Positions 1 through 64,000 of a DNA stretch of 64,000 nt are shown here, one piece after another (the stretch's first letter is position 1; each line of letters begins with the position of its first letter). The translations under genes and the position numbers were made by a program. The DNA lies in assembly GCA_039588275.1 (NCBI GenBank), contig JBDHAC010000003.1, positions 17,707-81,706 on the forward strand, given 5' to 3'. The stretch is from Gemmatimonadota bacterium (GTDB taxonomy: Bacteria > Gemmatimonadota > Gemmatimonadetes > Palauibacterales > Palauibacteraceae). The notes under the pieces are model-generated. The model was given only the letters and a program-made list of their open reading frames with translations, ran no database searches and was not told the origin of the DNA.

Positions 1-515
1 TCAAGATCAACTGTGTGGTTCTGCGCGGGCTCAACGATGATGAACTGCTGGACTTCGCGGCCATCACCCGAGAGCGGCCGTGGCACGTGCGGTTCATCGA
101 GCTCATGCCCGTAGGTCGCAACCTGCACCTGACCGACCGGTTCGTCTCGGCTGACGAGATCCTGGAGCGGATCGCTTCCATCGACGCCATTGATCCGGTG
201 GCCGGCCCCATGGGGAACGGCCCGGCACGCTACTATCGTTTCCCGAATGCGAAGGGCACGGTCGGCGTGATCACGCCCCTCTCGCACAACTATTGTGAGC
301 GGTGCAACCGGATGCGGCTCACCGCGGACGGCAGACTTCGAACCTGCCTCTTCGGTGATCACGAAGTGGATCTCAAGACGCCGCTACGTGAGACCGGCCG
401 GATCGACGCGGCGGTCCGCGAAGCGCTGGCCGAAAAACCGGAGCGCCACTATCTGCAGCTGGGCAACGTGTCGGGGAGCGGCGGGTTGGCCGCCCTCAGC
501 GAAGTGGGCGGCTGA
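1..515 (+). CDS. moaA: GTP 3',8-cyclase MoaA, C-terminal part (5' end lies outside the window)
   Basis: The frame is open from the window edge. The translation (INCVVLRGLNDDEL, HNYCERCNRMRLTADGRLRTCLF) is typical of the MoaA C-terminal domain. Confidence 0.8.
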   Translation, partial: KINCVVLRGLNDDELLDFAAITRERPWHVRFIELMPVGRNLHLTDRFVSADEILERIASIDAIDPVAGPMGNGPARYYRFPNAKGTVGVITPLSHNYCERCNRMRLTADGRLRTCLFGDHEVDLKTPLRETGRIDAAVREALAEKPERHYLQLGNVSGSGGLAALSEVGG

Positions 516-546
516 GCCGCGTGGCCCGGCGCAACAGGAGTGAACG

Positions 547-783
547 ATGACCTACGAGGACAGAGAGCGGCACCGGGTGCTCGTGGACAAGCTGGCGGCC
601 CTGCGAGAGAGCCTGGAGTCCGGTGAATCGGACACCCCCGTCACGCGTGAAGAGGCCCTGGTGTTGGTGGCTCTCCTCGATGAGATCGCGGACAGGCTGA
701 GCCCCCAACGCATGGACCGTTTGATGGAGACCGTCGCCGACGAAGCTTCGCGTCGGGCGGGCGCTCTGGCGCCCTCGCGCTAG
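547..783 (+). CDS. small hypothetical protein (78 aa), acidic and helical
   Basis: ATG is preceded by caggag 8 nt upstream. Coding-like codon usage. No recognisable family. Confidence 0.4.
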   Translation: MTYEDRERHRVLVDKLAALRESLESGESDTPVTREEALVLVALLDEIADRLSPQRMDRLMETVADEASRRAGALAPSR

Positions 784-982
784 CGCCGGCCGCCTCGCGG
801 AAGACGGCTCGAAGCGGGCGACATTCTCTCACCGGGACCCGCCATTGCCGGGCCCACTGAACCCCCCTAGAGTGCTGCAGGAAGGTGTCGCGGGACTCCG
901 CCGGCACCGGATCAGCGGGCGGGTCGTCGCCTGAGGCGCGATCGCCCAACGCCTGCCCCTAAAACGATTTGAGGGACTCACC

Positions 983-1921
983 GTGGACAGGATAACAGTC
1001 GTAGGAGCCGGTCACGTGGGGGCCACTGCGGCTCAACGCATCGCGGAGCGCGAGCTGGCCCGCGAAGTCGTGGTGGTCGACATCATCGAAGGACTTCCGG
1101 AAGGGAAGGCGCTGGACCAGTGGGAATCCGCCCCCGTGGAGGGATTCGACACGCGCGTGGTCGGGGCGCAGACGTACGAAGAGACCGCAGGTTCCGGGAT
1201 CTACGTCGTCACGGCCGGACTGGCGCGGAAACCGGGTATGAGCCGGGACGACCTGGTCACGAAGAACGCCGCAATCATCCAGACGATCTCGGAGCAGATC
1301 CGGGCCCACAGTCCGGACGCGATCATCATCATGGTCACCAACCCGCTGGATGTGATGAGCTACGTGGCCAAGGAAGTGACGGGGTTCCCGCGCGAGCGTG
1401 TGGTCGGGATGGCGGGGATCCTCGATACGGCACGATTCCGCGCGTTCATCGCGACGGAATTGGATGTGAGCGTAGAGGACATCCAGGCGCTCGTGCTGGG
1501 CGGGCATGGCGACAGCATGGTCCCGATCGTCAGCACAGTGTCGGTGGGTGGCATCCCGTTGACCGAGTTGCTGCCGGCCGACCGCATAGAGGCGTTGGTC
1601 GAGCGGACTCGCAAAGGTGGGGGAGAGATCGTCGGGCTGCTCAAGACGGGCAGCGCGTATTACGCGCCCTCGGCCGCCTCGACCCAGATGGTGGAAGCGA
1701 TCGTGCGCGACAAGCGTCGCGTGCTTCCGTGCGCGGTGTGGCTGGAGGGCGAGTACGGTCTTGACGGCCTCTTCATCGGTGCGCCCTGCAAGCTCGGACG
1801 CGGCGGCATGGAGGGAGTCTTCGAGGTCTCGCTCACGGACGAGGAATTGGCGGCACTCCACCGATCCGCCGAGGATGTCCGGGAGACGATGGGCGTTGTC
1901 GAGCTCCAGCCGGTCGCCTAG
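983..1921 (+). CDS. mdh: malate dehydrogenase (LDH-like MDH family)
   Basis: N-terminal Rossmann motif ITVVGAGHVGAT, with IIMVTNPLD and LDTARFR motifs. GTG start with gaggga RBS. Confidence 0.85.
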   Translation: MDRITVVGAGHVGATAAQRIAERELAREVVVVDIIEGLPEGKALDQWESAPVEGFDTRVVGAQTYEETAGSGIYVVTAGLARKPGMSRDDLVTKNAAIIQTISEQIRAHSPDAIIIMVTNPLDVMSYVAKEVTGFPRERVVGMAGILDTARFRAFIATELDVSVEDIQALVLGGHGDSMVPIVSTVSVGGIPLTELLPADRIEALVERTRKGGGEIVGLLKTGSAYYAPSAASTQMVEAIVRDKRRVLPCAVWLEGEYGLDGLFIGAPCKLGRGGMEGVFEVSLTDEELAALHRSAEDVRETMGVVELQPVA

Positions 1922-3366
1922 GTGATCGGCACCTCGGACTCATGGAGGGGGCGCTCGACGGTAATCTCGGGCGCCTGCTCCAGTACTACGACCTCGGGAG
2001 CGGCCAGAGGTGCCCAGGCCGCGTCCCACAAGACCTCGACCGTGGGGCGCATCAGGTTGCCGGGATTCGTGGCAACGACACGGCCTATCGAGCCCGTGCT
2101 CAACTTCACGTAGCTATCGAGCGGGAATACGGAGATCTCGTTCGCGAGCGCGTCGACGATCCGCCGATCGAATTGCTCGTCCCGCATCGCGATCACCTTC
2201 TCGAGCGCCTCGAATGCGGTGAACGGCGAGCGGTACCCGCGCGCGTGCGAGCACGCCTCGAACACGTCGGCCACCCCCAAGATCTGCGCGATGTCGTCGA
2301 TCTGGTCGTCGGCCAGACCATCCGGATAGCCACCCCCGCGGATTCGCTCGTGCTCCTGCCGGATCGCCTTCTGTAGCCAGTCGAACCCGGGCCCGAGCTC
2401 CGCGACGACCTCGGCCCCGAGGACCGGGTGCTGCTGCATCTCTTCCCGCTCCTCGTCGGTGAGCGGTCCTTCTTTCTCGAGGATGCGGTCGGGCAGGCGA
2501 GCCATTCCTATGTCGTGCAAGAGTCCCGCCTGAATGACCTGCAGCGTTCGGTCGAGCGCGAAATCGAGACCGAGCGCGATCTTGGCGGCGAAGATCGCGA
2601 CGTTGGCGCAATGCGTGTCGATCTCGAACCGCTTGTAGGGCTCGAGAGCCCGGATCAAGAGCAGATTGCTCTGGAGCAGAGACGTATGAAGCCTCTCCGC
2701 GAGCATGCGCGCCTGGTTCATGTCCGGGTGCTCGCCTCGCCCCGCGCCCTCGAGCGCCTTTCGGGCGTAGGCGACCGCATCCGCGTACAGCGGACGGGCG
2801 CTGAACCGGGCTGGTCGACGCACCTGAAGCGAGGGGTCCGAAACGGTCTTCGAAGAGGCCGCTTCTGCGCTCTGATCGAGCAGCGTCAGGCAGAGGGCGA
2901 TGAGCGTCTCCGGCCGGAAGGGACGCGCCAGGAAGTGCTCCTGCCCCTGATCTTCGCCGTTTTCGACCGAAGCCTCGCCCCCTCGTGCGAGGAGCGCGAG
3001 GAGCGCGGGCGGCGTACCCTCGGCACAGGACCCGACCGCGACGCGGAAGTCGCGGGGGTCGGTCCCCGTGTTGGCGTGGTCGAAGACGACCAGCTCGACA
3101 CCACCTCCAGCGATCCACGCCAAAGCGGCATCCGGATCCTTGAAGACCGCCGCCTCAGGATCGACGCGGCGAAGCGCCTCGCGGACCGGCTCATCCAGGT
3201 CAGGTCGTCCCGCGAGCAACGCGACGACCCGGCTGCCTGTCGCGGTGGCTCCCATCTCCCCCATCACACCTCCGTTGGTGCAGCGGTCGCGAACTTCGCG
3301 CACGACAGTGGCGATACGCCATACGATAACCTGTGGCAGGTCGCTGAAAAACTCGGCGACCTGCAT
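1918..3366 (-). CDS. HD-GYP domain c-di-GMP phosphodiesterase with degenerate N-terminal receiver-like domain (start uncertain)
   Basis: LLHDIGMARLP (HD) and RIRGGGYPDGL (GYP) motifs. The N-terminal 150 aa are receiver-like. Convergent with mdh, with a 4-nt overlap. Confidence 0.65.
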   Translation of the reverse strand: MQVAEFFSDLPQVIVWRIATVVREVRDRCTNGGVMGEMGATATGSRVVALLAGRPDLDEPVREALRRVDPEAAVFKDPDAALAWIAGGGVELVVFDHANTGTDPRDFRVAVGSCAEGTPPALLALLARGGEASVENGEDQGQEHFLARPFRPETLIALCLTLLDQSAEAASSKTVSDPSLQVRRPARFSARPLYADAVAYARKALEGAGRGEHPDMNQARMLAERLHTSLLQSNLLLIRALEPYKRFEIDTHCANVAIFAAKIALGLDFALDRTLQVIQAGLLHDIGMARLPDRILEKEGPLTDEEREEMQQHPVLGAEVVAELGPGFDWLQKAIRQEHERIRGGGYPDGLADDQIDDIAQILGVADVFEACSHARGYRSPFTAFEALEKVIAMRDEQFDRRIVDALANEISVFPLDSYVKLSTGSIGRVVATNPGNLMRPTVEVLWDAAWAPLAAPEVVVLEQAPEITVERPLHESEVPIT

Positions 3367-3401
3367 GGTGCGCGGACACGCTCGCGTCCTAGGTTAAGAA
3401 G

Positions 3402-3794
3402 ATGCACAGATCGTTCCTCTCGATCGGCTTTATCCTGGGGTTTGCGGGTGTGGCCGCCGGCGCCTTTGGCGCGCATGCCTTGGGCGACGCGCTCGGCCCG
3501 GATCGGATCCGGACATTCGAGACCGCGGTTCGCTACCAACTATTCCACGCGCTCGCTCTCTTCGGGATCGGGCTCGCGTCGGCTCGCTGGCCCGTTCGCG
3601 GATGGAAGGGCACCGGGGCTCTCATGACCGCTGGCACGGTATTGTTCTCGGGTAGTCTGTACGCGCTCTCCCTCTTGGACGTCGCGATCTTCGGTGCCGT
3701 GGCTCCGATCGGTGGAGTGAGTCTTCTCGCCGGGTGGCTCCTGGGACTCGCGACCGCGTGGCGCCTCCCGCTGGAGAGCTTCGACGGTCGCTAG
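3402..3794 (+). CDS. DUF423 family small membrane protein
   Basis: Four TM helices with GAFGAHAL and [10 protein letters not shown] motifs. Confidence 0.6.
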
Positions 3795-4345
3795 AGCTTG
3801 GGCGGCGTGACTCCGACCTGTTTCTGGTACTTTCCTTTCTTGTCCGCGTAGCTGACCTCGCACGCTTCGTCCGACTCGAAGAAGAGCACCTGGGCGATCC
3901 CTTCGTTGGCGTAGATTCGGGCCGGAAGTGGGGTCGTGTTACTGATCTCCAGCGTCACGTACCCCTCCCACTCGGGCTCGAACGGGGTCACGTTCGTGAT
4001 GATCCCACACCGCGCGTAGGTGCTTTTCCCCACACAGATGGTGAGCACGTTTCTCGGGATCCTGAAGTACTCCACCGATCTGGCGAGTGCGAAGGAGTTG
4101 GGCGGGATGAGGCAGATATCCCCCTTGTACTCGACGAACGACCGATTGTCGAACGCCTTGGGGTCCACGACGGGAGCGAGGGCGTTGTGAAAGATCCTGA
4201 ACTCGTCCGCGACGCGCATGTCATACCCGTAGCTGCTGACACCGAACGAGATGACGCCCTCCCGGACCTGCCTGTCTTCGAACGGCTCGATCATGCCCTC
4301 GTTGAGTGCCTTGTCTCGGATCCATCGGTCGCTCTTGATCGTCAT
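3791..4345 (-). CDS. dcd: dCTP deaminase
   Basis: [22 protein letters not shown] and SSYGYDMRV motifs. Confidence 0.85.
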
Positions 4346-5253
4346 CGATTCTCGTCTCTACTCCGTATCGGTTCCACTTCGTCCCACACCGCGGCAATCG
4401 CTCCGGCGACCACCTCCGGCACTTGCTCGGGAAGCACGTGCCCGCCGTCGCGGATCAGCCGCAGCGGCGCCGCGAGGCGCTCCGCGAGCCTCTCGGCCAG
4501 TTCGAGCTCGATGCGGGGATCGTGCTCTCCGACGATGACCCGCATCGCGAGGGAGTGCTCCGGCAACCGGTGCTCGATCTCCGCCGGCTGCCAATCGGCC
4601 AGCAGGCGCATCAGCGCCAGAACGCGCGCGCTCTCCGCGTACGGCTCGCAGTAAGCGTTCAGCGTGCCGGCCGGGACCTGAGCCGCGGGGCCGAACGCGC
4701 GAGCGAGTATCAAACGGGCCAGGGGTCGCCGGAGCGGCCGAAAGATGCCGGCGCCGATTCGTCGCATCAAGCCCGACCGGAGCAGGGCGAGCGTCAAAGG
4801 TCGGCGAGTCCACGGGGTGACCGGGCTGCACAACACCAGTCCGCGAATCCGGGGTTCCTGCTGCGCGAGCCCAAGAGCGACCGCCGCACCCTGCGAATGC
4901 CCGGCGACCACCTGCGGGGCACCTCCGAGCCCGCGGATCAGCTCGCGGGCCCGCCGCAGCTCATCCTCCAGCCGGTAAGGCAAATCGGGGCGGGCCGTCG
5001 ACCGCCCCCTGCTGAGGAGGTCGGGGATCCAGAACGTCTGGCGGTGGGCCAGAAGACGGGCCACCGGGAGCCACGTGCCTCCGTGCGCGCTCAGGCCGTG
5101 AAGACACAAAACCGGGGCGCCCCGGCCCAGGACCCGTACTCGTATGCGCCCGTCCGTGATCTCAATGTCGCGCTGTTCCACGTCTATCCTCGGCCCCATC
5201 GCTCGGCCCCAAGCCTCGCCGCGGAAGCTCCCTCTGACCTGGTAACCTCGCAA
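4342..5253 (-). CDS. alpha/beta hydrolase fold protein
   Basis: [11 protein letters not shown], with the nucleophile elbow [12 protein letters not shown]. Confidence 0.65.
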
Positions 5254-5356
5254 CCGTGCGAGACCGTCAAAAGGAGGGGAAGGACCTTGCGGCGGCCCCC
5301 CTCGCTCCGTTTCTTGCCGGCTCGCAGACCCGACGATAACTTCGCTCTCCGAGCAA

Positions 5357-5370
5357 GTGAATTATTTCAC
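5357..5370. promoter_or_regulatory. perfect inverted repeat GTGAA-N4-TTCAC immediately upstream of the nuoA RBS
   Basis: The sequence gtgaattatttcac is followed by aaggag and GTG. Confidence 0.35.
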
Positions 5371-5385
5371 AAGGAGCGCCGACGC

Positions 5386-5742
5386 GTGCTCGACCCGTAT
5401 CTGGGCATCCTCATCCTCGGAGTGGTCGGCGTCCTCAACGCCGCTGTGATTCTGGGTCTCTCACATCTCATCGGTGCTCGGCGTCCGACCTCCATCAAGG
5501 CGAGTCCGTACGAGTCCGGGATCGATCCGCTCGGCAACACGAGGGAACGTTTCTCGGTGAATTTCTACATCGTGGCGATGTTGTTCATCGTCCTCGACAT
5601 CGAGACTCTCTTCCTGGTTCCGTGGGCATCCGTGTTCCGGCAGTTCGGTCTCGTCGGGTTCCTGGAGGTGACGGTCTTCCTGCTGGTACTCGGCGTCGGT
5701 CTCTTTTACGCGTGGCGAAAAGGGGCATTGGAGTGGGACTGA
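5386..5742 (+). CDS. nuoA: NADH-quinone oxidoreductase subunit A
   Basis: YESGIDPLG and FIVLDIETLFLVPWA motifs. GTG start with aaggag RBS 9 nt upstream. The alternative in-frame TTG at 5287 has a stronger SD (aaaaggagggga). Confidence 0.8.
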   Translation: MLDPYLGILILGVVGVLNAAVILGLSHLIGARRPTSIKASPYESGIDPLGNTRERFSVNFYIVAMLFIVLDIETLFLVPWASVFRQFGLVGFLEVTVFLLVLGVGLFYAWRKGALEWD

Positions 5743-5758
5743 GGGGCAGGAAGCGTAG

Positions 5759-6445
5759 ATGACGAAGCTCGACGTGCTGCCGACCGACGCCGGCGTGGAC
5801 ACGGGGATTCCACGGAGCTGGGTGACCACGCGGCTGGACTACGTCATCAACTGGGCACGGCGCAACTCGCTGTGGCCGATGCCGTTCGGCACCGCGTGTT
5901 GTGCGATCGAAATGATGGCGGCGGCCGCCTCCAAATACGACATCGGGCGGTTCGGCATGGAGCGCATGTCCTTCACGCCCCGTCAGGCGGATCTGATGAT
6001 CGTGGCCGGCCGCGTGACCTACAAGCTCGCTCCCGTGATGCGCAGAATCTGGGACCAGATGCCCCAACCGAAGTGGTGCGTTTCCATGGGGGCGTGTGCG
6101 AGTTCGGGTGGCATGTTCGACAACTACACCATCGTTCAGGGGATCGACACCATCATCCCGGTCGACGTGTACGTGCCGGGGTGTCCGCCGCGCCCCGAGG
6201 GCCTCATGTACGGCCTCCTGATGATCCAGGAGAAGATCAAAGGTGAGTCGCTGGCCCATCCGGTCGCACGAACGGAATCCCCGGACGCGGTGGGCCGTCC
6301 CAACCTGCCGCCCGATGCCATCGAGCTCGTTGCCCAACCCTTCGGGAACTCAACGAAGCAAAACCGCATCAGCGGGCTCTCGGCGACCTCGGCCGTCGCG
6401 CGGGAGCGCGACCGTATCGAGCGCCTCATGGAGCACCGAGAGTAG
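5759..6445 (+). CDS. nuoB: NADH-quinone oxidoreductase subunit B (with about 60-aa C-terminal tail)
   Basis: [22 protein letters not shown] and GCPPRPE (N2 cluster ligands) motifs. Confidence 0.9.
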
Positions 6446-6466
6446 ACGCCAGCGCGACCGGGACTC

Positions 6467-8317
6467 ATGCCGACGACCGTCGCACCCGAGCTGCGGAAGC
6501 TGATCCGGGCCGAGCCCCGGACAGAGGAGGATCTGTCCGAGCACCCTTCGATCCGGGCGCTGCAGGAAACGTTCGCCGGTGCGGTCCGCGACGTCACCCG
6601 GGATGCGCTCGGCTATCCCGTCGCGTGGATCGAGCCCGCTCGTAACCACGACGTCCTGCGCTTCCTGCGGGACGACCCGGAGCAGACCTTCGATCTTCTG
6701 GCCGACGTCACCGGAGTGGACGTCGGAGGCGGAGCCCCGATTCAGGTATGGTACCAGCTGTGGTCGATGCAGCATGGCCGCCAACTGCGAGTGGTCTGCG
6801 AGGTACCGCTATCGGATCTGACGCTCGCCACCGTGACGGATCTGTGGCGTACCGCAGATTGGCTGGAACGCGAGGCCTTCGACATGTTCGGCGTGACATT
6901 CGAAGGGCATCCCGACCTGCGGCGGATCTTGATGCCGGAGAACTACGAGGAGGGGTTCCCGCTCCGGAAGGACTTCCCGCTGCGCGGGCGGTTCAGCCGC
7001 TCGGAGCAGGTCCGTCGCTGCCTGAGTCGCAGCCTCGAGGATGTATACGCGACCGAAGAGCTGCAACTTGCGGGGTACGGCGATGAGTCGGTGTCGATGC
7101 GAGAGTTGAACGCCGACGAAGAGCCCGAGGATGCGCTGGAAGATCGGCTCGAGGGCGAGCCGATGCTCATCAACATGGGTCCCCAGCACCCGGCGACTCA
7201 CGGCGTGTTGAGACTCGTGCTGCAGCTCGACGGCGAGCGCGTGATGCGGTGCATCCCACACGTCGGATACCTGCACACGGGGTTCGAGAAGACGTGCGAG
7301 TTCCGCGAGTGGAATCAAGTGGTGCCGTACACGGACCGCATGGATTACCTCGCACCCATGCTCTACAACATCGCGTACGCCGGGGCCGTCGAAGCGCTGC
7401 TCGGGGTCGAGATCACCGAGCGGTGCCGGGTTGTCCGCGTCATCCTGTCCGAGCTGAACCGGATCCTGGGTCACCTCCTGTGGCTCGGGACGACGGCGAT
7501 CGACCTGGGGGCGTTCACCGTCTTCCTGTACTCGTTCAAGGAGCGGGAGCGGATCTACAACCTGCACGAGGCCTACACCGGCGGCCGGATCACGACATCG
7601 GTCACCAGAGTCGGCGGCATGCTGGCGGATCTCCCCGTGGGGTGGGCCGATGCTTGTCGTGAGTTCGCGGAGAACTTCCGGTCGGTCCTCGACGAATGCG
7701 AGCGGCTCCTGAGCCGCAACGCCATCTGGATGGCTCGCACCCAGGACATCGGGATCATCGGACCCGATGAAGCCGTGAGCTACGGTCTGACCGGACCGAA
7801 CCTGCGCGCGAGCGGCGTGCCCTACGATGTGCGTAAGGCTCGCCCCTATCTGGGCTACGATCAGTACGATTTCGACGTCCCCGTCGGCGTGCACGGGGAC
7901 GTGTACGACCGATACATGGTCCGTATCGAAGAGATGCGGCAGAGCATCCACATCGTGGAGCAGGCACTCGCTCAACTCGTGGATGGCCCGATCAACGTCG
8001 ATGACTACCGCGTCGTACTGCCGCCGAAGAGCGAGGCCATGGGGTCCATCGACACGATGATCTCGCACTTCAAGCTCGTGATGGAGGGCATCCGCGTGCC
8101 GGCGGGAGAGACCTGGTACTCGATCGAGGCCTCCAAAGGCGAATTGGGCATCGGGATCGTGTCGGACGGAGGGACCAAGCCGGTCCGCTGCCGATTTAGG
8201 GGACCGTCGTTCATCAACATCGCGGCGCTCCCCTACCTGGTGGAGGGCGAGCTGGTCGCGGACGTGATCGCGTGCAACGCGTCGCTGGACGTCGTGCTGG
8301 GCGAGATCGACCGGTGA
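6467..8317 (+). CDS. nuoCD: NADH-quinone oxidoreductase fused subunits C and D
   Basis: N-terminal NuoC (30 kDa subunit) region followed by NuoD (INMGPQHPATHGVLRL, 49 kDa subunit) in one 616-aa frame. Confidence 0.9.
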   Translation: MPTTVAPELRKLIRAEPRTEEDLSEHPSIRALQETFAGAVRDVTRDALGYPVAWIEPARNHDVLRFLRDDPEQTFDLLADVTGVDVGGGAPIQVWYQLWSMQHGRQLRVVCEVPLSDLTLATVTDLWRTADWLEREAFDMFGVTFEGHPDLRRILMPENYEEGFPLRKDFPLRGRFSRSEQVRRCLSRSLEDVYATEELQLAGYGDESVSMRELNADEEPEDALEDRLEGEPMLINMGPQHPATHGVLRLVLQLDGERVMRCIPHVGYLHTGFEKTCEFREWNQVVPYTDRMDYLAPMLYNIAYAGAVEALLGVEITERCRVVRVILSELNRILGHLLWLGTTAIDLGAFTVFLYSFKERERIYNLHEAYTGGRITTSVTRVGGMLADLPVGWADACREFAENFRSVLDECERLLSRNAIWMARTQDIGIIGPDEAVSYGLTGPNLRASGVPYDVRKARPYLGYDQYDFDVPVGVHGDVYDRYMVRIEEMRQSIHIVEQALAQLVDGPINVDDYRVVLPPKSEAMGSIDTMISHFKLVMEGIRVPAGETWYSIEASKGELGIGIVSDGGTKPVRCRFRGPSFINIAALPYLVEGELVADVIACNASLDVVLGEIDR

Positions 8318-8345
8318 ACGTCCCCCTGCGCGGAGAGACAGGCGC

Positions 8346-8897
8346 ATGAGCAGGGATCTGCATCCAGCGGTCGCAGGCGCGCAGCCGTTTCAGCGGGCCG
8401 AGCGCGAAGCCGTCGAAGGTCCGCTCTTCGAGACGGCGGAGGGGCGCGATCGTCTGCAGAAGATCCTCAGCCGCTATCCGGTGAAGAAGGCGGCGTTGCT
8501 GCCGCTGCTCAATCTCGTACAAGAGAAGAAGGGTTGGATCTCGGCCGACGACATGGTGGAGGTGGCCGCCGCGCTGGACCTCACGCCCGCGCACGTCCGC
8601 TCGGTCGCCACCTTCTATACCATGTACAACAAGCACCCCGTCGGCCGACACCTCGTGCAGGTATGCACCTGCATCAGCTGTCACCTGAACCGCGGTGATG
8701 CCGTCCTCGAACGCTTCCTGGAAGAGATCGGTGTGCGAGAGGGAGAGACATCGGAGGACGGGAAGTTCACCGTGATCGAAGCGGAGTGCCTCGGCGCGTG
8801 CGGCTTCGCCACCGTCGTCCAGGTGAACGACGAGTACTACGAGAACGTGATGCCCGAGACGGTCGCCGAGATCGTCGAAGAGCTTCGAGGCCGGTAG
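8346..8897 (+). CDS. nuoE: NADH-quinone oxidoreductase subunit E
   Basis: CTCISCHL and AECLGACG 2Fe-2S thioredoxin-like motifs. Confidence 0.85.
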   Translation: MSRDLHPAVAGAQPFQRAEREAVEGPLFETAEGRDRLQKILSRYPVKKAALLPLLNLVQEKKGWISADDMVEVAAALDLTPAHVRSVATFYTMYNKHPVGRHLVQVCTCISCHLNRGDAVLERFLEEIGVREGETSEDGKFTVIEAECLGACGFATVVQVNDEYYENVMPETVAEIVEELRGR

Positions 8898-8907
8898 GCG
8901 AACGACG

Positions 8908-10197
8908 ATGGGATATCCCCACAGCCACGACTCGGAGACGACGACGCTCCTCTCCCGATATGTCGGAGACCCTGAAGCGAAGTCGCTCGACGGGTGGTTG
9001 GAGCGGGGTGGCTACCGGACGCTCCGCGATTCACTCGAGATGTCGCCGGATGACATCACGACGATCGTCAAGGAATCCGGACTCCGGGGGCGGGGCGGGG
9101 CGGGATTCCCGACCGGGCTCAAGTGGACGTTCATGCCCAAGGATTCCGGTGACCCTCACTACCTATGCTGCAACGCCGATGAGAGCGAACCGGGTGCTTT
9201 CAAGGATCGGGAGATCATGCGCTGGACGCCTCATCTTCTGATCGAAGGTTGTATGATCTCGGCGAGGGCGATCGGGGCGGAGCACGTCTACATCTACGTG
9301 CGAGGGGAGTTCTTCCCGGTCAGCCGCGTGCTCAACGATGCCGTCGTCGAGGCGTACGAAGCCGGCTTCATCGGCGAGGACATTCAGGGGAGCGGCTGGT
9401 CCTGCGATCTCACCGTCCACCTGGGCGCCGGCGCGTACATCGCGGGTGAAGAGACCGGGCTCATGAACTCCATCCAGGGCAATCGGGCCGAACCGTGGAT
9501 GAAGCCCCCGTTCCCGGCCCAGTCCGGCGTGTTCGGGATGCCGACGACGGTGAACAACGTCGAGACGCTTGCCAACGTCCCGATGATCGTGGAGAACGGG
9601 AGCGATTGGTACCGGCAGTGGGGCACCGAGAGGTCACCGGGCACGAAGCTGTGGTGTTGCTCCGGCCACCTGAAGCGTCCCGGCAACTACGAGCTCGAGC
9701 TCGGCATGCCGCTGAAGGACATCATCTACGACGTGTGTGGGGGGATCCCTGACGACCGAGCCCTGCGCGCGGTGATTCCGGGCGGTTCGTCCACGGCGTT
9801 TCTGACCGTCGATGAGCTGGACTGCTCGACCACCTACGAGGGACTCGCGGAGGCCGGAAGCTCGCTGGGCACGGCCTCGCCGATCGTGATGGACGAGAGC
9901 ACGTGTATCCTGCGCGCCATGCGTCGAATCGCGCAGTTCTATGCCCACGAATCGTGTGGCCAGTGCGTGCAATGCCGGGAGGGGACCTCGTGGGTGACGA
10001 AGATCCTGCGGCGCATCGAGGAAGGGGAGGGGCGGATGCAGGATCTGGACACATTGTACGAGCTGTGCGAGCAGCTAACGGGGCGGACGATCTGCGTGCT
10101 CGCGGACAGCGTCGTTTTTCCGCTCCGCTCGTCGCTGGACAAGTTCCGCGACGAGTACGAAGCACACATCAACACGAACTCGTGCACCGCGTCATGA
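8908..10197 (+). CDS. nuoF: NADH-quinone oxidoreductase subunit F
   Basis: GLRGRGGAGFPTGLKW FMN/NADH site, with ESCGQCVQCREG. Confidence 0.9.
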   Translation: MGYPHSHDSETTTLLSRYVGDPEAKSLDGWLERGGYRTLRDSLEMSPDDITTIVKESGLRGRGGAGFPTGLKWTFMPKDSGDPHYLCCNADESEPGAFKDREIMRWTPHLLIEGCMISARAIGAEHVYIYVRGEFFPVSRVLNDAVVEAYEAGFIGEDIQGSGWSCDLTVHLGAGAYIAGEETGLMNSIQGNRAEPWMKPPFPAQSGVFGMPTTVNNVETLANVPMIVENGSDWYRQWGTERSPGTKLWCCSGHLKRPGNYELELGMPLKDIIYDVCGGIPDDRALRAVIPGGSSTAFLTVDELDCSTTYEGLAEAGSSLGTASPIVMDESTCILRAMRRIAQFYAHESCGQCVQCREGTSWVTKILRRIEEGEGRMQDLDTLYELCEQLTGRTICVLADSVVFPLRSSLDKFRDEYEAHINTNSCTAS

Positions 10198-10550
10198 CGA
10201 GGCCGATGATCCTAACTCACGACACGGATATCCCGATGGTCCCGAGCGCCGGGCGGAGCTCCAGGCCGTGGCCAGCCTCCGCCCTCCCTCGGGGCTCGGA
10301 GCTCTCGTCGGATGAACGGTCGTTCGCGAGGACCGCCGGCTCCCGTCTCGGGGAGGAACTGCTGCCCGACTCCCCCAACACGGGAGGGAGGGCGTGACCT
10401 CCGCGAGACGACACTCGGATCGACGAGTGAGCGGAAGCCGGCGTGCGACGGGTGCTTGCCCCCGGGCGGAAACCGGCCGGGCGAGAGCAGGCTTCGGATC
10501 TGCAAGTCCTCGAGCGGGGGTCGCGTCCTCCCTCCAGCACCAGGTGTGGC

Positions 10551-12137
10551 ATGGCTGACGGGAACGATACGGTCACGCTGACCATCGACGGCGTCGAAGT
10601 CACGGTGCCCTCCGGCACCCGTGTCATCGAGGCTGCCGAGCGCGTCGGAGTCGTCGTCCCCCGGTATTGCTATCACCCCGGGATCCCGAGCCGTCCGGCC
10701 CAATGCCGAGTGTGTCTGGTCGAGGTGGAGGGACAGCCGAAGCTGCACCCCTCCTGCGTGCTTGAGGCCCAGGACGGGATGGAGGTTCGCACCGCGAGCG
10801 ACGCCGCCGAGCTCGCCCGCAAGTCGGTGATCGAGTTCCTCCTCGTGAACCACCCGCTCGACTGTCCGATCTGCGACGCGGCCGGCCAGTGCATGCTCCA
10901 GGACTACGCCTACGAGACGCACCAGCTGCAGAGCCGCCTCGACGAAGAGAAGCAGGTGATGGGCCGCGATCGTATCGCGGAGGACATCCTGTATTTCGCG
11001 GACCGCTGCATCATCTGCACACGCTGCGTGCGTTTCATGAGGGACGTGGCCGACGACGACGCTCTGATCGTCGCGCAGCGCGGACACAAGGCGTACATCG
11101 ACACGTTCCCCGGGCGTGAGCTCGACAACCCGTTCCAGGGCAACGTCGTCGATGTGTGCCCGGTCGGCGCCCTCGTGCACGAGGACTTCATCTTCAAGGC
11201 GCGGTCCTGGGATCTCGACAAGACTCCCTCCATCTGCCCCGGCTGCTCGACGGGTTGCAACGTCACGATCGACACGAAGGAGAATCAGATCGTTCGGCTC
11301 AAGCCACGACACAACGCCGACGTGAACTCCTACTGGATGTGCGATCACGGCAGGAAGCACCTGGTGATGTCGAATCGGGGCATCCGCGCGGAAGTACCCC
11401 TGATCCGCACGAACGGACGCCTGGCTCCAGCTGACTGGAAGACCGCCCTGGGCTGGGTGACGGACAGGCTGGGTGAGCTCGACGACGGGACCGGCGGTCT
11501 GGCGGTCGTCTCCGCGGGGGCCAGCAACGAGAGCCTGTTCTACCTGTCCGCGCTCGCGCGCCACCTCGGGGTCGGACGGACCATGTATCGCGTGGCGCAG
11601 GGCGAGACGGCGACGCTGCCCGGCTTCCCGAAGCTGGAGCTCCGGGCGGATCGCGCACCGAACGCCGCAGGGGCCGAGCTACTGGGCGCCGAGCGCGCAC
11701 CGGAGCAGCCCGGATCGCCCTCGGGCGCGCCCCTCATCGTGCTCGAGGACTCGCTCTCGGATGCTCCCGATGACTTCGGGTCCGATGCCTCCTTCTTCCT
11801 CTATCTTGGGACCCGACTCCCGCGCGGTGCCCGTGAGGCGGACGCGGTCCTCCCCGTTACGTCGTTCACGGAGATGGAGGGCACCTTCACGAACTTCGAG
11901 GGCAGGGTTCAGCGCTTTCGACAGGCGCTGCAGCCGCCGGGGATCGCGAGACCGGCGTGGCTGGTGTTGAGCCGCTTGTTGGCAGGGCTGGGAGTCGGCG
12001 AGACCGCGATGGACGTGCGCAGCGCCTTCGGCGTGATGGTGGGTGAATTGCCCGCGCTCGGGGACCTGGATTGGGACCGCCTCGGGCTGAGGGGGGCACC
12101 TGTAAAGTCGGCCGCAACGGCAGCGGCGGAGGGCTAG
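10551..12137 (+). CDS. nuoG: NADH-quinone oxidoreductase subunit G (short, 528 aa)
   Basis: 2Fe-2S and HPLDCPICDAAGQC, CIICTRCVRF cluster motifs. ATG at 10551 chosen as the MADGN start, inside the longer 10443 ORF. Confidence 0.8.
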   Translation: MADGNDTVTLTIDGVEVTVPSGTRVIEAAERVGVVVPRYCYHPGIPSRPAQCRVCLVEVEGQPKLHPSCVLEAQDGMEVRTASDAAELARKSVIEFLLVNHPLDCPICDAAGQCMLQDYAYETHQLQSRLDEEKQVMGRDRIAEDILYFADRCIICTRCVRFMRDVADDDALIVAQRGHKAYIDTFPGRELDNPFQGNVVDVCPVGALVHEDFIFKARSWDLDKTPSICPGCSTGCNVTIDTKENQIVRLKPRHNADVNSYWMCDHGRKHLVMSNRGIRAEVPLIRTNGRLAPADWKTALGWVTDRLGELDDGTGGLAVVSAGASNESLFYLSALARHLGVGRTMYRVAQGETATLPGFPKLELRADRAPNAAGAELLGAERAPEQPGSPSGAPLIVLEDSLSDAPDDFGSDASFFLYLGTRLPRGAREADAVLPVTSFTEMEGTFTNFEGRVQRFRQALQPPGIARPAWLVLSRLLAGLGVGETAMDVRSAFGVMVGELPALGDLDWDRLGLRGAPVKSAATAAAEG

Positions 12138-13421
12138 GTGGATCCGGTCAGAGGGACCGCGTTCGTGTGGTTCACGGCCGGCAAGGCGGTCGTGTTCTTC
12201 ACGGTGCTGTTCTTGATCGTGGCCCTGGCGACGATGGCTGAACGCAAGGTGGCCGGGTTCATCCAGGACCGCAGCGGTCCGAATCGAGTGGGGCCGTGGG
12301 GACTGTTCCAGGTCGTCGCGGACGGCATCAAGAACCTCCTCAAAGAGGAGACGATGCCGGCGCAGGCGGTTCGGCCCTTCTTCCTGCTCGCTCCGGCGAT
12401 CGCGATGATCCCGGCCACGATCCTGTTTGCCGTACTCCCGTTCGCGTCTCCGCTCCCAACCCAATGGGGCTTGGTCGAGATGATCGTGGCGGATGTCCCG
12501 ATCGGATTCTTGTGGGTGCTGGCGATCGGCTCCCTCGGGGTGTACGGCGTCGTCATGGCGGGGTGGGCGTCGGGCAGCAAGTACGCGTTCCTCGGAGGAC
12601 TGCGCGGTTCCGCGCAGATGATCAGTTACGAGGTGGCGCTCGCGCTCAGCCTCGTTCCTCTCATCCTGCTCGCGGGCGAGGTGCGGGTTCCGGAGCTTGT
12701 CGCCATGCAACAGAGCTTCGGCGACGGACCGGCGACCCTGTCTGTGTGGATGATCCTGCCGCTGCTCATGGGGGCGTTCTTCTTCTTCATCTCCGCGCTG
12801 GCGGAGACCAACCGGCTCCCGTTCGACCTGCCGGAGGCGGAGGCCGAGCTCGTCACCGGGTACCACACGGAGTACTCGGCCATGAAGTTCGCCATGTTCA
12901 TGTTGGGCGAGTTCTTCCACATCATCACCGTGGCGGCCCTGGTGACGGTCTTCTTCCTGGGTGGGTGGGACATCCCGTTTTGGGCCGGGGACAACATCCG
13001 CGTGCTGTCGGACGGGACCGTGATCGGGGATCCGACCTGGTGGAAGACGCTGCTCACGGCGGGTGTGTTCGCGATCAAGATGAGCATCATCATCGTGCTG
13101 TTCATTTGGATCCGATGGACGCTCCCCCGGTTCCGGTACGATCAGTTGATGGACCTGGGCTGGAAGTTCCTGCTCGAGGCGGTAACGGTCTACATCCTCA
13201 TCATCGCGCTCGCAGTCCTGGTCATCGAAGGTGCGGGGATCCAGATGGGTCCCGTTTACGCCGCGATTCTATTCGGATTGAACGTCATACTCGCCGTGCT
13301 GGTCTTCTTCGTCCTGGATCGGGGGGTGCTCATTCGAGGTGGCAACTACCGCACCAAGCTCGAAGAGCGGAAACGAGCCGTCGAGGGGCAGCGAGCGGCG
13401 CAGGAAGGAGAGGTCGCTTGA
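12138..13421 (+). CDS. nuoH: NADH-quinone oxidoreductase subunit H
   Basis: AERKVAGFIQDRSGPNRVGPWGLFQ motif and multiple TM helices. Confidence 0.9.
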   Translation: MDPVRGTAFVWFTAGKAVVFFTVLFLIVALATMAERKVAGFIQDRSGPNRVGPWGLFQVVADGIKNLLKEETMPAQAVRPFFLLAPAIAMIPATILFAVLPFASPLPTQWGLVEMIVADVPIGFLWVLAIGSLGVYGVVMAGWASGSKYAFLGGLRGSAQMISYEVALALSLVPLILLAGEVRVPELVAMQQSFGDGPATLSVWMILPLLMGAFFFFISALAETNRLPFDLPEAEAELVTGYHTEYSAMKFAMFMLGEFFHIITVAALVTVFFLGGWDIPFWAGDNIRVLSDGTVIGDPTWWKTLLTAGVFAIKMSIIIVLFIWIRWTLPRFRYDQLMDLGWKFLLEAVTVYILIIALAVLVIEGAGIQMGPVYAAILFGLNVILAVLVFFVLDRGVLIRGGNYRTKLEERKRAVEGQRAAQEGEVA

Positions 13422-13436
13422 TTCGGGGAGGTCGTC

Positions 13437-13934
13437 GTGCCCGGTGACGTAAAGGTCGTTCAACGCCCCGAGGAGGGCGGCTCCTACGTGCGCGCGGCCA
13501 TGAAGGGAATGGGCGTGACGCTTCGGCACATGGTAAACCCACGCAAAGTCACGCAGCAGTACCCGGATGAGAAGTGGGAACTGGCGCCACGCGTTCGCGG
13601 GACCCACCGCATGGCCACGCACGAGGACGGCCGTGCCAAGTGTGTGGCCTGCGGCCTGTGTCCGACCGTCTGCCCGGTCAACTGCATTAAGCTCATTCCG
13701 GCGGAGGATGAGAACGGCGAGCGCTACGCCGCCGTCTACGAGATCGACGAGTTCCGCTGCATCTTCTGCGGATTCTGTCAGGAGGTTTGCCCGGTGGAGG
13801 CGATCCACCTGGGCGTGCACTACGAGAACGCCGAATACACGCGCGAGCGCTGGGTCTACGATCTGGAGCGACTCTGCGAGCAGGACCATCCGTACACCGG
13901 CCTTTGGGAGCCGTCGGATCCGGCCTCGGAATGA
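13437..13934 (+). CDS. nuoI: NADH-quinone oxidoreductase subunit I
   Basis: Two CxxCxxCxxxCP ferredoxin motifs. GTG start with ggggagg RBS. Confidence 0.9.
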   Translation: MPGDVKVVQRPEEGGSYVRAAMKGMGVTLRHMVNPRKVTQQYPDEKWELAPRVRGTHRMATHEDGRAKCVACGLCPTVCPVNCIKLIPAEDENGERYAAVYEIDEFRCIFCGFCQEVCPVEAIHLGVHYENAEYTRERWVYDLERLCEQDHPYTGLWEPSDPASE

Positions 13935-14458
13935 TTCAGGAATTCGTCTTCTTCCTGTTCGCGGCCGGCGCCGTCCTGGGCTCCATCCTGATGGTGACGC
14001 GTCGGAATCCGGTGGCCAGCGCGATCTTCTTGATTGCGGTCTTCTTCTGCGTCTCGGGCCTGTTCCTGCTCCTCGAGGCACACTTCATCGCGGTCCTCAA
14101 CGTCATCCTGTACGCGGGCGCGATCATGGTGCTGTTCCTCTTCGTGATCATGCTCCTGAACCTCGGTCATGCGACGTGGCGCGACCTGAGGGGCCCGTTC
14201 GGGGCGTTGGTCGTTGGCTCGGTCGCGGTCGCGTTTCTGGGAGTCCTGACCCGGTTCCTGTTCGGTGGCGGAGAGCCGGTGGTGGGGGGCACGCCAGCGG
14301 GTGAGGCCCTCCAAGCCGCGGCGGCCGAGGAAGGCGTCGTGCGTGTGGTGGCGGAGCCGCTGTTTCGCGACTACACGGTTCCGTTCGAGATCGCGGGCCT
14401 GCTGCTGCTCGTCGCCATCGTGGGAACGATCCTGCTGGCGCGGAGGGAGACACCGTGA
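13931..14458 (+). CDS. nuoJ: NADH-quinone oxidoreductase subunit J
   Basis: ATG overlaps the nuoI stop (ATGA). Typical NuoJ TM profile. Confidence 0.8.
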
Positions 14459-14766
14459 CCGGTCTGCCGCCGCTCGGTCCCGAAGCGCTCGTGCTGAGCG
14501 CGATCCTGTTCGTGATCGGCGTGGGCGGGGTACTCCTGCGCCGGAACGCGATCATCGTGTTCATGTGCATCGAGCTGATGCTCACCGCAGTCAATCTGAG
14601 CCTCGTCACCTTCTCCAGGGTCCACGGCGTACAGGGGCAGCTGCTCGTCTTCTTCGTGATGGCAGTGGCGGCGGCCGAGGCCGCCGTCGGGCTCGCGATC
14701 ATCATCGCGATCTTCCGGCACTACGAGGTCGTGGATCTCGACCGCTTCCACCTCCTGAAATGGTGA
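14455..14766 (+). CDS. nuoK: NADH-quinone oxidoreductase subunit K
   Basis: 103 aa with three TM helices, [14 protein letters not shown] overlap with nuoJ. Confidence 0.85.
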
Positions 14767-14773
14767 TGGGAAC

Positions 14774-16849
14774 GTGATCGGCTGGGCGGCGGTGTTGAAC
14801 GGGATGCTCGTTCAGGAGCACGTCCAGGAGGGCGCGGCGGCCGCGTTCGAGCCTGTCCTGCCCGCTCTGATCCTCGCGCTCCCGCTGCTCGGGGCGATCG
14901 TCAACGGAATCGGCGCTTTTCGGTGGCGGAAGAACGTGACGATTCCGAGCCTGGTCGGACCTCTCACGGTGCTCGCCGCGTTCGTCGTCGTGCTGGTCAA
15001 CTTCTTCGCGATGCGCGCGGCCGCCCCGCACGATCCGACGATCGCGCACCTGTGGACGTGGATGTCATCCGGCGACCTGCGGGTCGGCGTCGACCTGCAG
15101 TTCGACCAGCTGTCGCTCCTCATGTGTCTCGTCGTCACCGGCGTCGGCGGGATCATCCACGTCTACAGCGTCGGGTACATGCGCGACGATCCCGGCTACT
15201 CGCGCTACTTCTCGTACCTGAACCTGTTCGTCTTCTTCATGCTCGTGCTCGTCATGGGCGCCAGCCTCCCCGTGATGTTCATCGGCTGGGAGGGCGTGGG
15301 TCTGTGCTCGTACCTGCTGATCGGGTTCTGGTACGAGAACCGGGAGTTCTCGAACGCCGGGAAGAAGGCGTTCATCGTCAACCGGATCGGGGACGCGGGC
15401 TTCCTGGTCGCGATGTTCCTCTTGTTCGTGACCTTCGGCACGCTGGATTTGGTCCCCATCTTCGCCCAGGCGCCGGCGACGCTCGAGTACGGTGGGCTGC
15501 TGGTGACCGGGATCACGCTGCTCCTGTTCCTCGGGTGCGCCGGGAAGTCGGCCCAGATCCCGCTCTTCGTGTGGCTCCCCGACGCGATGGCGGGTCCGAC
15601 GCCCGTCTCCGCGCTTATTCATGCGGCCACGATGGTGACCGCGGGCGTGTACCTCGTGGCCCGCGCCGGCGTGTTGTTCGCGCTCGCGCCGGTCTCGCAG
15701 GCCGTCGTGGCGGCGGTGGGCATCGGCACGGCGCTGTTCGCCGCGACGATCGCCATCCAGCAGTACGACATCAAGAAGGTGCTGGCGTACAGCACCATCT
15801 CGCAGCTCGGGTACATGTTCCTCGCGGTCGGCGTCGGCGCCTTCACGGCGGGGATCTTCCACCTCATGACGCACGCCTTCTTCAAGGCGCTCCTCTTCCT
15901 CGGCGCGGGCGCGGTGATCCACTCGGTGCACCACGCGTGGGATCACGCGGATGTGCACGGCGACCCGAACGACATGCGCAACTACGGGGCGCTTCGCCGC
16001 TTCATGCCGATCACGTGGATCACCATGTGGATCGCGACGCTCGCGATCTCCGGCGTCTTCCCGTTCGCGGGCTTCTTCTCGAAGGACGAGATCATCTGGT
16101 CTGCCGGCGCCTACGGGTACCCGATCCTGTGGGTCGTCGCGATCGCCACCGCGATCCTCACCGCCACATACATGACCCGGCTGATGGTCATGACCTTTCA
16201 TGGGCAAAACCGGACGTTCGGGAGCCCCGGCGAGGTCTCCGGGCACGATTTGAAGGGTCGCCACCTGCACGAGGCGCCGGCGGTCATGTGGGTACCGCTC
16301 GTGATCCTGGCGGTCCTGTCGGTCGTGGGTGGCTGGGTCAACATCCCGGAGGCGCTTCCGCTCCCACACATCGAGGCACTGCACCACTGGCTCGAGCCGG
16401 TGTTCGAGCCGGCACGTGCGGTCGCGGCGGGGGTGGGGATCGAGGCCGCGCACGCGTCGCCGATCGGAGGAGGCGAGGCGATGTGGGCGGCCCTGTCGGT
16501 GCTCGCGGCGCTGGTCGCGATCGTCCTCACGCTACGGGCCCTGGCTCCTCGCGCCTACCGGCCGGCGGCGGAGTCTCCGGAGCCGGCCGGGTTCGCGCGG
16601 GTGCTGTATCGCAAGTGGTATGTGGATGAGCTCTACGACCGTCTCGTCGTTCGACCCCTGCTGGCGCTGTGGCGCGGTTGCTGGAAGATCGTCGACGATC
16701 GTCTGATCGACGGTACCATAAACGGGCTGGGTAATGCGGCGCGCATGTTCGGATGGATGGGCGGGCAGCTTCAGAGCGGCCGCGTGACAACGTATCTCGT
16801 CATTTTCATGCTGGGGACGCTACTCGTCCTCGGTGTCCTGGCGGGGTGA
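14774..16849 (+). CDS. nuoL: NADH-quinone oxidoreductase subunit L
   Basis: 691 aa antiporter-like subunit with a long C-terminal horizontal-helix region. Confidence 0.85.
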   Translation: MIGWAAVLNGMLVQEHVQEGAAAAFEPVLPALILALPLLGAIVNGIGAFRWRKNVTIPSLVGPLTVLAAFVVVLVNFFAMRAAAPHDPTIAHLWTWMSSGDLRVGVDLQFDQLSLLMCLVVTGVGGIIHVYSVGYMRDDPGYSRYFSYLNLFVFFMLVLVMGASLPVMFIGWEGVGLCSYLLIGFWYENREFSNAGKKAFIVNRIGDAGFLVAMFLLFVTFGTLDLVPIFAQAPATLEYGGLLVTGITLLLFLGCAGKSAQIPLFVWLPDAMAGPTPVSALIHAATMVTAGVYLVARAGVLFALAPVSQAVVAAVGIGTALFAATIAIQQYDIKKVLAYSTISQLGYMFLAVGVGAFTAGIFHLMTHAFFKALLFLGAGAVIHSVHHAWDHADVHGDPNDMRNYGALRRFMPITWITMWIATLAISGVFPFAGFFSKDEIIWSAGAYGYPILWVVAIATAILTATYMTRLMVMTFHGQNRTFGSPGEVSGHDLKGRHLHEAPAVMWVPLVILAVLSVVGGWVNIPEALPLPHIEALHHWLEPVFEPARAVAAGVGIEAAHASPIGGGEAMWAALSVLAALVAIVLTLRALAPRAYRPAAESPEPAGFARVLYRKWYVDELYDRLVVRPLLALWRGCWKIVDDRLIDGTINGLGNAARMFGWMGGQLQSGRVTTYLVIFMLGTLLVLGVLAG

Positions 16850-16853
16850 AGAC

Positions 16854-18512
16854 ATGAGCCTGTACGAGTCGCACTGGGCGCTCACGCTGCTGCTGCTGGT
16901 CCCGATGGTCGGGGCCGTGGCCTGCTTCCTCGGACCGGAGGCACGGGCAAAGGGAGTGGCGCTCGTAACCACGGTCGTGGCCTTCCTGCTATCGCTGCCC
17001 CTCTTCTGGAGCTTCGATACCGGGACGGCGGCGTTCCAGAACCACGTGTCTACCGCCTGGATCGAATCGTGGGGGATCCGCTACGCGGTGGGGGTGGACG
17101 GGATCTCGCTCCTGATGGTCCTGCTCACGACGTTCATCATGCCCATCTCGGTGGCGGGATCCTTCAGCTACATCAAGAAGCGCGAGCGCGCGTTCTACGG
17201 GATGATGCTGATCCTCATGACCGGCATGATCGGGACGTTCGTGGCGCTCGACCTGTTCTTGTTCTACGTGTTCTGGGAGCTGATGCTGATCCCGATGTAC
17301 TTCCTGATCGGGATCTGGGGCGGCGAACGGCGGATCTATTCGGCGGTCAAGTTCTTCCTGTATACGGCTGCCGGGTCGCTGCTCATGCTGGTTGCGATCG
17401 TGGTCCTCGTGTTCATGCACAACGAGGCGTTCGGCGTTCCCAGCTTCGGGTACGAGGACTTGCTCCGTCTGGAGATTCCCGGCACTCCGCAGCTGTGGCT
17501 GTTCGGGGCGTTCGGGTTGGCGTTCGCGGTCAAAGTGCCGATCTTCCCGCTCCACACCTGGCTCCCGGACGCCCACGTCGAGGCGCCGACCGCGGGGTCT
17601 GTGATCCTCGCCGGCATCCTCCTGAAGATGGGCATCTACGGCTTCCTTCGGTTCAGCGTGCCCCTCTTCCCGCTCGCCGCGACCGACCCGACGGTGTTGG
17701 GGGCGATGCTGACGCTGGGGCTGGTGGGTATCCTGTACGCGGCGTGGGTCGCCGCCGTACAGCCAGATGCGAAGAAGCTCATCGCGTACACGTCCGTCGC
17801 CCACCTCGGCTTCGTGGTGATCGGCGTCTTCGGCTTCACGGTGCAGGGTCTAGAGGGTGGAATCCTGCAGATGGTGAACCACGGCATCTCGACCGGCGCA
17901 CTGTTCCTGCTCGTCGGCATGCTCTACGAGCGCCGGCACACGCGGCTGATCTCCGAGTTCGGCGGGATCGCGCGCCGCATGCCGTTCTTCGCGTTCACCC
18001 TCGTCGTGGTCGCTCTCAGCTCGATCGGCCTTCCCGGCACGAACGGCTTCGTCGGTGAGTTCCTGATCCTGGTCGGGACGTTCCGCACGCACCCGGTGCT
18101 CGTCGCCGTCGCCACGACGGGCGTGATCTTCGCGGCCTGCTACATGCTTCCGATGGTTCAGCGGGTCCTGTTCAACCCGCTGGACCGCGACGAGAACAAG
18201 GAGCTCACCGATCTGTCCCCGCGCGAGCGGGCCATCCTCGTGCCCATGCTGGCGCTGATCCTGCTGATCGGGGTCCTGCCGGGGCCGTTCCTGGACCGGA
18301 CCAGCGCATCGGTCGAGGCACTCCTGGAGCGCGTCGAGGCGCGAGGGCGACCGGTCGCGGCGGCCGTGGCGGTGCCGATCCGCCCGGAGATCTCGCTGCT
18401 GCCCGCTCCATCAGTCCCGTCCGAGGTGACCGGCGTTCGGGAGCCGGGGTTACCGGCCCGGCGCTCGCCTTCGAGGCGGGACCCGGCACGGCCGGGCCGG
18501 GAAGGGGAGTGA
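16854..18512 (+). CDS. nuoM: NADH-quinone oxidoreductase subunit M
   Basis: Antiporter-like subunit. ATG at 16854 (MSLYES) chosen because it lies just after the nuoL stop. The ORF extends back to 16833. Confidence 0.85.
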   Translation: MSLYESHWALTLLLLVPMVGAVACFLGPEARAKGVALVTTVVAFLLSLPLFWSFDTGTAAFQNHVSTAWIESWGIRYAVGVDGISLLMVLLTTFIMPISVAGSFSYIKKRERAFYGMMLILMTGMIGTFVALDLFLFYVFWELMLIPMYFLIGIWGGERRIYSAVKFFLYTAAGSLLMLVAIVVLVFMHNEAFGVPSFGYEDLLRLEIPGTPQLWLFGAFGLAFAVKVPIFPLHTWLPDAHVEAPTAGSVILAGILLKMGIYGFLRFSVPLFPLAATDPTVLGAMLTLGLVGILYAAWVAAVQPDAKKLIAYTSVAHLGFVVIGVFGFTVQGLEGGILQMVNHGISTGALFLLVGMLYERRHTRLISEFGGIARRMPFFAFTLVVVALSSIGLPGTNGFVGEFLILVGTFRTHPVLVAVATTGVIFAACYMLPMVQRVLFNPLDRDENKELTDLSPRERAILVPMLALILLIGVLPGPFLDRTSASVEALLERVEARGRPVAAAVAVPIRPEISLLPAPSVPSEVTGVREPGLPARRSPSRRDPARPGREGE

Positions 18513-18513
18513 G

Positions 18514-20094
18514 ATGAGCCCGCTCGACTTCTCGTCGCACGGCGACTACCTGATCGCTCTCCTCCCGGAGATGATCGTGGCGCTTACGGCCATGATCATC
18601 CTCATGGTCGACGTGTCCCGCCGCGGCCACAGAGGAGGCCAGAGCGGCGCCTGGGTGGGGCACCTGACCGTGTTCGGGGTCGTCCTGGCGTTCGTGGCGA
18701 ATGCCTGGCTGCTCGGCGCGACCGCCGCCGGCGACGGCGCCCTCGTGGCCGTCGACGCGTACCGGGTGGTGGCGAACTTCATCGTATTGGCGGCGACGCT
18801 ACTGACCGCCGCTTACGCTCAGGATTACCTGGAGCGGGAGGGGCTTCGGGTCGGCGAGTTCTACGCGCTGCTACTCCTCGCTTCAGTCGGGATGATGATC
18901 CTGGTCGCCGCGCGCGACCTGATCGTGCTGTTCATGGGTCTGGAGCTGATGTCGATCTCCGTGTACGTGCTGACAGGCTTCGCACGGCAGGATCCACGCT
19001 CCTCCGAGGCCGCGCTCAAGTATTTCATCGTCGGGGCCTTCGCGAGCGCCTTTCTGCTGTTCGGGATCGCATTGGTGTATGGTGCCGCGGGAAGCACGCA
19101 CCTCGGTTCGGTTGCCGGTCAGATCGCGGAGGCGAGCGCGAGCGGCGATCTCATTCTGACCGCCGGGATCGGGCTCTTGCTCATCGGGTTCGGCTTCAAG
19201 ATCGCCGCCGTGCCGTTCCATATGTGGACGCCCGACGCCTATCAAGGTGCCCCGACGCCAGTCACGGGCTACATGGCCACCGGAGTGAAGGCGGCCGCAT
19301 TCGTGGCGCTGCTGCGACTGCTCACGGTCGACCTCGCGGCGGCTACCCAGATCTGGCAGACCGCCGTGTGGTGGCTGGCGTTTCTGACCATGATCGTGCC
19401 CAACCTGGTCGCGTTGGCGCAGGACGACGTGAAGCGGATGCTGGCCTACTCCTCCGTGGCCCACGCCGGCTACCTGCTGATCGGGGTGATGGCGAGCTCG
19501 AGTTCGGGACGAGCCGCGGCCTTGTTCTACCTCGCGGCGTACACGCTCATGACGGTCGGGGCGTTCGCGATCGTCTATCACGTGGCGGGACGGGGTGACC
19601 GCAGATCCGGCCTCGCCGATTTCCGCGGCCTCGGCTGGCGGCGGCCGTGGATGGGTGTGGCACTGGTCGTCTTCCTCCTGTCGTTGGCGGGCTTCCCTCC
19701 GACGGCCGGGTTCATCGGCAAGCTGTTCCTGCTTCGGGCGGCCGTCGACGTGGGGCAAACGACGCTCGCGGTCACGCTCGTGCTCACCAGTCTGGTCGCC
19801 TACTACTACTACCTGCGGGTCGTGTGGAAGATGTACTTCGAGACGACCCCGTCCGAAGCTACCGCGATCCCGGGTCCAGGCGTGGGCTTCCGCCTCGCGA
19901 CCGGGATATGCGCGATCGGTCTGTTGCTCTTCGGCCTGTTCCCTCAGATGGCGCTACGCGGGATGCGTCGGGCGGCCGAGGATCTGACGCCGTCCGCGAT
20001 CGTTGCCAGTCCGGTCGAGGGCGCAGCCGGGACCACGGGCTCCCTCCCACCACGGGCCCTCGCCCCCGACCGCGCCGAGTCCACGGACCCCTGA
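18514..20094 (+). CDS. nuoN: NADH-quinone oxidoreductase subunit N
   Basis: Antiporter-like subunit and the last gene of the operon. Confidence 0.85.
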   Translation: MSPLDFSSHGDYLIALLPEMIVALTAMIILMVDVSRRGHRGGQSGAWVGHLTVFGVVLAFVANAWLLGATAAGDGALVAVDAYRVVANFIVLAATLLTAAYAQDYLEREGLRVGEFYALLLLASVGMMILVAARDLIVLFMGLELMSISVYVLTGFARQDPRSSEAALKYFIVGAFASAFLLFGIALVYGAAGSTHLGSVAGQIAEASASGDLILTAGIGLLLIGFGFKIAAVPFHMWTPDAYQGAPTPVTGYMATGVKAAAFVALLRLLTVDLAAATQIWQTAVWWLAFLTMIVPNLVALAQDDVKRMLAYSSVAHAGYLLIGVMASSSSGRAAALFYLAAYTLMTVGAFAIVYHVAGRGDRRSGLADFRGLGWRRPWMGVALVVFLLSLAGFPPTAGFIGKLFLLRAAVDVGQTTLAVTLVLTSLVAYYYYLRVVWKMYFETTPSEATAIPGPGVGFRLATGICAIGLLLFGLFPQMALRGMRRAAEDLTPSAIVASPVEGAAGTTGSLPPRALAPDRAESTDP

Positions 20095-20140
20095 CATCGC
20101 CGTCGCCCTTTCTCGGCGGTGGTCATCCCAGAGAGACGGA

Positions 20141-21517
20141 ATGGAAATACACGAAGGCATCTTCCGGGAATACGACATTCGCGGGATCGTGGGCGATGAT
20201 CTGACGACGGAGGTCGCCGAGGCGGTCGCGCTCGCGTTCGGTAGCGATCTGGCGGACCGTGACGCCCCCCGAGTGGTGGTCGGACACGACAACCGGCCCA
20301 GCTCTCCGGAGCTGGGGGAGGCGGTGTGTCGCGGGTTGAACCGGGCAGGTGCCGATGCGATCCACGTCGGGACCGTCCCGACGCCGGCCCTGTACTTCGC
20401 CGGCATCGAGCTGGCCGCCGACGCCGGGATCCAGATCACGGGCTCGCACAACCCTCCCGAGTACAACGGCATCAAGATGGTACGCGACAATCGTCCCATC
20501 TACGGCGAGCAGATCCAGGCGCTGCACCAGCGGATCGAGGCGAGCGACTACGCGAGCGGGAGCGGGGACACCGAGCGCCTCGATATCCTGGACCGATACG
20601 TGGAAGAGATCGTCGCACGCGGGAGCGTCGAGCCCGAGATCCGTATGGTCCTGGACTGCGGGAACGGGGCCGGTAGCGTCGTGGCGACACGGGCGCTCCG
20701 CGCGGCGGGCGTTGACGTGGACCCCCTGTACTGCGAGTCGGATGGCACGTTTCCGAATCACCACCCGGACCCCACCGTAGATGAGAACATCGTCGACCTC
20801 ATAGCGCGCGTTCGATCGACGGAGGCGGCGTTCGGCGTCGGGCTGGACGGCGACGCGGACAGAATCGGCGCCGTCACCGAGGAGGGGAGTATCGTACGCG
20901 GTGACCACCTCCTGCTTCTGTTCGCGCGGGAGGTGCTGCAGGACCACCCCGGGTCCGAGGTGATCTTCGATGTGAAATGCTCGCAGGCGCTCCCCGAGGT
21001 GATCGAAAGGGATGGCGGCATCCCGGTCATGTGGAAGACCGGCCACTCCCTGATCAAAGAGCGGATGCGCGCAACAAATGCTCCCATAGCAGGCGAGATG
21101 AGCGGGCATATATGCTTTGGTGACAGGTACTTTGGTACGGACGATGCGATCTATGCTGCAGCTCGTCTGGCCGGCCTGCTGGCGCGCAGCGGCCGCCCGT
21201 TCTCAGAACTGGCGGGAGAGATCCCGTCCTATCCATCCACGCCCGAACTGCGACTGGACTGTTCAGAGGACCGGAAGTTCGACGTCGTCGCCGACGCCGT
21301 GCGACACTATAAGAGCACACACGAAGTGATCGACATCGACGGGGTCCGCGTGCTGTTCGACGGGGGTTGGGCCCTGATTCGCGCGAGCAACACACAGCCC
21401 GTGATCGTCGCCCGGATCGAGGCGGACTCCGATGAGCGACTACGGGAGATCGGGGCCGAGATCGGGGCCTACCTTGCCGAGCAGGGTGTGATACTGCCGC
21501 CGCTCGAACCGAGCTGA
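20141..21517 (+). CDS. phosphomannomutase/phosphoglucomutase (alpha-D-phosphohexomutase family)
   Basis: Active-site loop TGSHNPPEYNGIK and Mg site GLDGDADR. ATG at 20141 (MEIHEG) lies inside the longer ORF. Confidence 0.85.
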   Translation: MEIHEGIFREYDIRGIVGDDLTTEVAEAVALAFGSDLADRDAPRVVVGHDNRPSSPELGEAVCRGLNRAGADAIHVGTVPTPALYFAGIELAADAGIQITGSHNPPEYNGIKMVRDNRPIYGEQIQALHQRIEASDYASGSGDTERLDILDRYVEEIVARGSVEPEIRMVLDCGNGAGSVVATRALRAAGVDVDPLYCESDGTFPNHHPDPTVDENIVDLIARVRSTEAAFGVGLDGDADRIGAVTEEGSIVRGDHLLLLFAREVLQDHPGSEVIFDVKCSQALPEVIERDGGIPVMWKTGHSLIKERMRATNAPIAGEMSGHICFGDRYFGTDDAIYAAARLAGLLARSGRPFSELAGEIPSYPSTPELRLDCSEDRKFDVVADAVRHYKSTHEVIDIDGVRVLFDGGWALIRASNTQPVIVARIEADSDERLREIGAEIGAYLAEQGVILPPLEPS

Positions 21518-21529
21518 CTGGAGCCGCCG

Positions 21530-22477
21530 ATGACGCCCTCGCAACGCCCGACTGCCGTCGTAGCGGTTGGCGGCAACGCTCTCTCGCCGGCAGGCGAATC
21601 CGACACGATCACCAATCAGTTTCGGCACACGCGCGAGAGCCTGGAGCCGATCGTGGAGTTCGTATGCCGCGGCTGGAACGTGGCCGTCGTGCACGGGAAT
21701 GGGCCACAGGTGGGCGATGCGCTGCTCCGAAACGAGAGCGCCCGCGATCGGGTGTCGGAGCTCCCCCTGGGCGTGCTGGTCGCTTCGACGGCCGGGTGGA
21801 TCGGATACATGGTGCAGCAGTCCCTCCAGAACGCGCTCGAGGCCGCCGGAGCGGACCGGCGAGTCGTCACGGTGATCACCCAGGTGCTGGTCGATACGAA
21901 GGATCCGGAGGGCCGGAAGCCACGCAAGTTTATCGGACGCGAGGTGAGTCCCGAGATGGCCGAAGCACTGCGCGAAGAAGGTGTGCGGGTGGACCTGGAC
22001 GACAGGGGACGGTTGCGCCGGCGCGTCGCCAGCCCGCAGCCCCTGCGGATCGTGGAGTCGCCGATGATCTCCGAGCTCGTCGAACAGGGGCACGTGGTCA
22101 TCGCCGCCGGGGGAGGCGGCACCCCCGTGTACCGCGAGCCTCGCGGGTTCGAGGGGCTGGATGTCGTGATCGACAAGGATCTGGCCGCCTACATCCTGGC
22201 GCACGAGATTCGCGCGTCGCTGCTCCTCATCCTGACCGACGTGGACGGCGTCTACACGGGTTACGGGACCCCCCGGGCAGAGCGCCTCCAGCGACTCCGG
22301 CTCGCAGAAGCCAGGGAGCTGCTGGAAGGCGATGAGCTCGGGGCCGGATCGATGCGGCCGAAGGTGACGGCGGGGGTCCGATTCGTGGAACAGGGAGGAG
22401 AACGAGCCATCATCGCGGCGTTGGAAGACGCGCCGCAGGCGATTCAGGGCACGGCCGGAACGTGGATCGTCCCCTAG
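21530..22477 (+). CDS. arcC: carbamate kinase
   Basis: VVAVGGNAL and VVHGNGPQVG motifs. Confidence 0.75.
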   Translation: MTPSQRPTAVVAVGGNALSPAGESDTITNQFRHTRESLEPIVEFVCRGWNVAVVHGNGPQVGDALLRNESARDRVSELPLGVLVASTAGWIGYMVQQSLQNALEAAGADRRVVTVITQVLVDTKDPEGRKPRKFIGREVSPEMAEALREEGVRVDLDDRGRLRRRVASPQPLRIVESPMISELVEQGHVVIAAGGGGTPVYREPRGFEGLDVVIDKDLAAYILAHEIRASLLLILTDVDGVYTGYGTPRAERLQRLRLAEARELLEGDELGAGSMRPKVTAGVRFVEQGGERAIIAALEDAPQAIQGTAGTWIVP

Positions 22478-22574
22478 GGGCAGGCCGTGGAGAAACTCCA
22501 GCGCGGTCGACCTGCCGCGAGGCCGCCCGACCACTCGAGTCCCGGAGAGGGTCGACAGACACGACGGTGAACGC

Positions 22575-23711
22575 ATGAACATACACGAATATCAAGCCAG
22601 GGAGATCTTCCGGAATCACGGGCTCCCGGTTCCACCCGGCGAGGTGGCGAGAAGCGCGGATGAGGCGGCCGAGATCGCGGAGCGTCTCGGGGGAGGCGTC
22701 GTTGTCAAAGCGCAGGTCCACGCAGGAGGGCGGGGCAAGGCCGGCGGTGTGAAGCTCGCAGCGAGCGCGGCGGAAGCCCGCGAGGTCGCCGACCGCATCC
22801 TGGGTATGGAGATCAAAGGGATAGAGGTCCGCGCGGTGCTCGTTGCCCCCGTCGAGGACATCGCCTCCGAGGCGTACGTCGGGATCGTGATGGACCGGGG
22901 ACGTCAGGCGGATGTCGTGATGGTTTCGGCGGAAGGTGGCGTGGACATCGAAGAGGTCGCCGCCACGATGCCCGAGGCGATTCACACCGCGACGGTGGAC
23001 CCCCGCTACGGCCTCCTCCCGCACCAGTCGGTGCGGCTCGGCTACGACCTGTACGTCGATCCGGCGCTCGCACGGCAGGCCTCGCAGGTCATCGGTCGGC
23101 TGTACGCGGCCTATCGGGCCTCCGGAGCCACGCTCGCCGAGATCAACCCACTGATCGTCAACTCGTCGGGCGAGGTGAAGGCCATCGATGCCAAGATGAA
23201 CATCGACGACAACGCGCTCTTTCGGCTACCGGACGTCGCCGAGCTGCGCGATGTAGACGCCGAGGATCCTGCCGAGCGTCGCGCGCGCGCGGCAGGCTTG
23301 AGCTACGTCAAGCTGGATGGCAACGTCGGTTGTTGCGTGAACGGGGCCGGCCTCGCGATGGCGACCATGGACCTCGTGAAGTACTACGGGGGGGACCCGG
23401 CCAACTTCCTCGACATCGGAGGGTCGTCGAACCCCGAGAAGGTCGTGACGGCGCTGGAGCTGATCACGGAGGATCCGAGCGTCCACTCCATCCTGTTCAA
23501 CATCTTCGGCGGGATCACCCGTTGCGACGACGTGGCGAACGGGATCGTCGAGGCTACGAAGCGGATGGACCTCGACGTGCCACTGACGATCCGACTCACC
23601 GGCACGAACGAGGACGAGGCCGTCGAGATCTTGGAGGTGAACGGTTTCGAGGCGATGGTGGACATGGACCGGGCCGTCCAAACGGCCGTCGAGCGCGCCG
23701 GCGTGGCCTGA
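22575..23711 (+). CDS. sucC: succinyl-CoA synthetase beta subunit
   Basis: MNIHEYQAREIF, ATP-grasp and CoA-ligase domains. Confidence 0.9.
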   Translation: MNIHEYQAREIFRNHGLPVPPGEVARSADEAAEIAERLGGGVVVKAQVHAGGRGKAGGVKLAASAAEAREVADRILGMEIKGIEVRAVLVAPVEDIASEAYVGIVMDRGRQADVVMVSAEGGVDIEEVAATMPEAIHTATVDPRYGLLPHQSVRLGYDLYVDPALARQASQVIGRLYAAYRASGATLAEINPLIVNSSGEVKAIDAKMNIDDNALFRLPDVAELRDVDAEDPAERRARAAGLSYVKLDGNVGCCVNGAGLAMATMDLVKYYGGDPANFLDIGGSSNPEKVVTALELITEDPSVHSILFNIFGGITRCDDVANGIVEATKRMDLDVPLTIRLTGTNEDEAVEILEVNGFEAMVDMDRAVQTAVERAGVA

Positions 23712-23769
23712 CCGCCCACCGGTCGCGCTCGAGTTGGGCCGGAAGGAAAGACACGGGGACTGACCAGCC

Positions 23770-24639
23770 ATGAGCATATTCATCGGAGAAGACACCCGGC
23801 TCGTCGTACAGGGCATCACGGGCCGTGACGGGTCGTTTCACACACGTCAGATGATGGACTACGGTACGCGCGTCGTGGCCGGTGTGACGCCGGGCAAGGG
23901 CGGACAGCGCTTCGAGGAGAGCGTGCCGGTGTACAACACGGTGGCCGAGGCCGTGCAGGGGACCGGAGCGAACGCGAGCGTAATCTACGTGCCGGCCCGG
24001 TTCGCCGCGGACGCGATCTTCGAAGCGGCGGACGCGGGCATCTCGCTGATTGTGTGCATCACCGAAGGCGTCCCGGTCGCGGACATGATGCGCGCGCTTC
24101 CGTACGTTCGGGAGAAGGGGGCGCGTCTGATCGGACCCAATTGTCCGGGCCTCATCGTGCCCGGTGTAGCGAAGGTCGGGATCCTACCCGGGCAGATCGT
24201 TCGGGAGGGACCGATAGGGATCGTGAGTCGATCGGGAACACTCACATACGAGGTAATCTTCCAACTCACGCGGCAGGAGCTGGGCCAGTCGACCTGCATC
24301 GGGATCGGTGGAGACCCGCTGATCGGAACCGATTTCGTCGATTGCCTGACCGCGTTCGAGGAGGATGAGAAGACCACCGCGGCAGTCCTGATCGGCGAGA
24401 TCGGCGGCACCGATGAGCAGGTGGCGGCCGAGTACGTGTCCCAGCACATGACCAAGCCCGTGGTCGGCTTCATAGCCGGGCAGACCGCGCCACCCGGACG
24501 GCGCATGGGACACGCGGGCGCCATCATCTCGGGCTCGGAGGGAACGGCGGACGAGAAGATGCGAGCGTTTCGAGAGCACGGAATCGACGTCGCCGAGCGA
24601 CCAGCCGACATCGTAGGGCTGCTTCGCGAGCGACTATAG
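23770..24639 (+). CDS. sucD: succinyl-CoA synthetase alpha subunit
   Basis: Phospho-His loop GHAGAII, with SRSGTLTYE. Confidence 0.9.
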
Positions 24640-24654
24640 TCAAGGACGGCGCGA

Positions 24655-25143
24655 ATGTCGGAGGAATCCGAGGGCTACATTAGCGTACACGACGTCATGA
24701 CGACGCCGGTCATCACCGCTACGCCCGAGACGCCGCTGCTACGCGTCGCCGAGACGATGATGGAGCGACACGTACGGGCTGTCCCCGTGATCGATGAGAG
24801 CGGTCATGTCCTCGGGATCGTTACGGACCGGAGCGTGATGAGCCAGTTCCTTCCGCGGCTGGAGACCGATGAGCGGACGGTCGGCGAGCTCGACCTCGCC
24901 GGACCCCAGGGCGTCGCGGTGCGCGACGTCATGGACCGAAGCGTGATGTGCGTGAACGACGACCAGCCTCTAGCCGACGTCGCGACCCTGATGCTGGACA
25001 AGGAGATGGAACGGCTCCCGGTCGTGGCGGAAGGCCTGTTGGTAGGCTTCCTCACCCGCGGGGACATCATTCGAAGACTACTCGCTCGACTGACTGGGGA
25101 TGCGGTCGAGCGAACCGCTGCGGAAGAGGACGAGGGCGAATGA
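24655..25143 (+). CDS. CBS-domain pair protein
   Basis: Two CBS motifs (HDVMTTPVIT..., VRDVMDRSVMCV...). Confidence 0.7.
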   Translation: MSEESEGYISVHDVMTTPVITATPETPLLRVAETMMERHVRAVPVIDESGHVLGIVTDRSVMSQFLPRLETDERTVGELDLAGPQGVAVRDVMDRSVMCVNDDQPLADVATLMLDKEMERLPVVAEGLLVGFLTRGDIIRRLLARLTGDAVERTAAEEDEGE

Positions 25144-25571
25144 CACCTGACACCCGGGACTTGACCCTGGCCATCATCAAGCCGGACGCGTTCTCGGCGC
25201 GCAAGGCTGGTCGGATCTTGCACGAGTTGGAGGCCGCCGGGTTCGAGATCCGCGCGCTCCGCGTGCTCAGGCTCGAGCGGCCGGTGGCCGAGGCATTCTA
25301 CGAAGTCCACCGAGAACGACCCTTCTTCAGCTCGCTCGTCGAGTTCATGACCTCGGGCCCCTGCGTGGCGATGGCGCTGTGTCGCGAGCGGGCCGTGCCA
25401 CACCTGCGCGAGGTGATCGGGGCGACCGATCCTGCGGAGGCGGCCCCGGGTACGGTCCGGGCGCTGTACGCGGAGAGTAAGGAGAGGAATGCGATCCACG
25501 CGTCCGACTCGCCCGAGAACGCGCGCCGAGAGCTCTCGTTCTTCTTCAGCGAGTTGGAGCTGACCGGGTAG
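25140..25571 (+). CDS. ndk: nucleoside diphosphate kinase
   Basis: LTLAIIKPDA and NAIHASDS (active His) motifs. ATGA overlap with the CBS gene. Confidence 0.9.
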   Translation: MTPDTRDLTLAIIKPDAFSARKAGRILHELEAAGFEIRALRVLRLERPVAEAFYEVHRERPFFSSLVEFMTSGPCVAMALCRERAVPHLREVIGATDPAEAAPGTVRALYAESKERNAIHASDSPENARRELSFFFSELELTG

Positions 25572-25575
25572 CGAA

Positions 25576-26136
25576 ATGCTCGAGGGTCCGGCGAGCCTGC
25601 ACCTCTCGCTTTCGGAGTTGCGAAGCGGCCCCGTCGATTGGAAGCGGACCCTGGAGTCTCCGCACGTCGCGATGCCCGGGCTGCCGAAACAGCTACAGGG
25701 TCCGCTCACGGTGCGGGTGCGGGCCACCCTCGGCGAGGATGGGGGCATACGCGTGACCGGAGAAGTCAGCGGCAGCGCGGTTCTCGAGTGCCGGCGTTGC
25801 CTGACCCCAGTTCGCTGCGAGATCGAGTCGACCCTCGAGGCGTGGTTCCGCCGCGACGACCTGGCCGGGCCGGAAGAGAGAGGCGTGTGGGCCTTCGATC
25901 CGGACGCGTCGGAGATCGACCTGCGCGAGGCCCTACGCGAGGAACTGTGGCTCGCCGTTCCCGAGTTCGCGCTGTGCAGATCCGATTGCCCGGGGTTATG
26001 CGCGCGGTGCGGTGCACAGCTGGAATCCGAGGAGTGCCGCTGTCCGCCGCAGGCCCCGGACCCGAGATGGGGCGCGTTGGAGGCGGCACGCGGCTCGCTC
26101 GCGAGCCGGGCAGGGAAGGCACCCGACTCGGACTGA
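25576..26136 (+). CDS. yceD: YceD/DUF177 family protein (large-subunit rRNA accumulation)
   Basis: CRRCLTPV ... CRSDCPGLCARCG cysteine motifs. Conserved position upstream of rpmF. Confidence 0.7.
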   Translation: MLEGPASLHLSLSELRSGPVDWKRTLESPHVAMPGLPKQLQGPLTVRVRATLGEDGGIRVTGEVSGSAVLECRRCLTPVRCEIESTLEAWFRRDDLAGPEERGVWAFDPDASEIDLREALREELWLAVPEFALCRSDCPGLCARCGAQLESEECRCPPQAPDPRWGALEAARGSLASRAGKAPDSD

Positions 26137-26280
26137 AGCGGCCCGTTAGGTCCGATCCCCTTGACACGAGGCGGGTTTCTTCGCCAGTTACCCGGCTCAA
26201 ATCCGCGCCCCGAGCGCCGCGTCCCGGGCGCCGCCGCGGTATATTGAATAATCGGAAGTTGAGAGCAGGAGAGTCCCCAT

Positions 26281-26463
26281 ATGGCGGTCCCGAAGCGACG
26301 GACTTCGAAACAGCGGAAGCGGAAGCGTCGGACGCACGACAAGGCCGAGGCGACGGCCAATCAGGCGTGCCCGCGTTGCGGTGATCCCCGCCGCCCGCAC
26401 CGCGTGTGCCCGAATTGCGGCTACTACCGTGATCGCGAGGTCATCCGAATCGACGAGTTCTGA
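26281..26463 (+). CDS. rpmF: 50S ribosomal protein L32
   Basis: MAVPKRRTSKQRKRKRRTHD, with a CPxCG...CPNCG zinc ribbon. Confidence 0.9.
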   Translation: MAVPKRRTSKQRKRKRRTHDKAEATANQACPRCGDPRRPHRVCPNCGYYRDREVIRIDEF

Positions 26464-26529
26464 GCCGCCCGCGTTCGGTGGCAGCCTGCTGACGCGCGTA
26501 ACCCTCTGCTGCCGTAGCCGGCGACTGTC

Positions 26530-27516
26530 GTGATACGGGTCGCACTCGACGTCCTGGGAGGTGACTCGGCTCCCGAGGCCCCGATCGCGGGGGCCCGGGC
26601 GGCGGTCGAGGCGTGGCCGGATGAGGTCGAGTTCCTCCTCGTGGGTCCCCCCGATCTGGTCCAGGAGGTCCTGGGCGACGCCCCCCCCGCCGGGTTGCTG
26701 CACGTACTGCCCGCGACGGAGCGCATCGAGCCGCACGACCCACCTGCCCTCGCCGTGCGTCGTAAGCCTGACAGCTCCATTGTCGTCGGGTTGGAGGCGC
26801 TTCGGTCCGGCGAGGCCGACGCGTTCATCTCCGCGGGCTCCACAGGTGCGGTAATGGCCGCTTCGGTGCTCAAGCTGGGAGTGCTCCCGGGCGTCGACCG
26901 CCCACCGGTCAGTGCGCTGTTCCCGACGGCCTCGGGACGGGTGCTCGTGCTGGATGTAGGTGCCAACTTGAACTGCCGGTCCAGCCACCTTCATCAGTTC
27001 GCACACCTCGGCACGATCTACATGCGCGATCTGCTCGGGATCGAAAGACCCCGGGTCGGCCTCCTGAACGTGGGAGAGGAGGCGCAGAAGGGTGGCGACC
27101 TCGCGCTCGCTGCGCACCGGCTCTTCTCGGAAGACTCCACGCTTCACTTCGTGGGTAACGTGGAGGGACACCAGATCATCGAAGGTCCTTGCGACGTCTT
27201 GGTGTGCGACGGCTTTGTCGGAAACGTGCTTCTCAAGTTCTACGAATCGATGGCAGGGTTCATCCTCGGGATCGTCAAACGCGGGGCCCCGACCGGCGAG
27301 ACGGAGCTCGAGGGACTCCTCCGATTCCTCGACTACACGGAGTATGGGGGCGCACCCCTGCTGGGGGTGGAAGGCGTGTCGATCCTGTGTCACGGCTCAT
27401 CCCCCGCGCGTGCGATCAAGAACGCGGTACGAGCCGCGATCGATTCCGTTCGAGCGGGTATGGTCGGCGACATGCGACGCGATCTGGAGCGGATGGCGGG
27501 TGGAGGCACCGCATGA
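26530..27516 (+). CDS. plsX: phosphate acyltransferase PlsX
   Basis: Typical PlsX length, N-terminal GGD motif, and the conserved rpmF-plsX order. Confidence 0.85.
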   Translation: MIRVALDVLGGDSAPEAPIAGARAAVEAWPDEVEFLLVGPPDLVQEVLGDAPPAGLLHVLPATERIEPHDPPALAVRRKPDSSIVVGLEALRSGEADAFISAGSTGAVMAASVLKLGVLPGVDRPPVSALFPTASGRVLVLDVGANLNCRSSHLHQFAHLGTIYMRDLLGIERPRVGLLNVGEEAQKGGDLALAAHRLFSEDSTLHFVGNVEGHQIIEGPCDVLVCDGFVGNVLLKFYESMAGFILGIVKRGAPTGETELEGLLRFLDYTEYGGAPLLGVEGVSILCHGSSPARAIKNAVRAAIDSVRAGMVGDMRRDLERMAGGGTA

Positions 27517-28439
27517 CACGAATCGCGCTTCTTCTGCCCGGGCAGGGTTCTCAGTTCGTCGGGATGGGGAGTGATCTGGTGCAGGCCTTTCCTGCCGCAC
27601 GCGAGCTGTACGAGGAGGCGGATGACATCCTCGAGACTCGTCTCAGCACGCTCTGCTGGCAGGGTCCGGGCGAACAGCTCACGGCCACGGAGAACGCTCA
27701 ACCCGCCATCCTCCTCCACAGTTATGCCGTGTGGGTGCTCGCTCGGGAGATGTTGGCGGATTCGGTGGTCGTGGCCGCCGGTCACTCCCTGGGGGAGTTC
27801 TCAGCTCACCTCCTGGCGGGGACGTTCACCTTCGCCGACGCGCTGCGACTCGTACGCCGGCGCGGCGAGCTGATGGCGCGGGCCGGTGCGGAACGACCGG
27901 GCACGATGGCGGCAGTGCTTGGATTGACCCTCGAGGAGATCGAGAAGGTCTGCGAATCCGCGTCGGTCGGGACGGTGGTACCCGCCAACATCAATGCCCC
28001 CGGGCAGATCGTGATCAGTGGCGAGGTCGATGCGGTATCGGCTGCCTGCGATCTCGCGACGGAGGCGGGAGCTCGTCGGGTCATGCCCCTCAACGTGAGC
28101 GGAGCGTTCCACTCACCGTTGATGGATGTAGCCGCGGTCGGACTTGAGGAGGGGCTCGCCGCCGTCGATGCCAGAGATCCGCGGTTCCCCGTGATCGCCA
28201 ACGCGACGGCGGAGGCGGTGCGCGACGGGGGCGCGGTGCGGACGACGCTACGGGCGCAGCTCACGTCACCGGTCCGTTGGGTCGAGGGCGTCGCGCGCAT
28301 GCGCGAGGAGGAGCCGACTCGCTGGCTCGAGCTCGGACCGGGGAACGTGCTGGCGGGGCTGTTGCGCCGGATTGACCGATCGCTGGCGGCCACCTCGGTG
28401 GGCGATGCGGAGACGTTGGATGCCCTGGCCGCCGGTTAA
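27513..28439 (+). CDS. fabD: malonyl-CoA:ACP transacylase
   Basis: LLPGQGSQFVGMG, with the GHSLGEFSA active-site serine. ATGA overlap with plsX. Confidence 0.9.
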   Translation: MTRIALLLPGQGSQFVGMGSDLVQAFPAARELYEEADDILETRLSTLCWQGPGEQLTATENAQPAILLHSYAVWVLAREMLADSVVVAAGHSLGEFSAHLLAGTFTFADALRLVRRRGELMARAGAERPGTMAAVLGLTLEEIEKVCESASVGTVVPANINAPGQIVISGEVDAVSAACDLATEAGARRVMPLNVSGAFHSPLMDVAAVGLEEGLAAVDARDPRFPVIANATAEAVRDGGAVRTTLRAQLTSPVRWVEGVARMREEEPTRWLELGPGNVLAGLLRRIDRSLAATSVGDAETLDALAAG

Positions 28440-28487
28440 CCAGGCCCTGCGCGCGTTAACCTTCGTTGACAGAGCAGAGGAGGATTC

Positions 28488-29225
28488 ATGGGTGAGCTGA
28501 TGGGCAAGGTCGCGATCGTGACGGGCGGCGCTCGCGGCATCGGTCTTGTCATATGCCGCGAGTTGGCGGAAGCGGGGGCGAGCGTGGCTCTCGTCGACCT
28601 CGACGCCACGCTTGCCGGCGCGGCCGCAGCGGAATTGGGTGACGGCGGGCATGGCGGGTTCGAGTGCGACGTCGCGCGGCCGGAGGTGTGCGCCCAGCTC
28701 ATCGCTCGGGTCGAGAACGAGATGGGACCCCCCGCGATCCTGGTGAACAACGCCGGGATCACGCGCGACAACCTCCTCGTCCGGATGAAGGACGAGGAAT
28801 GGTCCAGGGTGATCGAGACGAACCTGTTCGGGGCGTTCTGTATGATACGGAGCGTGGCTCGCGGTATGATGAAACGGCGCGATGGCCGTATCGTGAATAT
28901 CGCCAGCATCGTGGCCTTGACGGGAAACCGCGGCCAGTCCAACTATGCGGCGTCCAAAGCGGGACTGATCGCGCTCACGAAGTCCGTCGCGCAGGAATTG
29001 GCGAGCCGGGGTGTGCTCGCGAACGCCGTTGCACCCGGGTTCATCGAGACGGACATGACCGCGTCGTTGCCCGCGGATGTACGGGAATCGATGCTTGCGA
29101 GCGTTCCGGTCGGCAGGATCGGGACCCCGGAGGATGTCGCCCGGGTAGTCCGCTTCCTGGTTGGACCCGCCGCCTCGTATATGACGGGTCAGGTCGTGGT
29201 AGTGGATGGCGGTATGGTGATGTGA
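28488..29225 (+). CDS. fabG: 3-oxoacyl-ACP reductase
   Basis: SDR fold TGGARGIG, NAG, YAASKAG. Confidence 0.9.
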   Translation: MGELMGKVAIVTGGARGIGLVICRELAEAGASVALVDLDATLAGAAAAELGDGGHGGFECDVARPEVCAQLIARVENEMGPPAILVNNAGITRDNLLVRMKDEEWSRVIETNLFGAFCMIRSVARGMMKRRDGRIVNIASIVALTGNRGQSNYAASKAGLIALTKSVAQELASRGVLANAVAPGFIETDMTASLPADVRESMLASVPVGRIGTPEDVARVVRFLVGPAASYMTGQVVVVDGGMVM

Positions 29226-29326
29226 AGAGGAAAGTGGGATTCGGCGTGCGGACGCCGGGTCCCTCGGTGACGTAGGATCGCGGGATCGTAGAGACCCCGG
29301 AATCCCGAATCGGGAAGGGAGCAGGC

Positions 29327-29560
29327 ATGTCCGAGACTGCAGCACGCGTGAGAGAGATCATCTCCCAGGAATTGGGTGTCGAGCAGGAAAAGGTGACCGA
29401 TGATGCCTCGTTCGTCGAGGATCTTGGCGCCGATTCGCTCGACACGGTCGAACTCGTAATGGCGTTCGAGGAAGAGTTCGGGATCGAGATCCCGGACGAG
29501 GATGCCGAACAGATGCAGACCGTGGGACAGGCCATCGGTTACCTTGCGCAGAAGCAGTAA
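29327..29560 (+). CDS. acpP: acyl carrier protein
   Basis: [20 protein letters not shown] phosphopantetheine site. Confidence 0.9.
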
Positions 29561-29595
29561 CCGGATCTCGCACGGCTGAATCCGACGTTTCTTCC

Positions 29596-30852
29596 ATGAC
29601 AAGTCGTCGTGTCGTCATCACCGGGGTCGGTCTGGTCACACCGATCGGACTCGACCCCGAATCTACATGGTCCGCGCTCGTTGCCGGCGAGAGCGGGGCG
29701 GGCCCGATCACGCAGTTCGACCCCGCGGAGCAGGACGTCCACTTCGCGTGCGAGGTGACCGGGTTCGATCCAGAGCTTCATATGGACCGGAAGGAGGCCC
29801 GGAGGGCGGACCGCTTCGTGCAGTTCGCGCTCGCCACTGCGAAGCAGGCCGTTGAAAGCGCCGGGTTGGAGGATTGGCTCCCGGGACCGACGCCACATCG
29901 CGTGGGCGTAATCGTGGGCTCCGGGATCGGAGGGCTACCGCTGCTCGAAGAGCAGCACATCAAGTTGTTGGAGAAGGGGCCCGGCCGCGTATCTCCTTTC
30001 TTTATCCCCATGTTCATCGCTGACATGGCGCCCGGGTTGATCTCGATGCGCTACGGGGTCCAGGGTCCGAACTACGCGACCGTATCGGCCTGTGCCTCCA
30101 GCGCTCACGCTCTGGGACTCGCGTATCGATCGGTCCGCATCGGCGAGACCGACGCGATGATCACGGGTGGCACGGAATCCACCATCACCCCGCTATGCGT
30201 CGGCGGCTTCGCGTCGATGAAAGCGCTGTCGACGCGCAACGACGATCCGGCCACCGCTTCGCGGCCGTTCGACCGGCACAGAGACGGGTTCGTGCTCGGA
30301 GAGGGAGCGGCGATGATGATCCTCGAGGAGCTGGAGCACGCACGCGCGCGCGGAGCACCTATCGTCGCCGAGATGATCGGGTTCGCTCAGAGCGCGGACG
30401 CGTACCATCTGACCGCCCCCGCACCTGATGGAGCAGGTGCGCAGACGGCGATGGCGTTGGCGCTCGAAGATGCCGGTATCCGACCTGAGCAAGTCGACTA
30501 CATCAACGCCCACGGGACCTCTACGCCGGCCAACGACTCCGCCGAGACCGCGGCCGTGAAGGGCGTGTTCGGTGATCACGCCTACGATCTCGTGCTGGGC
30601 TCCTCCAAATCCATGACCGGTCACACGCTCGGTGCGTCGGGGGCCATCGAAGGCACCATCGCCGCGCTCGTGTGCCAACGAAGCGTGATCCCGCCCACGA
30701 TCAACTTCGAGGAGGCTGATCCTGAATGTGACCTGGAGTACGCGCACGGTGGCCCCATCGAGCGTGAGGTGAAGTACGCGATTTCCAACTCGTTCGGCTT
30801 CGGGGGGCACAACGTGTGTCTCGCGGTAAAGCGGTGGAACGGGGACGAGTGA
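29596..30852 (+). CDS. fabF: 3-oxoacyl-ACP synthase II
   Basis: KAS II catalytic Cys/His/His context (SACASSAH, HGTSTPAND, GHTLGASG). Confidence 0.9.
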   Translation: MTSRRVVITGVGLVTPIGLDPESTWSALVAGESGAGPITQFDPAEQDVHFACEVTGFDPELHMDRKEARRADRFVQFALATAKQAVESAGLEDWLPGPTPHRVGVIVGSGIGGLPLLEEQHIKLLEKGPGRVSPFFIPMFIADMAPGLISMRYGVQGPNYATVSACASSAHALGLAYRSVRIGETDAMITGGTESTITPLCVGGFASMKALSTRNDDPATASRPFDRHRDGFVLGEGAAMMILEELEHARARGAPIVAEMIGFAQSADAYHLTAPAPDGAGAQTAMALALEDAGIRPEQVDYINAHGTSTPANDSAETAAVKGVFGDHAYDLVLGSSKSMTGHTLGASGAIEGTIAALVCQRSVIPPTINFEEADPECDLEYAHGGPIEREVKYAISNSFGFGGHNVCLAVKRWNGDE

Positions 30853-30886
30853 CGCCGCTGTTCGCTCCGCACGGGGGAGTCAAGCC

Positions 30887-31315
30887 GTGAGTCGACCCCG
30901 CGTCTTGGCGCTCATCGGCTCAGAGTCGGATCGCCCGGTGATGGATAAGGCGGTCGAGATCCTGACCGACCGTGGTGTCGACGTGCACCTCGAGGTGAGC
31001 AGCGCGCACCGGGATCCCGAACGGACGGTCGCTCTCGCCTCCGGCGCGCGCGATGCCGGGTTCAGCGTCGTGATCTGCGGGGCGGGGCTCGCCGCCGCGC
31101 TCCCGGGCGTCGTCGCAGCACACACCACGCTACCGGTCATCGGCGTCCCGATCTCTGCCGGAACCCTCGGCGGGCTGGACTCTCTGCTCTCGATCGTCCA
31201 GATGCCGCCTGGCGTGCCGGTGGCGACCGTGGCGATCGATGGCGCCAAGAACGCCGCACATCTCGCGCTTCGCATCCTGGAACTATCGTCAGCGGGGAGC
31301 GACGCGCCCGGCTGA
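30887..31315 (+). CDS. purE: N5-carboxyaminoimidazole ribonucleotide mutase
   Basis: GSESD, AGLAAALPG and SLLSIVQMPPGVPVATVAI motifs. Confidence 0.8.
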   Translation: MSRPRVLALIGSESDRPVMDKAVEILTDRGVDVHLEVSSAHRDPERTVALASGARDAGFSVVICGAGLAAALPGVVAAHTTLPVIGVPISAGTLGGLDSLLSIVQMPPGVPVATVAIDGAKNAAHLALRILELSSAGSDAPG

Positions 31316-31347
31316 CCGACCGTCCTCGCGGATAAGCAGGTGTCCTC

Positions 31348-31866
31348 ATGCGAGTCGGCATCGGTTACGACTCCCACCGCTTCGATGAAGCTCGCCCACT
31401 GATCCTCGGGGGCGTCCGGATTCCGGATGCGCCCGGTCTGGCCGCCTACTCGGATGGCGACGCGGTCGCCCACGCCGTGATCGATGCGTTGCTCGGCGCG
31501 GCGGGGCTCGGTCATATCGGAGCCCTCTTCCCGGACGACGATCCCGAGTACGAGGGGGCGGATTCCCTCTCTCTCCTGGCCGAAGCCGTGCGCCGAGTGG
31601 AGATGGAGAACTACCAGGTCGTGAACGTGGACGTGTCGATCATCGCGGAACGCCCGCGCATCGCTCCCTTCGGCCATGAGATGGCCGAGCGGTTGGCCAC
31701 GACGCTTCACACCGCGCCGACGTGCGTGTCGATCAAGGGCAAGTCCAACGAGGCCATGGGTTGGATCGGGCGAGGGGAAGGGATTGCGGTGATCGCGGTG
31801 GCGGCCCTCGACCAGATCGGCGACATCGACGCCCTCCTCGCCAGCATGCGCTCCGGCGGTGGCTGA
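31348..31866 (+). CDS. ispF: 2-C-methyl-D-erythritol 2,4-cyclodiphosphate synthase
   Basis: RVGIGYDSHRF and SDGDAVAHA motifs. Confidence 0.9.
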   Translation: MRVGIGYDSHRFDEARPLILGGVRIPDAPGLAAYSDGDAVAHAVIDALLGAAGLGHIGALFPDDDPEYEGADSLSLLAEAVRRVEMENYQVVNVDVSIIAERPRIAPFGHEMAERLATTLHTAPTCVSIKGKSNEAMGWIGRGEGIAVIAVAALDQIGDIDALLASMRSGGG

Positions 31867-32482
31867 GTTCGAAGCGCTTCTCGCGCTCCTGCTTGGAATC
31901 CCCACGTGGCTCGCGTACGTGCTACTCGGTGCGGGGGCGGCGGTCGAGAACGTGTTTCCCCCCGTGCCCTCCGACACGGTCGTGGTACTCGGTGGCATCT
32001 TGTCGGATCGTGGGGGGCTGCACGTGTGGACGGTCCTTGCGGTCGCGTGGGTCTCGAACGTGAGCGCGGCGCTGCTCATTTACGCGCTCGCGCGACGTCA
32101 CGGTCGGGGTATCTTCCGGACACGCTGGGGACGGCGGCTCCTCCGCCCCCATCAGTTGAACCAGCTGTCGGACTTTTATGAGCGGTACGGACTCGTGGCG
32201 ATCTTCGGAAGTCGCTTTCTACCCGTGCTGCGGGTCCTGATTCCGGCGTTTGCCGGCATCACGAAGCTGGGCTTCGTGCGCACGGCGATTCCGCTTGCTA
32301 CCGCGTCACTCGGCTGGTATACCGTGATGGTCTTCGCCGGCGTGTTCGCGTCACGGAATATCGAGCGGCTGTTCGAGACGCTCGGGGCCGCCAACAACTG
32401 GCTCCTGGGTGTCGCGTTGGCCCTGATCGTGGGCATCACGTTCTGGTGGATTCGGAGCCGACGTGATCGAGAAGACACCTAG
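31859..32482 (+). CDS. DedA/SNARE-associated family membrane protein (UptA-like)
   Basis: ENVFPPVPSDTVVVLGG, with the pattern of re-entrant and TM helices. Confidence 0.7.
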   Translation: MAEFEALLALLLGIPTWLAYVLLGAGAAVENVFPPVPSDTVVVLGGILSDRGGLHVWTVLAVAWVSNVSAALLIYALARRHGRGIFRTRWGRRLLRPHQLNQLSDFYERYGLVAIFGSRFLPVLRVLIPAFAGITKLGFVRTAIPLATASLGWYTVMVFAGVFASRNIERLFETLGAANNWLLGVALALIVGITFWWIRSRRDREDT

Positions 32483-32500
32483 CAGGTTCCCGAGCCGCCG

Positions 32501-33421
32501 ATGGAGGTAGAGACCGGCCAGCTCGCAGCCGAGCGCGCCTTCCGTCTGGAGCTCTTCCGCGACTACCTGAGCTTCGAGCGTGGGCTCTCCCCACGCACGC
32601 TGGATGCATACGAAGCCGATGCCCGCCGACTGATCGCCTATGCCGAAGGCCGCGGCGTTACGCAACCCTCGGCGGTGACCTACGATCTGCTGCGCGACTT
32701 CGTCGCCGCACTCACCGAGTCGGGGTTGGCGGCCGCCTCGGTGGCTCGAAAGTTGTCGGCGGTGCGGGCTCTGTTCCGGTTTCTCGTCGAGGAAGGAGTC
32801 CTCTCGACCGACCCCTGCGAGCGCCTCGAGTCTCCACGGCCGTCCCGGCGGCTCCCCCAGGTGCTCTCGTACCCGGAGATCGAGCGATTGTTGTCCGCCG
32901 TGACGCCGGATCTGGAGTTGGCGTACCGCGACAGGGCAATCATCGAAGTGTTGTACGGGTGTGGGCTTAGGGTATCGGAGCTCATCGATCTTCGATTGCT
33001 CGGTCTGCATCTGGATGCGGGTCTGGTTCAGGTCCTGGGGAAGGGCCGAAAGGAGCGTCTGGTACCGGTGGGAGCGGATGCGCGGGGCGCGTTGCGGCGC
33101 TACCTTCGTGAATCGAGACCCCGCTTGGACAGGGGAGCGTCGGACGGCAGGGTATTCCTCAATCGCCACGGGCGCCCGTTGAGCCGAATGGGCGTGTGGA
33201 AGATTCTGCGTCGCTACGTGGAGAGGGCCGGGCTACAGGTGCGGGTGACGCCCCACACCCTGCGGCACAGCTTCGCCACGCACCTTCTCGAGGGCGGTGC
33301 GGACCTCGCGTCCGTGCAAGAGATGCTGGGCCATGTCGACATTTCCACGACCGAGATATACACGCACGTCGACCGGAGCCACCTGCGAGAGGTCCATCGA
33401 GCCTGCCACCCGCGGGGGTGA
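32501..33421 (+). CDS. tyrosine site-specific recombinase XerC/XerD
   Basis: RHSFATHLLEGGADLASVQEMLGHVDISTTEIYTHV with catalytic Tyr. Confidence 0.8.
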   Translation: MEVETGQLAAERAFRLELFRDYLSFERGLSPRTLDAYEADARRLIAYAEGRGVTQPSAVTYDLLRDFVAALTESGLAAASVARKLSAVRALFRFLVEEGVLSTDPCERLESPRPSRRLPQVLSYPEIERLLSAVTPDLELAYRDRAIIEVLYGCGLRVSELIDLRLLGLHLDAGLVQVLGKGRKERLVPVGADARGALRRYLRESRPRLDRGASDGRVFLNRHGRPLSRMGVWKILRRYVERAGLQVRVTPHTLRHSFATHLLEGGADLASVQEMLGHVDISTTEIYTHVDRSHLREVHRACHPRG

Positions 33422-33460
33422 CTTGAACCGCTGTGGCGACTCGGGACCATCGGGGTCCTC

Positions 33461-34012
33461 GTGATCCGCGTCTCGCGCGTCGTCAGCCTGGTACGCAACC
33501 GGCGCCCCGTACACCGATTCGCCGATCGGCCGGTTCCCGCCGATGTGCTGGAGACGGTACTCGAGTCCGGGCGTTACGCTCCCTCCGCGGGTGAGGCGCA
33601 GCCGTGGCGATTCGTCGTCGTTCAGGAGGCGCTGACGCGCCTTCGAATCGCGACCGCGGCCTTCAACCATCCCCACTTGCAGACGGCTCCCGTCCTCATC
33701 GCCTGCTGCGCGCGCATTCACTCCCACGTCAGCGGGTCCGGCCGCCCAAGTCACCCGATCGATCTGGCGGCCGCGACCCAGACCATGTTGATCGTGGCCG
33801 CAGACCTCGGCCTGCACACGAGTTGGATCACAGGCTATCGCGAGCCTCACGTCCGGGCGGCCCTCGGGATCCCCGCCGATGTGCCCGTCGTGGCCATCCT
33901 GGCGCTCGGATACCCGGACGGTCTGAGCCCGTTGCCTGAGCGGCGTTCCCGTCCGGAGGTGATCGCCTGGGATCGCTGGCAATCGGATGACGCGGGGGGA
34001 TCGCCGCTGTGA
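33461..34012 (+). CDS. nitroreductase family protein
   Basis: HRFADRPVP...RYAPSAGEAQPWRFVVV motif. Confidence 0.6.
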   Translation: MIRVSRVVSLVRNRRPVHRFADRPVPADVLETVLESGRYAPSAGEAQPWRFVVVQEALTRLRIATAAFNHPHLQTAPVLIACCARIHSHVSGSGRPSHPIDLAAATQTMLIVAADLGLHTSWITGYREPHVRAALGIPADVPVVAILALGYPDGLSPLPERRSRPEVIAWDRWQSDDAGGSPL

Positions 34013-35541
34013 GGCGGTTCGGCAGGCTCGCGCGGCCGGCGGCCCTCCTTTGTCTGTTTGTCGGACCGCTGGCGGCGCAGGAAGTGCGGCTCTCCGATGA
34101 ACCACGCGGGGCCGCCCAGGAGGCGCTCGCCGCGTTCCTCGCCCGTGGCGGATACGAAGTGTGGACGAGTGACACCATCCTGGCGCGTGGGGACACCGTC
34201 GAAGGGCACGTGCTCCTCCTGGAAGGTGCGGGCCGGATCGCGGGCCGCGTGGAGGGGGACGTCTATGTCGTGGATGGCGACCTGATCCTACGCGTCGGGG
34301 GCAGCATCGGAGGGGATGTCGTCGTCTTGGCCGGACTCCTGCTGGACTCTGATCTGGCAACAGTGGAAGGAGCGATCACTTACCGGCCAAACGAGCGCTT
34401 GCGGGTCATCCCGGAAGCCGGCGGTTACACGATCTTTGCGGTCCAGCGGCCGCTCCCCGCGGTCGAGCTCGACGGCCAGTACGGGTTTCATCTTCCCACG
34501 TACCAGCGCGTCGATGCGCTTACCTTCGCGTGGGGTGCAACGGTGCGCGCCGCTCATGCGGCAGGCCAGCCGGAGCTCGGCGGGGTGGTTCGGTACAAGA
34601 CCGGACCCGATGACGTGGAAGGCTCCGTGCGTGCCGCATGGAACGCGAGCGAACGAGTCCGCCTGTTCGCTGCGGCGAGCCGCGCCACTCGCTCGAACGA
34701 CGAGTGGATCCGGCCGACGTGGGTGAACACGCTGATGTTCGCGTTCGCGGGTGATGATTACCGCGACTACTACCGGGCCGATCGGGCAGGCGCCGGGGTC
34801 GAGTGGGGGATTCGTCGCGCGCCTGATTGGCGTGGCGGGACCGATGTGACGCTGACGGTCGGGGCCGCGTGGGAGGAAGCCCGCAGCGTCGAGGCTCGCG
34901 ACGTCACGATACTGTTCGCGGCCGACGACGCGCGCTTCAATCCAGCGATCGATCCCGGTGACATCTACAGCGCCTGGGTTGGGTTGGCGGTCGAGGACCG
35001 CCGCGAGGATTCTCGAACGCGGCTGGGTCTCACGCTCGAAGGTTCGACCGAGGACATCGGCGGCGACTTCTCTTTTCTGCGAGCGGAGGCGCGCCTCGCG
35101 CTCAAGCGGCCGATCCTCTCGACCCATTCGTTGGATGTGTTCGCCATCGGTCGCGGCGATCTCGCGGGGACCTTGCCGGGCCAGCGGTGGTCCGGACTGG
35201 GCCGGATCGGAACGCTGCCTACTTTTCCGGTTCTCTCCCTGCGCGGTGAGCGGCTGCTGTACGGCGAGGCCACCTACGCGCTACCGCTCTACTCGGCAGG
35301 TACGCTTGGGGCGCTGGAGGCCTTCCTCCGGGGGAGCGCCGGCACCGCATGGAGTGAGGGCGAGAGTTTCCGCCTGAGGGAGAACGCGACGCTGGGGCTC
35401 CGTGCACGCGTTTGGGGCGTGGGGTTGGAGGTGGGCGTCGCGTCCGGGTTCGGCGGAGATAACGACGAATCGGATGTCCAGGTATACGTGGACCTGCGGC
35501 TCGACCGCCCGACCGGGGGACGTGGTCTGCCACTCTTTTGA
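34009..35541 (+). CDS. secreted protein with an N-terminal bactofilin-like beta-helix and a probable C-terminal outer-membrane beta-barrel
   Basis: Signal peptide. G-x-V repeats (GDVYVVDGDLILRVGGSIGGDVVVLAG). C-terminal alternating aromatics ending in ...LPLF. Confidence 0.45.
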   Translation: MRRFGRLARPAALLCLFVGPLAAQEVRLSDEPRGAAQEALAAFLARGGYEVWTSDTILARGDTVEGHVLLLEGAGRIAGRVEGDVYVVDGDLILRVGGSIGGDVVVLAGLLLDSDLATVEGAITYRPNERLRVIPEAGGYTIFAVQRPLPAVELDGQYGFHLPTYQRVDALTFAWGATVRAAHAAGQPELGGVVRYKTGPDDVEGSVRAAWNASERVRLFAAASRATRSNDEWIRPTWVNTLMFAFAGDDYRDYYRADRAGAGVEWGIRRAPDWRGGTDVTLTVGAAWEEARSVEARDVTILFAADDARFNPAIDPGDIYSAWVGLAVEDRREDSRTRLGLTLEGSTEDIGGDFSFLRAEARLALKRPILSTHSLDVFAIGRGDLAGTLPGQRWSGLGRIGTLPTFPVLSLRGERLLYGEATYALPLYSAGTLGALEAFLRGSAGTAWSEGESFRLRENATLGLRARVWGVGLEVGVASGFGGDNDESDVQVYVDLRLDRPTGGRGLPLF

Positions 35542-35607
35542 CTTCGTTCGTTGGGCCGCCTAGCTTGCCCCGATGCGGATTCAATCCACGACCGCTCCGG
35601 ATCGGTG

Positions 35608-36375
35608 ATGGGCGTCCTGTGCGTCCTTCCTGCCCGTCTCGCCAGCCGCCGTATCCCCCGAAAGCCCCTTCAGCCCCTCGCCGGAAAGCCCCTCATCGAG
35701 TGGACTTGGCGCGCGGCGTCTGGTGTCGCGGAGTTCGACCGGGTGGTCGTCGCGACCGACTCGAACGACATCGTGTCGTGCGTCTCCGCCTTCGGGGGGG
35801 AGGCGATCCTCACCGATCGAAGCCACCCATCCGGAACGGATCGCGTGTGCGAGGCCGCGCGCTCGCTCGGAGTCGGGGATGCCGACATCGTCGTGAACTT
35901 CCAGGCGGACGAGCCGTTCGTGGACGCACCGACGGTCGGACGCGCGGTGGCGGCAGTGCGAGCCGGTGCGGCCGAGATCGCGACCCTCGCGGCGCCGATC
36001 CGCAGCCTGGAGGAATGGCATTCCGCTGGCGTCGTCAAGGTGGTGGTGGGAAGCGACGGGCGCGCGTTTTATTTCAGCCGTGCGCCGATCCCGCACACTC
36101 GGGGAGGATCGCCGGAGCTCGCCTCGAGAGAACCGAGCCTCCTGCGACACATAGGCATCTACGTGCACCAGCTGAAGACGCTGAACAGGTGGGCCAACGC
36201 GCCCGAGTCGAGACTCGAACGACTCGAGCGGTTGGAGCAGCTCCGCGCGCTCGAGGCGGGAATCGGGATCCACGTGCAGGTCGGGCCGCCGACACCACCC
36301 GGTGTGGACCTGCCCGAAGACCTGGAACGCGCGGCGAAACATCTCGAGCGCGGTGTATCGATTACGGTAGATTGA
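35608..36375 (+). CDS. kdsB: 3-deoxy-manno-octulosonate cytidylyltransferase (CMP-Kdo synthetase)
   Basis: LPARLASRRIPRKPL, with the Kdo-cluster context. ATG at 35608 lies inside the longer ORF. Confidence 0.8.
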   Translation: MGVLCVLPARLASRRIPRKPLQPLAGKPLIEWTWRAASGVAEFDRVVVATDSNDIVSCVSAFGGEAILTDRSHPSGTDRVCEAARSLGVGDADIVVNFQADEPFVDAPTVGRAVAAVRAGAAEIATLAAPIRSLEEWHSAGVVKVVVGSDGRAFYFSRAPIPHTRGGSPELASREPSLLRHIGIYVHQLKTLNRWANAPESRLERLERLEQLRALEAGIGIHVQVGPPTPPGVDLPEDLERAAKHLERGVSITVD

Positions 36376-38088
<1,713 letters not shown>

Positions 38089-38123
38089 ACGGAGCGAGGG
38101 GTCCCACGGCCCGGCGTTGAGCC

Positions 38124-38960
38124 ATGTCTGATGCAACGGGATCGCCGTTTCGGCCAGCGGCCGGATTGTTCCTCATCGCAGGCCCGTGTGTCCTGGAATC
38201 GGAGGAGCTCAACCTTCGGATCGCGGCACATCTCGCCGAGCTATCGGAGCGGCACGGAGTGCCGGTCATCTTCAAGGCCTCGTTCGACAAAGCCAACCGC
38301 ACGAGCCGAAGCTCTCACCGCGGCCCCGGACTGGAGCTCGGCCTGGAGCTTCTGGCCAGCGTACGAGCGGAGACAGGTCTTCCTCTTCTGACAGACGTGC
38401 ACCTGCCCGATCAAGTGCCTGTCGCAGCGCGGGTCGTGGACGTGCTCCAGGTCCCGGCCTTCCTTTCGCGTCAGACCGATCTTCTCGAGGCCGTGGGCGG
38501 TAGCGGGTTGCCGGTCAACATCAAGAAAGGGCAGTGGATGGCGCCCGAGCAAATGGCGCACGCCGTGGACAAAGTGCGCGCGGCCGGCGCCGCTGATGTC
38601 GCCGTGACCGAACGGGGAACCGCGTTCGGGTACGGTCGGTGGATCGTAGACATGCGCAGCTTCGAGCTCATGCGCGGCGCGGCTTCGTGTCCGACCATCT
38701 TCGATGGGACGCACTCCGTGCAGCTCCCGGGTGGGGCCGGGCCGGCGAGTGGCGGCGAGCCGCAGTTCATCGAGCCCCTGTGCCAGGCGGCGGTGGCGGC
38801 CGGTGCGGATGGGTTGTTCCTGGAGGTGCACCCGGAGCCCGAGACGGCCCCCTCCGACCCGTCCAGCATGTTGCCGCTGATCCGGTTGGAACCGCTCGTA
38901 AAGCGGCTCGTGCGACTGCGTCTCGCGTTGAAACACGAACCGTCCCCCATCGGCCGCTGA
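38124..38960 (+). CDS. kdsA: 2-dehydro-3-deoxyphosphooctonate aldolase (Kdo8P synthase)
   Basis: LIAGPCVLES and FKASFDKANRTS motifs. Confidence 0.85.
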   Translation: MSDATGSPFRPAAGLFLIAGPCVLESEELNLRIAAHLAELSERHGVPVIFKASFDKANRTSRSSHRGPGLELGLELLASVRAETGLPLLTDVHLPDQVPVAARVVDVLQVPAFLSRQTDLLEAVGGSGLPVNIKKGQWMAPEQMAHAVDKVRAAGAADVAVTERGTAFGYGRWIVDMRSFELMRGAASCPTIFDGTHSVQLPGGAGPASGGEPQFIEPLCQAAVAAGADGLFLEVHPEPETAPSDPSSMLPLIRLEPLVKRLVRLRLALKHEPSPIGR

Positions 38961-38964
38961 GCCG

Positions 38965-39525
38965 ATGACGATCCCGGCGGAGGTCGCACGAGCGATCCGA
39001 CTCGTCGTGTTGGACGCGGATGGCGTGCTCACGGACGGGGGGATTTATGTGGACGGGGGCGCCGGCGCGCGCGAGCTGCGGCGCTTCCACGCCCTGGACG
39101 GCCTGGGAATCCGCATGCTCGCGGAAGCGGGGCTCACGGTCGCGATCGTCTCCGGCAAGCGTTCGGAGGCCGTGACGCGGCGGGCGACCGAGCTTGGCAT
39201 CGTCGAGGTGCATCAGGGGGCGCCGTTCGGAAAGGTCGCGGCCGTCGAGGGTATCCTGTCGAGGCACGGATGGTCCTGGTCGGCCGTGGCGCACCTCGGA
39301 GATGATCTGGCGGACGCCGCGCTCATGGAGCGAGTGCGGCTCCCCGCAGCCGTCTCCAACGCCGTGCCGGAAGTGAAAGCACGCGCCTCGTGGTGTGGGA
39401 CTGTGCCCGGAGGGAGCGGGGCCGTGCGCGAATTCGTGGAGGCGCTGTTGCGCGCACGCGGAGAGTGGGAGGAGCTCGTGGAGGCGTATGTCGAGCGGAG
39501 TCGTGGAACAGCTGCGGGAGACTGA
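38965..39525 (+). CDS. kdsC: Kdo 8-phosphate phosphatase
   Basis: HAD motif VLDADGVLTDG. Confidence 0.8.
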   Translation: MTIPAEVARAIRLVVLDADGVLTDGGIYVDGGAGARELRRFHALDGLGIRMLAEAGLTVAIVSGKRSEAVTRRATELGIVEVHQGAPFGKVAAVEGILSRHGWSWSAVAHLGDDLADAALMERVRLPAAVSNAVPEVKARASWCGTVPGGSGAVREFVEALLRARGEWEELVEAYVERSRGTAAGD

Positions 39526-40501
39526 GACGGTTCGGCACGACGCCGAGCTTCTGGCGCTCGCCCGCAACGTCGTGCGGATCGAGTCCGAAGGCGTCGCCTC
39601 GCTGATCGAGCGGCTGGATGAGCGGTTTATCGAGGCGGTGCGGCTGATTCTCGGGGCGACCGGGCGCGTCGTGGTGACCGGGGTGGGCAAGTCTGGCCTC
39701 GTGGCGCGCAAGATCGCCTCGACGCTCGCTTCTACAGGTACTCCCGCGCTCTTTCTGCACCCGGTCGAGGGCGCGCACGGCGACGTGGGTGTGCTGCTGC
39801 GCGGTGACGTCCTGGTCATCGTTTCGCGAAGCGGGACCTCCGAGGAGCTCATCGCCCTGTTGCCTTCGGTACGTCGACTCGAGATCCCCATCGTAGCGAT
39901 CACGGGCGTCTCGCAATCGCCCCTGGGTCGCGCGGCGAAGGCGGTCCTCGACGTCGGAGTGTCTGAAGAGGCATGCCCGCATGATCTGACTCCCACCTCG
40001 AGCAGTACAGCCGCGCTCGTGATGGGCGATGCCGTCGCGATGGCCCTGTTGCACAGCCGTGGGTTCGAGGCCGAGGACTTCGCCCGGCTGCACCCGGGCG
40101 GGGTACTCGGGCGGCGACTTCTTTGGCGCGTGGAGGACGTGATGCTGTCGGGGGACGAGGTCCCGGTGGTTGGACCCGACGTCCCGCTCGCGGAGGCGAT
40201 GCACGAGATCGCACACCGTCGCGGAACCGTGCCTGTCGTGGACGCCGACCGTAGGGTGGTCGGCGTGATGACCGCCGGTGATCTGACGCGCTTCGCGGAG
40301 GAGCACGCGGACTTCCTGACCCGCCCCGCCGCAGAGGCGATGAACGCGGACCCCAAGGTGGTGGGGCCGACAGCGCTGGCTATGGAAGCACTGGGTCGAA
40401 TGGAGGAGCATGGCGTGATGGCGATGCCGGTCGTCGACGCGACGCACAGGCTCGTGGGCATCGTACACCTGCACGACGTGCTACGCGCGGGGGTGCGTTG
40501 A
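39488..40501 (+). CDS. kdsD: arabinose-5-phosphate isomerase (SIS domain plus CBS pair)
   Basis: SIS motif VVTGVGKSG, with C-terminal CBS pair. ATG at 39488 overlaps kdsC by 38 nt. Confidence 0.8.
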   Translation: MSSGVVEQLRETETVRHDAELLALARNVVRIESEGVASLIERLDERFIEAVRLILGATGRVVVTGVGKSGLVARKIASTLASTGTPALFLHPVEGAHGDVGVLLRGDVLVIVSRSGTSEELIALLPSVRRLEIPIVAITGVSQSPLGRAAKAVLDVGVSEEACPHDLTPTSSSTAALVMGDAVAMALLHSRGFEAEDFARLHPGGVLGRRLLWRVEDVMLSGDEVPVVGPDVPLAEAMHEIAHRRGTVPVVDADRRVVGVMTAGDLTRFAEEHADFLTRPAAEAMNADPKVVGPTALAMEALGRMEEHGVMAMPVVDATHRLVGIVHLHDVLRAGVR

Positions 40502-41421
40502 GTATCCTCGGGCGCGTCACGGCGACCCGGATTCGGGAACGCGTCGCGACCGGTCTGGTACTGGGCGGCCTGACCGGGAGCGCCGGGTGCGCCCCGGATG
40601 AAGCGACGCCCACCGCCGGGCCCGAGGTCCTGCGCGAGGGCGTCGACATGGTGATCGTGGACATGGATCACTACCTGTCGCGGCTCGGTATCCGACGTGC
40701 GCGCCTGCTGGCCGACACGGCCGAGTACGTCAGTGAGAACGAGATCCACCTCAAGCCCGTCGAACTCGTCTTCTTCGACGACGAGGGCCGCGAGATCTCG
40801 GTCTTGATCGCGGACTACGGCGTGTTCGACGAGGTATCCGAGGACATGGAAGCGAACGGCAATGTCGTGGTTCTGGATCGGCGGGACGACCGGAAGCTCG
40901 AGACCGAGCAGATTCGCTACACCAAGGAGGAAGATCGCCTGTACGGCGACAGCCCCTTCGTGATGGAGAGCAACGGAGGGCGTACCATCCACCAGGGAGA
41001 CTCGTTCGAGGCGGATCCGGGGCTCGACGACGTCATCATGTGGGGCCCGGGCGGGCGTTCGGAGCCTCGCATCGACACGCTGACGGTGGAACCGTTGGAT
41101 TCGGGCGCGGACGCGACGCCGGATTCGCTGCTCGAAGTGGACCCGGATTCTCCGGCTGCGGAGGCGCCGGACTCTCTGGCTGCGGAGGCGCCGGACTCTC
41201 TGGCAGCAGAGACGCCGGATTCTCTGGCTGCCCGAGATTCTACGTCCGCGGACTCGACCGCGACCGCTCGGGACACGGCAGCCCGCGACACCACCTCTCG
41301 GGACACGACCACCGTCGCACCGGACTCCACGGCGAGGGACATGGCGGGCCGCGACACCACCGCCCACCGCTCGACGACCTCGGTAAGACGCCGGGAGCAA
41401 GCCGGCCGCGACGCCGGCTGA
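40498..41421 (+). CDS. lptC: LPS export protein LptC homologue with repetitive C-terminal tail
   Basis: N-terminal anchor. OstA/LptC-like fold region (HLKPVELVFFDDEGREISV...). Positioned between kdsD and lptA. Confidence 0.6.
   Translation: MSILGRVTATRIRERVATGLVLGGLTGSAGCAPDEATPTAGPEVLREGVDMVIVDMDHYLSRLGIRRARLLADTAEYVSENEIHLKPVELVFFDDEGREISVLIADYGVFDEVSEDMEANGNVVVLDRRDDRKLETEQIRYTKEEDRLYGDSPFVMESNGGRTIHQGDSFEADPGLDDVIMWGPGGRSEPRIDTLTVEPLDSGADATPDSLLEVDPDSPAAEAPDSLAAEAPDSLAAETPDSLAARDSTSADSTATARDTAARDTTSRDTTTVAPDSTARDMAGRDTTAHRSTTSVRRREQAGRDAG
41143..41238 (+). repeat. four 24-nt tandem repeats (ccggaYtctctggctgcggaggcg) encoding PDSLAAEA units in the lptC tail
   Basis: Direct reading of units at 41143, 41167, 41191 and 41215. 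Confidence 0.8.
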
Positions 41422-41429
41422 GATGCGCG

Positions 41430-43622
41430 ATGCCGGCGCTTGAATCCGCGACGCTAACGGTCCGCGCACGAGCCACGGCCGCATGTGGCGGATTTGCGCT
41501 CGCGGCGCTGCTCATCCCCACTTCGCTCGCGGGGCAAGGCACGCAGCGTGGTAGCTGCACCCTGATCTGGGAACCGACCACCGCGGACACGCGCAGCGTC
41601 AGCACCCGCGAGGGGCAGGACGCGTACGTGACGCATGTGAGCGGCGGGATGCTGTGGACGTGCGGTACGGCCACGATGCGCGCGGACAGCGCAGTCAAGT
41701 ACGACCTGGCCCGCCGCGTGGACCTGATCGGGAACGTGCGCTATCGGGATACGATCCGCACCCTGGAGTCGGTATACCTCACCTATTTCGAGCTCGATGA
41801 CCGAGTCATCGCTACCGACAGCGTCCACTTGACGCGGCTTGTCGACGGCTCGACGCTGACGGGGCCCCGAGTGGAGTTTCTGCGGGCGGTGACGGGCGTG
41901 GATGAAGAGACGATCGCGACCGGCCGGCCCCACATGGTGCTTTACCCGGAAGGAGATGACCCTGGCCCGCCGTTCGACGTCGACGCGGACCGGGCCATCT
42001 TCGCCGGGGAGGAAGAGGCGCGCGCGTTCGGGGATGTGATCATCACCCGACCTGACCTTCGCGCCGAGGCTGACTCCACCACCTTTCGCATCCCCGAGGG
42101 GACGGGGGTCTTGTACGGATCCCCTCGGGTGGAAGCCGAGACTATCACTCTGCGCGGCGACACCATCCGGACCGGCTTCGAGGACAACGTGTTGCGGGAC
42201 GTGCATGCGCTCGGCCGAGCGCATGCGCAGGGCGAGTCGTTCGAGGTCCGGTCGGAGCGCATCGACGTCGCGGTAGAGGACGACGAGGTGGAGGCAGTGT
42301 GGGCCCACGGTGCGGGCATGGCGGAAGCCATATCCGGGGACCAGCACCTGTACGGCGATTCGCTGCGCTTCGCGATGTTCGAGGGTCGGCTCGACACCAT
42401 CAACGCGGTCGGCCGAACTGCGGCTGTCCAGGGCACCGGGCCGGCTCGCTTCGAATTGGAGACGGCGACCGTTCCCGAGACCGAGTCGGGCGATGAGGCT
42501 GCCGTCCCGCCCGCCGCGGACTCGATCGGCGTCGCGGAGCCGGTGGCCGAAGACTCGGTGCGCGCCCCGGACCCGGTCGTGGAGGATTCGGTCCGCCTGC
42601 CGGAGCCGATGGCCGAAGACTCGATCGGCGTCGTAGAGCCGGTGGCCGAAGACTCGGTGCGCGCCCCGGAGCCGGTCGTGGAGGATTCGGTCCGCACACC
42701 GGTCCAGCAACCCTTCGAGGCGGCCGAGGCGGTTCCGCTGGAGGAGGACCCGGGCGAAGGTGCCACACCCACCGTGGCCCGCGGCGTGGCCGACGAGAGC
42801 GTGGCAGGCGAGGCGAATGCCGACACGACCTCCCGGGCGGAGCCCGACCGATCCGACGAGGTATCGAGGTTGCGTCTGCCCACCGAAGAGGACTCCAATT
42901 GGGTGAGCGGAGATACCCTGTACGCGATCTTCGAGCGCACCCCGCGAGCGGCCGGGCCGAGTCCGCCGGAGAGCACGCGGGCAGCCCCGATTCTCCCGGA
43001 CAGCGCAGGGGCAGCCCGGATTCTCCCGGACAGCGTCATCGCCATCCCGGTTCCGACCGACAGCGCGGTCGCCGTGCCGGCCGAGCCGGACTCCACGGCC
43101 GACCCCGTCTTGGAGCGACTCACGGTTATCGGTCACGCGCGCTCCCTGTACGCGCAGGTCCGTGACACGGCCGCAGCCAATCGACCCTCCCGCAATTACA
43201 TGATCGGATCGCGGATAGACATCTTCTTCCGCGACGGGGAGCCTGAACGGGTGGAAGGTACGGACGCCATCGGTCTATACCTGGAGCCGCTCGAGACGCC
43301 GGAGAGCCAGGCCCCCGAGACCGGCGCGGTCCCGGCGCCGCAAGACACGACGGGCACCGGCGCCCGCGAAGACACGACGAGTGTCCGTGTTCGCGAAGAC
43401 ACGACCCAGGTCTCGCAACCACCGGACTCGAGCGGAGGTGTGCCGACGCGTCCTCGGGAGAGCGGTGCGCGCTCCACCGCGAGCGTGACGAACTCGGCCG
43501 CTCGAGACGGCCGTCGGGATCCACCCGCGAGAGATTCGGTGCAGGGCAAGAGGTCTGGAACCGCTGCATCCCGAGCGTCTCGCATGCGGTCGGGGCCACC
43601 ACTGTCGAGGATCTTTCCATGA
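41430..43622 (+). CDS. lptA: LptA/OstA-N domain protein with very long low-complexity repeat extension (about 730 aa)
   Basis: Signal peptide. OstA-like N-terminal 170 aa. Positioned between lptC and lptB. Confidence 0.6.
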   Translation: MPALESATLTVRARATAACGGFALAALLIPTSLAGQGTQRGSCTLIWEPTTADTRSVSTREGQDAYVTHVSGGMLWTCGTATMRADSAVKYDLARRVDLIGNVRYRDTIRTLESVYLTYFELDDRVIATDSVHLTRLVDGSTLTGPRVEFLRAVTGVDEETIATGRPHMVLYPEGDDPGPPFDVDADRAIFAGEEEARAFGDVIITRPDLRAEADSTTFRIPEGTGVLYGSPRVEAETITLRGDTIRTGFEDNVLRDVHALGRAHAQGESFEVRSERIDVAVEDDEVEAVWAHGAGMAEAISGDQHLYGDSLRFAMFEGRLDTINAVGRTAAVQGTGPARFELETATVPETESGDEAAVPPAADSIGVAEPVAEDSVRAPDPVVEDSVRLPEPMAEDSIGVVEPVAEDSVRAPEPVVEDSVRTPVQQPFEAAEAVPLEEDPGEGATPTVARGVADESVAGEANADTTSRAEPDRSDEVSRLRLPTEEDSNWVSGDTLYAIFERTPRAAGPSPPESTRAAPILPDSAGAARILPDSVIAIPVPTDSAVAVPAEPDSTADPVLERLTVIGHARSLYAQVRDTAAANRPSRNYMIGSRIDIFFRDGEPERVEGTDAIGLYLEPLETPESQAPETGAVPAPQDTTGTGAREDTTSVRVREDTTQVSQPPDSSGGVPTRPRESGARSTASVTNSAARDGRRDPPARDSVQGKRSGTAASRASRMRSGPPLSRIFP
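42519..42716 (+). repeat. two 99-nt tandem copies, each made of three 33-nt sub-repeats (11-aa DS[VI]RxPEPVAE units), in lptA
   Basis: Copies start at 42519 and 42618. Identity is near-perfect over about 78 nt. Confidence 0.8.
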
Positions 43623-44437
43623 CCGATTCGGGCTCGACCGCGCAGGATCGCACGCACGAGACGTCGGCCCAGGCCATGGACCCGGAGCCGCTGGCGCGCG
43701 AGGTCAACGCCTCGCCGAGCACGCTGCGCGCCGATGGACTCGTGAAGTCTTTCAAGCGACGGCGGGTCGTGGATGAGGTCGATTTGAGCCTGGTGCAGGG
43801 AGAGATCGTCGGGCTGCTCGGACCCAACGGGGCAGGGAAGACGACGACGTTCTATATGATGGTCGGACTCCTCAAAGCCGATCAAGGCCGCGTGTATCTG
43901 GACGACCAGGAGCTCACCACGTGGCCGATGTACAAGAGAGCGCGGGCCGGGATCGGCTATCTGCCCCAGGAACCCTCCGTGTTCCTGAAGCTGAGCGTGG
44001 AGGACAACGTGATGGCGATTCTGGAGACGCTTCCGCTGTCTCGCGAAGAGCGTCATGCGAGACTCGAGAGCCTCCTCGATGAACTGTCGATCAAGCACCT
44101 GCGGAAGAACAAGGCCTATTCACTGTCCGGGGGCGAGCGCCGGCGGCTGGAAATCACCAGGGCGCTGGTGACGCGACCCAAGTTCCTGTTACTCGATGAG
44201 CCCTTCACGGGAGTCGACCCGATCGCGATCGACGACATTCAACGCATAGTGCAAGGACTCCGGAACAAGGGTCTGGGGGTGCTCGTCACCGACCACAACG
44301 TGCGCGAGACTTTGTCCATAACCGACCGCGCGTATCTCCTGTTCAACGGCGAAATCCTCGTCGAAGGACCGGCTGATCGGCTCGTGAAAGACCCCGAGGC
44401 GCGCGCACTCTACCTGGGACAAGACTTCCGGCTTTAG
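43619..44437 (+). CDS. lptB: LPS export ABC transporter ATP-binding protein
   Basis: Walker A GPNGAGKTT, signature LSGGERRR, Walker B LLLDEP. Confidence 0.9.
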   Translation: MTDSGSTAQDRTHETSAQAMDPEPLAREVNASPSTLRADGLVKSFKRRRVVDEVDLSLVQGEIVGLLGPNGAGKTTTFYMMVGLLKADQGRVYLDDQELTTWPMYKRARAGIGYLPQEPSVFLKLSVEDNVMAILETLPLSREERHARLESLLDELSIKHLRKNKAYSLSGGERRRLEITRALVTRPKFLLLDEPFTGVDPIAIDDIQRIVQGLRNKGLGVLVTDHNVRETLSITDRAYLLFNGEILVEGPADRLVKDPEARALYLGQDFRL

Positions 44438-44582
44438 GGCGCGTCAGCGGGGGTGCCATCCATCCCAGCACCGTGTATCTTTAGCTTCTGGTACGATTCT
44501 TGTGACACATGGGTGTGGGGATGAACGTGCGGAAGCCAGCCTGCCCGAAGGCCCTATCCAGGGGTGAGCAAGGAGGAACGAG

Positions 44583-46052
44583 GTGAGCGGAATGCGACCC
44601 GGCCTCCACACGGGCCTTCGAATGAAACAAGAGTTGAAGGTGAATCCTCGCCTGTATCAGGCGATGGACCTTCTCTATATGCCCCTCCTCGATCTTCAAC
44701 AGCACCTCAAGCAAGAGCTCGTCAACAACCCGTTCCTCGACCTCGTCGAGCCGGGCGAGGACGAGTTGAAGGAAGAAGCCGAGGAAAAGGAAGACCCCGA
44801 AGAGGAGGAAGTCGATTGGGAGGAGATCCTGCTCAACGGCTTCGATGCGGGGGGACGGCGCGCGGAGTACGAGGAGAAGGAGTACTTCCGACCCACCCCG
44901 GCCGCGACGCGGGATCTGTGGGACCACCTGTTCGATCAGCTCACGTTGATGAAGCTGGTTCCGCGCGAGGTGCTGATCGGCGAGGAGATCATCGGCAACA
45001 TCGACCGGGAAGGCTTTCTGACCTGTTCGCTGGGGCAGATCGTAGAGTCGGTGAACAACTATCTCGCGGACCCGGAAAACCCGCTCGTCCGTGAGGCGGA
45101 GGAGGCCGAAGAGGAGATCAATCTCGAGTCGGTCACCACGGAGGAAGTGGAGCGGATGCTCGGCATGATACAGGGCTTCGATCCCAGCGGGATCGCGGCT
45201 CGCGATCTGCGCGAGACGTTGCTCTTGCAGCTCCGAGACCGAGGCGAGGAGGACACGCTGGCGTTCCGGATCGTCCGCGATCACTTCGACGAGTTGGTGA
45301 ATCATCGTTGGAGCGAGCTCTCGAAGGAGCACGGCATCTCGCCGCAGGAAGTCCAGAGCGCTGCGGATGAGATTTCGAAGTTGGACCCGAAGCCGGGGCT
45401 CAAGTACTCGGACCTGTCCGACGCCTACGTGATTCCCGATCTCGTCGTCGAGAAGATCGACGGCCAGTATTACGTCTTCCACAACGACACCTCGCTGCCT
45501 CGCCTCAAGCTCTCGCGCTCCTATCGCGAGGTCGCGCAGGACCGAGGCAAGTTCCAGGGCGAGAACAAGACCTTCATCTCGAAGAAGCTCAACAGCGCCC
45601 AGTGGATGATCCAGGCGATCGAGCAGCGCCGGCAGACCATGCTGAAAGTGATGAACTTCATCGTCGACCGGCAGCGGGACTTCTTCGAGAAGGGCGTCGA
45701 GCACCTGCGCCCGCTCACTCTCCGCGAGGTCGCCGAGCACATCGACATGCATGAGTCGACGGTGTCGCGGGTCACGAACGAGAAGTACGTGCAGACACCT
45801 CGTGGCGTATTCCCACTCAAGTTCTTCTTCTCGAGCGGGCTGTCCACCGACTACGGGGAGGATGTGTCGGCCCGCGGCGTGCGGGCGCAGATCAAGAAGC
45901 TCGTGGGAGAGGAGGATTCCACGAGCCCGCTCACGGACCAGGCCATCGTCGACATCCTGAAACGAGACGGCGTACAGATCGCGCGCCGAACGGTGGCAAA
46001 ATACCGCGACCAGCTCGGGATCCTCTCCGCTCGCATGCGCAAGCGCGTATGA
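44583..46052 (+). CDS. rpoN: RNA polymerase sigma-54 factor
   Basis: N-terminal LKQELKVNPRLYQAM. C-terminal RpoN box ARRTVAKYRDQLGI. aggagg RBS 6 nt before GTG. Confidence 0.9.
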   Translation: MSGMRPGLHTGLRMKQELKVNPRLYQAMDLLYMPLLDLQQHLKQELVNNPFLDLVEPGEDELKEEAEEKEDPEEEEVDWEEILLNGFDAGGRRAEYEEKEYFRPTPAATRDLWDHLFDQLTLMKLVPREVLIGEEIIGNIDREGFLTCSLGQIVESVNNYLADPENPLVREAEEAEEEINLESVTTEEVERMLGMIQGFDPSGIAARDLRETLLLQLRDRGEEDTLAFRIVRDHFDELVNHRWSELSKEHGISPQEVQSAADEISKLDPKPGLKYSDLSDAYVIPDLVVEKIDGQYYVFHNDTSLPRLKLSRSYREVAQDRGKFQGENKTFISKKLNSAQWMIQAIEQRRQTMLKVMNFIVDRQRDFFEKGVEHLRPLTLREVAEHIDMHESTVSRVTNEKYVQTPRGVFPLKFFFSSGLSTDYGEDVSARGVRAQIKKLVGEEDSTSPLTDQAIVDILKRDGVQIARRTVAKYRDQLGILSARMRKRV

Positions 46053-47134
46053 CCGAAGCGGCCGCGGACGAACGATCCGTACCAGCGGCTCCCCCTTCCC
46101 ACCCGGTCTCGGCTCCAGATGTCTCGCGCTCCGAGACCCCGCCTGCGAAGGCACCGCAGGTGACCGCGGCCTCCTCGCCGGCCCCCAGGGTCTCGATCGT
46201 GATCCCGGCGTTCAACGAAGCCGAGAACATGCCCGAGCTCTTCGACGAGCTCGCCGGAACCATCCGTGAGCACGACCTTCACGCCGAGATCATCCTCGTG
46301 GACGATGGTTCGACCGACGGCACGCTGACCGCGGCTCGCCAGGCGACCGAGGCAGCAGACTTGCGGGACGTCACGCTGCTCCAGCACCGGCGCAACCGAG
46401 GCAAGACGGAGGCGCTGATCACGGCCGCACGCGAGGCACGGGGCGAGTATCTGGTGCTGTTCGACGCCGACCTGCAGCATTCGCCGCAGGAGATCCCACG
46501 CTTCGTCGAGCGCCTGGACTCGGGCGTGGATGTCGTCGCCGGTCGTAAGGTAGGACCGTACGAAAAGCGACTCGTATCGGGCCTCTACAATTGGCTCGCG
46601 CGGAAGATCTTCCGAGTCCCGGCTCGAGACCTGAACGCCATGAAGGCGTTTCGCGCCGAGGTCCTGGATCGCATCCACCTACGCCATGATTGGCACCGGT
46701 ATCTCGTGATCCTGGCGCATGCCGAAGGATACGAGATCGGGGAGATGGACATCCGGCTATACCCGCGCCGACACGGGGAGCCCAAGTACTCCGGCCGTCG
46801 GCGAATCCTCGTGGGAATCCTGGACCTGCTGGCCGTGTGGTTCCAGCTCGTGTTCAGTCGCAAGCCCATGCTGTTCTTCGGCGTGACCGGACTGGGGCTG
46901 TTGGTGGCGGGCGGGATCACGGGCGCGGTAGCGCTTGTCCTCCGCTTTGCCTTCCAGCTCGGCTTTCGACCCCTGCTCACGCTGGTCCTGCTGCTCGTGA
47001 TGTCCGGGCTAGTTCTTTTCGTGCTGGGCTTCCTGGCGGAGTTGATCGCGGGGCTGCGGGGGGAGATCGAGGAGCTAAGACGAGAGCGTCGTGAGGGGCG
47101 CTGGCGGGTGGGGACCGGCGACCGCCAGGACTGA
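46049..47134 (+). CDS. GT2 polyprenol-phosphate sugar synthase (GtrB/ArnC/Dpm1-like) with C-terminal TM helices
   Basis: VSIVIPAFNEAENM...LVDDGSTDGT motifs. Confidence 0.75.
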   Translation: MTEAAADERSVPAAPPSHPVSAPDVSRSETPPAKAPQVTAASSPAPRVSIVIPAFNEAENMPELFDELAGTIREHDLHAEIILVDDGSTDGTLTAARQATEAADLRDVTLLQHRRNRGKTEALITAAREARGEYLVLFDADLQHSPQEIPRFVERLDSGVDVVAGRKVGPYEKRLVSGLYNWLARKIFRVPARDLNAMKAFRAEVLDRIHLRHDWHRYLVILAHAEGYEIGEMDIRLYPRRHGEPKYSGRRRILVGILDLLAVWFQLVFSRKPMLFFGVTGLGLLVAGGITGAVALVLRFAFQLGFRPLLTLVLLLVMSGLVLFVLGFLAELIAGLRGEIEELRRERREGRWRVGTGDRQD

Positions 47135-48676
47135 GTGAGCGACGATCCGAAGGCGGACCCGGGGAGTTCCCGCCGCTCGCGCTTCGGGTGGACGGCGGCG
47201 GGTCTCGCCACCCTGCACGCGGTGGTCGGGTTGCTCCTCTTCGAGCCCACGCTCTTTCCGGGCGGCGACAACGCAGGCTATCTGATCCTCGGCGATTCAC
47301 TGAGAACGGGTAGCGGATACCGAGACCTCTACCTGCCAGGGTCCCCGCTCCACGCCAGGTATCCCCCGCTGCTGCCGTCGCTTCTAGCGCTCCTCGGCAC
47401 GCTCGGCGGCACCCATCTCGCCAAGATCGCCATGCTAGCCTGCACGTCGCTCGCGGTCTGGGTCACGGCGATCCTGGGCCGCCGACTCGTTGGAGATGGC
47501 CCCGCTCTATTCGCAGCGGCGCTACTGGCCATCAACCCGACGTTGCTCGAGTACGGGCACTACATCCTGTCCGAGGCCCCCTTCGTGTTGCTGGTCGTAC
47601 TGGCGTTGTGGGCGTCGCAGCGCGACGACCGTCAGGGGGCGGTACTGGCCACCGTCGCTGCGGTCGGTGCGTTCGCCACGCGTACGGCGGGACTTACCGT
47701 GCTACTGGCGCTCCCGCTGAGCTGGGTGGCCCGAAAGTCCTGGCGTCGCGCCGCCTGGGGAGGCATCGTGGCGATCTCCACGCTCGCGATCTGGGGACTC
47801 TACCAGCGCTGGGCCGCGCCGGAGCAGCCGGGCTACTTACAGGAACTCGTGCTCATCGACCCCTACACCCCCGAGGCGGGCTCGGTGGGCCTTACCGGAC
47901 TTGCCTTGCGCGCGGCGGAGAACCTCTGGGCGTACGCGAGCCGCGTCATCCCGCAGACTGCGATCGGCACGGAAGGAGCGGCCACACCTCTGGTCGCGAT
48001 CTTCGGGCTCACGCTGGCGGGGCTCGCGCTCGCTGGCTGGGCGATGCGCACCCGCAAGCCGCTGGACCCCCCGGAGATCTTCGTACTGCTCTATGTGGGG
48101 CTGATCGCGATCTGGCCTCAGGTCTGGACCGATCGGCGTTTCCTGCTCCCGCTCCTTCCGATGCTCACGCTGTTGGCCCTCGGCTTCGTCGCCAGCCGGG
48201 GCGACCGCGCGCGGCGCTGGGCGCCGGCCTTACTGGCGTGCGCAATCGCGCTCCCCTGTCTCGTGTGGGTTGTCAAACGGGTGCCCGCGCGCGTTGAATG
48301 CGTCGCGATGTATCGTGCGGGCCAACCGTGCGATATTCCGGCGTTCGCCAGCCTATACGAAGCCGCCCGCTGGGCCCGTGACAGCACGCCCCCCGATGCA
48401 ATCATCGCCAACCGGAAGCCGCGGCTGTTTTACTGGTACTCCCGCCGGCAGGGTGACCTGTACCCGTTCTCGACCGACGAAGATATCGTGCTCGGCGGGC
48501 TCGAGCGCATGGGTGCGGACTTCGTTGTCGTCGACCAGGTGAGTGGCACCACGGGACGTTATCTGGTCCCGGCCATCCAGGCCCGGCAGCACCGTTTCGA
48601 GCCTGTATACCAGGGAGGGTCCCCACCGACCTTCGTGTTTCGGATGCTGCCGTCGTCTCCCGTGGCCGTAAAATGA
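47135..48676 (+). CDS. polytopic membrane protein, putative GT-C fold glycosyltransferase (ArnT/PMT-like)
   Basis: About 11 TM helices. First periplasmic loop with an acidic/aromatic motif. Stop-start coupled to the upstream GT2 gene. Confidence 0.4.
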   Translation: MSDDPKADPGSSRRSRFGWTAAGLATLHAVVGLLLFEPTLFPGGDNAGYLILGDSLRTGSGYRDLYLPGSPLHARYPPLLPSLLALLGTLGGTHLAKIAMLACTSLAVWVTAILGRRLVGDGPALFAAALLAINPTLLEYGHYILSEAPFVLLVVLALWASQRDDRQGAVLATVAAVGAFATRTAGLTVLLALPLSWVARKSWRRAAWGGIVAISTLAIWGLYQRWAAPEQPGYLQELVLIDPYTPEAGSVGLTGLALRAAENLWAYASRVIPQTAIGTEGAATPLVAIFGLTLAGLALAGWAMRTRKPLDPPEIFVLLYVGLIAIWPQVWTDRRFLLPLLPMLTLLALGFVASRGDRARRWAPALLACAIALPCLVWVVKRVPARVECVAMYRAGQPCDIPAFASLYEAARWARDSTPPDAIIANRKPRLFYWYSRRQGDLYPFSTDEDIVLGGLERMGADFVVVDQVSGTTGRYLVPAIQARQHRFEPVYQGGSPPTFVFRMLPSSPVAVK

Positions 48677-49920
48677 GAGCTCTCCACATCGTGACAGCGT
48701 TTCCTCGCCACGAGGATGACGTGATCACGCCCTGGCTCGGGAACGTATTGCTCGGTCTTCGAGACGCGGGAGTGGACGCAGAGGTGCTCGCGCCGGCGTA
48801 CCGGGGGGGCGGAGCGCGCGAATGGCGTGGGATTACCGTTCGACGGTTTCGATACGCTCCCGCCGCCCTCGAGACGCTGACCCACGACGAAACTACCCCG
48901 GACCGACTGAAGCACCGTCCGTGGTACGTCGGCCTTCTGCCTGGTTACGTTGTGGGAGGAGCCATGGCGGCCTACCGCGCGGGCCAGACGGTACCGGACG
49001 TCATCCACGTCCATTGGCCGGTCCCGCACGGACTGTTCGGAGCGATCGGTCAAGTGGCGTCGGGCGGCCGATCGGCGCTCGTCGCAAGCTACTACTCGGT
49101 GGAGCTCAAGTGGATCGAGCGACGGCTCCCTAGCCTCGTCCCCTTCTTGCGTTGGACGATCGACTGTGCCGACGAAGTGACCGCGATCTCGACAGCGACG
49201 GCCCGGGAAGTCCGTCGGCACGTGGAGCGTCCGGTCCGGGTCATCCCGTTCGCGACCGGACTCTCGGGGGAGGTCGTCGATATCGGGCGGGGAGCGCGCC
49301 CTGCGGAGCAAGCGCCCGAGATCCTGTTTGTGGGTCGACTGGTGGAGCGAAAAGGCGTCGAGGTGCTGGTTCGCGCGCTGGCCCGTTTGCGCGAGCGGCG
49401 GGACGTGCGGGTTACGATCGTCGGAGAGGGGACCTGGGAGCCGCGGATTCGCGCGGCTGTAAGCGCCGCCGGGGTGGAGGACGCCGTGACCTTCACCGGG
49501 CGCGTCGATGAGTCGGCACTCGTCGAGGCCTATGGACGCGCGAGTGTGTTCGCGCTTCCCGCCGTGGAGGACGTGAAGGGAGACACCGAAGGACTCGGCG
49601 TCGTTCTGCTCGAGGCAATACGGCTTGGGGTGCCGGTCGTCGCTTCCTCTGCGGGCGGCATACCCGATATCGTGGTCGACGGCGAAACGGGGTGGCTCGT
49701 ACCGCCGCGTGATGACCGAGCGCTCGCCCGCGCGTTGCAGGAGGTTATCGATGATCCGGAGGAGGCGCGTCGACGTGTGGCGCGCGGCCGCGAACGGGTG
49801 GAACGGCGGTTTTCGCCCGAGGGGGTCGTGGCCTCGCTCGTCGAGTGCTACGAAGCCGCCATCACTCGGCGCCGAGGGTTCCAGACCGGTGGCGATCAAA
49901 GTGCGCCGACGGCGTCCTAA
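48673..49920 (+). CDS. GT4 family glycosyltransferase (GT-B fold)
   Basis: EGLGVVLLEAIRLGVPVVASSAGGIPDIV motif. Confidence 0.75.
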   Translation: MRALHIVTAFPRHEDDVITPWLGNVLLGLRDAGVDAEVLAPAYRGGGAREWRGITVRRFRYAPAALETLTHDETTPDRLKHRPWYVGLLPGYVVGGAMAAYRAGQTVPDVIHVHWPVPHGLFGAIGQVASGGRSALVASYYSVELKWIERRLPSLVPFLRWTIDCADEVTAISTATAREVRRHVERPVRVIPFATGLSGEVVDIGRGARPAEQAPEILFVGRLVERKGVEVLVRALARLRERRDVRVTIVGEGTWEPRIRAAVSAAGVEDAVTFTGRVDESALVEAYGRASVFALPAVEDVKGDTEGLGVVLLEAIRLGVPVVASSAGGIPDIVVDGETGWLVPPRDDRALARALQEVIDDPEEARRRVARGRERVERRFSPEGVVASLVECYEAAITRRRGFQTGGDQSAPTAS

Positions 49921-49939
49921 CCCGGGGAGTCATTGATCC

Positions 49940-50848
49940 ATGGTCAAGCTCGCGGTCGTCCGATGGTACCTCAACGCGCTGTACCTGCGTGCGCTCCGGC
50001 TGCGAGACCGCTGGCTGCGTCCCCGCGCCTTGAACGCCATCGACGCCAACCTGGCGAGCTCGCTGTTCACGGAGTACGAGTCGATCGCGGAGGAGCTCTC
50101 GCACGTGGAGCGGCTGCAAAACCGCGAGTTCAAGGTCTTCTCGCAGAATGGGGAAGATGGCCTGCTTGCCTACATCTTCTCCGAGATCGGCACGACGAAT
50201 CGGCGGTTCGTAGAATTCGGAGTCGAGGACGGACGGGAGTGCAATTGCGCCAATCTCGCGATCCACTTCGGCTGGAGCGGCCTGATGCTCGAGGCCAACC
50301 CGGCCGATGTGCACCGGGCCCGGGTCTTCTACGGCAGGCTGCGAGGGGAGGATGGCCCGAGGGTGGCCGTGGAGGAGTGCCTCGTGACGATCGAGAACAT
50401 CAACGAAGCGATCGCGGCGGGCCGGGTGACGGGTGAGATAGACCTGCTCTCCATCGACATCGACGGGAACGACTACTGGATCTGGGAGGCGATCGATGTC
50501 GTCAGCGCGAGAGTGGTGGTCATCGAATACAACGCGTCCTTCGGCAGACGCTCCATCAGCATCGCGTACGATCCGGGGTTCGTTCGCTTCAAGGCGCACC
50601 GCAGCGGCTGGTACCACGGCGCGTCGCTCGCAGCCTTGACGAAGCTCAGCGACCGTAAGGGATACGACCTGATCGGCACGGACAGCTTTGGCGTGAATGC
50701 TTTCTTCGTTCGGCGGGATGTGCCGAAGGGGAGACTGGAGGCATTGGAGGCGGACGAGGCGTACCGACCGCAGCGCAAGCGTATGAAGGTCGCGACGCTG
50801 GAGCAGCAGTTCGCGGCGATCGAGCACTTGGCCTACGTTGACGTCTAG
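49940..50848 (+). CDS. FkbM-family methyltransferase-like protein
   Basis: FVEFGVEDG...LEANP and IDLLSIDIDGNDYWIWEAI blocks resemble FkbM domain motifs. Confidence 0.4.
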   Translation: MVKLAVVRWYLNALYLRALRLRDRWLRPRALNAIDANLASSLFTEYESIAEELSHVERLQNREFKVFSQNGEDGLLAYIFSEIGTTNRRFVEFGVEDGRECNCANLAIHFGWSGLMLEANPADVHRARVFYGRLRGEDGPRVAVEECLVTIENINEAIAAGRVTGEIDLLSIDIDGNDYWIWEAIDVVSARVVVIEYNASFGRRSISIAYDPGFVRFKAHRSGWYHGASLAALTKLSDRKGYDLIGTDSFGVNAFFVRRDVPKGRLEALEADEAYRPQRKRMKVATLEQQFAAIEHLAYVDV

Positions 50849-50869
50849 GCGACACGATCGCCGTGTCCG

Positions 50870-53293
50870 GTGACAGATGAAGGAGACGTCGATCGAAATG
50901 CTCACGTGGGTGAGTCGGGGGAGGTGAAGGGGGGGGCACGCGGGCACGGGAAGGCCATCCTGTGGGTGTTCCTGGGTGGCGCCGCCCTGGCGAGCGTGTG
51001 GTTCTACCGCGAGTTCGTCTTCTTCGCGGAGCGGCTCATCTATGGCTCGGACATGCTGTTCGAGGGGATTTCCCTTCGGCGGTTCTACGTAGATGAGATC
51101 CGAGCCGGTCGCGGTGTTCCGCTGTGGATCCCGCACGTATACGGCGGAATGCCCTTCGTCGCGCTGCTTCCCGGACCGATCTTCTACCCGACGACTCTCC
51201 TGTACCTCCTCATGCCGCTCCATCGAGCCATTGGCTGGACCTTCGTCCTGCACACGTTCCTGAGCGGCGCCTTCGCGTATTTCATGGCCCGATCCTTCCG
51301 CCTGCGGCCGAGCTCGGCGGTAGTCTGCGGCGTCTCGTTCATGTTCACCGGGTACGTCACGTCACACCTGTTCGGAGGGCATGACGGACGGATGTTCGCC
51401 ATGACCCTGATCCCCCTGGCCATCGGCTCGCTCCAGCGAGGACTCGATACCGGCGAAGCGCACTGGTTCGGAGCGCTCGCCCTCGTCGTGGCAATGCAGA
51501 TCTTCACGCCGCACATGCAAGTGATGTATTTTTCATGTCTTGCACTGTCCCTATTCCTCCTGTTCCATCTCCTGGTCCGGGTACCTCGCGCTCCGGAGGG
51601 GGGGCGGAGGGGGGCGTACGCGCGACCGCTGGCCGGCTTCGCACTCGCATTGCTGGCGGCGATCGCGATCGGTGGGTTACAGCTGTTTCCGACGCTGGCA
51701 CTCCTTGACGACGCGACGCGCGCCGCGACCGAGCGGGGGTACGAGTTCGCCGCCTCTTACGCGTTGCCTCCCCAGGAGCTTACGGCACTCTTTCTCCCGG
51801 ACCTGGTCAGCTCGCTGCCGGGGCGGTACTGGGGCCAGAACCCACTCAAGCTCCACACGGAGTATCTGGGTGCGGTGCCGTTGGCGCTGGCGCTCTTCGC
51901 CATTGCGTCAGCATTTCGCCCCGGACTGAGCCGCGAGCACCGCCGCGTCATTGGCTTCCTGGTGGTGGCGAGTCTCCTGGGGGTCCTCTTCGCACTCGGG
52001 GCGGCGACGCCCGTCCACCGACTCGCGTACGTCGTATTGCCTATGATCCGGAGCCTGCGGGCGCCGGCGATGATGCTCGGGCCGGTCTCGGTCTTCATCG
52101 CGCTATTGGCGGGCTTCGGGTGGGAGGCCGCGGCGGCGCGGCGGGAGACTCCAGGGGATGAGGGCCCGTCGGTGTCGTGGGTCGCCCTCGCCCTCCTCGC
52201 GGGTCCCGTCTTGCTGCTCGGCGTTGTGGCGGCCGTCAATCCGCGCGGACTGCTTCGCTTCGTCCTCCTCGAGTGGTATCCGACCGGGTGGCCGCGCGAA
52301 CCTGACCCGGCGCTCGTGCCGGCCCTGCGCGCCAACGGAATGCTGCTCCTGGGAGGGTTTGGCCTTGCCTGGGGAGTCGCCCTCGCGGTGTCCCGTCGTA
52401 AGGTCAGCGAGCTGGCGCTCGTGCTCGTCGTCCTGTTTGCCGTCGCGGACCTGTGGCGGGTCGATTCACGGTACCTGGAGGTGCGCGACGCCGGGGAGCT
52501 CGAAGCCGATTCCGTTCTCACGGCGCTCACGAGTGAGACCAGCCCCGGGGAACGAGTGTGGGCGCCCGCCCTCGCCGGCTCAGTGCCCAACTATCGACCG
52601 AACCGCCTCATCTACCACGGCGTCTCGTCGGCGACGGGTCGTCAGAAGTTCCTTCTTCGCCCTTTCGCGAGGCTCGTGGGAGGCATCCAGCCGGACGAGG
52701 GACTGCTCCGGTATCCTGCGCTTCTCGGACTACTCGACGTTCGGTACCTGATCACGCCGGGGGTCCAGAATGGCCTCGACCTCGTCGCGGAGGCGGGCGG
52801 CCGCTACCTGTATCGCCTTCCGGACCCACCCCACGCCTTCTTTCCGGTGGACATCGCCGTGGTCGACGATACGGCGGAGGCCCTCGCGCGCACCCGCTCG
52901 AACCCGGACCCCATGACCCTCACAGTCGTAGAGGCCAGCTCGGGTAGGGAGCCGCCGGCGCCGGGGCGTGGACGCGCGTCGATCGTGGGTTACGAGCCCG
53001 ATAGGATCGAACTCGGTGCGGAGGTCGAGCTCCCCGGACTGCTGGCGGTGAGCGAGATCTTCCACCCGGGCTGGCGCGCGTACGTGGACGACGAGGAGGT
53101 CCCGGTATGGCGGGTCAACGTGGCGTTTCGGGGCGTCGAGGTGCCCGCCGGGACGCATCGAATCACCTTCGAGTACGATAGCCGTTCCTACCGCCTGGGG
53201 TTCTGGTTGAGCATGCTGACGATGATCGGGGTCGGTGTCGTGATGTGGCTTTCGTGGCGCAGGTCTCGCCTCGCGTCGAAGAGCGCGATTTGA
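50870..53293 (+). CDS. YfhO-family polytopic membrane protein (GT-C type glycosyltransferase)
   Basis: 807 aa with about 13 TM helices and a C-terminal periplasmic domain. The N-terminal region is typical of YfhO. Confidence 0.6.
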   Translation: MTDEGDVDRNAHVGESGEVKGGARGHGKAILWVFLGGAALASVWFYREFVFFAERLIYGSDMLFEGISLRRFYVDEIRAGRGVPLWIPHVYGGMPFVALLPGPIFYPTTLLYLLMPLHRAIGWTFVLHTFLSGAFAYFMARSFRLRPSSAVVCGVSFMFTGYVTSHLFGGHDGRMFAMTLIPLAIGSLQRGLDTGEAHWFGALALVVAMQIFTPHMQVMYFSCLALSLFLLFHLLVRVPRAPEGGRRGAYARPLAGFALALLAAIAIGGLQLFPTLALLDDATRAATERGYEFAASYALPPQELTALFLPDLVSSLPGRYWGQNPLKLHTEYLGAVPLALALFAIASAFRPGLSREHRRVIGFLVVASLLGVLFALGAATPVHRLAYVVLPMIRSLRAPAMMLGPVSVFIALLAGFGWEAAAARRETPGDEGPSVSWVALALLAGPVLLLGVVAAVNPRGLLRFVLLEWYPTGWPREPDPALVPALRANGMLLLGGFGLAWGVALAVSRRKVSELALVLVVLFAVADLWRVDSRYLEVRDAGELEADSVLTALTSETSPGERVWAPALAGSVPNYRPNRLIYHGVSSATGRQKFLLRPFARLVGGIQPDEGLLRYPALLGLLDVRYLITPGVQNGLDLVAEAGGRYLYRLPDPPHAFFPVDIAVVDDTAEALARTRSNPDPMTLTVVEASSGREPPAPGRGRASIVGYEPDRIELGAEVELPGLLAVSEIFHPGWRAYVDDEEVPVWRVNVAFRGVEVPAGTHRITFEYDSRSYRLGFWLSMLTMIGVGVVMWLSWRRSRLASKSAI

Positions 53294-53330
53294 TCGGACC
53301 AGCGAGGGGGTTTCCACCCATGAAGCGCCG

Positions 53331-54323
53331 GTGACCGAGCTCGGGCACAGCGAGAGGGAGACCGCGGGGTCCCGGCTCCGTGACCGGAGGCGGGTACGGT
53401 TGGCTACGGGGCTCTTCCTCCTGCTCGCGCTGGTCGCCGTAGCGGTTGCCATACGAGGCGAATGGGCCGCGTGGACCACACTCGAGGACGACACGCGCAC
53501 CTATGGGTGGAGAGTGTCCGTTCCATTCCTCGCGGTGGCACTCGGGTGCGGAGTCTCGGCCCTGTTGGCGTCAGGCGCGCTGTGGGCCGCCCTGTTTCGG
53601 TCGGCCGGAGGACGTACCGGATGGCGTGAGGCGATCGCGGCCTGGTTGGGCTCCAACCTCGGAAGGTACCTGCCGGGCAAGTTCTGGCAGCTCGCCAGTC
53701 TCGCGGCGTACGTGCGAGCTCGTGGCGACTCCGGAGCCCGTGCGCTCACGGTGTCCTTGGCCCTTCAGGCCGTGGTCCTCGCAGCGGGCGCAGCCGTCGC
53801 GGTGATCTTTCTTGGCGGCCAAGCGTTTGGCGCCGCGAGCCCCTGGACGATCGCCATCGCGGTCGCGGCCATCGCCTTGGCGCTCAACCCGGCGGTACTT
53901 CGGCGGTCTATCGTCTGGGCAGGGTACCTCCTTCGCGAGGAGCCGACCCCCGAGGTGTCGGGACTCGGCTATGGCGTGCTGCTCCGCGCGGCAGCATGTG
54001 CCTTTGTGCTGTGGGGCTTGTATGGAGTGGGCTTCTGGGCCCTATGCAAGGGTCTGGTCGGAGGGAGCCCGGTGTCCGTCTCGATCGCAGCGGCCGTGTT
54101 CGCAGCCGGATACATCGTCGGTTACGTCGTACTCCTCGCGCCCGGGGGCATCGTGGTTCGCGAAGGTGCGATCGCCGGCCTCCTCGGTGCGGTGGCCGGT
54201 GTCCCGCTGGGACCAGCGACGGCGATCGCGCTCGCGGCGCGGCTGTGGACCACCGTGGCCGAGCTTCTCGCGTTCGCGCTCGCCGCTGGTGCCGGGCTGC
54301 GGCGACACTCCGGATCGCGCTAG
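53331..54323 (+). CDS. flippase-like lysylphosphatidylglycerol-synthase-TM (UPF0104) domain membrane protein
   Basis: About 8 TM helices. The family is frequently paired with Dpm1-like GT2 genes. Confidence 0.55.
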   Translation: MTELGHSERETAGSRLRDRRRVRLATGLFLLLALVAVAVAIRGEWAAWTTLEDDTRTYGWRVSVPFLAVALGCGVSALLASGALWAALFRSAGGRTGWREAIAAWLGSNLGRYLPGKFWQLASLAAYVRARGDSGARALTVSLALQAVVLAAGAAVAVIFLGGQAFGAASPWTIAIAVAAIALALNPAVLRRSIVWAGYLLREEPTPEVSGLGYGVLLRAAACAFVLWGLYGVGFWALCKGLVGGSPVSVSIAAAVFAAGYIVGYVVLLAPGGIVVREGAIAGLLGAVAGVPLGPATAIALAARLWTTVAELLAFALAAGAGLRRHSGSR

Positions 54324-54333
54324 CTTCCGGTCC

Positions 54334-55134
54334 ATGGAGGCAGAAGGGGGTGGGCGCGAGAGAGTGCCGGGAACCGACGGAGAACGATCGACCGTGAGCG
54401 GCACGATCCGGGAGAGCGCGGGTCGAGGGCTCGTGATCCTGCCTACGTACGAGGAGGTGGAGAGTCTCGGTCAGATCGTACCGCGCATCCTGGCGCTGGA
54501 TCCCCGCCTCGATATTCTGGTGATCGACGATGCGTCGCCTGACGGCACGGGAGAGCTGGCGGACCGTTTGGCTTCGGAGGAGCCCAGGGTCTCCGTTATG
54601 CACCGCGAGGGGAAACTAGGACTCGGGTCGGCTTACATCGCCGGCTTTCGGACCGGGCTGGAACGCGGGTACGACCTCCTGTTCGAGATGGATGCGGATG
54701 GTTCGCACGACCCTGAGCACCTCGTTCCGATGATCGCGGCGACGGAAGAGTTCGACGTCGTCGTCGGATCGCGCTACCTGCGCGGCGTGAACGTGATCAA
54801 CTGGCCGATGTCCCGTCTGCTGCTCAGCTACTACGCCAACAAATACGCCCGGGTGGTCACGGGCCTGGCTCTGGCGGACCTGACGAGCGGCTTCAAATGC
54901 TTCAAGCGCGAAGTGCTGGAGGCGATCCGCCTCGAGAAGGTCGGCTCCACCGGATACGCGTTTCAGATCGAGATGAACGTTCGAGCCTGGAAGCGGGGTT
55001 TCCGCGTGGGCGAGATCCCGATCGTGTTCGTGGATCGGGAAGCGGGGCAGAGCAAGATGTCGGGGGCCATCGTCCGCGAAGCGATATGGCGGGTGTGGGC
55101 GCTGCGCTTCAAGTCGATGTTCGGGAGGCTATAG
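54334..55134 (+). CDS. GT2 polyprenol-phosphate hexose synthase (Dpm1/Ppm1-like, soluble)
   Basis: VILPTYEEVESL...VIDDASPDGT...DADGSHDP motifs. ATG at 54334 lies inside the longer ORF. Confidence 0.75.
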   Translation: MEAEGGGRERVPGTDGERSTVSGTIRESAGRGLVILPTYEEVESLGQIVPRILALDPRLDILVIDDASPDGTGELADRLASEEPRVSVMHREGKLGLGSAYIAGFRTGLERGYDLLFEMDADGSHDPEHLVPMIAATEEFDVVVGSRYLRGVNVINWPMSRLLLSYYANKYARVVTGLALADLTSGFKCFKREVLEAIRLEKVGSTGYAFQIEMNVRAWKRGFRVGEIPIVFVDREAGQSKMSGAIVREAIWRVWALRFKSMFGRL

Positions 55135-55141
55135 GAGGCCG

Positions 55142-56074
55142 GTGAAGGAGCTCGCTGACGTTCTGCATCCGGCCCGGCGGAGGGTCCGGCCGGCGATCGA
55201 CTACAAGAGCCATCCGGTGTTCGCCACGCGGCCGGAATGGCGATGCGAGGTGCACCGGATCATCTTCGGGCACCTGACGCCGGGCGGGAAGCTGTTCGAC
55301 ATCATCCTGATCGCGGTGATCCTGGTCAGCGTCGCCGTCGTAATGATCGAGAGCGTCGCATCCGTGCGACTGCGACACGGCACTGCCCTGAGGACCGCAG
55401 AGTGGGTGTTCACCCTGCTGTTCACGCTCGAGTACGCGATGCGTCTCGTTGCGGCGGAGAACGCGGGCCGATACGCGCGCAGCCCCCTGGGGTTGATCGA
55501 CTTCCTCGCGGTCCTGCCCACCTACGTGAGCCTCCTCATCCCTGGAGGGCAGGCGTTCACCGTGATTCGGATCCTGCGCGTGATGCGCGTGTTTCGCGTG
55601 CTCAAGCTCGCGCAGTTCGTCGGGGGCGAGCAGCTGCTCATCCGGGCCCTGCGCGCGAGCTCATACAAGATCGTCGTGTTTCTCATCGCGGTGCTGACCG
55701 TCGTCGTGATCATGGGGTCGATCATGTACTTCATCGAGGGGCCCGAACACGGCTTCACGAGCATCCCGGTTGGCGTGTACTGGGCGATAGTGACGCTCAC
55801 CACGGTGGGTTTCGGAGACATCACCCCACAAACGCCGATTGGTCAGGTTCTGGCGGCGATGCTCATGATCCTCGGTTACGCCGTCATCGCCGTGCCCACG
55901 GGCATCGTGACCGTCGAGATGGCAGCCGCCGGGCAGCGTCGCATACTCCCCCGCGACAAGCCGGGAAAAGCGCGGCAATCGGGCCAGCGGCGCGTGTGCC
56001 TCGGGTGCGGCGCCGAGGGGCACGATGAGGACGCCACCCACTGCAAGTTCTGCGGGGTCCATCTGCCGACATGA
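55142..56074 (+). CDS. voltage-gated K+ channel (6TM, S4 sensor) with C-terminal zinc ribbon
   Basis: S4 segment IRILRVMRVFRVLKL. Pore TLTTVGFGD. C-terminal CLGCG...CKFCG. Confidence 0.75.
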   Translation: MKELADVLHPARRRVRPAIDYKSHPVFATRPEWRCEVHRIIFGHLTPGGKLFDIILIAVILVSVAVVMIESVASVRLRHGTALRTAEWVFTLLFTLEYAMRLVAAENAGRYARSPLGLIDFLAVLPTYVSLLIPGGQAFTVIRILRVMRVFRVLKLAQFVGGEQLLIRALRASSYKIVVFLIAVLTVVVIMGSIMYFIEGPEHGFTSIPVGVYWAIVTLTTVGFGDITPQTPIGQVLAAMLMILGYAVIAVPTGIVTVEMAAAGQRRILPRDKPGKARQSGQRRVCLGCGAEGHDEDATHCKFCGVHLPT

Positions 56075-56115
56075 GGCGGATCCCGAAGGAGCACGCCGCC
56101 GCCGAGCCGCGGCCC

Positions 56116-56159
56116 GGTGCACGTGTGAGAAGCGCCCGGGCGCGGCATCGACGTGCACC
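56116..56159 (+). other. nested GC-rich hairpin: outer 9-bp stem ggtgcacgt/acgtgcacc enclosing the 12-bp palindrome gcgcccgggcgc
   Basis: Read directly in the channel-antiporter intergenic region. Confidence 0.6.
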
Positions 56160-56180
56160 CAGGAGCCGTAGGGAGACAAG

Positions 56181-57896
56181 GTGAGCGGCGAGCCGATCTT
56201 TCTCTTCCTGATCCAGGTGGTCGTCGTCCTCAGCCTCGCCAGATTGTTGGGGGAGGTGTTCCGGTGGTTCAGGCAGCCGCCCCTGGCGGGCGAGATCCTC
56301 GCCGGCGTCCTTCTCGGGCAGACCGTGCTCGGCCACCTCGCGCCCGATCTGTTCGTGGCGCTGTTTCCGCCGGACGAGCTACAGGAAGCGATGTTCGGCG
56401 TGACCGCCGAGATCGGGATCCTCTTCCTCCTGCTCGTCGTGGGTCTCGAGGTCAACGTGGCCTCGGCCTGGAAGATGCGGAACCAGACGTTCACGGTCGC
56501 CGTCACTGGCGTACTGGTGCCGTTGGCGCTCGGGACCGCGGTCGCCTGGCTCCTCTACGACCAATGGGTCGAGGTCCCGACGCCTCGCCTGGCGTTCGCC
56601 CTCCTCGTCGGAGCAGGTGTCGCGATCACGGCGATAACCGTGGTCGCACGGCTCCTCTTCGACCTCAAGATCATGAAGTCCGACCTCGGGCTCTTCCTCA
56701 TCTCGGCGATGGCGCTCAACGAGCTGCTCGGGTGGGCGGTTCTCGCGGTGGTGCTCGGTCTCGTTGGAGCGGGAGCCGCGGGAGAGGGGATGGATGGCCA
56801 CGGACTCGCGTGGACCATGGTCGGGGTCGTGCTCTTCGCCGCGTTCGCTCTCACCGTGGGCCGCTGGCTCGCCACACGGGCGCTTCTGTGGATGGATCGG
56901 GCGGAGCTACCCAGCCCAGCCGCCCCGCTCTCGTTGGTCGTTTGCTTCGGTCTCATAGGTGGCATCGTGACGGGCGCGCTCGGGATTCACCCCGTCTTCG
57001 GATTCCTGATCGCCGGGATCATGGCCAGCGACCCCAGAGCTCTTTCCGAGCATACGCGCGCGATCATCGAACAGATGGTGGAGGCCATCTTCGTGCCGCT
57101 CTTCTTCGCGGGGATCTGCCTGCGGATCGATTTCGTGAGCGATTTCGACACCGTCACCGTGTTGTCGGTGACCGCGCTCTCCATCGTGGGCAAGTTTGTG
57201 GGAGCGGGTTTGGGAACGCTCATGGTTCGGATGCCCGCGGCGGACCGGCTCCCGGTCGCGATTGCCCATATCCCTGGCGGTCCGATGGGTGTGCTCCTCG
57301 CCAGCGTGGCGCTGGAAGCCGGGGTGATCGGGCCCCAGATGTTCGTCGCCCTGGTGATCGCCTCGATCGTCTCCGCACTTCTGGTGGGGCCCGCGTTCAC
57401 CCGGCAACTCCGGCAGGCCGAGACCCAGGACGTGTCGGCCTACATTGCGAAGGATCGCGTCGTGAGGCTGAGGGCGGCCTCGCGCGACGAGGCGATCGAG
57501 ACGCTCGCGGGCGTGGCCGCCGGGGCGCCCGGAGCGCCGGGATCGGACGTGATCCGCCGCGCCGTCGCGGCACGTGAAGCGACGATGGGAACGGGAGTGG
57601 GGAAGGGGATCGCGATCCCGCACGCGCGCATCCCGAACCTGAAGACGCCGATCATAGCGATCGGGATCTGCAGGGAGGGCATCGAGTGGGACGAGGTCGA
57701 CGGGAAGCCCGCGCACCTCATCTTCCTCGTGTTGACCTCGAGCAGGGACGAACGCGACACGCAGCTGAGGATTCTGGCCCAGATCGCGCGGTGCTTCTCC
57801 GATCCCCAACGGATGCGCGACGTGGTCGACGCCGTCGACACGGAAGGTGTGTGGGGGTGTCTGCAGGCCTCGCTGCAACCGGCGGCGCTAGGCTGA
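56181..57896 (+). CDS. CPA2 cation/proton antiporter fused to C-terminal PTS EIIA type-2 (PtsN-like) domain
   Basis: Na+/H+ exchanger TM domain (about 400 aa), followed by ...GTGVGKGIAIPHARIP... (EIIA-Ntr active-site His motif). Confidence 0.75.
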   Translation: MSGEPIFLFLIQVVVVLSLARLLGEVFRWFRQPPLAGEILAGVLLGQTVLGHLAPDLFVALFPPDELQEAMFGVTAEIGILFLLLVVGLEVNVASAWKMRNQTFTVAVTGVLVPLALGTAVAWLLYDQWVEVPTPRLAFALLVGAGVAITAITVVARLLFDLKIMKSDLGLFLISAMALNELLGWAVLAVVLGLVGAGAAGEGMDGHGLAWTMVGVVLFAAFALTVGRWLATRALLWMDRAELPSPAAPLSLVVCFGLIGGIVTGALGIHPVFGFLIAGIMASDPRALSEHTRAIIEQMVEAIFVPLFFAGICLRIDFVSDFDTVTVLSVTALSIVGKFVGAGLGTLMVRMPAADRLPVAIAHIPGGPMGVLLASVALEAGVIGPQMFVALVIASIVSALLVGPAFTRQLRQAETQDVSAYIAKDRVVRLRAASRDEAIETLAGVAAGAPGAPGSDVIRRAVAAREATMGTGVGKGIAIPHARIPNLKTPIIAIGICREGIEWDEVDGKPAHLIFLVLTSSRDERDTQLRILAQIARCFSDPQRMRDVVDAVDTEGVWGCLQASLQPAALG

Positions 57897-57953
57897 GGTG
57901 ATCGGAGACGGGCAAACGGCGTTCGAGGCGAGCTTACGCCCTGTGGCGGGGCG

Positions 57954-58739
57954 CTAACATTTCCCGGCCTTTCCGGCATTGTAGATCGCCCGGACCTCAG
58001 CACCCGTGAGCGCTCGGCCCCAGTAGCCGACCTCATCAACAAGACCGTTGAACTCGAAGTCGCTCGCCGGCGGGCCGAGGCTCTCGTCACGTCGTCCGAT
58101 TCCGAGCCAGGTGTCAGCCACGCGGATCGAGGTGGCGACCAGGGAGCCCGCTTCCGCACCGTTCACATAAAACCGCACCGTGAAGCCGTCCCACGTGAGC
58201 GCGAGGTGCGTCCACACGTCGATGCTCGCCGGGGCTGCGATTACGGCCGCCTGGTTGTTGTCGGCTTGGCGGATAAAACCGCGCCACACAGAACCGTTGT
58301 GGTCAATGACGTACGCCTCGGCATAGGCGGCCCCCTTGCCGACGACGGCTCCGTTGTTTGGCTGGAAGAAGTCGTGCAGCTTGGCCCAGGCATCGACCGT
58401 GAACCCCGGTGGTCCCGATGGGTTGAGATCGGGAGTGTCATCGACCCGGGCCATCGACCCGGACGACCCGTCGAAGCTGAAGGCCTGTCCCCCACGCGAG
58501 GTGACGTAGCCTGAGCTGAAGCCCGCGTTGCCGACCATCACGGCATCGCTATGGCCTACGAGGTCGTGTCCACTACCGTCGCCCGTCCACCAATGAAGGA
58601 GGCCGCTCGGAGGCGCCACGCAGTCAGTTGTTGATGTGGTCGTGATCGGGAGCGGGAGAAAGTCAGAGCAGGCGTCGAGAGCGAGGATGCAAGCGTCGAA
58701 CAAGAGCACGCCCAGCGCGAGAACCGTTAACCGCCGCAT
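57954..58739 (-). CDS. secreted LamG/concanavalin-A-like lectin domain protein
   Basis: Signal peptide. Laminin-G-like motifs (LVDEVGYWGRALTGAEV). Confidence 0.55.
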   Translation of the reverse strand: MRRLTVLALGVLLFDACILALDACSDFLPLPITTTSTTDCVAPPSGLLHWWTGDGSGHDLVGHSDAVMVGNAGFSSGYVTSRGGQAFSFDGSSGSMARVDDTPDLNPSGPPGFTVDAWAKLHDFFQPNNGAVVGKGAAYAEAYVIDHNGSVWRGFIRQADNNQAAVIAAPASIDVWTHLALTWDGFTVRFYVNGAEAGSLVATSIRVADTWLGIGRRDESLGPPASDFEFNGLVDEVGYWGRALTGAEVRAIYNAGKAGKC

Positions 58740-59109
58740 CGCGTTCCTCCGCAGCTAACGAGTGAACGAGCGCGCGACCTGAGATCAAGGCGGTACCGCC
58801 GCGCCCGTCATCCACCTGTACCTCTTAGATGCCGCGAGCCGACCAGATCTTACACATCCCAAGAGCGCTTGGTGCCCTCGAGCGGTCGCGGTCGAAGGTC
58901 GGGAATGAGCTATCACACACGTCAGCCGGCACTTACACCACGACGCGACGATGGGGAGCGGGAAAGGGGACCGCGATCCCCCTGACAGCCGGTCGAGTGA
59001 GGCGATCGGGTCCCTGAAGAGGGGAACCGGCGGGAGCGCTAGTTTACAGAATGTGTGTTATGCGCCATTAGGCCCAGTGACGAAGGTTGGCCGGGCCAAG
59101 AGGGGGTTC

Positions 59110-59808
59110 CTAGCTGCCAGAGTCCGTGAGCCGTCCGCGCAACTCGCCGAGTCGGATCCTGTACAGCCCTGCCTCGGACGGATCGTCGGCCTCCTCCGCG
59201 ATTCTCGCGTAGATGGCCACCGCCTCCTCCAGTCGCCCGAGGTCCGTGAGGATCCGCGCGGCATTTGCCGAAGCCTGCCGGCGCTGGAACGGATATCGGG
59301 CCGAGGATCCTATGTCCTGCGAGAGCTGAAGCGCTCGTTCGGGCTCTCCATTCTGTTCGTACGCGTTCGTGAGCAGCGTGCGCGCCCCGTAGCCGAGCGG
59401 AACATCGACCGGGAGGCCCACGGCCTCGAGGACGCGTATGGCGTCCTGTGAGCGGCCCCCATCGATGTAGAGCCGCGCCAGAACCAGCCGAGCCTCCGCT
59501 TCGGAGGGCGTGCCACCGAAGCGCTCGATGAACGCTTCGAGCTGGGATGTCAGCGCCGCGGGCTCCGTCCCGCCCGCCATCGCCCGGATCTGGCTCAGCT
59601 CGGCGGCTGCCCGCTCGCGCACCGTCGCCACGTACCCGCGATAGTACGTGATTCCGCCGGCCAGAAGCGCGGCCGCCCCGGTGATCAGGATCGCGCTGCG
59701 CAGGTTGTTCTTAAGCCATCGCCACAAACGCAACGTGCCGGCGACGAACGCGTCTTCCTGGGACTGTGTCGCGTCGGGCTTGCGACCGTGCGCCAACCGT
59801 TCGGGCAT
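59110..59808 (-). CDS. membrane-anchored tetratricopeptide repeat protein
   Basis: N-terminal TM helix, followed by TPR-like helical repeats. Confidence 0.55.
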   Translation of the reverse strand: MPERLAHGRKPDATQSQEDAFVAGTLRLWRWLKNNLRSAILITGAAALLAGGITYYRGYVATVRERAAAELSQIRAMAGGTEPAALTSQLEAFIERFGGTPSEAEARLVLARLYIDGGRSQDAIRVLEAVGLPVDVPLGYGARTLLTNAYEQNGEPERALQLSQDIGSSARYPFQRRQASANAARILTDLGRLEEAVAIYARIAEEADDPSEAGLYRIRLGELRGRLTDSGS

Positions 59809-59825
59809 CTATCTAACGTCCTATC

Positions 59826-60389
59826 TCAACTAGATGCGTCTAAGAGTAATAAAGTATTATAGTTATATGAATTCAGCATGTGCCTGCCCGGCAGCCCGTC
59901 CAACTCGATCAGGAACCCCAATCCGCAGACGTTGCCCCCGAGCGTCTCGACGAGATTCGCCGTCGCCCGCGCGGTGCCGCCGGTCGCAAGCAGGTCATCG
60001 ATCACGAAGATCTGCTCCCCTTCCCGGATGCCTCCGCTCTGCATCTCGATCTGTGCGCTCCCGTATTCCAGCGCATAGTCGATCAGGGCCGTGTCGCCCG
60101 GAAGCTTGCCCGCTTTACGCGCGAGGACGAACGGGAGCCCGGCCTCCAACGCGACCGGCACGCCAAGCAGGAAGCCGCGTGACTCGATCCCGACGATCTT
60201 CTCAGCTCCCGCGCCCAACGCCCGTTCCGTCAGCCACCCCACGATCCGTCTCAGCAAGTGCGGGTCCTCGAAGAGAGGCGTGATGTCGCGGAACAGGACC
60301 CCGGGCTCGGGGAAGTCGGGATAGACGTGAAGCGCCTCGGCGACCTCGTCGACAAGGCTCGATGCATCGCTCATATCGTCGCCAACCAC
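59826..60389 (-). CDS. apt: adenine phosphoribosyltransferase
   Basis: PRPP motif VIDDLLATGGTA, with GIESRGF. Confidence 0.85.
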   Translation of the reverse strand: MVGDDMSDASSLVDEVAEALHVYPDFPEPGVLFRDITPLFEDPHLLRRIVGWLTERALGAGAEKIVGIESRGFLLGVPVALEAGLPFVLARKAGKLPGDTALIDYALEYGSAQIEMQSGGIREGEQIFVIDDLLATGGTARATANLVETLGGNVCGLGFLIELDGLPGRHMLNSYNYNTLLLLDASS

Positions 60390-60518
60390 CTCCGTACCGA
60401 CTCGACCGCACCGCGTTGCGGATGCGGGGTCAGCCCCCTGGAATTCTGGCGCACAAAGCTACCGGCGAAGAGGTCATGCCGCCACTCGCGAAGCCGTTCA
60501 CGCGGGTGCACGCCTCCG

Positions 60519-61415
60519 TCAGGTACCCGCCTCGGCTCGATGCCTGCGATGACTCCACCAGGTCAGCAGCGAGACGGCCACGAACCCGCCGATGGCGAGG
60601 AGGATCACGGGGGCGACGGAGTCCGCGGTGCTCGGCAAGCGCAGCGTGGTGTCGGCATTCGCCCAGGGCCACAGGGCTCGCAACGAACCGGCCATCAGGC
60701 CGATGAGGGCGGCCATGGTGGGATCGTGGTGACGGGCGAGCAGCCAGCTGAGGAACTTCGCGAACATGCCGAGGCCGAGCCCCGCCCCCAGCGCGAATAC
60801 GACCAGGAAGAGGAGATCTCGCTCGTCGATGGCTCGAAACGTCGGGGTGTACATGCCGACCACGAGCAGCAGGTGGGCGCCGCTCACGCCGGGGAGGATC
60901 ATCGCCGTGATGGCCACGACGGCCGTCAGGAAGATGGCGATGACGCCGGGGCTACCCGCGTCACGAGGCGGAAGTCCGACCAGCACGAAAGCGGTGACCC
61001 CCGCAGCGAGCGCGATCAGCACGTGATGGGCTCTCAATCCAGACATGCGTAACCAGGGGATCGCGAGCGAGCCGACGATCAGCCCGAAGAACAGCCCACG
61101 GCTTTGTTGCGGGTAGGTGTCGAGTAGATACGGAACGATCTTTCCGCCGACCACGAGGATCGCCACGACGCCGATGGCCAGCCCACCGATCAGCACCCAG
61201 TTGATGTCTGCCAGCTTCGTCCTCGCGCCCGCCACATCCAGCCTGGCCGCCTTCAGGAAGGCGGTGAAGCCCGCCGAGAGCGACGCTATGAGGTCCTCGT
61301 AGATGCCGAAGATGAGGGCCATGGTGCCGCCGCTGACGCCGGGAATGACGTTGGCGGAGCCGATCACGGCCCCGTGCACTACATGGGTCAGGAATCGCTT
61401 GATGGGTGCAGGCAT
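60519..61415 (-). CDS. DUF368 family membrane protein (PopT-like polyprenyl-phosphate transporter family)
   Basis: Duplicated PGVSGxxxL motif (PGVSGGTMALIFG, PGVSGAHLLLVVG). ATG at 61415 (MPAPIKRF) chosen because the upstream TTG-initiated extension is made of tandem repeats. Confidence 0.65.
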   Translation of the reverse strand: MPAPIKRFLTHVVHGAVIGSANVIPGVSGGTMALIFGIYEDLIASLSAGFTAFLKAARLDVAGARTKLADINWVLIGGLAIGVVAILVVGGKIVPYLLDTYPQQSRGLFFGLIVGSLAIPWLRMSGLRAHHVLIALAAGVTAFVLVGLPPRDAGSPGVIAIFLTAVVAITAMILPGVSGAHLLLVVGMYTPTFRAIDERDLLFLVVFALGAGLGLGMFAKFLSWLLARHHDPTMAALIGLMAGSLRALWPWANADTTLRLPSTADSVAPVILLAIGGFVAVSLLTWWSHRRHRAEAGT

Positions 61416-61433
61416 CGAGCTCGCTTCCAGCAG

Positions 61434-61505
61434 ATCGAAGTCAGTCAGCAGGCCGAAGTCAGTTAGCAGGCCGAAATCGGTTACCGGGCCGAAGTCAGTC
61501 TTGCT
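61434..61505. repeat. four 18-nt tandem repeats (gccgaagtcagtYagcag-like) between the pcm stop and the DUF368 start
   Basis: Units at 61434, 61452, 61470 and 61488. Confidence 0.8.
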
Positions 61506-62139
61506 CAACCAACGGGACGAAGCGGGCCCGGTCTACGGTCTCCCGCGCGAACTCGCTCCCGTTCCGCGTGATGCGGAGCAGGGTCTGTTCGCCCTCGTCG
61601 CCGATGGGTACGAGGAGACGCCCGCCCTCCCCGAGCTGGGCAAGTAACGCGCCAGGTAGGCTCGGCGCGGCCGCGCCGACCAGGATGACGTCGTATGGGG
61701 CTCGCTCGGGCCAGCCTCGGCTTCCATCGCCGACGCGGATGTGGGCGGACAGACCGATCGCCTCGAGCCGATTACGAGCCACCTCGGCGAGCGGTTCGAC
61801 GCGCTCCACCGAGTACACCTCCACCCCGAGCGAGACCAGGAGCGCGGTCTGGAAACCGGATCCCGTTCCCACCTCCAGGGCCCGCTCGCCTCCCACCAGC
61901 GCGGCGAGCTGCAGGTGGTACGCGTGGACCGAGGGTCGCGAGATCGTCTGACCGTGTCCGATCGGAAGCGCGGCGTCGTCGTACGCCTGGTGCTGGAGGG
62001 CCTCAGGGACGAAGTGGTGTCGCGGAACGCTGTCGAAGGCGTGCAGGATGGCAAGATCCTCGATTCCCGCTGCACGCAGCCGCTCGACCAGTCTGCGCCG
62101 GTCGCGCTTGAACTCGCTCAACCCGTCGTGAGCGGCCAC
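61495..62139 (-). CDS. pcm: protein-L-isoaspartate O-methyltransferase
   Basis: SAM motif LEVGTGSGFQTALL, with ALPIGHGQTISRP. GTG at 62139 is inferred and overlaps the surE 3' end. Confidence 0.8.
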   Translation of the reverse strand: MAAHDGLSEFKRDRRRLVERLRAAGIEDLAILHAFDSVPRHHFVPEALQHQAYDDAALPIGHGQTISRPSVHAYHLQLAALVGGERALEVGTGSGFQTALLVSLGVEVYSVERVEPLAEVARNRLEAIGLSAHIRVGDGSRGWPERAPYDVILVGAAAPSLPGALLAQLGEGGRLLVPIGDEGEQTLLRITRNGSEFARETVDRARFVPLVEQD

Positions 62140-62903
62140 GCGCGTACCTCTTCGATGAGTCGGAAGTTGGTGAGGTCGAGGTGGAGCGGCGTGATAGACA
62201 CGTACCCGGCCTCGATGGCTCGGAAGTCCGAATCCTCTCGGCCCCGCCAGTGGCTCTTCCCTCCCCCGATCCACACGTGTTCTCCTCGGTGCGGATCGGC
62301 GCTTCGAGTGACGGAGTCCGAATAGACGCGACGCCCGAGGGCCGTTATCCGGATCCCCTCGATGCGGTCTGCCGGGAGGTCGGGCAGATTGATGTTGAAG
62401 AAGGTCTCCTCGGGAAAGTCCGGCCGCTCCACGAGCCGCCCGAGCACTTCGGTGAGCAGGGTGCCGTACGATTCGAGCACGTCGATCGAGTCCCCGACAT
62501 ACGAGACCGCGACCGAAGGGATCCCGAGAATCGTTCCCTCCATCGCGGCGGCCACGGTCCCGGAGTAGAGGACGTCTTCACCCATGTTGGATCCGTGGTT
62601 CACTCCGGACAGCACGAAGTCGGGTCGATCTTCGAGCAGGTCGCTCACCGCGATCAACACGCAGTCGGTCGGAGTGCCATCCACGGTGTGATGCGTGGGG
62701 TCCAGTCGAGTGACGCGCAACGGCCGGTGCAGCGAGAGCGAGTGGCTGCTGCCGCTCTGCTCTCGATCTGGCGCTACGGTGTGGACCTCACCCAGCGTCG
62801 CCGCGGCTTCGGCCAGGACCTGCAGCCCCCGGGCGTCGATTCCGTCGTCGTTTGTGCAGAGAAGCCGCGGCGGCTCGGTCGTGCTCCTCTCGCTAGCCGG
62901 CAT
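62118..62903 (-). CDS. surE: 5'/3'-nucleotidase SurE
   Basis: LLCTNDDGIDARGL, with the conserved surE-pcm arrangement. Confidence 0.85.
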   Translation of the reverse strand: MPASERSTTEPPRLLCTNDDGIDARGLQVLAEAAATLGEVHTVAPDREQSGSSHSLSLHRPLRVTRLDPTHHTVDGTPTDCVLIAVSDLLEDRPDFVLSGVNHGSNMGEDVLYSGTVAAAMEGTILGIPSVAVSYVGDSIDVLESYGTLLTEVLGRLVERPDFPEETFFNINLPDLPADRIEGIRITALGRRVYSDSVTRSADPHRGEHVWIGGGKSHWRGREDSDFRAIEAGYVSITPLHLDLTNFRLIEEVRAWPLTTG

Positions 62904-63267
62904 CGGCTTGCGAGAGGAGTTCCACCAGCTCGTCCGCCTCGCGTCGCAGGTCGCTGATCGTCTCGGAGTCCCACGCGACCCGGGCGACCTTGTTCAGCTG
63001 CCCCTCTCGGCGTAGCTGCTCGAGCTTGAGACGAGCGCCTTCGATAGTATATCGCTCGGTGTACAGCAGGTGACGGAGGAGCTGGATGAGCTTGATCTCC
63101 TTCCGCCTGTAGACGCGGTTCCCGGCCTGGTTCTTGGAGGGGCGCAGAACGGAGAACTGACCCTCCCAATAGCGCAGGACGTGTGGCTTCAGGTCTGCGA
63201 TCTCGCAGACTTCACCGATCGAGTAGTATTCCTTCTCGGCGATCCGGTCGGACAACTCTAGCTCCAA
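62893..63267 (-). CDS. MerR-family transcriptional regulator
   Basis: HTH YYSIGEVCEIADLKPHVLRYWE, with a C-terminal coiled coil. Confidence 0.65.
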   Translation of the reverse strand: MELELSDRIAEKEYYSIGEVCEIADLKPHVLRYWEGQFSVLRPSKNQAGNRVYRRKEIKLIQLLRHLLYTERYTIEGARLKLEQLRREGQLNKVARVAWDSETISDLRREADELVELLSQADAG

Positions 63268-64000
63268 CGTTCGGGTTTCGGCTCGCGGGCCATCAGACGC
63301 GCCAACGCCTCGCGTGGCTCCACGCCCTCGTACAGGATCGAATATACGCCCTCGACGAGCGGCATCTCCACGCCTAGCCGCCCCGCGAGCTCATGTGCCG
63401 CTTTCGTGGTTCGGACCCCCTCCACCACTTGCTCCATCTCCGCGAGCACGTCATCGAGCGAGCGTCCACCGCCGATCGCCACGCCGACCGTGCGGTTTCG
63501 ACTCAGGTCACCGGTGCACGTGAGCACGAGATCTCCGAGTCCGGCCAGACCGGCCAGCGTAGTCTCTTCCGCGCCGAAGCGCCCGGCTAACCGCGTGATC
63601 TCGGCCAACCCACGGGTGATGAGGGCCGCCCGCGCGTTGCTTCCGAGTTGAAGGCCATCCGAGATCCCCGCGGCGAGCGCGATGATGTTCTTCAGCGAGC
63701 CCCCGAACTCGACACCGACGACATCCGACTGCGTGTACACCCGCAGATACGGGTTCTGGAACAGTCGTTGTACCTCCCCGGCGCTCTCCGCGCTACTGGC
63801 CGCGGCGACGACGGCCGTCGGCAATCGGCGCAGAAGCTCGTTCGCGAAGCTGGGTCCCGAGAACACGACGATCTTGTTCTCAATCGCCGGCCCGAGCACC
63901 TCGGCGATCACCTCGGACATCCGCATGTCCGTACCGATCTCGATTCCTTTGGCCGCGCTGATCAGGATCGGGTTGTCGAGGTGAGGCGACGCCGCTTCCG
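63258..64000 (-). CDS. gpsA: glycerol-3-phosphate dehydrogenase [NAD(P)+], C-terminal two-thirds (5' end beyond window)
   Basis: GSLKNIIALAAGISDGL, LITRGLAEI and GDLVLTCTGDLSRNR motifs. Confidence 0.8.
   Translation of the reverse strand, partial: EAASPHLDNPILISAAKGIEIGTDMRMSEVIAEVLGPAIENKIVVFSGPSFANELLRRLPTAVVAAASSAESAGEVQRLFQNPYLRVYTQSDVVGVEFGGSLKNIIALAAGISDGLQLGSNARAALITRGLAEITRLAGRFGAEETTLAGLAGLGDLVLTCTGDLSRNRTVGVAIGGGRSLDDVLAEMEQVVEGVRTTKAAHELAGRLGVEMPLVEGVYSILYEGVEPREALARLMAREPKPERWS

What the first reader, a model, noticed from the sequence alone, without database searches (positions are those of the whole stretch)
46049..55134. Nine-kb envelope glycosylation island directly downstream of rpoN, with two polyprenol-phosphate-sugar synthases and GT-C (YfhO and ArnT-like) transferases in a diderm
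Seven co-directional, translationally coupled genes encode the following:
- a GtrB/ArnC-like GT2 with TM anchor;
- a polytopic GT-C-like membrane protein;
- a GT4;
- an FkbM-like methyltransferase;
- an 807-aa YfhO-family protein;
- a flippase-like LPG-synthase-TM protein;
- a second, soluble Dpm1-like GT2.

In Firmicutes, the trio CsbB(GT2)/GtcA(flippase)/YfhO glycosylates teichoic acids with C55-P-sugars. ArnC/ArnT do the same for lipid A. Here both logics are combined in an organism that makes Kdo-LPS; kds and lpt genes lie immediately upstream. Diderms lack teichoic acids, so the acceptor is not predictable. Candidates are LPS core or lipid A, a surface protein (O-mannosylation-like), or another glycan. 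Placement after lptCAB-rpoN suggests envelope-linked regulation.
Basis: partly seen in the sequence, partly recalled or inferred. Interest (0 to 1): 0.8.

Follow-up and report, generated by a model that had tools for sequence, protein, structure and literature searches.

The report
Conserved rpoN-linked envelope glycosylation operon
Directly behind the sigma-54 gene, this Gemmatimonadota bacterium carries a seven-gene operon, conserved across its phylum, that should attach lipid-carried sugars to an unknown component of the cell envelope outside the inner membrane; the operon's middle part has been swapped between close relatives, much as happens at surface-antigen loci.

Summary
Seven tightly packed co-directional genes (46049-55134) follow rpoN. 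They encode:
- an ArnC/GtrB-like membrane GT2;
- a GT-C-fold protein;
- a GT4;
- an FkbM-like methyltransferase;
- a YfhO-family GT-C;
- a PF03706 (MprF-flippase-like) protein;
- a soluble DPMS-like GT2.

The interpretation needs three corrections.
- **It is not an island.** lptB-rpoN-GT2-...-YfhO-...-GT2 is kept in 53 of 54 Gemmatimonadota genomes with enough flank. The rpoN stop overlaps the GT2 start (ATGA/GTGA) in 59 of 62 loci.
- **The parts are not unusual in diderms.** YfhO proteins are common there. The trio of DPMS-like GT2, PF03706 and GT-C recurs in another phylum (Zixibacteria) and was predicted in archaea in 2015.
- **It reads as two modules.** These are GT2-GT-C-GT4 and methyltransferase-YfhO-PF03706-GT2.

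New here: the central 7.5 kb (about 46.93-54.43 kb) is a replaced cassette. The nearest relatives are 90-96% identical in the flanks but only 48-60% in the centre.

Most likely function: periplasmic glycosylation from undecaprenyl-phosphate sugars of a strain-variable surface glycoconjugate. The acceptor is unresolved; LPS is the leading guess, and protein or a lipoglycan remain open. This is a new variant of a known kind, of moderate interest.

The parts
44583..46052 (+). rpoN (sigma-54). Its TGA stop overlaps the ATG of g1 (ATGA).
   Evidence: TIGR02395 scores 436 bits and all three sigma-54 Pfam domains are present. The 4-nt overlap with an in-frame g1 start is present in 59 of 62 loci.
46049..47134 (+). 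g1: membrane-anchored GT2 of the ArnC/GtrB/AglJ/PgfS type, the predicted polyprenyl-phosphate sugar synthase of module A.
   Evidence: PF00535 scores 105 bits. It aligns over full length to the ArnC, PgfS and AglJ models, but far below their equivalog cut-offs. Solved relatives: ArnC 9hwj E 2.4e-28 (residues 44-337 against 6-299), DPMS 5mlz, GtrB 5ekp. Hydrophobic segments lie at residues 252-330.
47135..48676 (+). g2: GT-C-fold glycosyltransferase (ArnT/PMT_2-like, 513 aa) with a C-terminal periplasmic domain.
   Evidence: AlphaFold2 gives pLDDT 90.1 and pTM 0.89. The top 38 Foldseek PDB hits are all GT-C, with ArnT 5f15 at TMq 0.58 and TMt 0.56. G43, D45 and N46 are invariant in the first loop after TM1. 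Some orthologues carry PF13231, PF02366 or PF09594.
48673..49920 (+). g3: GT4 (GT-B) cytoplasmic glycosyltransferase that uses nucleotide sugars.
   Evidence: PF00534 scores 146 bits. Nearest solved relatives are Tll1590, BshA, PimB' (1.6e-22), MshA and PimA; WaaG reaches only 1.7e-6. It is present in 53 of 54 loci with enough flank.
49940..50848 (+). g4: FkbM-like methyltransferase. It is the lineage-specific occupant of the methyltransferase slot upstream of YfhO.
   Evidence: PF05050 scores 18.3 bits, below its cut-off. The family has 7590 hits, and some members pass PF05050 or are named FkbM methyltransferase. It has no TM segment. Among the loci it is present only in L083, L082, L003 and L009. 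Most other loci carry a class-I SAM methyltransferase at this position.
50870..53293 (+). g5: YfhO-family GT-C glycosyltransferase (807 aa, or 789 aa if it starts at the GTG at 50924). It has a periplasmic beta-rich C-terminal domain and a terminal TM helix.
   Evidence: PF09586 scores 44.8 bits against a cut-off of 28.5. AlphaFold2 gives pLDDT 85.9. The top 29 Foldseek PDB hits are all GT-C, including AftD, STT3, ArnT and PglB. D61 is invariant in the first loop after TM1.
53331..54323 (+). g6: PF03706 (LPG_synthase_TM, MprF-flippase-like, 'PplT') polytopic membrane protein. Candidate flippase and/or membrane partner of g7.
   Evidence: PF03706 scores 42.1 bits against a cut-off of 33.4, matching residues 28-310 to profile positions 5-297 of 302. 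It lies next to YfhO and a soluble GT2 also in the Zixibacteria locus L085 and in L086 and L087.
54334..55134 (+). g7: soluble DPMS/AglD/PpgS-like GT2, the predicted polyprenyl-phosphate sugar synthase of module B.
   Evidence: PF00535 scores 91 bits. Pyrococcus DPMS 5mlz matches at E 1.4e-29 (residues 33-257 against 26-246). It has no TM segment. It is present downstream of g5 in 71 of 71 loci with enough flank.
46930..54430 (.). Exchangeable central cassette: the TM tail of g1, g2, g3, g4, g5, g6 and the variable N-terminus of g7. It is bounded by sharp drops in identity to the nearest relatives.
   Evidence: Sliding nucleotide identity to L019 is 85-93% outside and 45-68% inside. Breakpoints lie at about 46,920-46,950 and about 54,420-54,440. 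Amino-acid identity to L019 is 90-96% for the flanks and 48-60% for the centre, whereas L083 is uniformly 80-89%. These are the lowest-centre pairs among all locus pairs with flank identity of 90% or more.

Best explanation
This is a vertically inherited operon found across Gemmatimonadota. It is read through from lptB-rpoN and encodes a two-module glycosylation pathway that spans the inner membrane.

**Module A (g1-g2-g3).**
- The membrane GT2 g1 charges undecaprenyl phosphate with a sugar on the cytoplasmic face.
- The GT4 g3 adds a nucleotide-sugar-derived residue in the cytoplasm, either to the acceptor precursor or to the lipid-linked sugar.
- The ArnT-like GT-C g2 transfers from the flipped lipid donor to the acceptor in the periplasm.

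**Module B (methyltransferase-g5-g6-g7).**
- The soluble DPMS-like GT2 g7 makes a second undecaprenyl-phosphate sugar at the membrane, together with the PF03706 protein g6.
- g6 also flips that product.
- The methyltransferase (FkbM-type g4 here) methylates the sugar in the cytoplasm.
- The YfhO GT-C g5 transfers it to the acceptor outside.

The released undecaprenyl phosphate is recycled; a DUF368 translocase gene lies 5 kb downstream.

The product is a surface-exposed glycoconjugate that varies between strains. My leading guess for the acceptor is LPS (core, lipid A or a short O-chain-like extension).

**Shown:** the gene families, the folds, the conservation, the overlap with rpoN and the cassette replacement.

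**Inferred:** the sugar donors, the flippase role of g6, the order of steps and the acceptor.
For: **Families and folds.**

**Catalytic residues.** An invariant Asp lies in the first extracytoplasmic loop of both GT-C proteins.

**Conservation.**
- 53 of 54 loci have lptB-rpoN-g1-g3 upstream of g5, and 71 of 71 have g7 downstream.
- The ATGA/GTGA overlap of rpoN and g1 is present in 59 of 62 loci.

**Two modules.**
- In L052 the methyltransferase-YfhO-PF03706-GT2 group stands alone, away from rpoN.
- YfhO, PF03706 and a soluble GT2 are also linked in Zixibacteria (L085) and in L087.
- A methyltransferase sits directly upstream of YfhO: 43 of 51 extra interior ORFs are class-I SAM methyltransferases.

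**Role of PF03706.**
- It is the C-terminal domain of the archaeal Dol-P-Man synthase AglD, and neighbours AglD-like GT2 and PMT/STT3-like GT-C genes (PMC5898192).
- HexF has been proposed as a flippase for a glycolipid (PMC10128005).

**Precedent.** Multi-component systems, including the soluble GT-A plus membrane-partner variant, are reviewed in PMC8035078. Those of Gram-negatives are covered in PMC11127046.

**A variable surface product.**
- The cassette has been replaced with sharp breakpoints.
- Tailoring genes vary in the slot upstream of YfhO: FkbM, class-I methyltransferase, UDP-GlcNAc 2-epimerase, or none.

**The LPS guess.**
- The operon is contiguous with kdsA/C/D-lptC-lptA-like-lptB.
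- ArnC and ArnT are the closest solved relatives of g1 and g2.
- From my own knowledge rather than a test here, the characterised diderm GT-C systems known to me act on lipid A, core or O-antigen.
Against: - No biochemical or genetic data exist for any member.
- Sugar identities are unknown.
- g1 scores far below the ArnC equivalog cut-off (105 against 529 bits), and the cluster has no arnA/B/D-type genes, so it is not the Ara4N pathway.
- Linkage to kds and lpt passes through rpoN, which is not itself an LPS gene, so association by neighbourhood is weak.
- WaaG-type core GT4s are much more distant from g3 than PimB', BshA or MshA are.
- There is no GtrA, SMR, MATE or Wzx flippase in the cluster, so flipping of the g1 product is unexplained.
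- Relatives in other phyla sit beside initiating phosphoglycosyltransferases. This hints at undecaprenyl-diphosphate-linked glycans as partners rather than lipid A-core.
- The centre genes evolve faster than the flanks everywhere. Part of the contrast is therefore rate, not exchange.
Confidence: 0.55

Rival explanations
1. General protein O-glycosylation. Undecaprenyl-phosphate sugars made by g1 and g7 are transferred by the two GT-C enzymes to Ser/Thr-rich regions of periplasmic or lipoproteins. This would resemble the Ppm1/Pmt system of actinobacteria and the PgfS/PgfM1/PgfM2 system of Streptococcus mutans, and the role proposed for YfhO in Bacteroidota.
For: - g1 aligns over full length to PgfS (80 bits), and g5 weakly to PgfM1 and PgfM2.
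- Pgf is a protein-glycosylation machinery (bioRxiv 10.1101/2022.10.10.511621, abstract seen).
- YfhO is conserved in Bacteroidota and has been proposed, in silico only, as their O-oligosaccharyltransferase.
- g2's top fold matches include STT3, AglB, PglB and Pmt4.
- A LamG-domain protein has a lipoprotein-like signal followed by a PLPITTTSTTD linker. It lies just downstream in the window, and its homologue lies inside the cluster (between g6 and g7) in five Palauibacter loci.
Against: - All Pgf scores are far below the equivalog cut-offs (80 against 500, 22 against 1400).
- Fold similarity to OST and PMT enzymes is generic to GT-C; ArnT is equally close.
- The LamG gene is absent from most loci, including the window's nearest relatives.
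- No acceptor sequon or target is known.
- The Bacteroidota proposal is itself untested.
Confidence: 0.2
2. A separate membrane-anchored lipoglycan, the diderm counterpart of PIM/lipomannan or of the LTA anchor. GT4 g3 glycosylates a glycerolipid on the cytoplasmic face. The MprF-like g6 flips this glycolipid. g2 and g5 extend it in the periplasm with undecaprenyl-phosphate sugars from g1 and g7. The methyltransferase caps it.
For: - The nearest solved relatives of g3 act on small or lipid acceptors: BshA, PimB' (1.6e-22), MshA and PimA. NCBIfam also gives a GlcNAc-phosphatidylglycerol synthase hit of 62 bits.
- The only demonstrated substrates of the PF03706 domain are modified glycerolipids. 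HexF was proposed to flip a glycolipid (PMC10128005; PplT preprint 10.1101/2022.03.11.483950, which also reports fusions of this domain to GT-B enzymes).
- GT4 lies directly upstream of YfhO in other phyla too (L087, L089).
- g7 is DPMS/Ppm1-like.
Against: - The GT4 similarities are generic.
- g6 is always adjacent to g7 rather than g3. In L052 and L085 it travels with YfhO and the soluble GT2 without a GT4.
- No lipid-anchor synthesis genes are in the cluster.
- No such lipoglycan has been reported for the phylum; the literature searches found nothing.
Confidence: 0.2
3. A horizontally acquired glycosylation island. The whole 9 kb would be a recent insertion downstream of rpoN.
For: - The central 7.5 kb has clearly been exchanged between lineages.
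- g4 has relatives about 50% identical in other phyla: Balneolota, Verrucomicrobiota and Hydrogenedentes.
Against: - The cluster sits at the same place in 53 of 54 genomes across the phylum.
- The rpoN/g1 overlap is conserved.
- GC is not deviant, and there are no tRNAs or flanking repeats.
- The exchanged segment replaces homologous genes of the same families rather than inserting new ones.
Confidence: 0.03
4. g5 (and/or g2) is not a monosaccharide transferase. It would instead be a ligase or oligosaccharyltransferase that moves an undecaprenyl-diphosphate-linked oligosaccharide, built elsewhere, onto its acceptor. The two GT2s would serve only for side-chain decoration.
For: - YfhO relatives in Zixibacteria and in L087 are adjacent to initiating phosphoglycosyltransferases, of the WecA/MraY type and the WbaP type respectively.
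- In L089 a Wzx-type gene is nearby.
- The Bacteroidota proposal is of this kind.
Against: - There is no phosphoglycosyltransferase, Wzx or Wzy in the Gemmatimonadota cluster.
- Characterised YfhO enzymes use C55-P-GlcNAc (PMC5836110, PMC8035078).
- The strict linkage with a DPMS-like GT2 argues for a monophosphate-sugar donor.
Confidence: 0.1

Closest known systems
Three- or multi-component transmembrane glycosylation systems: GtrA/B/C for O-antigen, CsbB/GtcA/YfhO for teichoic acids, GacI/J/K/L for rhamnose polysaccharide
   Same: - A GT2 makes a C55-P-sugar in the cytoplasm, and a GT-C enzyme transfers it outside.
- Both a membrane-anchored GT2 (g1) and a soluble GT2 plus membrane partner (g7 with g6) have precedents (PMC8035078, PMC11127046).
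- g5 belongs to the same Pfam family as YfhO.
   Different: - Two donor synthases and two GT-C enzymes sit in one operon, together with a GT4 and a methyltransferase.
- There is no GtrA, SMR, MATE or Wzx flippase; a PF03706 protein is present instead.
- The host has no teichoic acids.
- The operon is conserved across the phylum and fused to rpoN, rather than being a phage-borne or serotype-specific add-on.
Archaeal AglD-type module: AglD-like GT2 + PF03706/COG0392 domain + PMT/STT3-like GT-C (PMC5898192). In Haloferax, AglD/AglR/AglS add the final mannose of the N-glycan.
   Same: - The three families (DPMS-like GT2, MprF-flippase-like membrane protein, GT-C) are genomic neighbours.
- g7 hits the AglJ and haloarchaeal Dol-P-hexose transferase models (64 and 49 bits).
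- A SAM methyltransferase tailors the glycan in both. AglP in Haloferax is from my own knowledge.
   Different: - This is a bacterial diderm host.
- GT2 and PF03706 are separate genes, not fused.
- The GT-C is of the YfhO family.
- Scores are far below the equivalog cut-offs.
- The acceptor here is unknown, and N-glycosylation is not implied.
ArnC/ArnT (lipid A L-Ara4N), and related lipid A/core decorations such as Rgt, Lgm and Flm (these last named from my own knowledge)
   Same: - ArnC is the closest solved relative of g1 (E 2.4e-28). ArnT is among the closest folds to g2 and g5 (TM 0.51-0.58).
- The host is a diderm.
- The genes are neighbours of LPS genes.
   Different: - g1 is far below the ArnC equivalog cut-off (105 against 529 bits).
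- There are no ArnA, ArnB or ArnD genes and no ArnE/F flippase.
- PMT_2 is below its cut-off in g2.
O-antigen and capsule loci with conserved flanks and a replaceable centre
   Same: - Sharp recombination breakpoints lie inside conserved flanking genes.
- Two deeply divergent alleles (54-60% aa) occur within a group whose flanks are 87-97% identical.
- The content of tailoring genes differs between alleles.
   Different: - Both alleles keep the same gene families in the same order.
- There is no Wzx/Wzy, ABC transporter or WaaL in the locus.
- The conserved flanks are themselves the donor synthases.
Actinobacterial Ppm1-dependent pathways: PimA/PimB' (GT4), PimE/Mpt (GT-C) and Pmt
   Same: The logic is the same: cytoplasmic GT4 steps followed by periplasmic GT-C steps fed by a DPMS-like polyprenyl-phosphate-mannose synthase. 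PimB' and PimA are among the nearer solved relatives of g3.
   Different: - The window's g2 and g5 do not match GT87 or PimE-type families.
- The cluster has no phosphatidylinositol genes.
- The phylum and the envelope type are different.

Membership tests
Multi-component transmembrane glycosylation system (GT2 + flippase + GT-C) | A GT-A/GT2 enzyme of the polyprenyl-phosphate glycosyltransferase clade (DPMS/GtrB/ArnC) | tested here: met
   g1: ArnC E 2.4e-28, DPMS 2e-20, GtrB 5e-13, with TM helices. g7: DPMS 1.4e-29.
Multi-component transmembrane glycosylation system (GT2 + flippase + GT-C) | A polytopic GT-C-fold transferase with a conserved acidic residue in the first extracytoplasmic loop | tested here: met
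   The g2 and g5 models match only GT-C structures at the top of the hit lists. D45 (g2) and D61 (g5) are invariant.
Multi-component transmembrane glycosylation system (GT2 + flippase + GT-C) | A dedicated small flippase of the GtrA/SMR type (or MATE/Wzx) encoded with the system | tested here: not met
   None of the seven products hits PF04138 or other known flippase families. Only PF03706 is present. Intergenic gaps are 37 nt or less (75 nt at most, depending on the g5 start).
Multi-component transmembrane glycosylation system (GT2 + flippase + GT-C) | Demonstrated C55-P-sugar intermediate and extracytoplasmic transfer | not testable with these tools
   This requires biochemistry or genetics.
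YfhO family (PF09586) | Score above the Pfam gathering threshold | tested here: met
   44.8 bits against 28.5, but only residues 733-781 align. Nearly all orthologues carry a precomputed PF09586 hit.
YfhO family (PF09586) | Teichoic-acid acceptor, as for characterised members (LTA/WTA GlcNAc) | not testable with these tools
   The host encodes Kdo and Lpt genes and so is a diderm. Teichoic acids are not expected there, which is an inference.
ArnC/ArnT lipid A aminoarabinose pathway | ArnC equivalog score, with accompanying ArnA/B/D and ArnE/F genes | tested here: not met
   NF007986 scores 104.7 bits against a cut-off of 529. No formyltransferase, aminotransferase, deformylase or SMR genes are in the cluster.
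ArnC/ArnT lipid A aminoarabinose pathway | ArnT-like GT-C (PMT_2/GT83) | tested here: inconclusive
   PMT_2 scores 20.9 bits, below 26.1. The fold resembles ArnT with TM 0.56-0.58, but it resembles OSTs equally.
Pgf protein glycosylation machinery (S. mutans) | PgfS, PgfM1 and PgfM2 equivalog scores | tested here: not met
   PgfS 79.8 against 500, PgfM1 22 against 1400, PgfM2 16.8 against 1500.
Genomic island | Patchy distribution, deviant composition, mobility genes or a tRNA at the borders | tested here: not met
   The cluster is conserved at the same site in 53 of 54 genomes. GC is 0.64-0.69, like its surroundings. There are no tRNAs and no border repeats.
Variable surface-glycan locus (O-antigen/capsule-like) | Conserved flanks with a divergent, recombinationally exchanged centre | tested here: met
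   Flanks are 85-93% nt identical and the centre 45-68%, with breakpoints about 30 nt wide. There are two allele types within one genus-level group.
Variable surface-glycan locus (O-antigen/capsule-like) | Wzx/Wzy or ABC-transporter export genes, an initiating phosphoglycosyltransferase, and a ligase | tested here: not met
   None is among the cluster genes in the window or in L001, L002 and L086. The rest of the genome could not be examined.
AglD-type GT2 / PF03706 / GT-C module (PMC5898192) | The three families are encoded as neighbours | tested here: met
   g5-g6-g7 are neighbours in the window and in every locus where g6 is detectable. The same holds in Zixibacteria L085 and in L087.
AglD-type GT2 / PF03706 / GT-C module (PMC5898192) | Orthology to AglD/AglS and an N-glycan acceptor | tested here: not met
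   The haloarchaeal Dol-P-hexose transferase model scores 48.8 against 375, and AglJ 64 against 325. The acceptor cannot be tested.

The most novel reading that the evidence does not exclude
The operon makes a so far undescribed, methyl-capped lipoglycan of the Gemmatimonadota envelope. This would be a diderm counterpart of lipomannan or lipoteichoic acid. It would start on a GT4-made glycolipid, be flipped by a stand-alone MprF-type flippase, and be extended in the periplasm by an ArnT-like and a YfhO GT-C enzyme. Allelic cassettes would give strain-specific structures. An equally novel alternative that the evidence does not exclude is that YfhO here is the transferase of a general protein O-glycosylation system shared with Bacteroidota.
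Probability: 0.2. Interest if true: 0.7.

Novelty: new variant of a known kind. Interest (0 to 1): 0.45.

Why it matters
Gemmatimonadota are abundant in soils and in marine sediments and sponges, yet their envelope chemistry is essentially unknown. This operon is a core genomic feature of every sampled lineage that carries this YfhO subfamily and is hard-wired to the lpt-rpoN operon, so its product is probably a major envelope component.

It gives a bacterial, genetically compact example of the GT2 + PF03706 + GT-C module that was predicted for archaea. That makes it a place to test whether MprF-type domains flip polyprenyl-phosphate sugars or glycolipids.

The cassette replacement between near-identical flanks suggests selection for surface variation, for example by phages or grazers. 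It also offers natural allele pairs, with and without a methyltransferase, for linking genes to glycan structure.

The operon may also bear on what YfhO proteins do in diderms, including the proposed but unproven O-oligosaccharyltransferase role in Bacteroidota.

Tried and rejected
- **PDB sequence searches.** g2, g4, g5 and g6 found nothing. Fold prediction was needed for g2 and g5.
- **AlphaFold database fold search.** The library was unavailable, so the nearest annotated fold relatives outside the PDB were not obtained.
- **Promoter and terminator scan.** Counts did not exceed those in shuffled sequence. It gives no evidence for or against internal transcription units.
- **Repeats and tRNAs.** The repeat search across the cluster found only short chance-level matches. 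No tRNA was found. A site-specific insertion mechanism was therefore rejected.
- **Literature searches.** Gemmatimonadota + glycosyltransferase + LPS, PF03706 and LPG_synthase_TM returned nothing about this cluster.
- **LamG lipoprotein as a dedicated acceptor.** It is present in only six loci and absent from the window's nearest relatives, so I kept it as a lead only.
- **ArnC/ArnT, Pgf and AglD/AglJ orthology.** Rejected on equivalog scores.
- **Genome-collection scan.** It used two peptide patterns specific to this YfhO subfamily and returned only uncultured Gemmatimonadota. Whether cultured species such as Gemmatimonas aurantiaca have the operon was not established.
- **Rest of the window.** It holds nuo, sucCD, fab, pyrG and similar housekeeping genes, and no further LPS or glycan genes that would identify the acceptor.

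Full report
**What is there.** The window comes from a high-GC (about 66%) Gemmatimonadota genome related to Candidatus Palauibacter. On the + strand the gene order is:
- pyrG, kdsA, a kdsC-like HAD gene and kdsD (SIS+CBS);
- lptC, a 734-aa ORF with only a faint LptA/LptD_N signal, lptB and rpoN;
- then seven genes, g1 to g7, at 46049-55134.

The gaps between them are -4, 0, -4, 19, 21, 37 and 10 nt. Consensus promoter and terminator scans show nothing above the shuffled background. 'Translationally coupled' is literally true for rpoN/g1 and g2/g3, and arguably for g1/g2.

**What the proteins are.**
- g1 is a GT2 (PF00535, 105 bits) with hydrophobic C-terminal helices. Its closest solved relatives are ArnC (E 2.4e-28, full length), Pyrococcus dolichol-phosphate-mannose synthase and GtrB.
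- g7 is a soluble GT2 whose closest solved relative is the same DPMS (E 1.4e-29). Both belong to the polyprenyl-phosphate glycosyltransferase clade. Neither reaches any NCBIfam equivalog cut-off (ArnC 105 against 529, PgfS 80 against 500, AglJ 76 and 64 against 325).
- g2 misses the PMT_2 threshold (20.9 against 26.1 bits). A 30-sequence alignment gave an AlphaFold model of pLDDT 90. Its top 38 PDB matches are all GT-C enzymes: STT3, AglB, ArnT (TM 0.56-0.58), ALG12, DPY19, AftA and Pmt4.
- g5 passes the YfhO threshold only through its C-terminus (44.8 against 28.5). Its model (pLDDT 86) again matches only GT-C structures in its top 29 hits.
- Each GT-C has an invariant Asp in the first loop after TM1: D45 in g2 and D61 in g5.
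- g3 is an ordinary GT4. g6 passes PF03706.
- g4 is a sub-threshold FkbM match, but belongs to a very large family that includes annotated FkbM methyltransferases.

**It is not an island.** A scan of one genome per species found 80 loci, all of them Gemmatimonadota.
- Of 54 loci with at least 7.5 kb upstream of the YfhO gene, 53 carry lptB, rpoN, g1 and g3 in the same orientation. g2 is detectable in 44.
- All 71 loci with enough downstream sequence carry g7.
- The rpoN stop overlaps an in-frame g1 start (ATGA or GTGA) in 59 of 62 loci.
- Composition is unremarkable, and there are no tRNAs or border repeats.

The cluster is therefore an ancestral, core part of the lpt-rpoN operon in this phylum.

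**Two modules.**
- In one genome (L052) the group methyltransferase-YfhO-PF03706-GT2 stands alone, away from rpoN.
- In a Zixibacteria contig the order is PF03706-YfhO-GT2. In another contig it is GT4-ORF-YfhO-PF03706-GT2. In both, an initiating phosphoglycosyltransferase follows.
- Within Gemmatimonadota, 43 of 51 additional ORFs inside the cluster are class-I SAM methyltransferases lying directly upstream of YfhO.
- The window has an FkbM-type enzyme in that slot. A deep relative (L086) has a UDP-GlcNAc 2-epimerase within the cluster, between the GT-C and GT4 genes. The window's nearest relatives have nothing there.

I therefore read the operon as module A (g1, g2, g3) plus module B (methyltransferase, g5, g6, g7).

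Module B is the bacterial counterpart of a neighbourhood described for archaea. PF03706/COG0392, the MprF flippase domain, forms the C-terminal domain of the Dol-P-mannose synthase AglD. It neighbours AglD-like GT2 genes and PMT/STT3-like GT-C genes, and was predicted to act as a flippase in glycosylation (PMC5898192). Stand-alone MprF-like proteins have also been proposed to flip a glycolipid (HexF, PMC10128005). They are often fused to GT-A or GT-B domains (bioRxiv 10.1101/2022.03.11.483950).

**The centre is an exchanged cassette.** The nearest relatives by flanking genes are L019 and L020. Amino-acid identities to the window are:

| Genes | L019/L020 | L083 |
|---|---|---|
| Flanks: rpoN, lptB, g7, downstream antiporter | 95-96%, 90%, 90-92%, 94-95% | not on contig, not on contig, 87%, 89% |
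| Centre: g2, g3, g5, g6 | 59-60%, 58%, 54-55%, 47-48% | g2 incomplete at the contig end, 82%, 86%, 84% |

L083 is thus uniformly 80-89% identical across the genes it carries, g3 to the antiporter.
- Sliding nucleotide identity to L019 is 85-93% up to about 46,920. It is 45-68% from there to about 54,420, and 82-92% afterwards.
- The left breakpoint lies in the TM tail of g1. The right one lies at the start of the catalytic core of g7.
- Within this genus-level group there are two allele types: {window, L083}, which have the FkbM gene, and {L019, L020}, which lack it. Each type is 82-92% identical internally, and the two differ by 40-46%.
- Across all locus pairs the centre does evolve faster than the flanks: it averages about 80% identity when the flanks are 90-95%. 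The window/L019 and window/L020 pairs, at 58%, are the lowest-centre pairs of all those with flank identity of 90% or more.

This is the pattern seen at O-antigen and capsule loci. The difference is that both alleles keep the same families, and the conserved recombination anchors are the two donor synthase genes.

**How it most likely works.** See the best explanation for the steps. Two undecaprenyl-phosphate sugars are made by g1 and by g7 with g6. A GT4 and a methyltransferase act in the cytoplasm. The GT-C enzymes g2 and g5 transfer the sugars in the periplasm. The carrier is then recycled.
- Shown: the families, the folds and the genomic linkage.
- Inferred: the donors, the flipping, the order of steps and the acceptor.

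I put about 0.85 on the general mechanism and about 0.4 on LPS as the acceptor. The case for LPS rests on contiguity with the kds and lpt genes, on ArnC/ArnT being the closest solved relatives, and on my own knowledge of characterised diderm GT-C systems, which act on lipid A, core or O-antigen. Protein O-glycosylation and a separate lipoglycan remain serious alternatives at about 0.2 each.

**Comparison with what is known.**
- Multi-component GT2/flippase/GT-C glycosylation is well established in both Gram-positives and Gram-negatives (PMC8035078, PMC11127046).
- YfhO is not peculiar to monoderms. It is conserved across Bacteroidota.
- A profile of this subfamily finds 10,694 representative clusters at E of 1e-30 or better. 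These include full-length relatives in Zixibacteria, Hydrothermae and Omnitrophota.

The novelty therefore lies in the particular architecture:
- two modules, with a PF03706 protein in place of the usual flippases;
- an obligatory methyltransferase;
- phylum-wide coupling to rpoN;
- the cassette exchange.

No member has been studied experimentally, and I found no paper that describes the cluster.

**Verdict.** This is a real and coherent envelope glycosylation operon. It is a new variant of a known kind, of moderate interest (0.45). The acceptor is the open question, and ordinary genetics and mass spectrometry in a cultivable relative could settle it.

Noticed in passing
window 60519-61508 (-); L002 15209-15883 (-): About 5 kb downstream of the cluster lies a DUF368/PF04018 'undecaprenyl phosphate translocase-like' gene (214 bits). 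It sits between the TPR_21 and phosphoribosyltransferase genes on one side and pcm-surE on the other. In 11 other distinct Gemmatimonadota loci (12 hits, two of which are the same contig) a DedA/VTT-domain gene lies in the downstream flank of the cluster instead; in L002 it sits between the TPR_21 gene and pcm. The DUF368 gene is found in 7 loci besides the window. To my knowledge these are the two families of Und-P recycling flippases, so this looks like an analogous displacement next to a pathway that releases Und-P outside.
   Followed up: partly
window 55142-56074 (+) and 56181-57896 (+): Immediately after g7 come a voltage-gated-type K+ channel and a CPA2 cation/proton antiporter fused to a PTS EIIA-2 (PtsN-like) domain. 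In Proteobacteria a free ptsN follows rpoN and regulates K+ transport (own knowledge). Here the EIIA domain is fused to a transporter, and the glycosylation genes lie between rpoN and it. The fusion was found only in the window's closer relatives (7 loci). The Zixibacteria locus L085 has a free EIIA-2 gene near its YfhO cluster.
   Followed up: partly
window 57954-58739 (-); L001 13487-14680 (+): A Laminin_G_3 (LamG) protein has a lipoprotein-like signal (..ILALDAC) and a Thr/Ser-rich linker (PLPITTTSTTD). It lies in a 1.2-kb segment that is absent from the nearest relative L019. Homologues (39-42% identity) lie inside the cluster, between g6 and g7, in five Palauibacter loci. It could be a glycosylation target or a glycan-binding partner, or the linkage could be coincidence.
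   Followed up: partly
window 41418-43622 (+): The gene in the lptA position, between lptC and lptB, is unusually long (about 734 aa here, 455-582 aa in relatives). It has one N-terminal hydrophobic segment and no Pfam hit above threshold; LptD_N/LptA scores only 16 bits at residues 200-252. It also evolves fast (66% identity to L019, where rpoN is 96%).
   Followed up: partly
L086 7760-8914 (+); L051 2051-3292 (+): Other occupants of the cluster interior: a UDP-N-acetylglucosamine 2-epimerase (PF02350) between the GT-C and GT4 genes in a deep relative, which hints at a ManNAc-type sugar there. Also, one of the 51 interior ORFs scanned is a Mutator-family transposase (probably L051 2051-3292, judging by its length; the scan output did not name the member).
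   Followed up: no
L005 vs L009 (Palauibacter loci): This pair has flanks 96% identical but the centre only 75%. It suggests that exchange of the central cassette is not confined to the window's lineage.
   Followed up: no
window 34009-35541 (+) and 35538-36404 (+): Two co-directional ORFs (510 and 288 aa) lie between a nitroreductase gene and pyrG. They have no Pfam family; the first gives only a sub-threshold bactofilin hit.
   Followed up: no
L089 (Hydrothermae contig) 595-16980: A YfhO relative is embedded in a different polysaccharide-type cluster. That cluster has ATP-sulfurylase and APS kinase, two Phosphodiest-family enzymes, GT2, GT4, a Wzx-type gene and a GtrA-PMT fusion protein. This suggests a sulfated glycan with YfhO-dependent decoration in another diderm phylum.
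   Followed up: no

Follow-up and report, generated by a model that had tools for sequence, protein, structure and literature searches.

A polyprenyl-phosphate sugar synthase gene abutting the gene of a predicted GT-C-fold glycosyltransferase at the head of a conserved cassette in Gemmatimonadota

The window, a 64,000-nucleotide stretch of a Gemmatimonadota contig (JBDHAC010000003.1), contains a conserved cassette that opens with two abutting genes, those of a GT2 synthase (GT2a) and a GT-C protein, and continues with genes for a GT4, a methyltransferase, a YfhO-like GT-C, an MprF-flippase-like protein and a second GT2 (GT2b). The features at the locus are:

44583-46052, plus strand: rpoN (sigma-54; Sigma54 domains), upstream anchor of the cassette
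46049-47134, plus strand: GT2a, putative polyprenyl-phosphate sugar synthase (ATG start, 361 aa; PF00535, 5e-30)
47132-47137, plus strand: TGA-GTG junction, where the GT2a stop abuts the start of the GT-C gene
47135-48676, plus strand: predicted GT-C-fold glycosyltransferase (GTG start, 513 aa; AF2 model, Foldseek, PMT_2 20.9 bits)
47267-47272, plus strand: D45-N46 codons of the first-loop motif (FPGGDNAGY; conservation, hhalign to ArnT)
48290-48673, plus strand: predicted C-terminal periplasmic alpha/beta domain, aa ~386-513 (domain model, fold matches, Cys covariation)
48673-49920, plus strand: GT4 (GT-B fold) cytoplasmic glycosyltransferase (PF00534, 9e-43)
49940-50848, plus strand: 302-aa protein in the methyltransferase slot (PF05050, FkbM-type, E 0.0027, under the cut-off)
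50870-53293, plus strand: YfhO-like protein, 807 aa, second predicted GT-C-type enzyme (PF09586, 7.7e-12)
53331-54323, plus strand: LPG_synthase_TM (MprF flippase-like) membrane protein (PF03706, 9.6e-11)
54334-55134, plus strand: GT2b, a second, soluble DPM1/PpgS-like GT2, likely start ATG 54334 (PF00535, 6.7e-26)

The two ORFs meet as the preliminary description had claimed: the GT2a stop codon TGA occupies 47132-47134 and the GTG of the 513-aa membrane protein begins at the next base (gap 0). Both ORFs share one reading frame with only this TGA between them, and GTG 47135 is therefore the first possible start of the GT-C gene. It is likely the real start as well, since the next in-frame start would truncate TM1, the N-termini of homologues are similar in length, and an AGGA stands 4 nt before the GTG. 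At its other end, the ATG of GT2a overlaps the rpoN stop (ATGA). The codon profile is of the coding type in both GT2a and the GT-C gene (GC3 0.81 and 0.82, GC2 0.45 and 0.53).

Gene neighbourhoods were surveyed in 80 Gemmatimonadota loci, and adjacency was counted in the 75 with sufficient flank. GT2a lies directly upstream of the GT-C gene in 60 of these 75; in the remaining 14 loci with a neighbour, the cassette GT4, with or without one further gene, alone stands between the two. The adjacent junctions (n = 62), for which the nearest start was chosen heuristically, include 26 with a 4-nt overlap and six with zero gap. The juxtaposition of GT2a and GT-C is not due to chance. Because another cassette gene lies between them in 14 of the 75 loci, the pair can do without direct translational coupling. 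The GT4 gene overlaps the GT-C gene by 4 nt in the window and is its downstream neighbour in 53 of 73 loci.

In most relatives, the slot of the 302-aa protein is filled by a class-I SAM methyltransferase (Methyltransf_11/23/25 in loci L002 and L004). The YfhO-like protein, which has weak NCBIfam matches to PgfM1/PgfM2, is kept in the cassette across loci, as is the LPG_synthase_TM gene, including in an Eisenbacteria locus (L089). GT2b matches the NCBIfam models AglJ, PpgS and ArnC, none of them reaching the cut-off. Upstream of rpoN lie kdsA, kdsC, kdsD, lptC, an lptA-like gene and lptB; the Gemmatimonadota cassettes come straight after lptB-rpoN, in an order kept in L001-L004 and the 80 loci. 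An Eisenbacteria contig whose GT-C is 28% identical carries the same cassette (GT2, GT-C, GT4, then LPG_synthase_TM, YfhO and GT2), there without linkage to lpt or kds genes. GT2 genes also adjoin distant GT-C relatives in L086 and L090, and one distant relative adjoins Ugd together with an epimerase/decarboxylase-type SDR. The neighbouring LptC and LptA-like proteins bear Ser/Thr/Asp/Pro-rich repeat regions.

In GT2a, a GT-A domain is followed by two membrane helices that form a hairpin at the C-terminus (aa ~272-340, from hydropathy); the protein begins with a Pro/Ala/Ser-rich extension of ~40 aa, which its relatives (311-322 aa) lack. Its earlier description as ArnC-like and membrane-anchored agrees with the match to ArnC in the PDB (9hwj, E 2.4e-28), which covers aa 44-337 and includes the TM hairpin. 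Further matches were obtained with DPMS (5mlz, 2e-20) and with the sll0501 glycosyltransferase (5eke, 5e-13), which we take to be a GtrB homologue. The DAD motif of GT2a lines up with that of ArnC, and identity to the E. coli protein is 27%. The best NCBIfam matches were ArnC, PgfS (1.9e-22) and AglJ, each under its cut-off; the ArnC equivalog scored 104.7 bits against a cut-off of 529. A full-length ArnC match with a score so far under the equivalog cut-off places GT2a, as judged from sequence, among the membrane-anchored polyprenyl-phosphate sugar synthases of the ArnC/GtrB/DPMS class. An identification as ArnC itself was rejected on that score.

The AF2 model of the 513-aa protein reached a pLDDT of 91.4 and a pTM of 0.90, and the protein is predicted to have ~11 membrane helices, a cytoplasmic N-terminus and a periplasmic C-terminal alpha/beta domain. 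The best 37 Foldseek matches in the PDB are GT-C enzymes or structural relatives throughout, at probability 1.00; they include AglB, STT3, ArnT, ALG12, DPY19, PglB and Aft and, at rank 30, a GPI transamidase subunit, while the best size-matched target is ArnT 5f15 (TMq 0.58, TMt 0.56). Transporters, an assignment to which the preliminary description had named as the outcome that would speak against a GT-C-like partner, appear in the list merely as noise, at a probability of at most 0.25 and a TM-score of ~0.1. On the strength of the model, the 513-aa protein is assigned the GT-C fold.

With Pfam PMT_2, the window protein scored 20.9 bits, below the gathering threshold of 26.1, whereas 24 of 37 relatives matched this family (best 2.9e-10); DUF6798 matched weakly in 12 of the 37. 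The family profile found no PDB sequence at E<=10, no ArnT model matched the protein, hhalign against ArnT gave a probability of 8%, and no NCBIfam model covers the subfamily. The latter comprises at least 1421 clusters at E<=1e-30, from Gemmatimonadota, Eisenbacteria, TA06 and WOR-3, and its hallmarks are GGDNAxY, HxxYPP, WPxVW(T/S)xxRFLLP and a C-terminal RKPxLFY domain. Some relatives are labelled 'glycosyltransferase family 39 protein' or 'RgtA/B/C/D-like' by PGAP or UniRef, and several distant ones carry C-terminal TPR repeats, an architecture of GT-C plus TPR like that of TMTC. These comparisons point to membership in a large, uncurated and divergent subfamily of the PMT_2 clan; of the earlier proposal of a divergent or new GT-C clade, the divergence holds and a new fold-level clade was rejected.

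The first-loop motif PGGDNAGYLILGD is present, with 47255-47287 translating to FPGGDNAGYLI. It had been described as departing from the canonical DE motif, and this is so at the second place, which is Asn, but the first Asp is kept. D45 occurs in 37 of 37 close and 60 of 62 distant relatives, N46 in all 37 and in 52 of the 62, and the relatives in which D45 is near-invariant are 23-51% identical. In hhalign, D45/N46/Y49 fall on ArnT D31/E32/Y35, at the 8% probability given above, so these equivalences are tentative. The first Asp is described as universal in the GT-C enzymes compared by others (PMC7801869). We predict that D45 is the catalytic or acceptor-binding Asp, and tentatively regard the DN motif as a conservative variant of ArnT DExxY in which the essential first Asp is retained.

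The conserved polar residues, namely D45-N46 in loop 1, K97, E147, R183, R335 and the RKP motif, are all predicted to face the periplasm. The RKP motif belongs to a near-invariant NRKPxLFYW motif (R427, K428, P429) in the C-terminal domain, which was modelled alone at a pLDDT of 85.9 and comes closest in fold to the lumenal domains of DPY19 (3.4e-4) and STT3 (4e-3). C389 and C399 covary (both present in 24, neither in 36, discordant in 2), which places this domain in the periplasm.

We consider it probable that the pair supplies the donor-making and sugar-transferring parts of a lipid-carrier-dependent periplasmic glycosylation system of the Gtr/Arn/Pgf three-component type. GT2a, with its cytoplasmic GT-A domain on two C-terminal helices, would use a nucleotide sugar to load undecaprenyl phosphate with one sugar, and the lipid-linked sugar would then be flipped to the periplasmic face. 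The cassette contains no GtrA-, ArnE/F-, SMR- or MATE-type flippase, and its sole candidate is the MprF-flippase-like protein (53331-54323), which might act on the lipid-linked sugar or on the acceptor. The 513-aa enzyme would finally put the sugar, with inversion, on an envelope acceptor, if it follows the chemistry of its family. The cassette has no nucleotide-sugar synthesis genes that would hint at the donor, and as it encodes two GT2s and two GT-Cs, it is ambiguous which GT2 feeds which GT-C. Most likely, what the cassette builds or decorates is a single lipid-anchored glycoconjugate of the envelope. As acceptor we lean towards a lipid-linked glycan, either a GT4-primed glycolipid or lipoglycan or the LPS core/lipid A; periplasmic or membrane proteins are a lesser prospect, and any other acceptor a slighter one. 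The link to LPS is based on synteny, which is missing in Eisenbacteria. While the system type is well known, the enzyme subfamily found here is unstudied.

A doubtful but possible alternative is that the GT-C glycosylates proteins, as PMT, TMTC and Pgf do: Ser/Thr (or Trp/Asn) residues of proteins in the periplasm or the membrane would receive a single sugar, with Und-P-sugar as the donor. Its sequence affinity is to the PMT_2/PMT families, the isolated C-terminal domain is closest to the lumenal domains of the peptide-modifying DPY19 and STT3, and several distant relatives have the TPR architecture of TMTC; GT2a and the YfhO-like protein match PgfS and PgfM1/PgfM2 of streptococcal protein glycosylation, and the LptC and LptA-like repeats could be read in the same way. 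However, the fold matches of the C-terminal domain are weak, with E-values from 3e-4 to 4e-2, the window GT-C lacks TPR and MIR domains, and the repeat-rich LptC extension is missing in many cassette-bearing Gemmatimonadota (LptC has only 180-183 aa in L002 and L004). The GT4 and the flippase-like protein also suit a lipid-linked glycan better.

A true ArnC/ArnT system, in which GT2a makes Und-P-Ara4FN or Und-P-GalA and the GT-C adds the sugar to a lipid A phosphate or the LPS core, altering outer-membrane charge, is improbable. RgtE makes Und-P-GalA, and UniRef labels some relatives of the GT-C RgtA/B/C/D-like. In both NCBIfam and the PDB, GT2a matches ArnC best, ArnT is the best size-matched structure for the GT-C, which has many conserved periplasmic Arg/Lys, the cassette directly follows the kds-lpt-rpoN genes with overlapping codons, and the Ugd and SDR genes beside a distant relative would fit. 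Against this stand the ArnC score, the lack of an ArnT model match, the 8% hhalign probability, the Eisenbacteria cassette away from lpt/kds, and the absence of arnA, arnB, arnD, arnE and arnF homologues from the cassette and the window ORFs scanned. An Ara4N/lipid A resistance module was rejected; the strict Ara4N version is very unlikely, and a looser version with LPS as acceptor falls within the three-component explanation that we prefer.

It is also highly improbable that the adjacency lacks functional meaning, with the GT-C using another donor (e.g. Und-PP-oligosaccharide, OST-like) and GT2a serving the YfhO-like enzyme. The oligosaccharyltransferases AglB and STT3 top the Foldseek list, the two GT2s and two GT-Cs leave the pairing ambiguous, and the genes are apart in 14 of 75 loci; but OST and ArnT E-values are within two orders of magnitude of each other at equal TM-scores, a WWDYG-type motif is not recognisable in the GT-C consensus, the 80% adjacency with overlapping or abutting codons argues for co-expression, and GT2 neighbours recur near distant relatives. 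That the 513-aa protein is a non-enzyme, transporter or structural membrane protein resembling GT-C is barely credible: a Pfam score under threshold and the lack of a PDB sequence match make the sequence evidence weak, but transporters scored as noise and the catalytic-position Asp and periplasm-facing polar residues are near-invariant at 23-51% identity.

The proposed three-component system can be compared with several known ones. The organisation had been likened to both GtrB/GtrC and ArnC/ArnT; the synthase gene indeed lies directly upstream of the GT-C gene, but in E. coli other genes separate arnC from arnT (order arnB-C-A-D-T-E-F). In the ArnC/ArnT system of E. coli and Salmonella (lipid A Ara4N; ArnT is CAZy GT83; 5ezm/5f15, 9hwj), Und-P-sugar is made, as proposed here, by a GT2 that ends in a TM hairpin, and the sugar is passed on at the periplasmic face by a GT-C whose C-terminal domain lies in the periplasm; the two GT-Cs superpose with a TM-score of ~0.57, and the loop-1 D-N-x-x-Y tentatively aligns with ArnT D-E-x-x-Y. 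The differences are that neither window protein reaches the ArnC or ArnT family threshold, that Asn replaces Glu in the motif, that ~11 membrane helices were counted against 13 in ArnT, and that the cassette has none of the arnA, arnB, arnD, arnE and arnF partners and adds a GT4, a methyltransferase, a second GT2 and a YfhO-like enzyme.

Streptococcal Pgf (PgfS, PgfM1, PgfE, PgfM2) and Bacillus/Listeria CsbB/GtcA/YfhO likewise combine a GT2 synthase, a YfhO-type enzyme and a further GT-C at one locus. GT2a matches PgfS, and the 807-aa neighbour matches PgfM1/PgfM2 and Pfam YfhO, although all scores are far under the equivalog cut-offs, the host here is a diderm, and the 513-aa enzyme is PMT_2-like rather than YfhO-like. 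Its closest sequence family is Pfam PMT_2 (PF13231)/glycosyltransferase family 39/RgtA-D-like/TMTC (GT105), from which it differs in its score below the gathering threshold, its own subfamily hallmarks and the weak DUF6798 match. The same logic of polyprenyl-P-sugar synthase, flippase and GT-C governs GtrA/GtrB/GtrC O-antigen glucosylation and related three-component systems (PMC11127046), in which the synthase gene also directly precedes the GT-C gene. In contrast to Gtr, no GtrA-, SMR- or MATE-type flippase accompanies the pair, the MprF-flippase-like protein being the sole candidate, and the genes are not phage- or serotype-associated but form a core cassette conserved phylum-wide after rpoN.

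The gene pair consists of two adjoining open reading frames (ORFs) in the window, which is of high GC content (66% GC):

46049-47134, forward strand: GT2a, a 361-aa glycosyltransferase of the GT2 type, with the stop codon TGA at 47132-47134
47135-48676, forward strand: GT-C, a 513-aa membrane protein, with the start codon GTG beginning at the base right after the TGA

The TGA followed immediately by GTG that the preliminary description reported was seen at 47132-47134 and 47135, and the loop motif quoted there is encoded at 47255-47287, which translates to FPGGDNAGYLI. Since both ORFs share one reading frame, GTG 47135 is simply the first start beyond the TGA. It is likely to be the start of the GT-C gene, because the next in-frame start would shorten the first membrane helix, the N-termini of homologues are similar in length and an AGGA lies 4 nt 5' of the GTG. 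The GC3 values of the GT2a and GT-C ORFs (0.81 and 0.82) correspond to the coding codon profile of the genome. The start of GT2a and the stop of rpoN overlap in the sequence ATGA, while the GT4 gene 3' of GT-C overlaps the 513-aa ORF by 4 nt, so that the genes are packed as one operon. Two other readings of the in-frame stop, TGA read-through and fusion of the two genes, were weighed and dismissed, since relatives mostly show a 4-nt overlap in a different frame, or short gaps. At its N-terminus (46049-46180, forward strand), GT2a carries a Pro/Ala/Ser-rich extension of ~40 aa that has no counterpart in homologues of 311-322 aa, and with an internal GTG near 46160 as its start the protein would match the homologues in length. 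Even so, the longer form is plausible, since relatives conserve the ATGA overlap of this start and the stop of rpoN.

The coupling of the two genes is conserved beyond the window. GT2a lies directly upstream of GT-C in 60 of 75 loci, and in 14 of the remaining loci GT4, with or without one more gene, stands between them. Among 62 adjacent GT2a/GT-C pairs, 26 overlap by 4 nt and six abut with zero gap as in the window.

GT2a matches Pfam Glycos_transf_2 (PF00535, 5e-30). Its top NCBIfam matches, ArnC (4.5e-30), PgfS and AglJ, are full-length and all far under the equivalog cut-offs; the ArnC equivalog NF007986 (Und-P-Ara4FN synthase) gave 104.7 bits, and its cut-off of 529 was not reached. Among PDB sequences, three ArnC structures matched best (2.4e-28; aa 44-337 of GT2a aligned to residues 6-299 of the chain), the alignment with ArnC 9hwj extending through the membrane helices. 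Further matches were Pyrococcus DPMS (2e-20) and Synechocystis sll0501 (5e-13), which we take to be a GtrB homologue. D139-A-D141 of GT2a aligns with the DAD of ArnC, so that a GT-A domain with a DxD motif is present, and hydropathy places two C-terminal membrane helices at aa ~272-340, the helix pair of this class, which anchors GT2a in the membrane. By its sequence, GT2a is assigned to the polyprenyl-phosphate glycosyltransferases of the ArnC/GtrB/DPMS class; it has 27% identity to E. coli ArnC and is not an ArnC orthologue.

Membership of GT-C in Pfam PMT_2 (PF13231) appears borderline, with 20.9 bits (E 4.5e-4, aa 77-199) against a gathering threshold of 26.1 bits. Of the 37 close relatives, 24 match PMT_2 at E≤0.01, the best of them at 2.9e-10, and a few match PMT, GT22, GT87 or STT3. 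The NCBIfam matches of GT-C to AZOBR_p60025 (8.9e-7) and LA_3751/2 (0.004) are both far under the cut-offs, and no NCBIfam model reaches its cut-off on the family. Likewise, no ArnT model matches the window protein, which at the trusted cut-off falls outside ArnT as defined by PRK13279 / PF02366; one of 62 more distant relatives matches PRK13279 (E 1e-4). The hhalign comparison of the family profile, built from the 37 close relatives, with the single E. coli ArnT sequence gave only a meaningless 20-column match. A search of all PDB sequences with the same profile gave zero matches at E≤10, so sequence alone cannot place GT-C and a fold comparison was required.

It is the structure that decides the question. 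An AlphaFold2 model of GT-C was built on the alignment of the 37 relatives (mean pLDDT 91.4, pTM 0.90) and compared with the PDB using Foldseek. The best 37 matches were all GT-C enzymes or their structural relatives (probability 1.00, TMq 0.29-0.60), including AglB (5.7e-10), STT3, ArnT (1.8e-8), ALG12, DPY19, PglB, AftA, AftD, Pmt4 and Emb, with a GPI transamidase subunit at rank 30. ArnT was the best size match (TMq 0.58, TMt 0.56). Transporters, the assignment that would have contradicted the preliminary description, appeared from rank 38 on, with probabilities ≤0.25 and a TM-score of ~0.1. The modelled 513-aa protein shows a GT-C fold, and its GT-C-like identity had been proposed correctly. 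From the model helices, hydropathy and the positive-inside rule we infer that the chain starts in the cytoplasm, crosses the membrane with ~11 helices and ends in a C-terminal alpha/beta domain in the periplasm. This topology is supported by two cysteines at the beginning of the C-terminal domain, C389 and C399, whose co-variation in 62 distant relatives (both present in 24, neither in 36, discordant in 2) fits a periplasmic disulfide, and by the near-invariant polar residues D45, K97, E147, R183, R259, N263, R335 and R427-K428, all of which sit on the predicted periplasmic side. Modelled in isolation (pLDDT 85.9), the C-terminal domain shows similarity to DPY19 (3.4e-4) and STT3 (4e-3) in their lumenal domains.

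The first loop of GT-C lacks the canonical D-E pair of ArnT, as had been noted before, and carries D45-N46 instead. Both residues are invariant in the close family (D45 in 37/37). Among 62 relatives at 23-51% identity, D45 is kept by 60 and N46 by 52, the others having S or D in place of N46. In the model, D45 lies just past TM1, where the first loop helix begins, which is the position of the conserved Asp in the GT-C superfamily. The first Asp of the motif is present in every GT-C enzyme compared in PMC7801869 and is called universal, while the second position varies (ArnT D55/E56, Pmt1 D77/E78, EmbB D281/D282); the ArnT residue roles used here were drawn from the same source. Profile-profile hhalign of the broad alignment of relatives with an ArnT profile gave a probability of 8% and an E of 0.004 over 205 columns and was sensible at the motifs. 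At this low probability, D45/N46/Y49 are set on ArnT D31/E32/Y35 (DExxY) and R/K75 on ArnT K61. The ArnT profile is shallow, because the E. coli ArnT-seeded search behind it listed only enterobacterial sequences of ≥76% identity. The DN motif is best described, from the alignments, as a conservative variant in the canonical position, with no sign of a different catalytic design, and D45 is a candidate active-site residue of the GT-C family.

Searched with a profile, 1.84 billion representative proteins yielded at least 1421 clusters (50% identity) with full-length matches at E≤1e-30, and 19,050 clusters at E≤1e-3, a level at which the family is no longer distinct from the PMT_2 superfamily. 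The closest relatives are all Gemmatimonadota, Candidatus Palauibacter among them, and the tight subfamily, recognizable by the motifs WTD[RQ]RFLLP and PGGDNAxY[ML]I, appears essentially confined to this phylum. In GTDB species genomes, a scan seeded with the profile of close relatives returned 80 loci, 79 of which belong to Gemmatimonadota or unclassified bacterial MAGs, the exception being a 2.6-kb contig labelled Acidimicrobiia. The broad alignment of relatives was too divergent to serve as the seed, so the distribution outside Gemmatimonadota rests on a few cluster names and contigs. Named distant members come from Candidatus Eisenbacteria, TA06 and WOR-3 and are labelled 'hypothetical', 'glycosyltransferase family 39 protein', 'RgtA/B/C/D-like' or 'ArnT-like', the family as a whole being mostly annotated 'hypothetical'. 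A distant relative, the 847-aa library protein P0139, was considered as a possible GT2/GT-C fusion, a case that would have counted as Rosetta-stone evidence, and was rejected as it has no GT2 domain. Its extra N-terminal region of ~300 aa is without a Pfam domain, and a motif of the C-terminal domain (IARKPRLFYL) is apparently doubled, at aa 152-166 and again at 734-747, which points to partial duplication within the protein or to an error in calling a tandem gene.

In the 80 Gemmatimonadota loci, the commonest gene order is kdsD, lptC, (lptA-like), lptB, rpoN, GT2a, GT-C, GT4, YfhO-like, LPG_synthase_TM-like and GT2b, with a methyltransferase between GT4 and the YfhO-like gene. Downstream of GT4, the window contains the following genes:

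49940-50848, forward strand: a 302-aa ORF with a weak FkbM-type methyltransferase match only (E 0.0027)
50870-53293, forward strand: a YfhO-like protein of 807 aa
53331-54323, forward strand: an LPG_synthase_TM / MprF-flippase-like protein (PF03706, 9.6e-11)
54334-55134, forward strand: GT2b, a soluble, DPM1/PpgS-like GT2

The slot of the 302-aa ORF holds a class-I SAM methyltransferase (Methyltransf_11/23/25) in most relatives. By tblastn the ORF itself was found in only three of the 80 loci, there between GT4 and GT-C, and it may be a non-orthologous replacement of the methyltransferase. The last three genes form a second possible lipid-sugar module in the same operon; both Gemmatimonadota and an Eisenbacteria contig have kept this module together with the GT2a/GT-C pair. 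On this contig, at 28% identity, the order is GT2, GT-C, GT4, a UDP-GlcNAc-2-epimerase-type gene, the LPG_synthase_TM-like gene, YfhO and GT2, and it adjoins neither lpt genes nor rpoN. This recurrence indicates that the functional unit under conservation is the whole cassette rather than the pair by itself. Two further GT2 genes lie upstream of the Eisenbacteria cassette (749-2818 of locus L089); downstream of one of them (239 aa) comes a small membrane protein of DUF2304, an arrangement resembling the mycobacterial PpgS/Rv3632 pair that makes polyprenyl-P-GalNAc, and then a 724-aa TPR protein. Other distant relatives have GT2 and sugar-nucleotide-modifying genes as neighbours, for example a GT2, Ugd, an SDR and another PMT-type GT-C, or DegT, an acetyltransferase, a GFO-type oxidoreductase and a GT2; one has no GT2 neighbour. 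The genes arnA, arnB, arnD and ArnE/F were found neither in the cassette nor among the scanned window ORFs, and no dedicated small flippase of the GtrA, SMR/ArnEF or MATE type was found among the cassette proteins, so the LPG_synthase_TM-like protein would be the only flippase candidate. The literature searched on Gemmatimonadota LPS and glycosyltransferases contains no mention of the cassette.

Three-component periplasmic glycosylation systems are reviewed in PMC11127046. By analogy with the known families, GT2a would load one sugar onto undecaprenyl phosphate at the cytoplasmic face, the lipid-linked sugar would be flipped to the periplasmic face, and GT-C would move the sugar, with inversion, to an acceptor at this face, freeing Und-P. 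Indirectly, the conserved adjacency of the synthase gene and the periplasmic location implied by the co-varying Cys pair suggest that GT-C may use a polyprenyl-phosphate-linked donor at the extracytoplasmic face. The cassette combines two GT2/GT-C modules with a flippase-like protein and a GT4 of the cytoplasm, which suggests that a lipid-anchored glycan is assembled or decorated. The position of the cassette beside kds and lpt genes in Gemmatimonadota suggests, more specifically, LPS as the acceptor; however, the Eisenbacteria cassette lies away from lpt and rpoN, and this link by synteny is weaker than it first appears. The acceptor may instead be a protein, in line with C-terminal TPR repeats on some distant relatives, the likeness of the C-terminal domain to those of DPY19 and STT3, and weak PgfS and PgfM similarities.

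Several features of the surroundings were also recorded. About 5 kb downstream of the cassette, at 60519-61508 on the reverse strand, lies a 329-aa protein of PF04018 (2.8e-63; VCA0040-like, 'undecaprenyl phosphate translocase-like', DUF368); by its family, it would recycle Und-P freed by GT-C enzymes at the periplasmic face. Two genes past the cassette, at 56181-57896 (forward strand), a Na+/H+ exchanger domain is joined to a C-terminal PTS EIIA-2 domain (1.2e-25), and at the equivalent place one of the other Gemmatimonadota loci (L004) has a Na_H_Exchanger and TrkA_N gene. In Proteobacteria, ptsN (EIIA-Ntr) follows rpoN; if the parallel holds, the cassette would resemble an insertion between rpoN and a PtsN-like regulatory domain fused to a cation transporter. 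In-frame tandem DNA repeats at 41115-41231, 42519-42702 and 42966-43035 (forward strand; periods 24/48, 33 and 30) encode Asp/Ser/Thr/Pro/Ala-rich low-complexity stretches in a C-terminal extension of LptC and in the LptA-like protein, LptC having 307 aa in the window versus 180-183 aa in L004 and a further Gemmatimonadota locus (L002). These stretches would lie in the periplasm as disordered regions and are conceivable glycosylation substrates, but the phylum as a whole does not conserve them. As general background with no bearing on the pair, upstream of the pyrG-kds-lpt block a XerC/D-type tyrosine recombinase is encoded at 32501-33421, and the nuo (complex I) operon, with a fused 30-kDa/49-kDa (NuoC/NuoD-type) subunit, occupies 6467-20094, both on the forward strand.

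The arrangement first described is real and was interpreted correctly, and it does not overturn current understanding. It can serve annotation and guide experiments: a mostly 'hypothetical' family can be named a GT-C glycosyltransferase with signature motifs. The cassette probably makes a core envelope glycoconjugate in a poorly studied phylum and its relatives. To our knowledge, the envelope chemistry of Gemmatimonadota is largely uncharacterised, and the cassette offers a concrete genetic handle on this envelope beside the LPS transport genes. A bolder proposal, which we consider rather unlikely, is that the seven genes (for GT2a, the DN-motif GT-C, GT4, the methyltransferase, the YfhO-like protein as a second GT-C, the MprF-flippase-like protein and GT2b) constitute an undescribed pathway for a dedicated envelope glycoconjugate, shared by FCB-group phyla (Gemmatimonadota, Eisenbacteria, probably TA06 and WOR-3), with the DN-motif GT-C founding a new CAZy GT-C family. 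One possible product would then be a lipoglycan that GT4 primes in the cytoplasm and the MprF-like protein flips; in the periplasm, two GT-C enzymes would lengthen it with sugars supplied by two lipid-sugar synthases. If true, the route would be analogous to mycobacterial LM/LAM assembly, and in Gemmatimonadota it would be hard-wired into the lptB-rpoN operon.

Periplasmic glycosylation via a lipid carrier and a GT2/GT-C pair is textbook knowledge. The window pair differs from ArnC/ArnT in its scores below the thresholds, in the DE pair and in the arn partner genes, and whereas a Gtr-type three-component system has its own small flippase, the cassette offers the LPG_synthase_TM-like candidate in its place. 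The combination of two lipid-sugar/GT-C modules in one cassette is the only mildly unusual aspect. GT-C represents a subfamily, new and uncharacterised, within a known superfamily with a known mode of action, and the pair shares its working mode with the ArnC/ArnT, GtrB/GtrC, Pgf and CsbB/YfhO systems.

Follow-up and report, generated by a model that had tools for sequence, protein, structure and literature searches.

What does a YfhO-family protein do in a Gram-negative bacterium that also carries Kdo and Lpt genes? The question is raised by a stretch of 64,000 nucleotides (66% GC), referred to here as the window, from a Gemmatimonadota bacterium (GCA_039588275.1). The original prediction had read three of its genes, coding for YfhO, a flippase-like UPF0104 protein and a GT2 glycosyltransferase, as a CsbB/GtcA/YfhO-like module with a periplasmic acceptor different from that of Firmicutes.

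Organization of the gene cluster

The three genes were found on the plus strand where they had been placed (50870-55134; Table 1), and the predicted parts list of an intact YfhO, a UPF0104 protein and a GT2 was correct. The 440-aa GT2b ORF starting at 53812 was rejected as over-extended, with 54334 as the real start: it overlaps the UPF0104 gene in another frame, and the GT2 domain starts only at ORF residue 208. The three frames show GC3 values of 0.78-0.81, typical of coding sequence. The identical database protein of YfhO (P0001) has 789 aa, and its start would correspond to an internal GTG near 50924.

Table 1. Features of the cluster and of its upstream flank, in window coordinates
Feature	Position	Strand	Length	Description
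Kdo/Lpt genes	35551-46052			KdsB, KdsA, KdsC, KdsD, LptC, LptB, RpoN
rpoN	44583-46052	+		Sigma-54; Pfam Sigma54_AID, Sigma54_CBD, Sigma54_DBD
GT2a	46049-47134	+		Membrane-anchored ArnC/GtrB/PgfS-type GT2; Glycos_transf_2 E = 5.1e-30
GT-C1	47135-48676	+		Polytopic membrane protein, weakly PMT_2/ArnT-like
GT4	48673-49920	+		Cytoplasmic GT-B glycosyltransferase; Glycos_transf_1 E = 8.8e-43
Methyltransferase	49940-50848	+	302 aa	Methyltransf_21 18.3 bits, below gathering score 22.7
YfhO	50870-53293	+	807 aa	Open frame with GTG start
UPF0104	53331-54323	+	330 aa	UPF0104/PplT protein
GT2b	54334-55134	+	266 aa	Soluble Dpm1-type GT2, from ATG

The adjacency of the proposed three-gene module is real, and the unit is larger: a block of seven genes (46049-55134) that adds GT4, a methyltransferase and one more enzyme each of the lipid-phosphate sugar synthase and GT-C kinds, and that is joined to rpoN. 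The stop codon of rpoN shares nucleotides with the beginning of the GT2a gene, and from rpoN to GT2b all genes abut or overlap, with intergenic distances between -4 and 37 nt; terminator-like sites are not in excess. The rpoN gene is context and stands outside the pathway proper. The Gram-negative background that had been invoked is plainly visible in the Kdo and Lpt genes immediately upstream. The cluster lies in a housekeeping region of uniform GC, syntenic across the phylum, and its database homologues bear the names Gemmatimonadota or Candidatus Palauibacter. All cluster proteins could be assigned to known families; none reached an NCBIfam equivalog cut-off.

YfhO is a full-length family member with a predicted GT-C fold

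The Pfam match of the 807-aa protein (PF09586, 44.8 bits versus a gathering score of 28.5) is limited to residues 733-781. Comparison by hhalign of a Gemmatimonadota profile with Firmicutes (Bacillus-type) YfhO gave a probability of 99.75% (E = 3.3e-27) over 655 columns, covering residues 33-776. D61, W86, G93, R284 and R562 are conserved across YfhO subfamilies, the polar D61 and R284 being common to Firmicutes YfhO too. About 13 transmembrane (TM) helices, a periplasmic domain at approximately 538-770 and a last TM helix (772-806) make up a topology matching that of Firmicutes YfhO (PMC5836110). The likeness thus extends beyond general TM hydrophobicity, and the AlphaFold model (pLDDT 87.1, pTM 0.90), which the original prediction had proposed as a check, has a GT-C fold. 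D61, in the first periplasmic loop, is the candidate catalytic Asp. Fusions of YfhO are known, either to a methyltransferase (P0066) or to a PMT_2-type GT-C (proteins of about 1,230 aa).

The view of YfhO as a rarity outside Firmicutes was overstated. A profile search yielded 72,539 cluster representatives, homologues in Gemmatimonadota, Armatimonadota, Bacteroidota and one alphaproteobacterium are publicly named "YfhO family protein", and a 2026 preprint deals with Bacteroidota YfhO; the family is common and already annotated in diderms, and the novelty of the locus is smaller than claimed. Since the Gemmatimonadota profile scored diderm YfhO at 128-160 bits and Firmicutes YfhO at 22-65 bits, CsbB/GtcA/YfhO is an analogy and not the nearest relative.

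The partner proteins

UPF0104 matches LPG_synthase_TM (42.1 bits versus 33.4) over profile positions 5-297 of 302. Its structure model (pLDDT 89.1) was compared with the PDB by Foldseek, and the top three hits were all MprF (9j8q, 7duw and 7f47; probability 1.00, TM 0.50-0.55); the E-values, 0.011-0.12, were modest. By sequence and modelled fold, UPF0104 is a member of the family of MprF flippase domains, and it is a candidate lipid translocator of the pathway. The "GtcA-like" label was wrong as to family: this is a flippase candidate of MprF/PplT and not of GtrA type. Glycerophospholipids are the sole demonstrated substrates of the MprF/PplT family, a polyprenyl-phosphate sugar substrate being a prediction from 2015. 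The close homologues of UPF0104 included no fusion proteins.

GT2b (Glycos_transf_2, E = 2.8e-25) has as its closest solved relative the dolichol-phosphate mannose synthase (DPMS) of Pyrococcus furiosus (5mlz, E = 1.4e-29), and its motifs MDADGSHDP and GSRY match the DPMS motifs DADxQHPP and SRY (PMC12992685). No hydrophobic segments were found in GT2b, a soluble Dpm1-type protein predicted to act as a polyprenyl-phosphate hexose synthase. GT2a is likewise predicted to be a polyprenyl-phosphate sugar synthase: its best NCBIfam model is ArnC (104.7 bits, far under the cut-off of 529), its closest solved relative is ArnC 9hwj (E = 2.4e-28, residues 6-299), and it carries C-terminal hydrophobic segments at 252-330.

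GT-C1 has about 10 hydrophobic segments, scores 20.9 bits with PMT_2 (gathering score 26.1) and weakly matches an NCBIfam family named "cell surface glycopolymer formation"; sequence search returned no solved relatives. It is a candidate second periplasmic glycosyltransferase. The 302-aa protein carries the motifs VEFGVEDG and IDLLSIDIDGNDYWIW, which we take to resemble FkbM motifs, and it is probably an FkbM-type methyltransferase. Its orthologues were found only in three loci (L004, L010 and L078); most related loci have an unrelated class-I SAM methyltransferase in its slot (Methyltransf_11/23/25 in L001-L003).

Conservation of the gene set

Loci with enough flank to be evaluated comprised 59 close and 27 distant ones (YfhO identity 22-47%). 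Beside YfhO, the close loci contained UPF0104 in 59/59 and GT2b, GT2a and GT4 in 58/59 each, GT2a, GT4, UPF0104 and GT2b occurring together in 57. Among the distant loci, GT4 was present in 18, UPF0104 in 17 and GT2b in 20, and 16 of the 27 kept all four partners. GT-C1 was found in 49 close versus 2 distant loci. Because every close locus has UPF0104 and all but one have a Dpm1-like GT2 beside YfhO, this arrangement is far beyond chance. YfhO, UPF0104 and GT2b form the conserved nucleus of a putative operon of seven genes for envelope glycosylation, which occurs across Gemmatimonadota.

Wherever the flank was long enough, almost every related locus has lptB-rpoN immediately upstream of the cluster. 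Distant relatives (about 30% identity) show the order lptB-rpoN-GT2a-GT4-UPF0104-YfhO-GT2b, lptB-rpoN being kept in most; UPF0104 is upstream of YfhO there and downstream in the close clade. The lpt/rpoN linkage is missing in lower-GC loci. Locus L087 (50% GC contig, 29% YfhO identity) also has the submodule GT4-x-YfhO-UPF0104-GT2 with an adjoining Bac_transf priming enzyme, and in L088 and L089 the YfhO family occurs in other contexts, alone or within a Wzx-type polysaccharide cluster.

Proposed pathway and alternative readings

The analysis shows the family and fold of each protein, the topology, the conserved gene set and its link to lptB-rpoN. We favour, with some reservation, a multi-component transmembrane glycosylation pathway of the GT-A/flippase/GT-C kind in the core genome of this bacterium, for which we infer each enzymatic step, the sugar, the flippase cargo and the acceptor as follows. 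At the cytoplasmic face, soluble GT2b would use a nucleotide sugar to charge polyprenyl phosphate with a monosaccharide, and membrane-anchored GT2a would separately catalyse the same reaction. The MprF-like UPF0104 would move the lipid-phosphate sugar to the periplasmic leaflet, and may also tether GT2b to the membrane, in the manner of the AglD fusion of archaea. YfhO would then transfer the sugar to a periplasmic acceptor, probably via D61, and the PMT_2-like GT-C would do likewise in many genomes. GT4 and the methyltransferase may act cytoplasmically, with either the sugar or the precursor of the acceptor as substrate.

Teichoic acid is discounted as acceptor, and the earlier expectation of a different one was reasonable for an organism with Kdo and Lpt genes. 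LPS, protein or glycolipid are each possible; lipid A-core or another lipid-linked envelope glycan would come first, followed by periplasmic or outer-membrane proteins and then by a glycerolipid-anchored glycan. The linkage to kdsD-kdsC-lptC-lptB-rpoN across deep branches of the phylum and the ArnC models and structures matched by GT2a give a hint of LPS; the proximity of lpt and rpoN may reflect history and not function.

The family assignments of the parts, gene coupling, conservation in close and distant loci, the fusions described above and the CsbB/GtcA/YfhO and AglD precedents count for the pathway. The glycerophospholipid cargo shown for MprF/PplT, the modest Foldseek E-values of UPF0104, the 6 of 27 distant loci with neither UPF0104 nor a Dpm1-like GT2 near YfhO, the other settings of YfhO in L088 and L089, the lower-GC loci without the lpt/rpoN linkage, the missed NCBIfam equivalog cut-offs, and the diphosphate-linked oligosaccharide donor predicted for the nearest named relatives (Bacteroidota core YfhO) count against it.

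An alternative that we regard as unlikely places a lipoglycan or glycolipid at the centre: at the cytoplasmic face GT4 would attach sugar to a glycerolipid, either diacylglycerol or the head group of a phospholipid, UPF0104 would flip this glycolipid instead of the donor, and YfhO and GT-C1 would elongate it on the periplasmic side, using the sugars that GT2a and GT2b load onto polyprenyl phosphate. Actinobacterial lipomannan, with PimA/PimB, Ppm1 and GT-C enzymes, would be the analogous case. Glycerolipids are the cargoes shown or proposed for the flippase family (Lys-PG and Ala-PG for MprF), pairings of this kind are predicted for gpgSDF of P. aeruginosa (GT4, deacetylase and UPF0104) and hexSDF of C. 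difficile, GT4 adjoins UPF0104 in the order GT4-UPF0104-YfhO of most distant loci, and the target of Firmicutes YfhO, LTA, is itself a glycolipid-anchored polymer (PMC5836110). The solved structures hit by GT4 include PimB' (83 bits) and PimA (62 bits), but these hits are generic, standing alongside BshA and MshA, and GT4 passed no NCBIfam equivalog cut-off, scoring 62 bits with the GlcNAc-PG synthase model (cut-off 480). Moreover, the cluster has no deacetylase, no dedicated translocator would be left for the polyprenyl-phosphate sugars, and no report of a Gemmatimonadota lipoglycan was found in the literature.

General protein O-glycosylation, with YfhO as an oligosaccharyltransferase or protein glycosyltransferase acting on periplasmic and outer-membrane proteins, seems to us quite improbable. 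Its models are the Bacteroidota core YfhO and the YfhO-like PgfM1/PgfM2 of Streptococcus mutans. A Gemmatimonadota-only profile scored 145-147 bits with the YfhO encoded beside ahcY in Bacteroides finegoldii and Parabacteroides distasonis, against 22-65 for YfhO of Bacillus, Priestia and Staphylococcus. The Bacteroidota gene, which is phylum-wide and is reported as predicted to be essential for many species of Bacteroidales, has been put forward as the missing O-OTase (bioRxiv 10.64898/2026.07.27.740950). That role is a prediction, however, and in the three loci inspected these genes do not have UPF0104 and Dpm1-type neighbours. The only NCBIfam matches of our YfhO are PgfM1 (residues 105-304) and PgfM2 (729-788), but they are weak and miss the equivalog cut-offs widely (22 and 17 bits versus 1400 and 1500). 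The priming enzyme in L087 would fit this reading, whereas two monophosphate-type sugar synthases beside YfhO suggest single-sugar donors and not en bloc transfer.

Assembly of an exopolysaccharide or capsule, or its decoration with side chains, is very unlikely. YfhO genes do occur in polysaccharide clusters of other diderms: an Armatimonadota homologue lies amid Wzx-type flippases, an epimerase and a GT4, and a Pontiella EPS cluster is drawn with yfhO, an undecaprenyl-phosphate mannosyltransferase gene and gtrA (PMC7356697); YfhO is also mentioned in a paper on Lactobacillus johnsonii glucan EPS. The cluster studied here, however, contains no Wzx, Wzy, Wza or ABC exporter genes, and its housekeeping setting, uniform GC and phylum-wide synteny are unlike typical variable EPS islands. 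Finally, incidental adjacency of YfhO, UPF0104 and GT2b, to which solitary distant YfhO genes and the six distant loci lacking both partners might be referred, is hardly credible, as UPF0104 and GT2b are both kept in 58/59 close and 16/27 distant loci and the association outlasts the change in gene order and persists down to about 29% YfhO identity.

Comparison with known systems

The favoured transmembrane pathway shares its logic of GT-A synthase, flippase and YfhO GT-C with CsbB/GtcA/YfhO of B. subtilis, S. aureus and L. monocytogenes, which adds GlcNAc to lipoteichoic or wall teichoic acid (PMC8035078, PMC5836110); a Priestia plasmid carries the canonical GT2-GtrA-YfhO operon. Firmicutes YfhO is a full-length homologue of the same build, with numerous TM helices, then a large outside domain and one closing TM helix. 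The relationship in sequence is remote, though, and our YfhO has an outside domain shorter by about 150 residues. The flippase is GtrA in Firmicutes (where YfhO-GtrA fusions are even known) and MprF/UPF0104-type here, CsbB is membrane-anchored and the synthase adjoining our YfhO is soluble and Dpm1-type, and a teichoic acid is discounted as the acceptor here.

Bacteroidota core YfhO, located beside sahH/ahcY or mtnN-luxS, is among the nearest named relatives (128-147 bits, almost end to end). It likewise belongs to the core genome of diderms, is conserved across its phylum and shares a Pmt4-like N-terminal fold signal with the Gemmatimonadota protein. It differs in that neither UPF0104 nor a Dpm1-type gene adjoins it in the three loci examined, and as the predicted missing protein O-oligosaccharyltransferase it is proposed to use a diphosphate-linked oligosaccharide (bioRxiv 10.64898/2026.07.27.740950).

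The ArnC/ArnT (plus ArnE/F) system for lipid A-core modification resembles the locus in GT2a, in the weakly ArnT-like GT-C1 and in the adjoining Kdo and Lpt genes, but GT2a scores far under the ArnC cut-off and the cluster has neither arnA, arnB and arnD for Ara4N synthesis nor an ArnE/F-type flippase. In the Pgf system of Streptococcus mutans (PgfS, PgfM1, PgfM2 and PgfE), a GtrB-type GT2 similarly has two YfhO-like GT-C proteins as partners; its host, however, is a monoderm, the scores are far under cut-off and the Gemmatimonadota cluster has no epimerase. The gpgSDF operon of P. aeruginosa (PMC12713373) likewise combines a GT4 with a UPF0104 predicted flippase, whereas our cluster has no deacetylase, does not match the GlcNAc-PG synthase model and contains two lipid-phosphate sugar synthases and GT-C enzymes. 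The same three families meet in archaea, where AglD joins a GT2 and a UPF0104 domain in one protein and where UPF0104, an AglD-like GT2 and a PMT/STT3-like GT-C form a conserved neighbourhood (PMC5898192). By analogy, the locus can be viewed as AglD in split form, followed by its GT-C, here in a bacterium, as separate genes, with a YfhO-type GT-C and presumably with undecaprenyl instead of dolichyl phosphate as carrier.

Organization of the YfhO Gene Cluster

The original prediction had placed an intact 807-aa YfhO beside a UPF0104 protein and a GT2 glycosyltransferase at 50870-55134, and all three genes were found there, on the coding strand of the region (window GC, 66%). This three-gene module is real, but the unit is larger than predicted, with four further genes located between rpoN and yfhO, and from rpoN onward the ends of neighboring genes abut or overlap. 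A public protein identical to the window YfhO (P0001) is 789 aa long, a length that would correspond to a start at an internal GTG near 50924. The GT2b frame was listed as 440 aa from 53812, overlapping the UPF0104 gene in a different frame, with its GT2 domain beginning at residue 208; the ATG at 54334 gives a GT2b of 266 aa.

Positions of the genes of the YfhO cluster and of flanking genes described in the text
Gene	Position	Strand	Product	Basis
GT2a	46049-47134	+	ArnC/GtrB-type GT2 with C-terminal TM segments	family models, solved relative, hydropathy
GT-C1	47135-48676	+	polytopic, weakly PMT_2-like	Pfam
GT4	48673-49920	+	GT4 glycosyltransferase	Pfam
302-aa protein	49940-50848	+	probable FkbM-like methyltransferase	sub-threshold Pfam match and motifs
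YfhO	50870-53293	+	807 aa, intact open frame	Pfam
UPF0104	53331-54323	+	330 aa	Pfam LPG_synthase_TM
GT2b	54334-55134	+	Dpm1-type GT2, 266 aa	Pfam Glycos_transf_2
Phosphomutase	20003-21517	+	phosphoglucomutase/phosphomannomutase
LptA-position protein	41418-43622 (approximate; listed as ORF 41040-43622)	+	large protein between LptC and LptB
Ion channel	55142-56074	+	voltage-gated type	Ion_trans, E = 8.4e-38
Exchanger-EIIA	56181-57896	+	Na+/H+ exchanger fused to PTS_EIIA_2 domain of PtsN type
Laminin_G_3 protein	57954-58739	-	concanavalin-like
TPR_21 protein	59110-59808	-
PF04018 protein	60519-61508	-	329 aa, VCA0040-like/DUF368, "undecaprenyl phosphate translocase-like"	PF04018, E = 2.8e-63

The expected Kdo and Lpt background was borne out: the segment 35551-46052 is occupied by the genes for KdsB, PyrG, KdsA, KdsC, KdsD, LptC, a large unassigned protein, LptB, and RpoN, and farther upstream in the window lie those for NuoLMN, SucCD, PlsX, FabG, and FabF. 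Homologs of the 807-aa protein carry the names Gemmatimonadota or Candidatus Palauibacter. The idea of a mobile or variable island was dropped in view of the uniform GC, the housekeeping flanks, and the phylum-wide synteny. Promoter and terminator scans returned sites at chance level.

Several flanking genes were also inspected. The large protein in the LptA position gave no above-threshold Pfam match (LptD_N/LptA at 15.4 bits, E = 0.022), and its counterparts in three related loci (L001-L003; 455-664 aa) were likewise devoid of Pfam matches. The ion channel gene starts 7 nt past GT2b and is retained after it in approximately 23 of the closer loci. The exchanger-EIIA gene lies a few genes after rpoN; in enterobacteria, ptsN is also located a few genes after rpoN. 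Close orthologs of the exchanger-EIIA protein (69-94% identity) were found in only six related loci, and some unrelated YfhO loci contained only a free-standing EIIA-like gene. The TPR_21 gene, convergent with the cluster, is a conserved neighbor in most close loci, and the Laminin_G_3 gene lies between it and the exchanger. The PF04018 gene is also convergent, begins some 5.4 kb beyond the cluster, and occupies an equivalent relative place in L017-L021; in 11 other loci (L003, L026, L028, L031, L033, L037, L038, L040, L042, L044, and L072) this slot is taken by a gene with a DedA/VTT domain, DedA being the second family that has been linked to the recycling of undecaprenyl phosphate. Either neighbor could serve in recycling of the carrier lipid after periplasmic GT-C reactions. 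The phosphomutase gene, 25 kb upstream and unlinked to the cluster, could be a source of hexose-1-phosphate for nucleotide sugars.

The 807-aa Protein Is a YfhO-Family GT-C Enzyme

In Pfam, the 807-aa protein matched PF09586 with 44.8 bits (gathering threshold, 28.5), over residues 733-781 only, corresponding to profile positions 787-835 of 835, and all 49 members of its clade scored above the threshold. Since this match spans just 49 residues, it is insufficient alone to decide YfhO membership. An alignment of Gemmatimonadota YfhO sequences was therefore compared by hhalign with one of Firmicutes YfhO, built from homologs of the Priestia protein and having an 861-aa Bacillus YfhO as its first sequence. 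Both aligned over 655 columns (33-776 versus 27-867; probability 99.75%, E = 3.3e-27). Against the single Priestia YfhO, which is encoded in a GT2-GtrA-YfhO operon on a Priestia megaterium plasmid and itself matches Pfam positions 4-835 with 460 bits, only the C-terminal 98 columns aligned, so that the Firmicutes alignment was needed for the full span. At E <= 0.001, a profile of the 49-member clade retrieved 72,539 cluster representatives, with the matches listed running mostly end to end. Three intermediate homologs (P0150, P0200, and P0250) aligned end to end with the clade profile and also matched the Pfam YfhO model at positions 25-604 and at its C-terminus.

The AlphaFold model of YfhO (pLDDT 87.1, pTM 0.90) contains approximately 13 TM helices, with a mixed alpha/beta domain (538-770), assigned to the periplasm, ahead of the last helix (772-806). 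The orientation with both termini inside fits the model, in which the loops assigned to the cytoplasm hold basic residues. Bacillus subtilis YfhO has 13 TM helices and a 389-aa loop ahead of the last one (PMC5836110); the layout of the window protein is alike, although its outside domain is approximately 150 residues shorter. The window YfhO has D61, W86, G93, R284, R562, W735, and G761 in common with the YfhO proteins of Bacteroidota, Microvirga, Priestia, and Bacillus, D61 being aligned to a nearly invariant D39 and R284 to an invariant R254 of the Firmicutes alignment. D61 (in a GSDM motif) is located in the first extracytoplasmic loop, just past TM1 (23-45); it does not vary within the clade of 49 and is conserved to at least 90% among 77 diverse relatives, and it is likely to be the catalytic acid. 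A PDB fold search revealed structural similarity between the membrane domain and solved GT-C enzymes, while PDB sequence searches with YfhO, UPF0104, GT-C1, and the 302-aa protein returned nothing useful. The profile alignment, the shared polar residues, and the topology thus extend the resemblance to YfhO beyond general TM hydrophobicity, and these results indicated that the 807-aa protein is a YfhO-family GT-C enzyme. Transfer from a polyprenyl-phosphate sugar by B. subtilis YfhO has been inferred rather than shown in vitro (PMC5836110).

The Window YfhO Belongs With the Diderm Branch by Profile Comparison

A profile made from Gemmatimonadota sequences only was scored against named YfhO proteins. 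The highest scores were those of the alphaproteobacterium Microvirga (160 bits), Parabacteroides distasonis (147 bits), Bacteroides finegoldii (145 bits), and Bernardetia (128 bits), followed by Priestia (65 bits), Bacillus (34 bits), and Staphylococcus (22 bits). By these scores, the window YfhO is distant from the Firmicutes proteins that have been studied and belongs to a diderm YfhO branch. Cut-offs of the PgfM1 and PgfM2 equivalogs (NF047589 and NF047590) were missed by far (22.0 bits versus 1400 and 16.8 versus 1500), which makes the protein a relative of the Pgf proteins and not an ortholog. In both P. distasonis and B. finegoldii, yfhO adjoins ahcY, and this placement identifies it as the gene described in a July 2026 preprint, in which Bacteroidota yfhO is conserved across the phylum, predicted to be essential in many Bacteroidales, and a candidate for the missing O-oligosaccharyltransferase (bioRxiv 10.64898/2026.07.27.740950). 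The small GT2 encoded beside P. distasonis YfhO was ruled out as a Dpm1-like enzyme, as BLAST against GT2b gave no match.

It had been stated that YfhO is characterized almost only in Firmicutes. This stands for experimental work, all of which in our literature searches came from Firmicutes; nevertheless, a YfhO is no rarity among Gram-negative genomes, and such proteins have been annotated before. The public annotation "YfhO family protein" exists for homologs from Gemmatimonadota, Armatimonadota, Bacteroidota, and Microvirga, and an EPS cluster of the diderm Pontiella has been drawn with a yfhO gene (PMC7356697).

Six homologs of 1209-1289 aa (P0162, P0174, P0188, P0221, P0225, and P0253) carry an N-terminal domain of approximately 450 aa fused to a full YfhO, that of P0162 matching PMT_2 (E = 2.2e-9). 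These fusions, of approximately 1,230 aa, were not accepted as orthologous evidence, their N-terminal GT-C being weakly like GT-C1 (19 bits in one case).

UPF0104 Is a Candidate Flippase of MprF Type

The second protein of the module had been labeled a GtcA-like flippase, a label that has to be abandoned: it belongs to UPF0104 (PF03706, LPG_synthase_TM; 42.1 bits versus 33.4, residues 28-310 matching profile positions 5-297 of 302), and a scan of the ten ORFs from 44583 to 57896, where inter-gene gaps are at most 145 nt, gave no match to GtrA (PF04138). In this the cluster differs from Firmicutes, in which the Priestia operon includes GtrA and seven YfhO proteins are fused to PF04138. Homologs of the window protein are publicly named UPF0104, YbhN, or lysylphosphatidylglycerol synthase domain proteins. 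Its model (pLDDT 89.1) had MprF as all three best PDB fold matches (probability 1.00; approximately 300 columns; query TM-score, 0.50-0.55), at E-values of only 0.011-0.12. A sequence-only search of the PDB gave no match, and the homolog search returned stand-alone proteins only, mostly close relatives, with no informative fusions.

The name PplT has been given to this family, for which a role as a general lipid translocator of prokaryotes has been put forward (bioRxiv 10.1101/2022.03.11.483950). The cargo shown to date for MprF comprises only aminoacyl-PG and other phospholipids; a polyprenyl-phosphate sugar cargo for the UPF0104 family is a prediction, the C-terminal domain of the archaeal Dpm1-like GT2 AglD belongs to the same family, and in 2015 UPF0104 was noted to share a conserved archaeal neighborhood with an AglD-like GT2 and a PMT/STT3-like GT-C (PMC5898192).

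Glycosyltransferases and Methyltransferases of the Cluster

The best solved relative of GT2b was the Pyrococcus furiosus dolichyl-phosphate mannose synthase DPMS (5mlz; E = 1.4e-29, residues 33-257 versus 26-246), and its MDADGSHDP and GSRY motifs match the donor/metal and lipid-phosphate motifs of DPMS, given as DADxQHPP and SRY (PMC12992685). All equivalog cut-offs (AglJ, PpgS, ArnC, and a halobacterial hexose transferase) were missed, the best score being that for AglJ (64.3 versus 325; PpgS, 54.8 versus 370); as GT2b reached no NCBIfam equivalog cut-off, sugar specificity cannot be assigned. By hydropathy GT2b is soluble, with no 19-residue window reaching a Kyte-Doolittle mean of 1.5 in a simple scan, as opposed to a dedicated predictor; type II Dpm1 and the catalytic domain of Ppm1 likewise have no TM anchor of their own. 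The solved-structure matches of GT4 were too generic to indicate an acceptor.

The 302-aa protein gave a sub-threshold Pfam match and contains motifs resembling those of FkbM; orthologs were found in just three loci (L004, L010, and L078). Elsewhere, the slot before yfhO is filled by an unrelated class-I SAM methyltransferase, which looks like non-orthologous replacement, and in one homolog (P0066) a methyltransferase is fused to YfhO. The varied methyltransferases in this slot, together with the fusion, suggest that methylation belongs to the pathway.

Conservation of the Gene Set

The close set comprised 83 loci with near relatives of the window YfhO, 80 taken from a collection of species-representative genomes and three found by contig look-up, 59 of the 83 with enough flanking sequence. 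All but one of the 83 are labeled Gemmatimonadota or uncultured bacterium, the exception being a contig of 2.7 kb assigned to Akkermansiaceae by binning; the scan used clade-specific patterns and returned almost only Gemmatimonadota, and is thus uninformative on other phyla. UPF0104 was present in all 59 evaluable loci, GT2b, GT2a, and GT4 in 58 each, and GT-C1 in 49.

A distant set of 80 metagenomic loci, with YfhO at 22-47% identity, was retrieved with a pattern from a 13-sequence subset, the full alignment of 77 relatives being too diverse; 27 of these loci were evaluable. Their gene order was mostly lptB-rpoN-GT2a-GT4-UPF0104-YfhO-GT2b, with RpoN at 53-77% identity, and these loci are therefore probably from other Gemmatimonadota. 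All four partners were kept in 16 of the 27, with UPF0104 upstream of YfhO. The trio of YfhO, UPF0104, and GT2b was complete in 58 of 59 close loci and, even with the altered gene order, in 16 of 27 distant ones. Neither UPF0104 nor a Dpm1-like GT2 was present in six of the 27, and in L088 and L089 YfhO occurred alone or within a Wzx-type cluster. Five contigs of lower GC (L087, L093, L095, L111, and L138) contained parts of the set without rpoN. One of them, L087 (50% GC; YfhO at 29% identity), has the order GT4-x-YfhO-UPF0104-GT2, and its next gene (6294-7712, plus strand) encodes a Bac_transf phosphoglycosyl transferase, which may point to a diphosphate-linked glycan there. Overall, the gene set is a phylum-wide context in Gemmatimonadota for an uncharacterized YfhO branch.

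Proposed Pathway and Candidate Acceptors

Families, folds, topology, and gene association are what the data show. They are best explained by a transmembrane glycosylation pathway with multiple components, of the GT-A, flippase, and GT-C kind (systems reviewed in PMC8035078), the chemistry of which we infer throughout. GT2a and GT2b would synthesize polyprenyl-phosphate sugars at the inner side of the membrane; the MprF-like UPF0104 would translocate these sugars, with a possible further role in docking the soluble GT2b; and YfhO, plus the second GT-C where present, would transfer the sugars onto a periplasmic acceptor.

A periplasmic acceptor different from the teichoic acids of Firmicutes had been predicted. 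The acceptor would indeed have to be of another kind, as is reasonable in a genome with Kdo and Lpt genes, and we see three candidates. The first is LPS. It is favored by the joining of the operon to the Kdo/Lpt/rpoN block, seen throughout the phylum, and by ArnC being the closest match of GT2a; against it, the linkage to this block does not extend beyond the phylum. A glycolipid or lipoglycan would agree with the glycerolipids that are the known or proposed cargoes of the UPF0104 family and with the GT4 and UPF0104 operon pairings in gpgSDF and hexSDF (PMC12713373). Protein O-glycosylation would be in line with the closeness to Bacteroidota YfhO and the weak Pgf matches, but two monophosphate-type synthases fit single-sugar donors better than en bloc transfer. 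Literature searches on LPS, glycolipids, and lipoglycans of Gemmatimonadota returned nothing relevant. We regard a broader scheme as rather unlikely. In it, UPF0104 would be a dedicated translocator of polyprenyl-phosphate hexose and would feed a YfhO subfamily specific to diderms, with the core YfhO of Bacteroidota among its members; diderm YfhO proteins would depend on monophosphate sugars to glycosylate LPS or envelope proteins; and the phylum-wide fusion of the operon to lptB-rpoN would be the sign of a core step in how Gemmatimonadota build their outer membrane.

The diderm YfhO branch, much larger than the Firmicutes one, gains from this operon a defined genetic setting, with two lipid-phosphate sugar synthases, a candidate flippase of MprF type replacing GtrA, a GT4, a methyltransferase, and a fixed place after the LPS transport genes. 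The operon bears on the identity of the polyprenyl-phosphate hexose translocator, an activity for which, to our knowledge, neither archaea nor eukaryotes have a confirmed protein. It also bears on whether the related Bacteroidota YfhO is the missing O-oligosaccharyltransferase, since the partner genes favor, for some members of the YfhO subfamily at least, donors with a single monophosphate-linked sugar. Its practical value is modest pending identification of the acceptor. The components of the operon all belong to known families.
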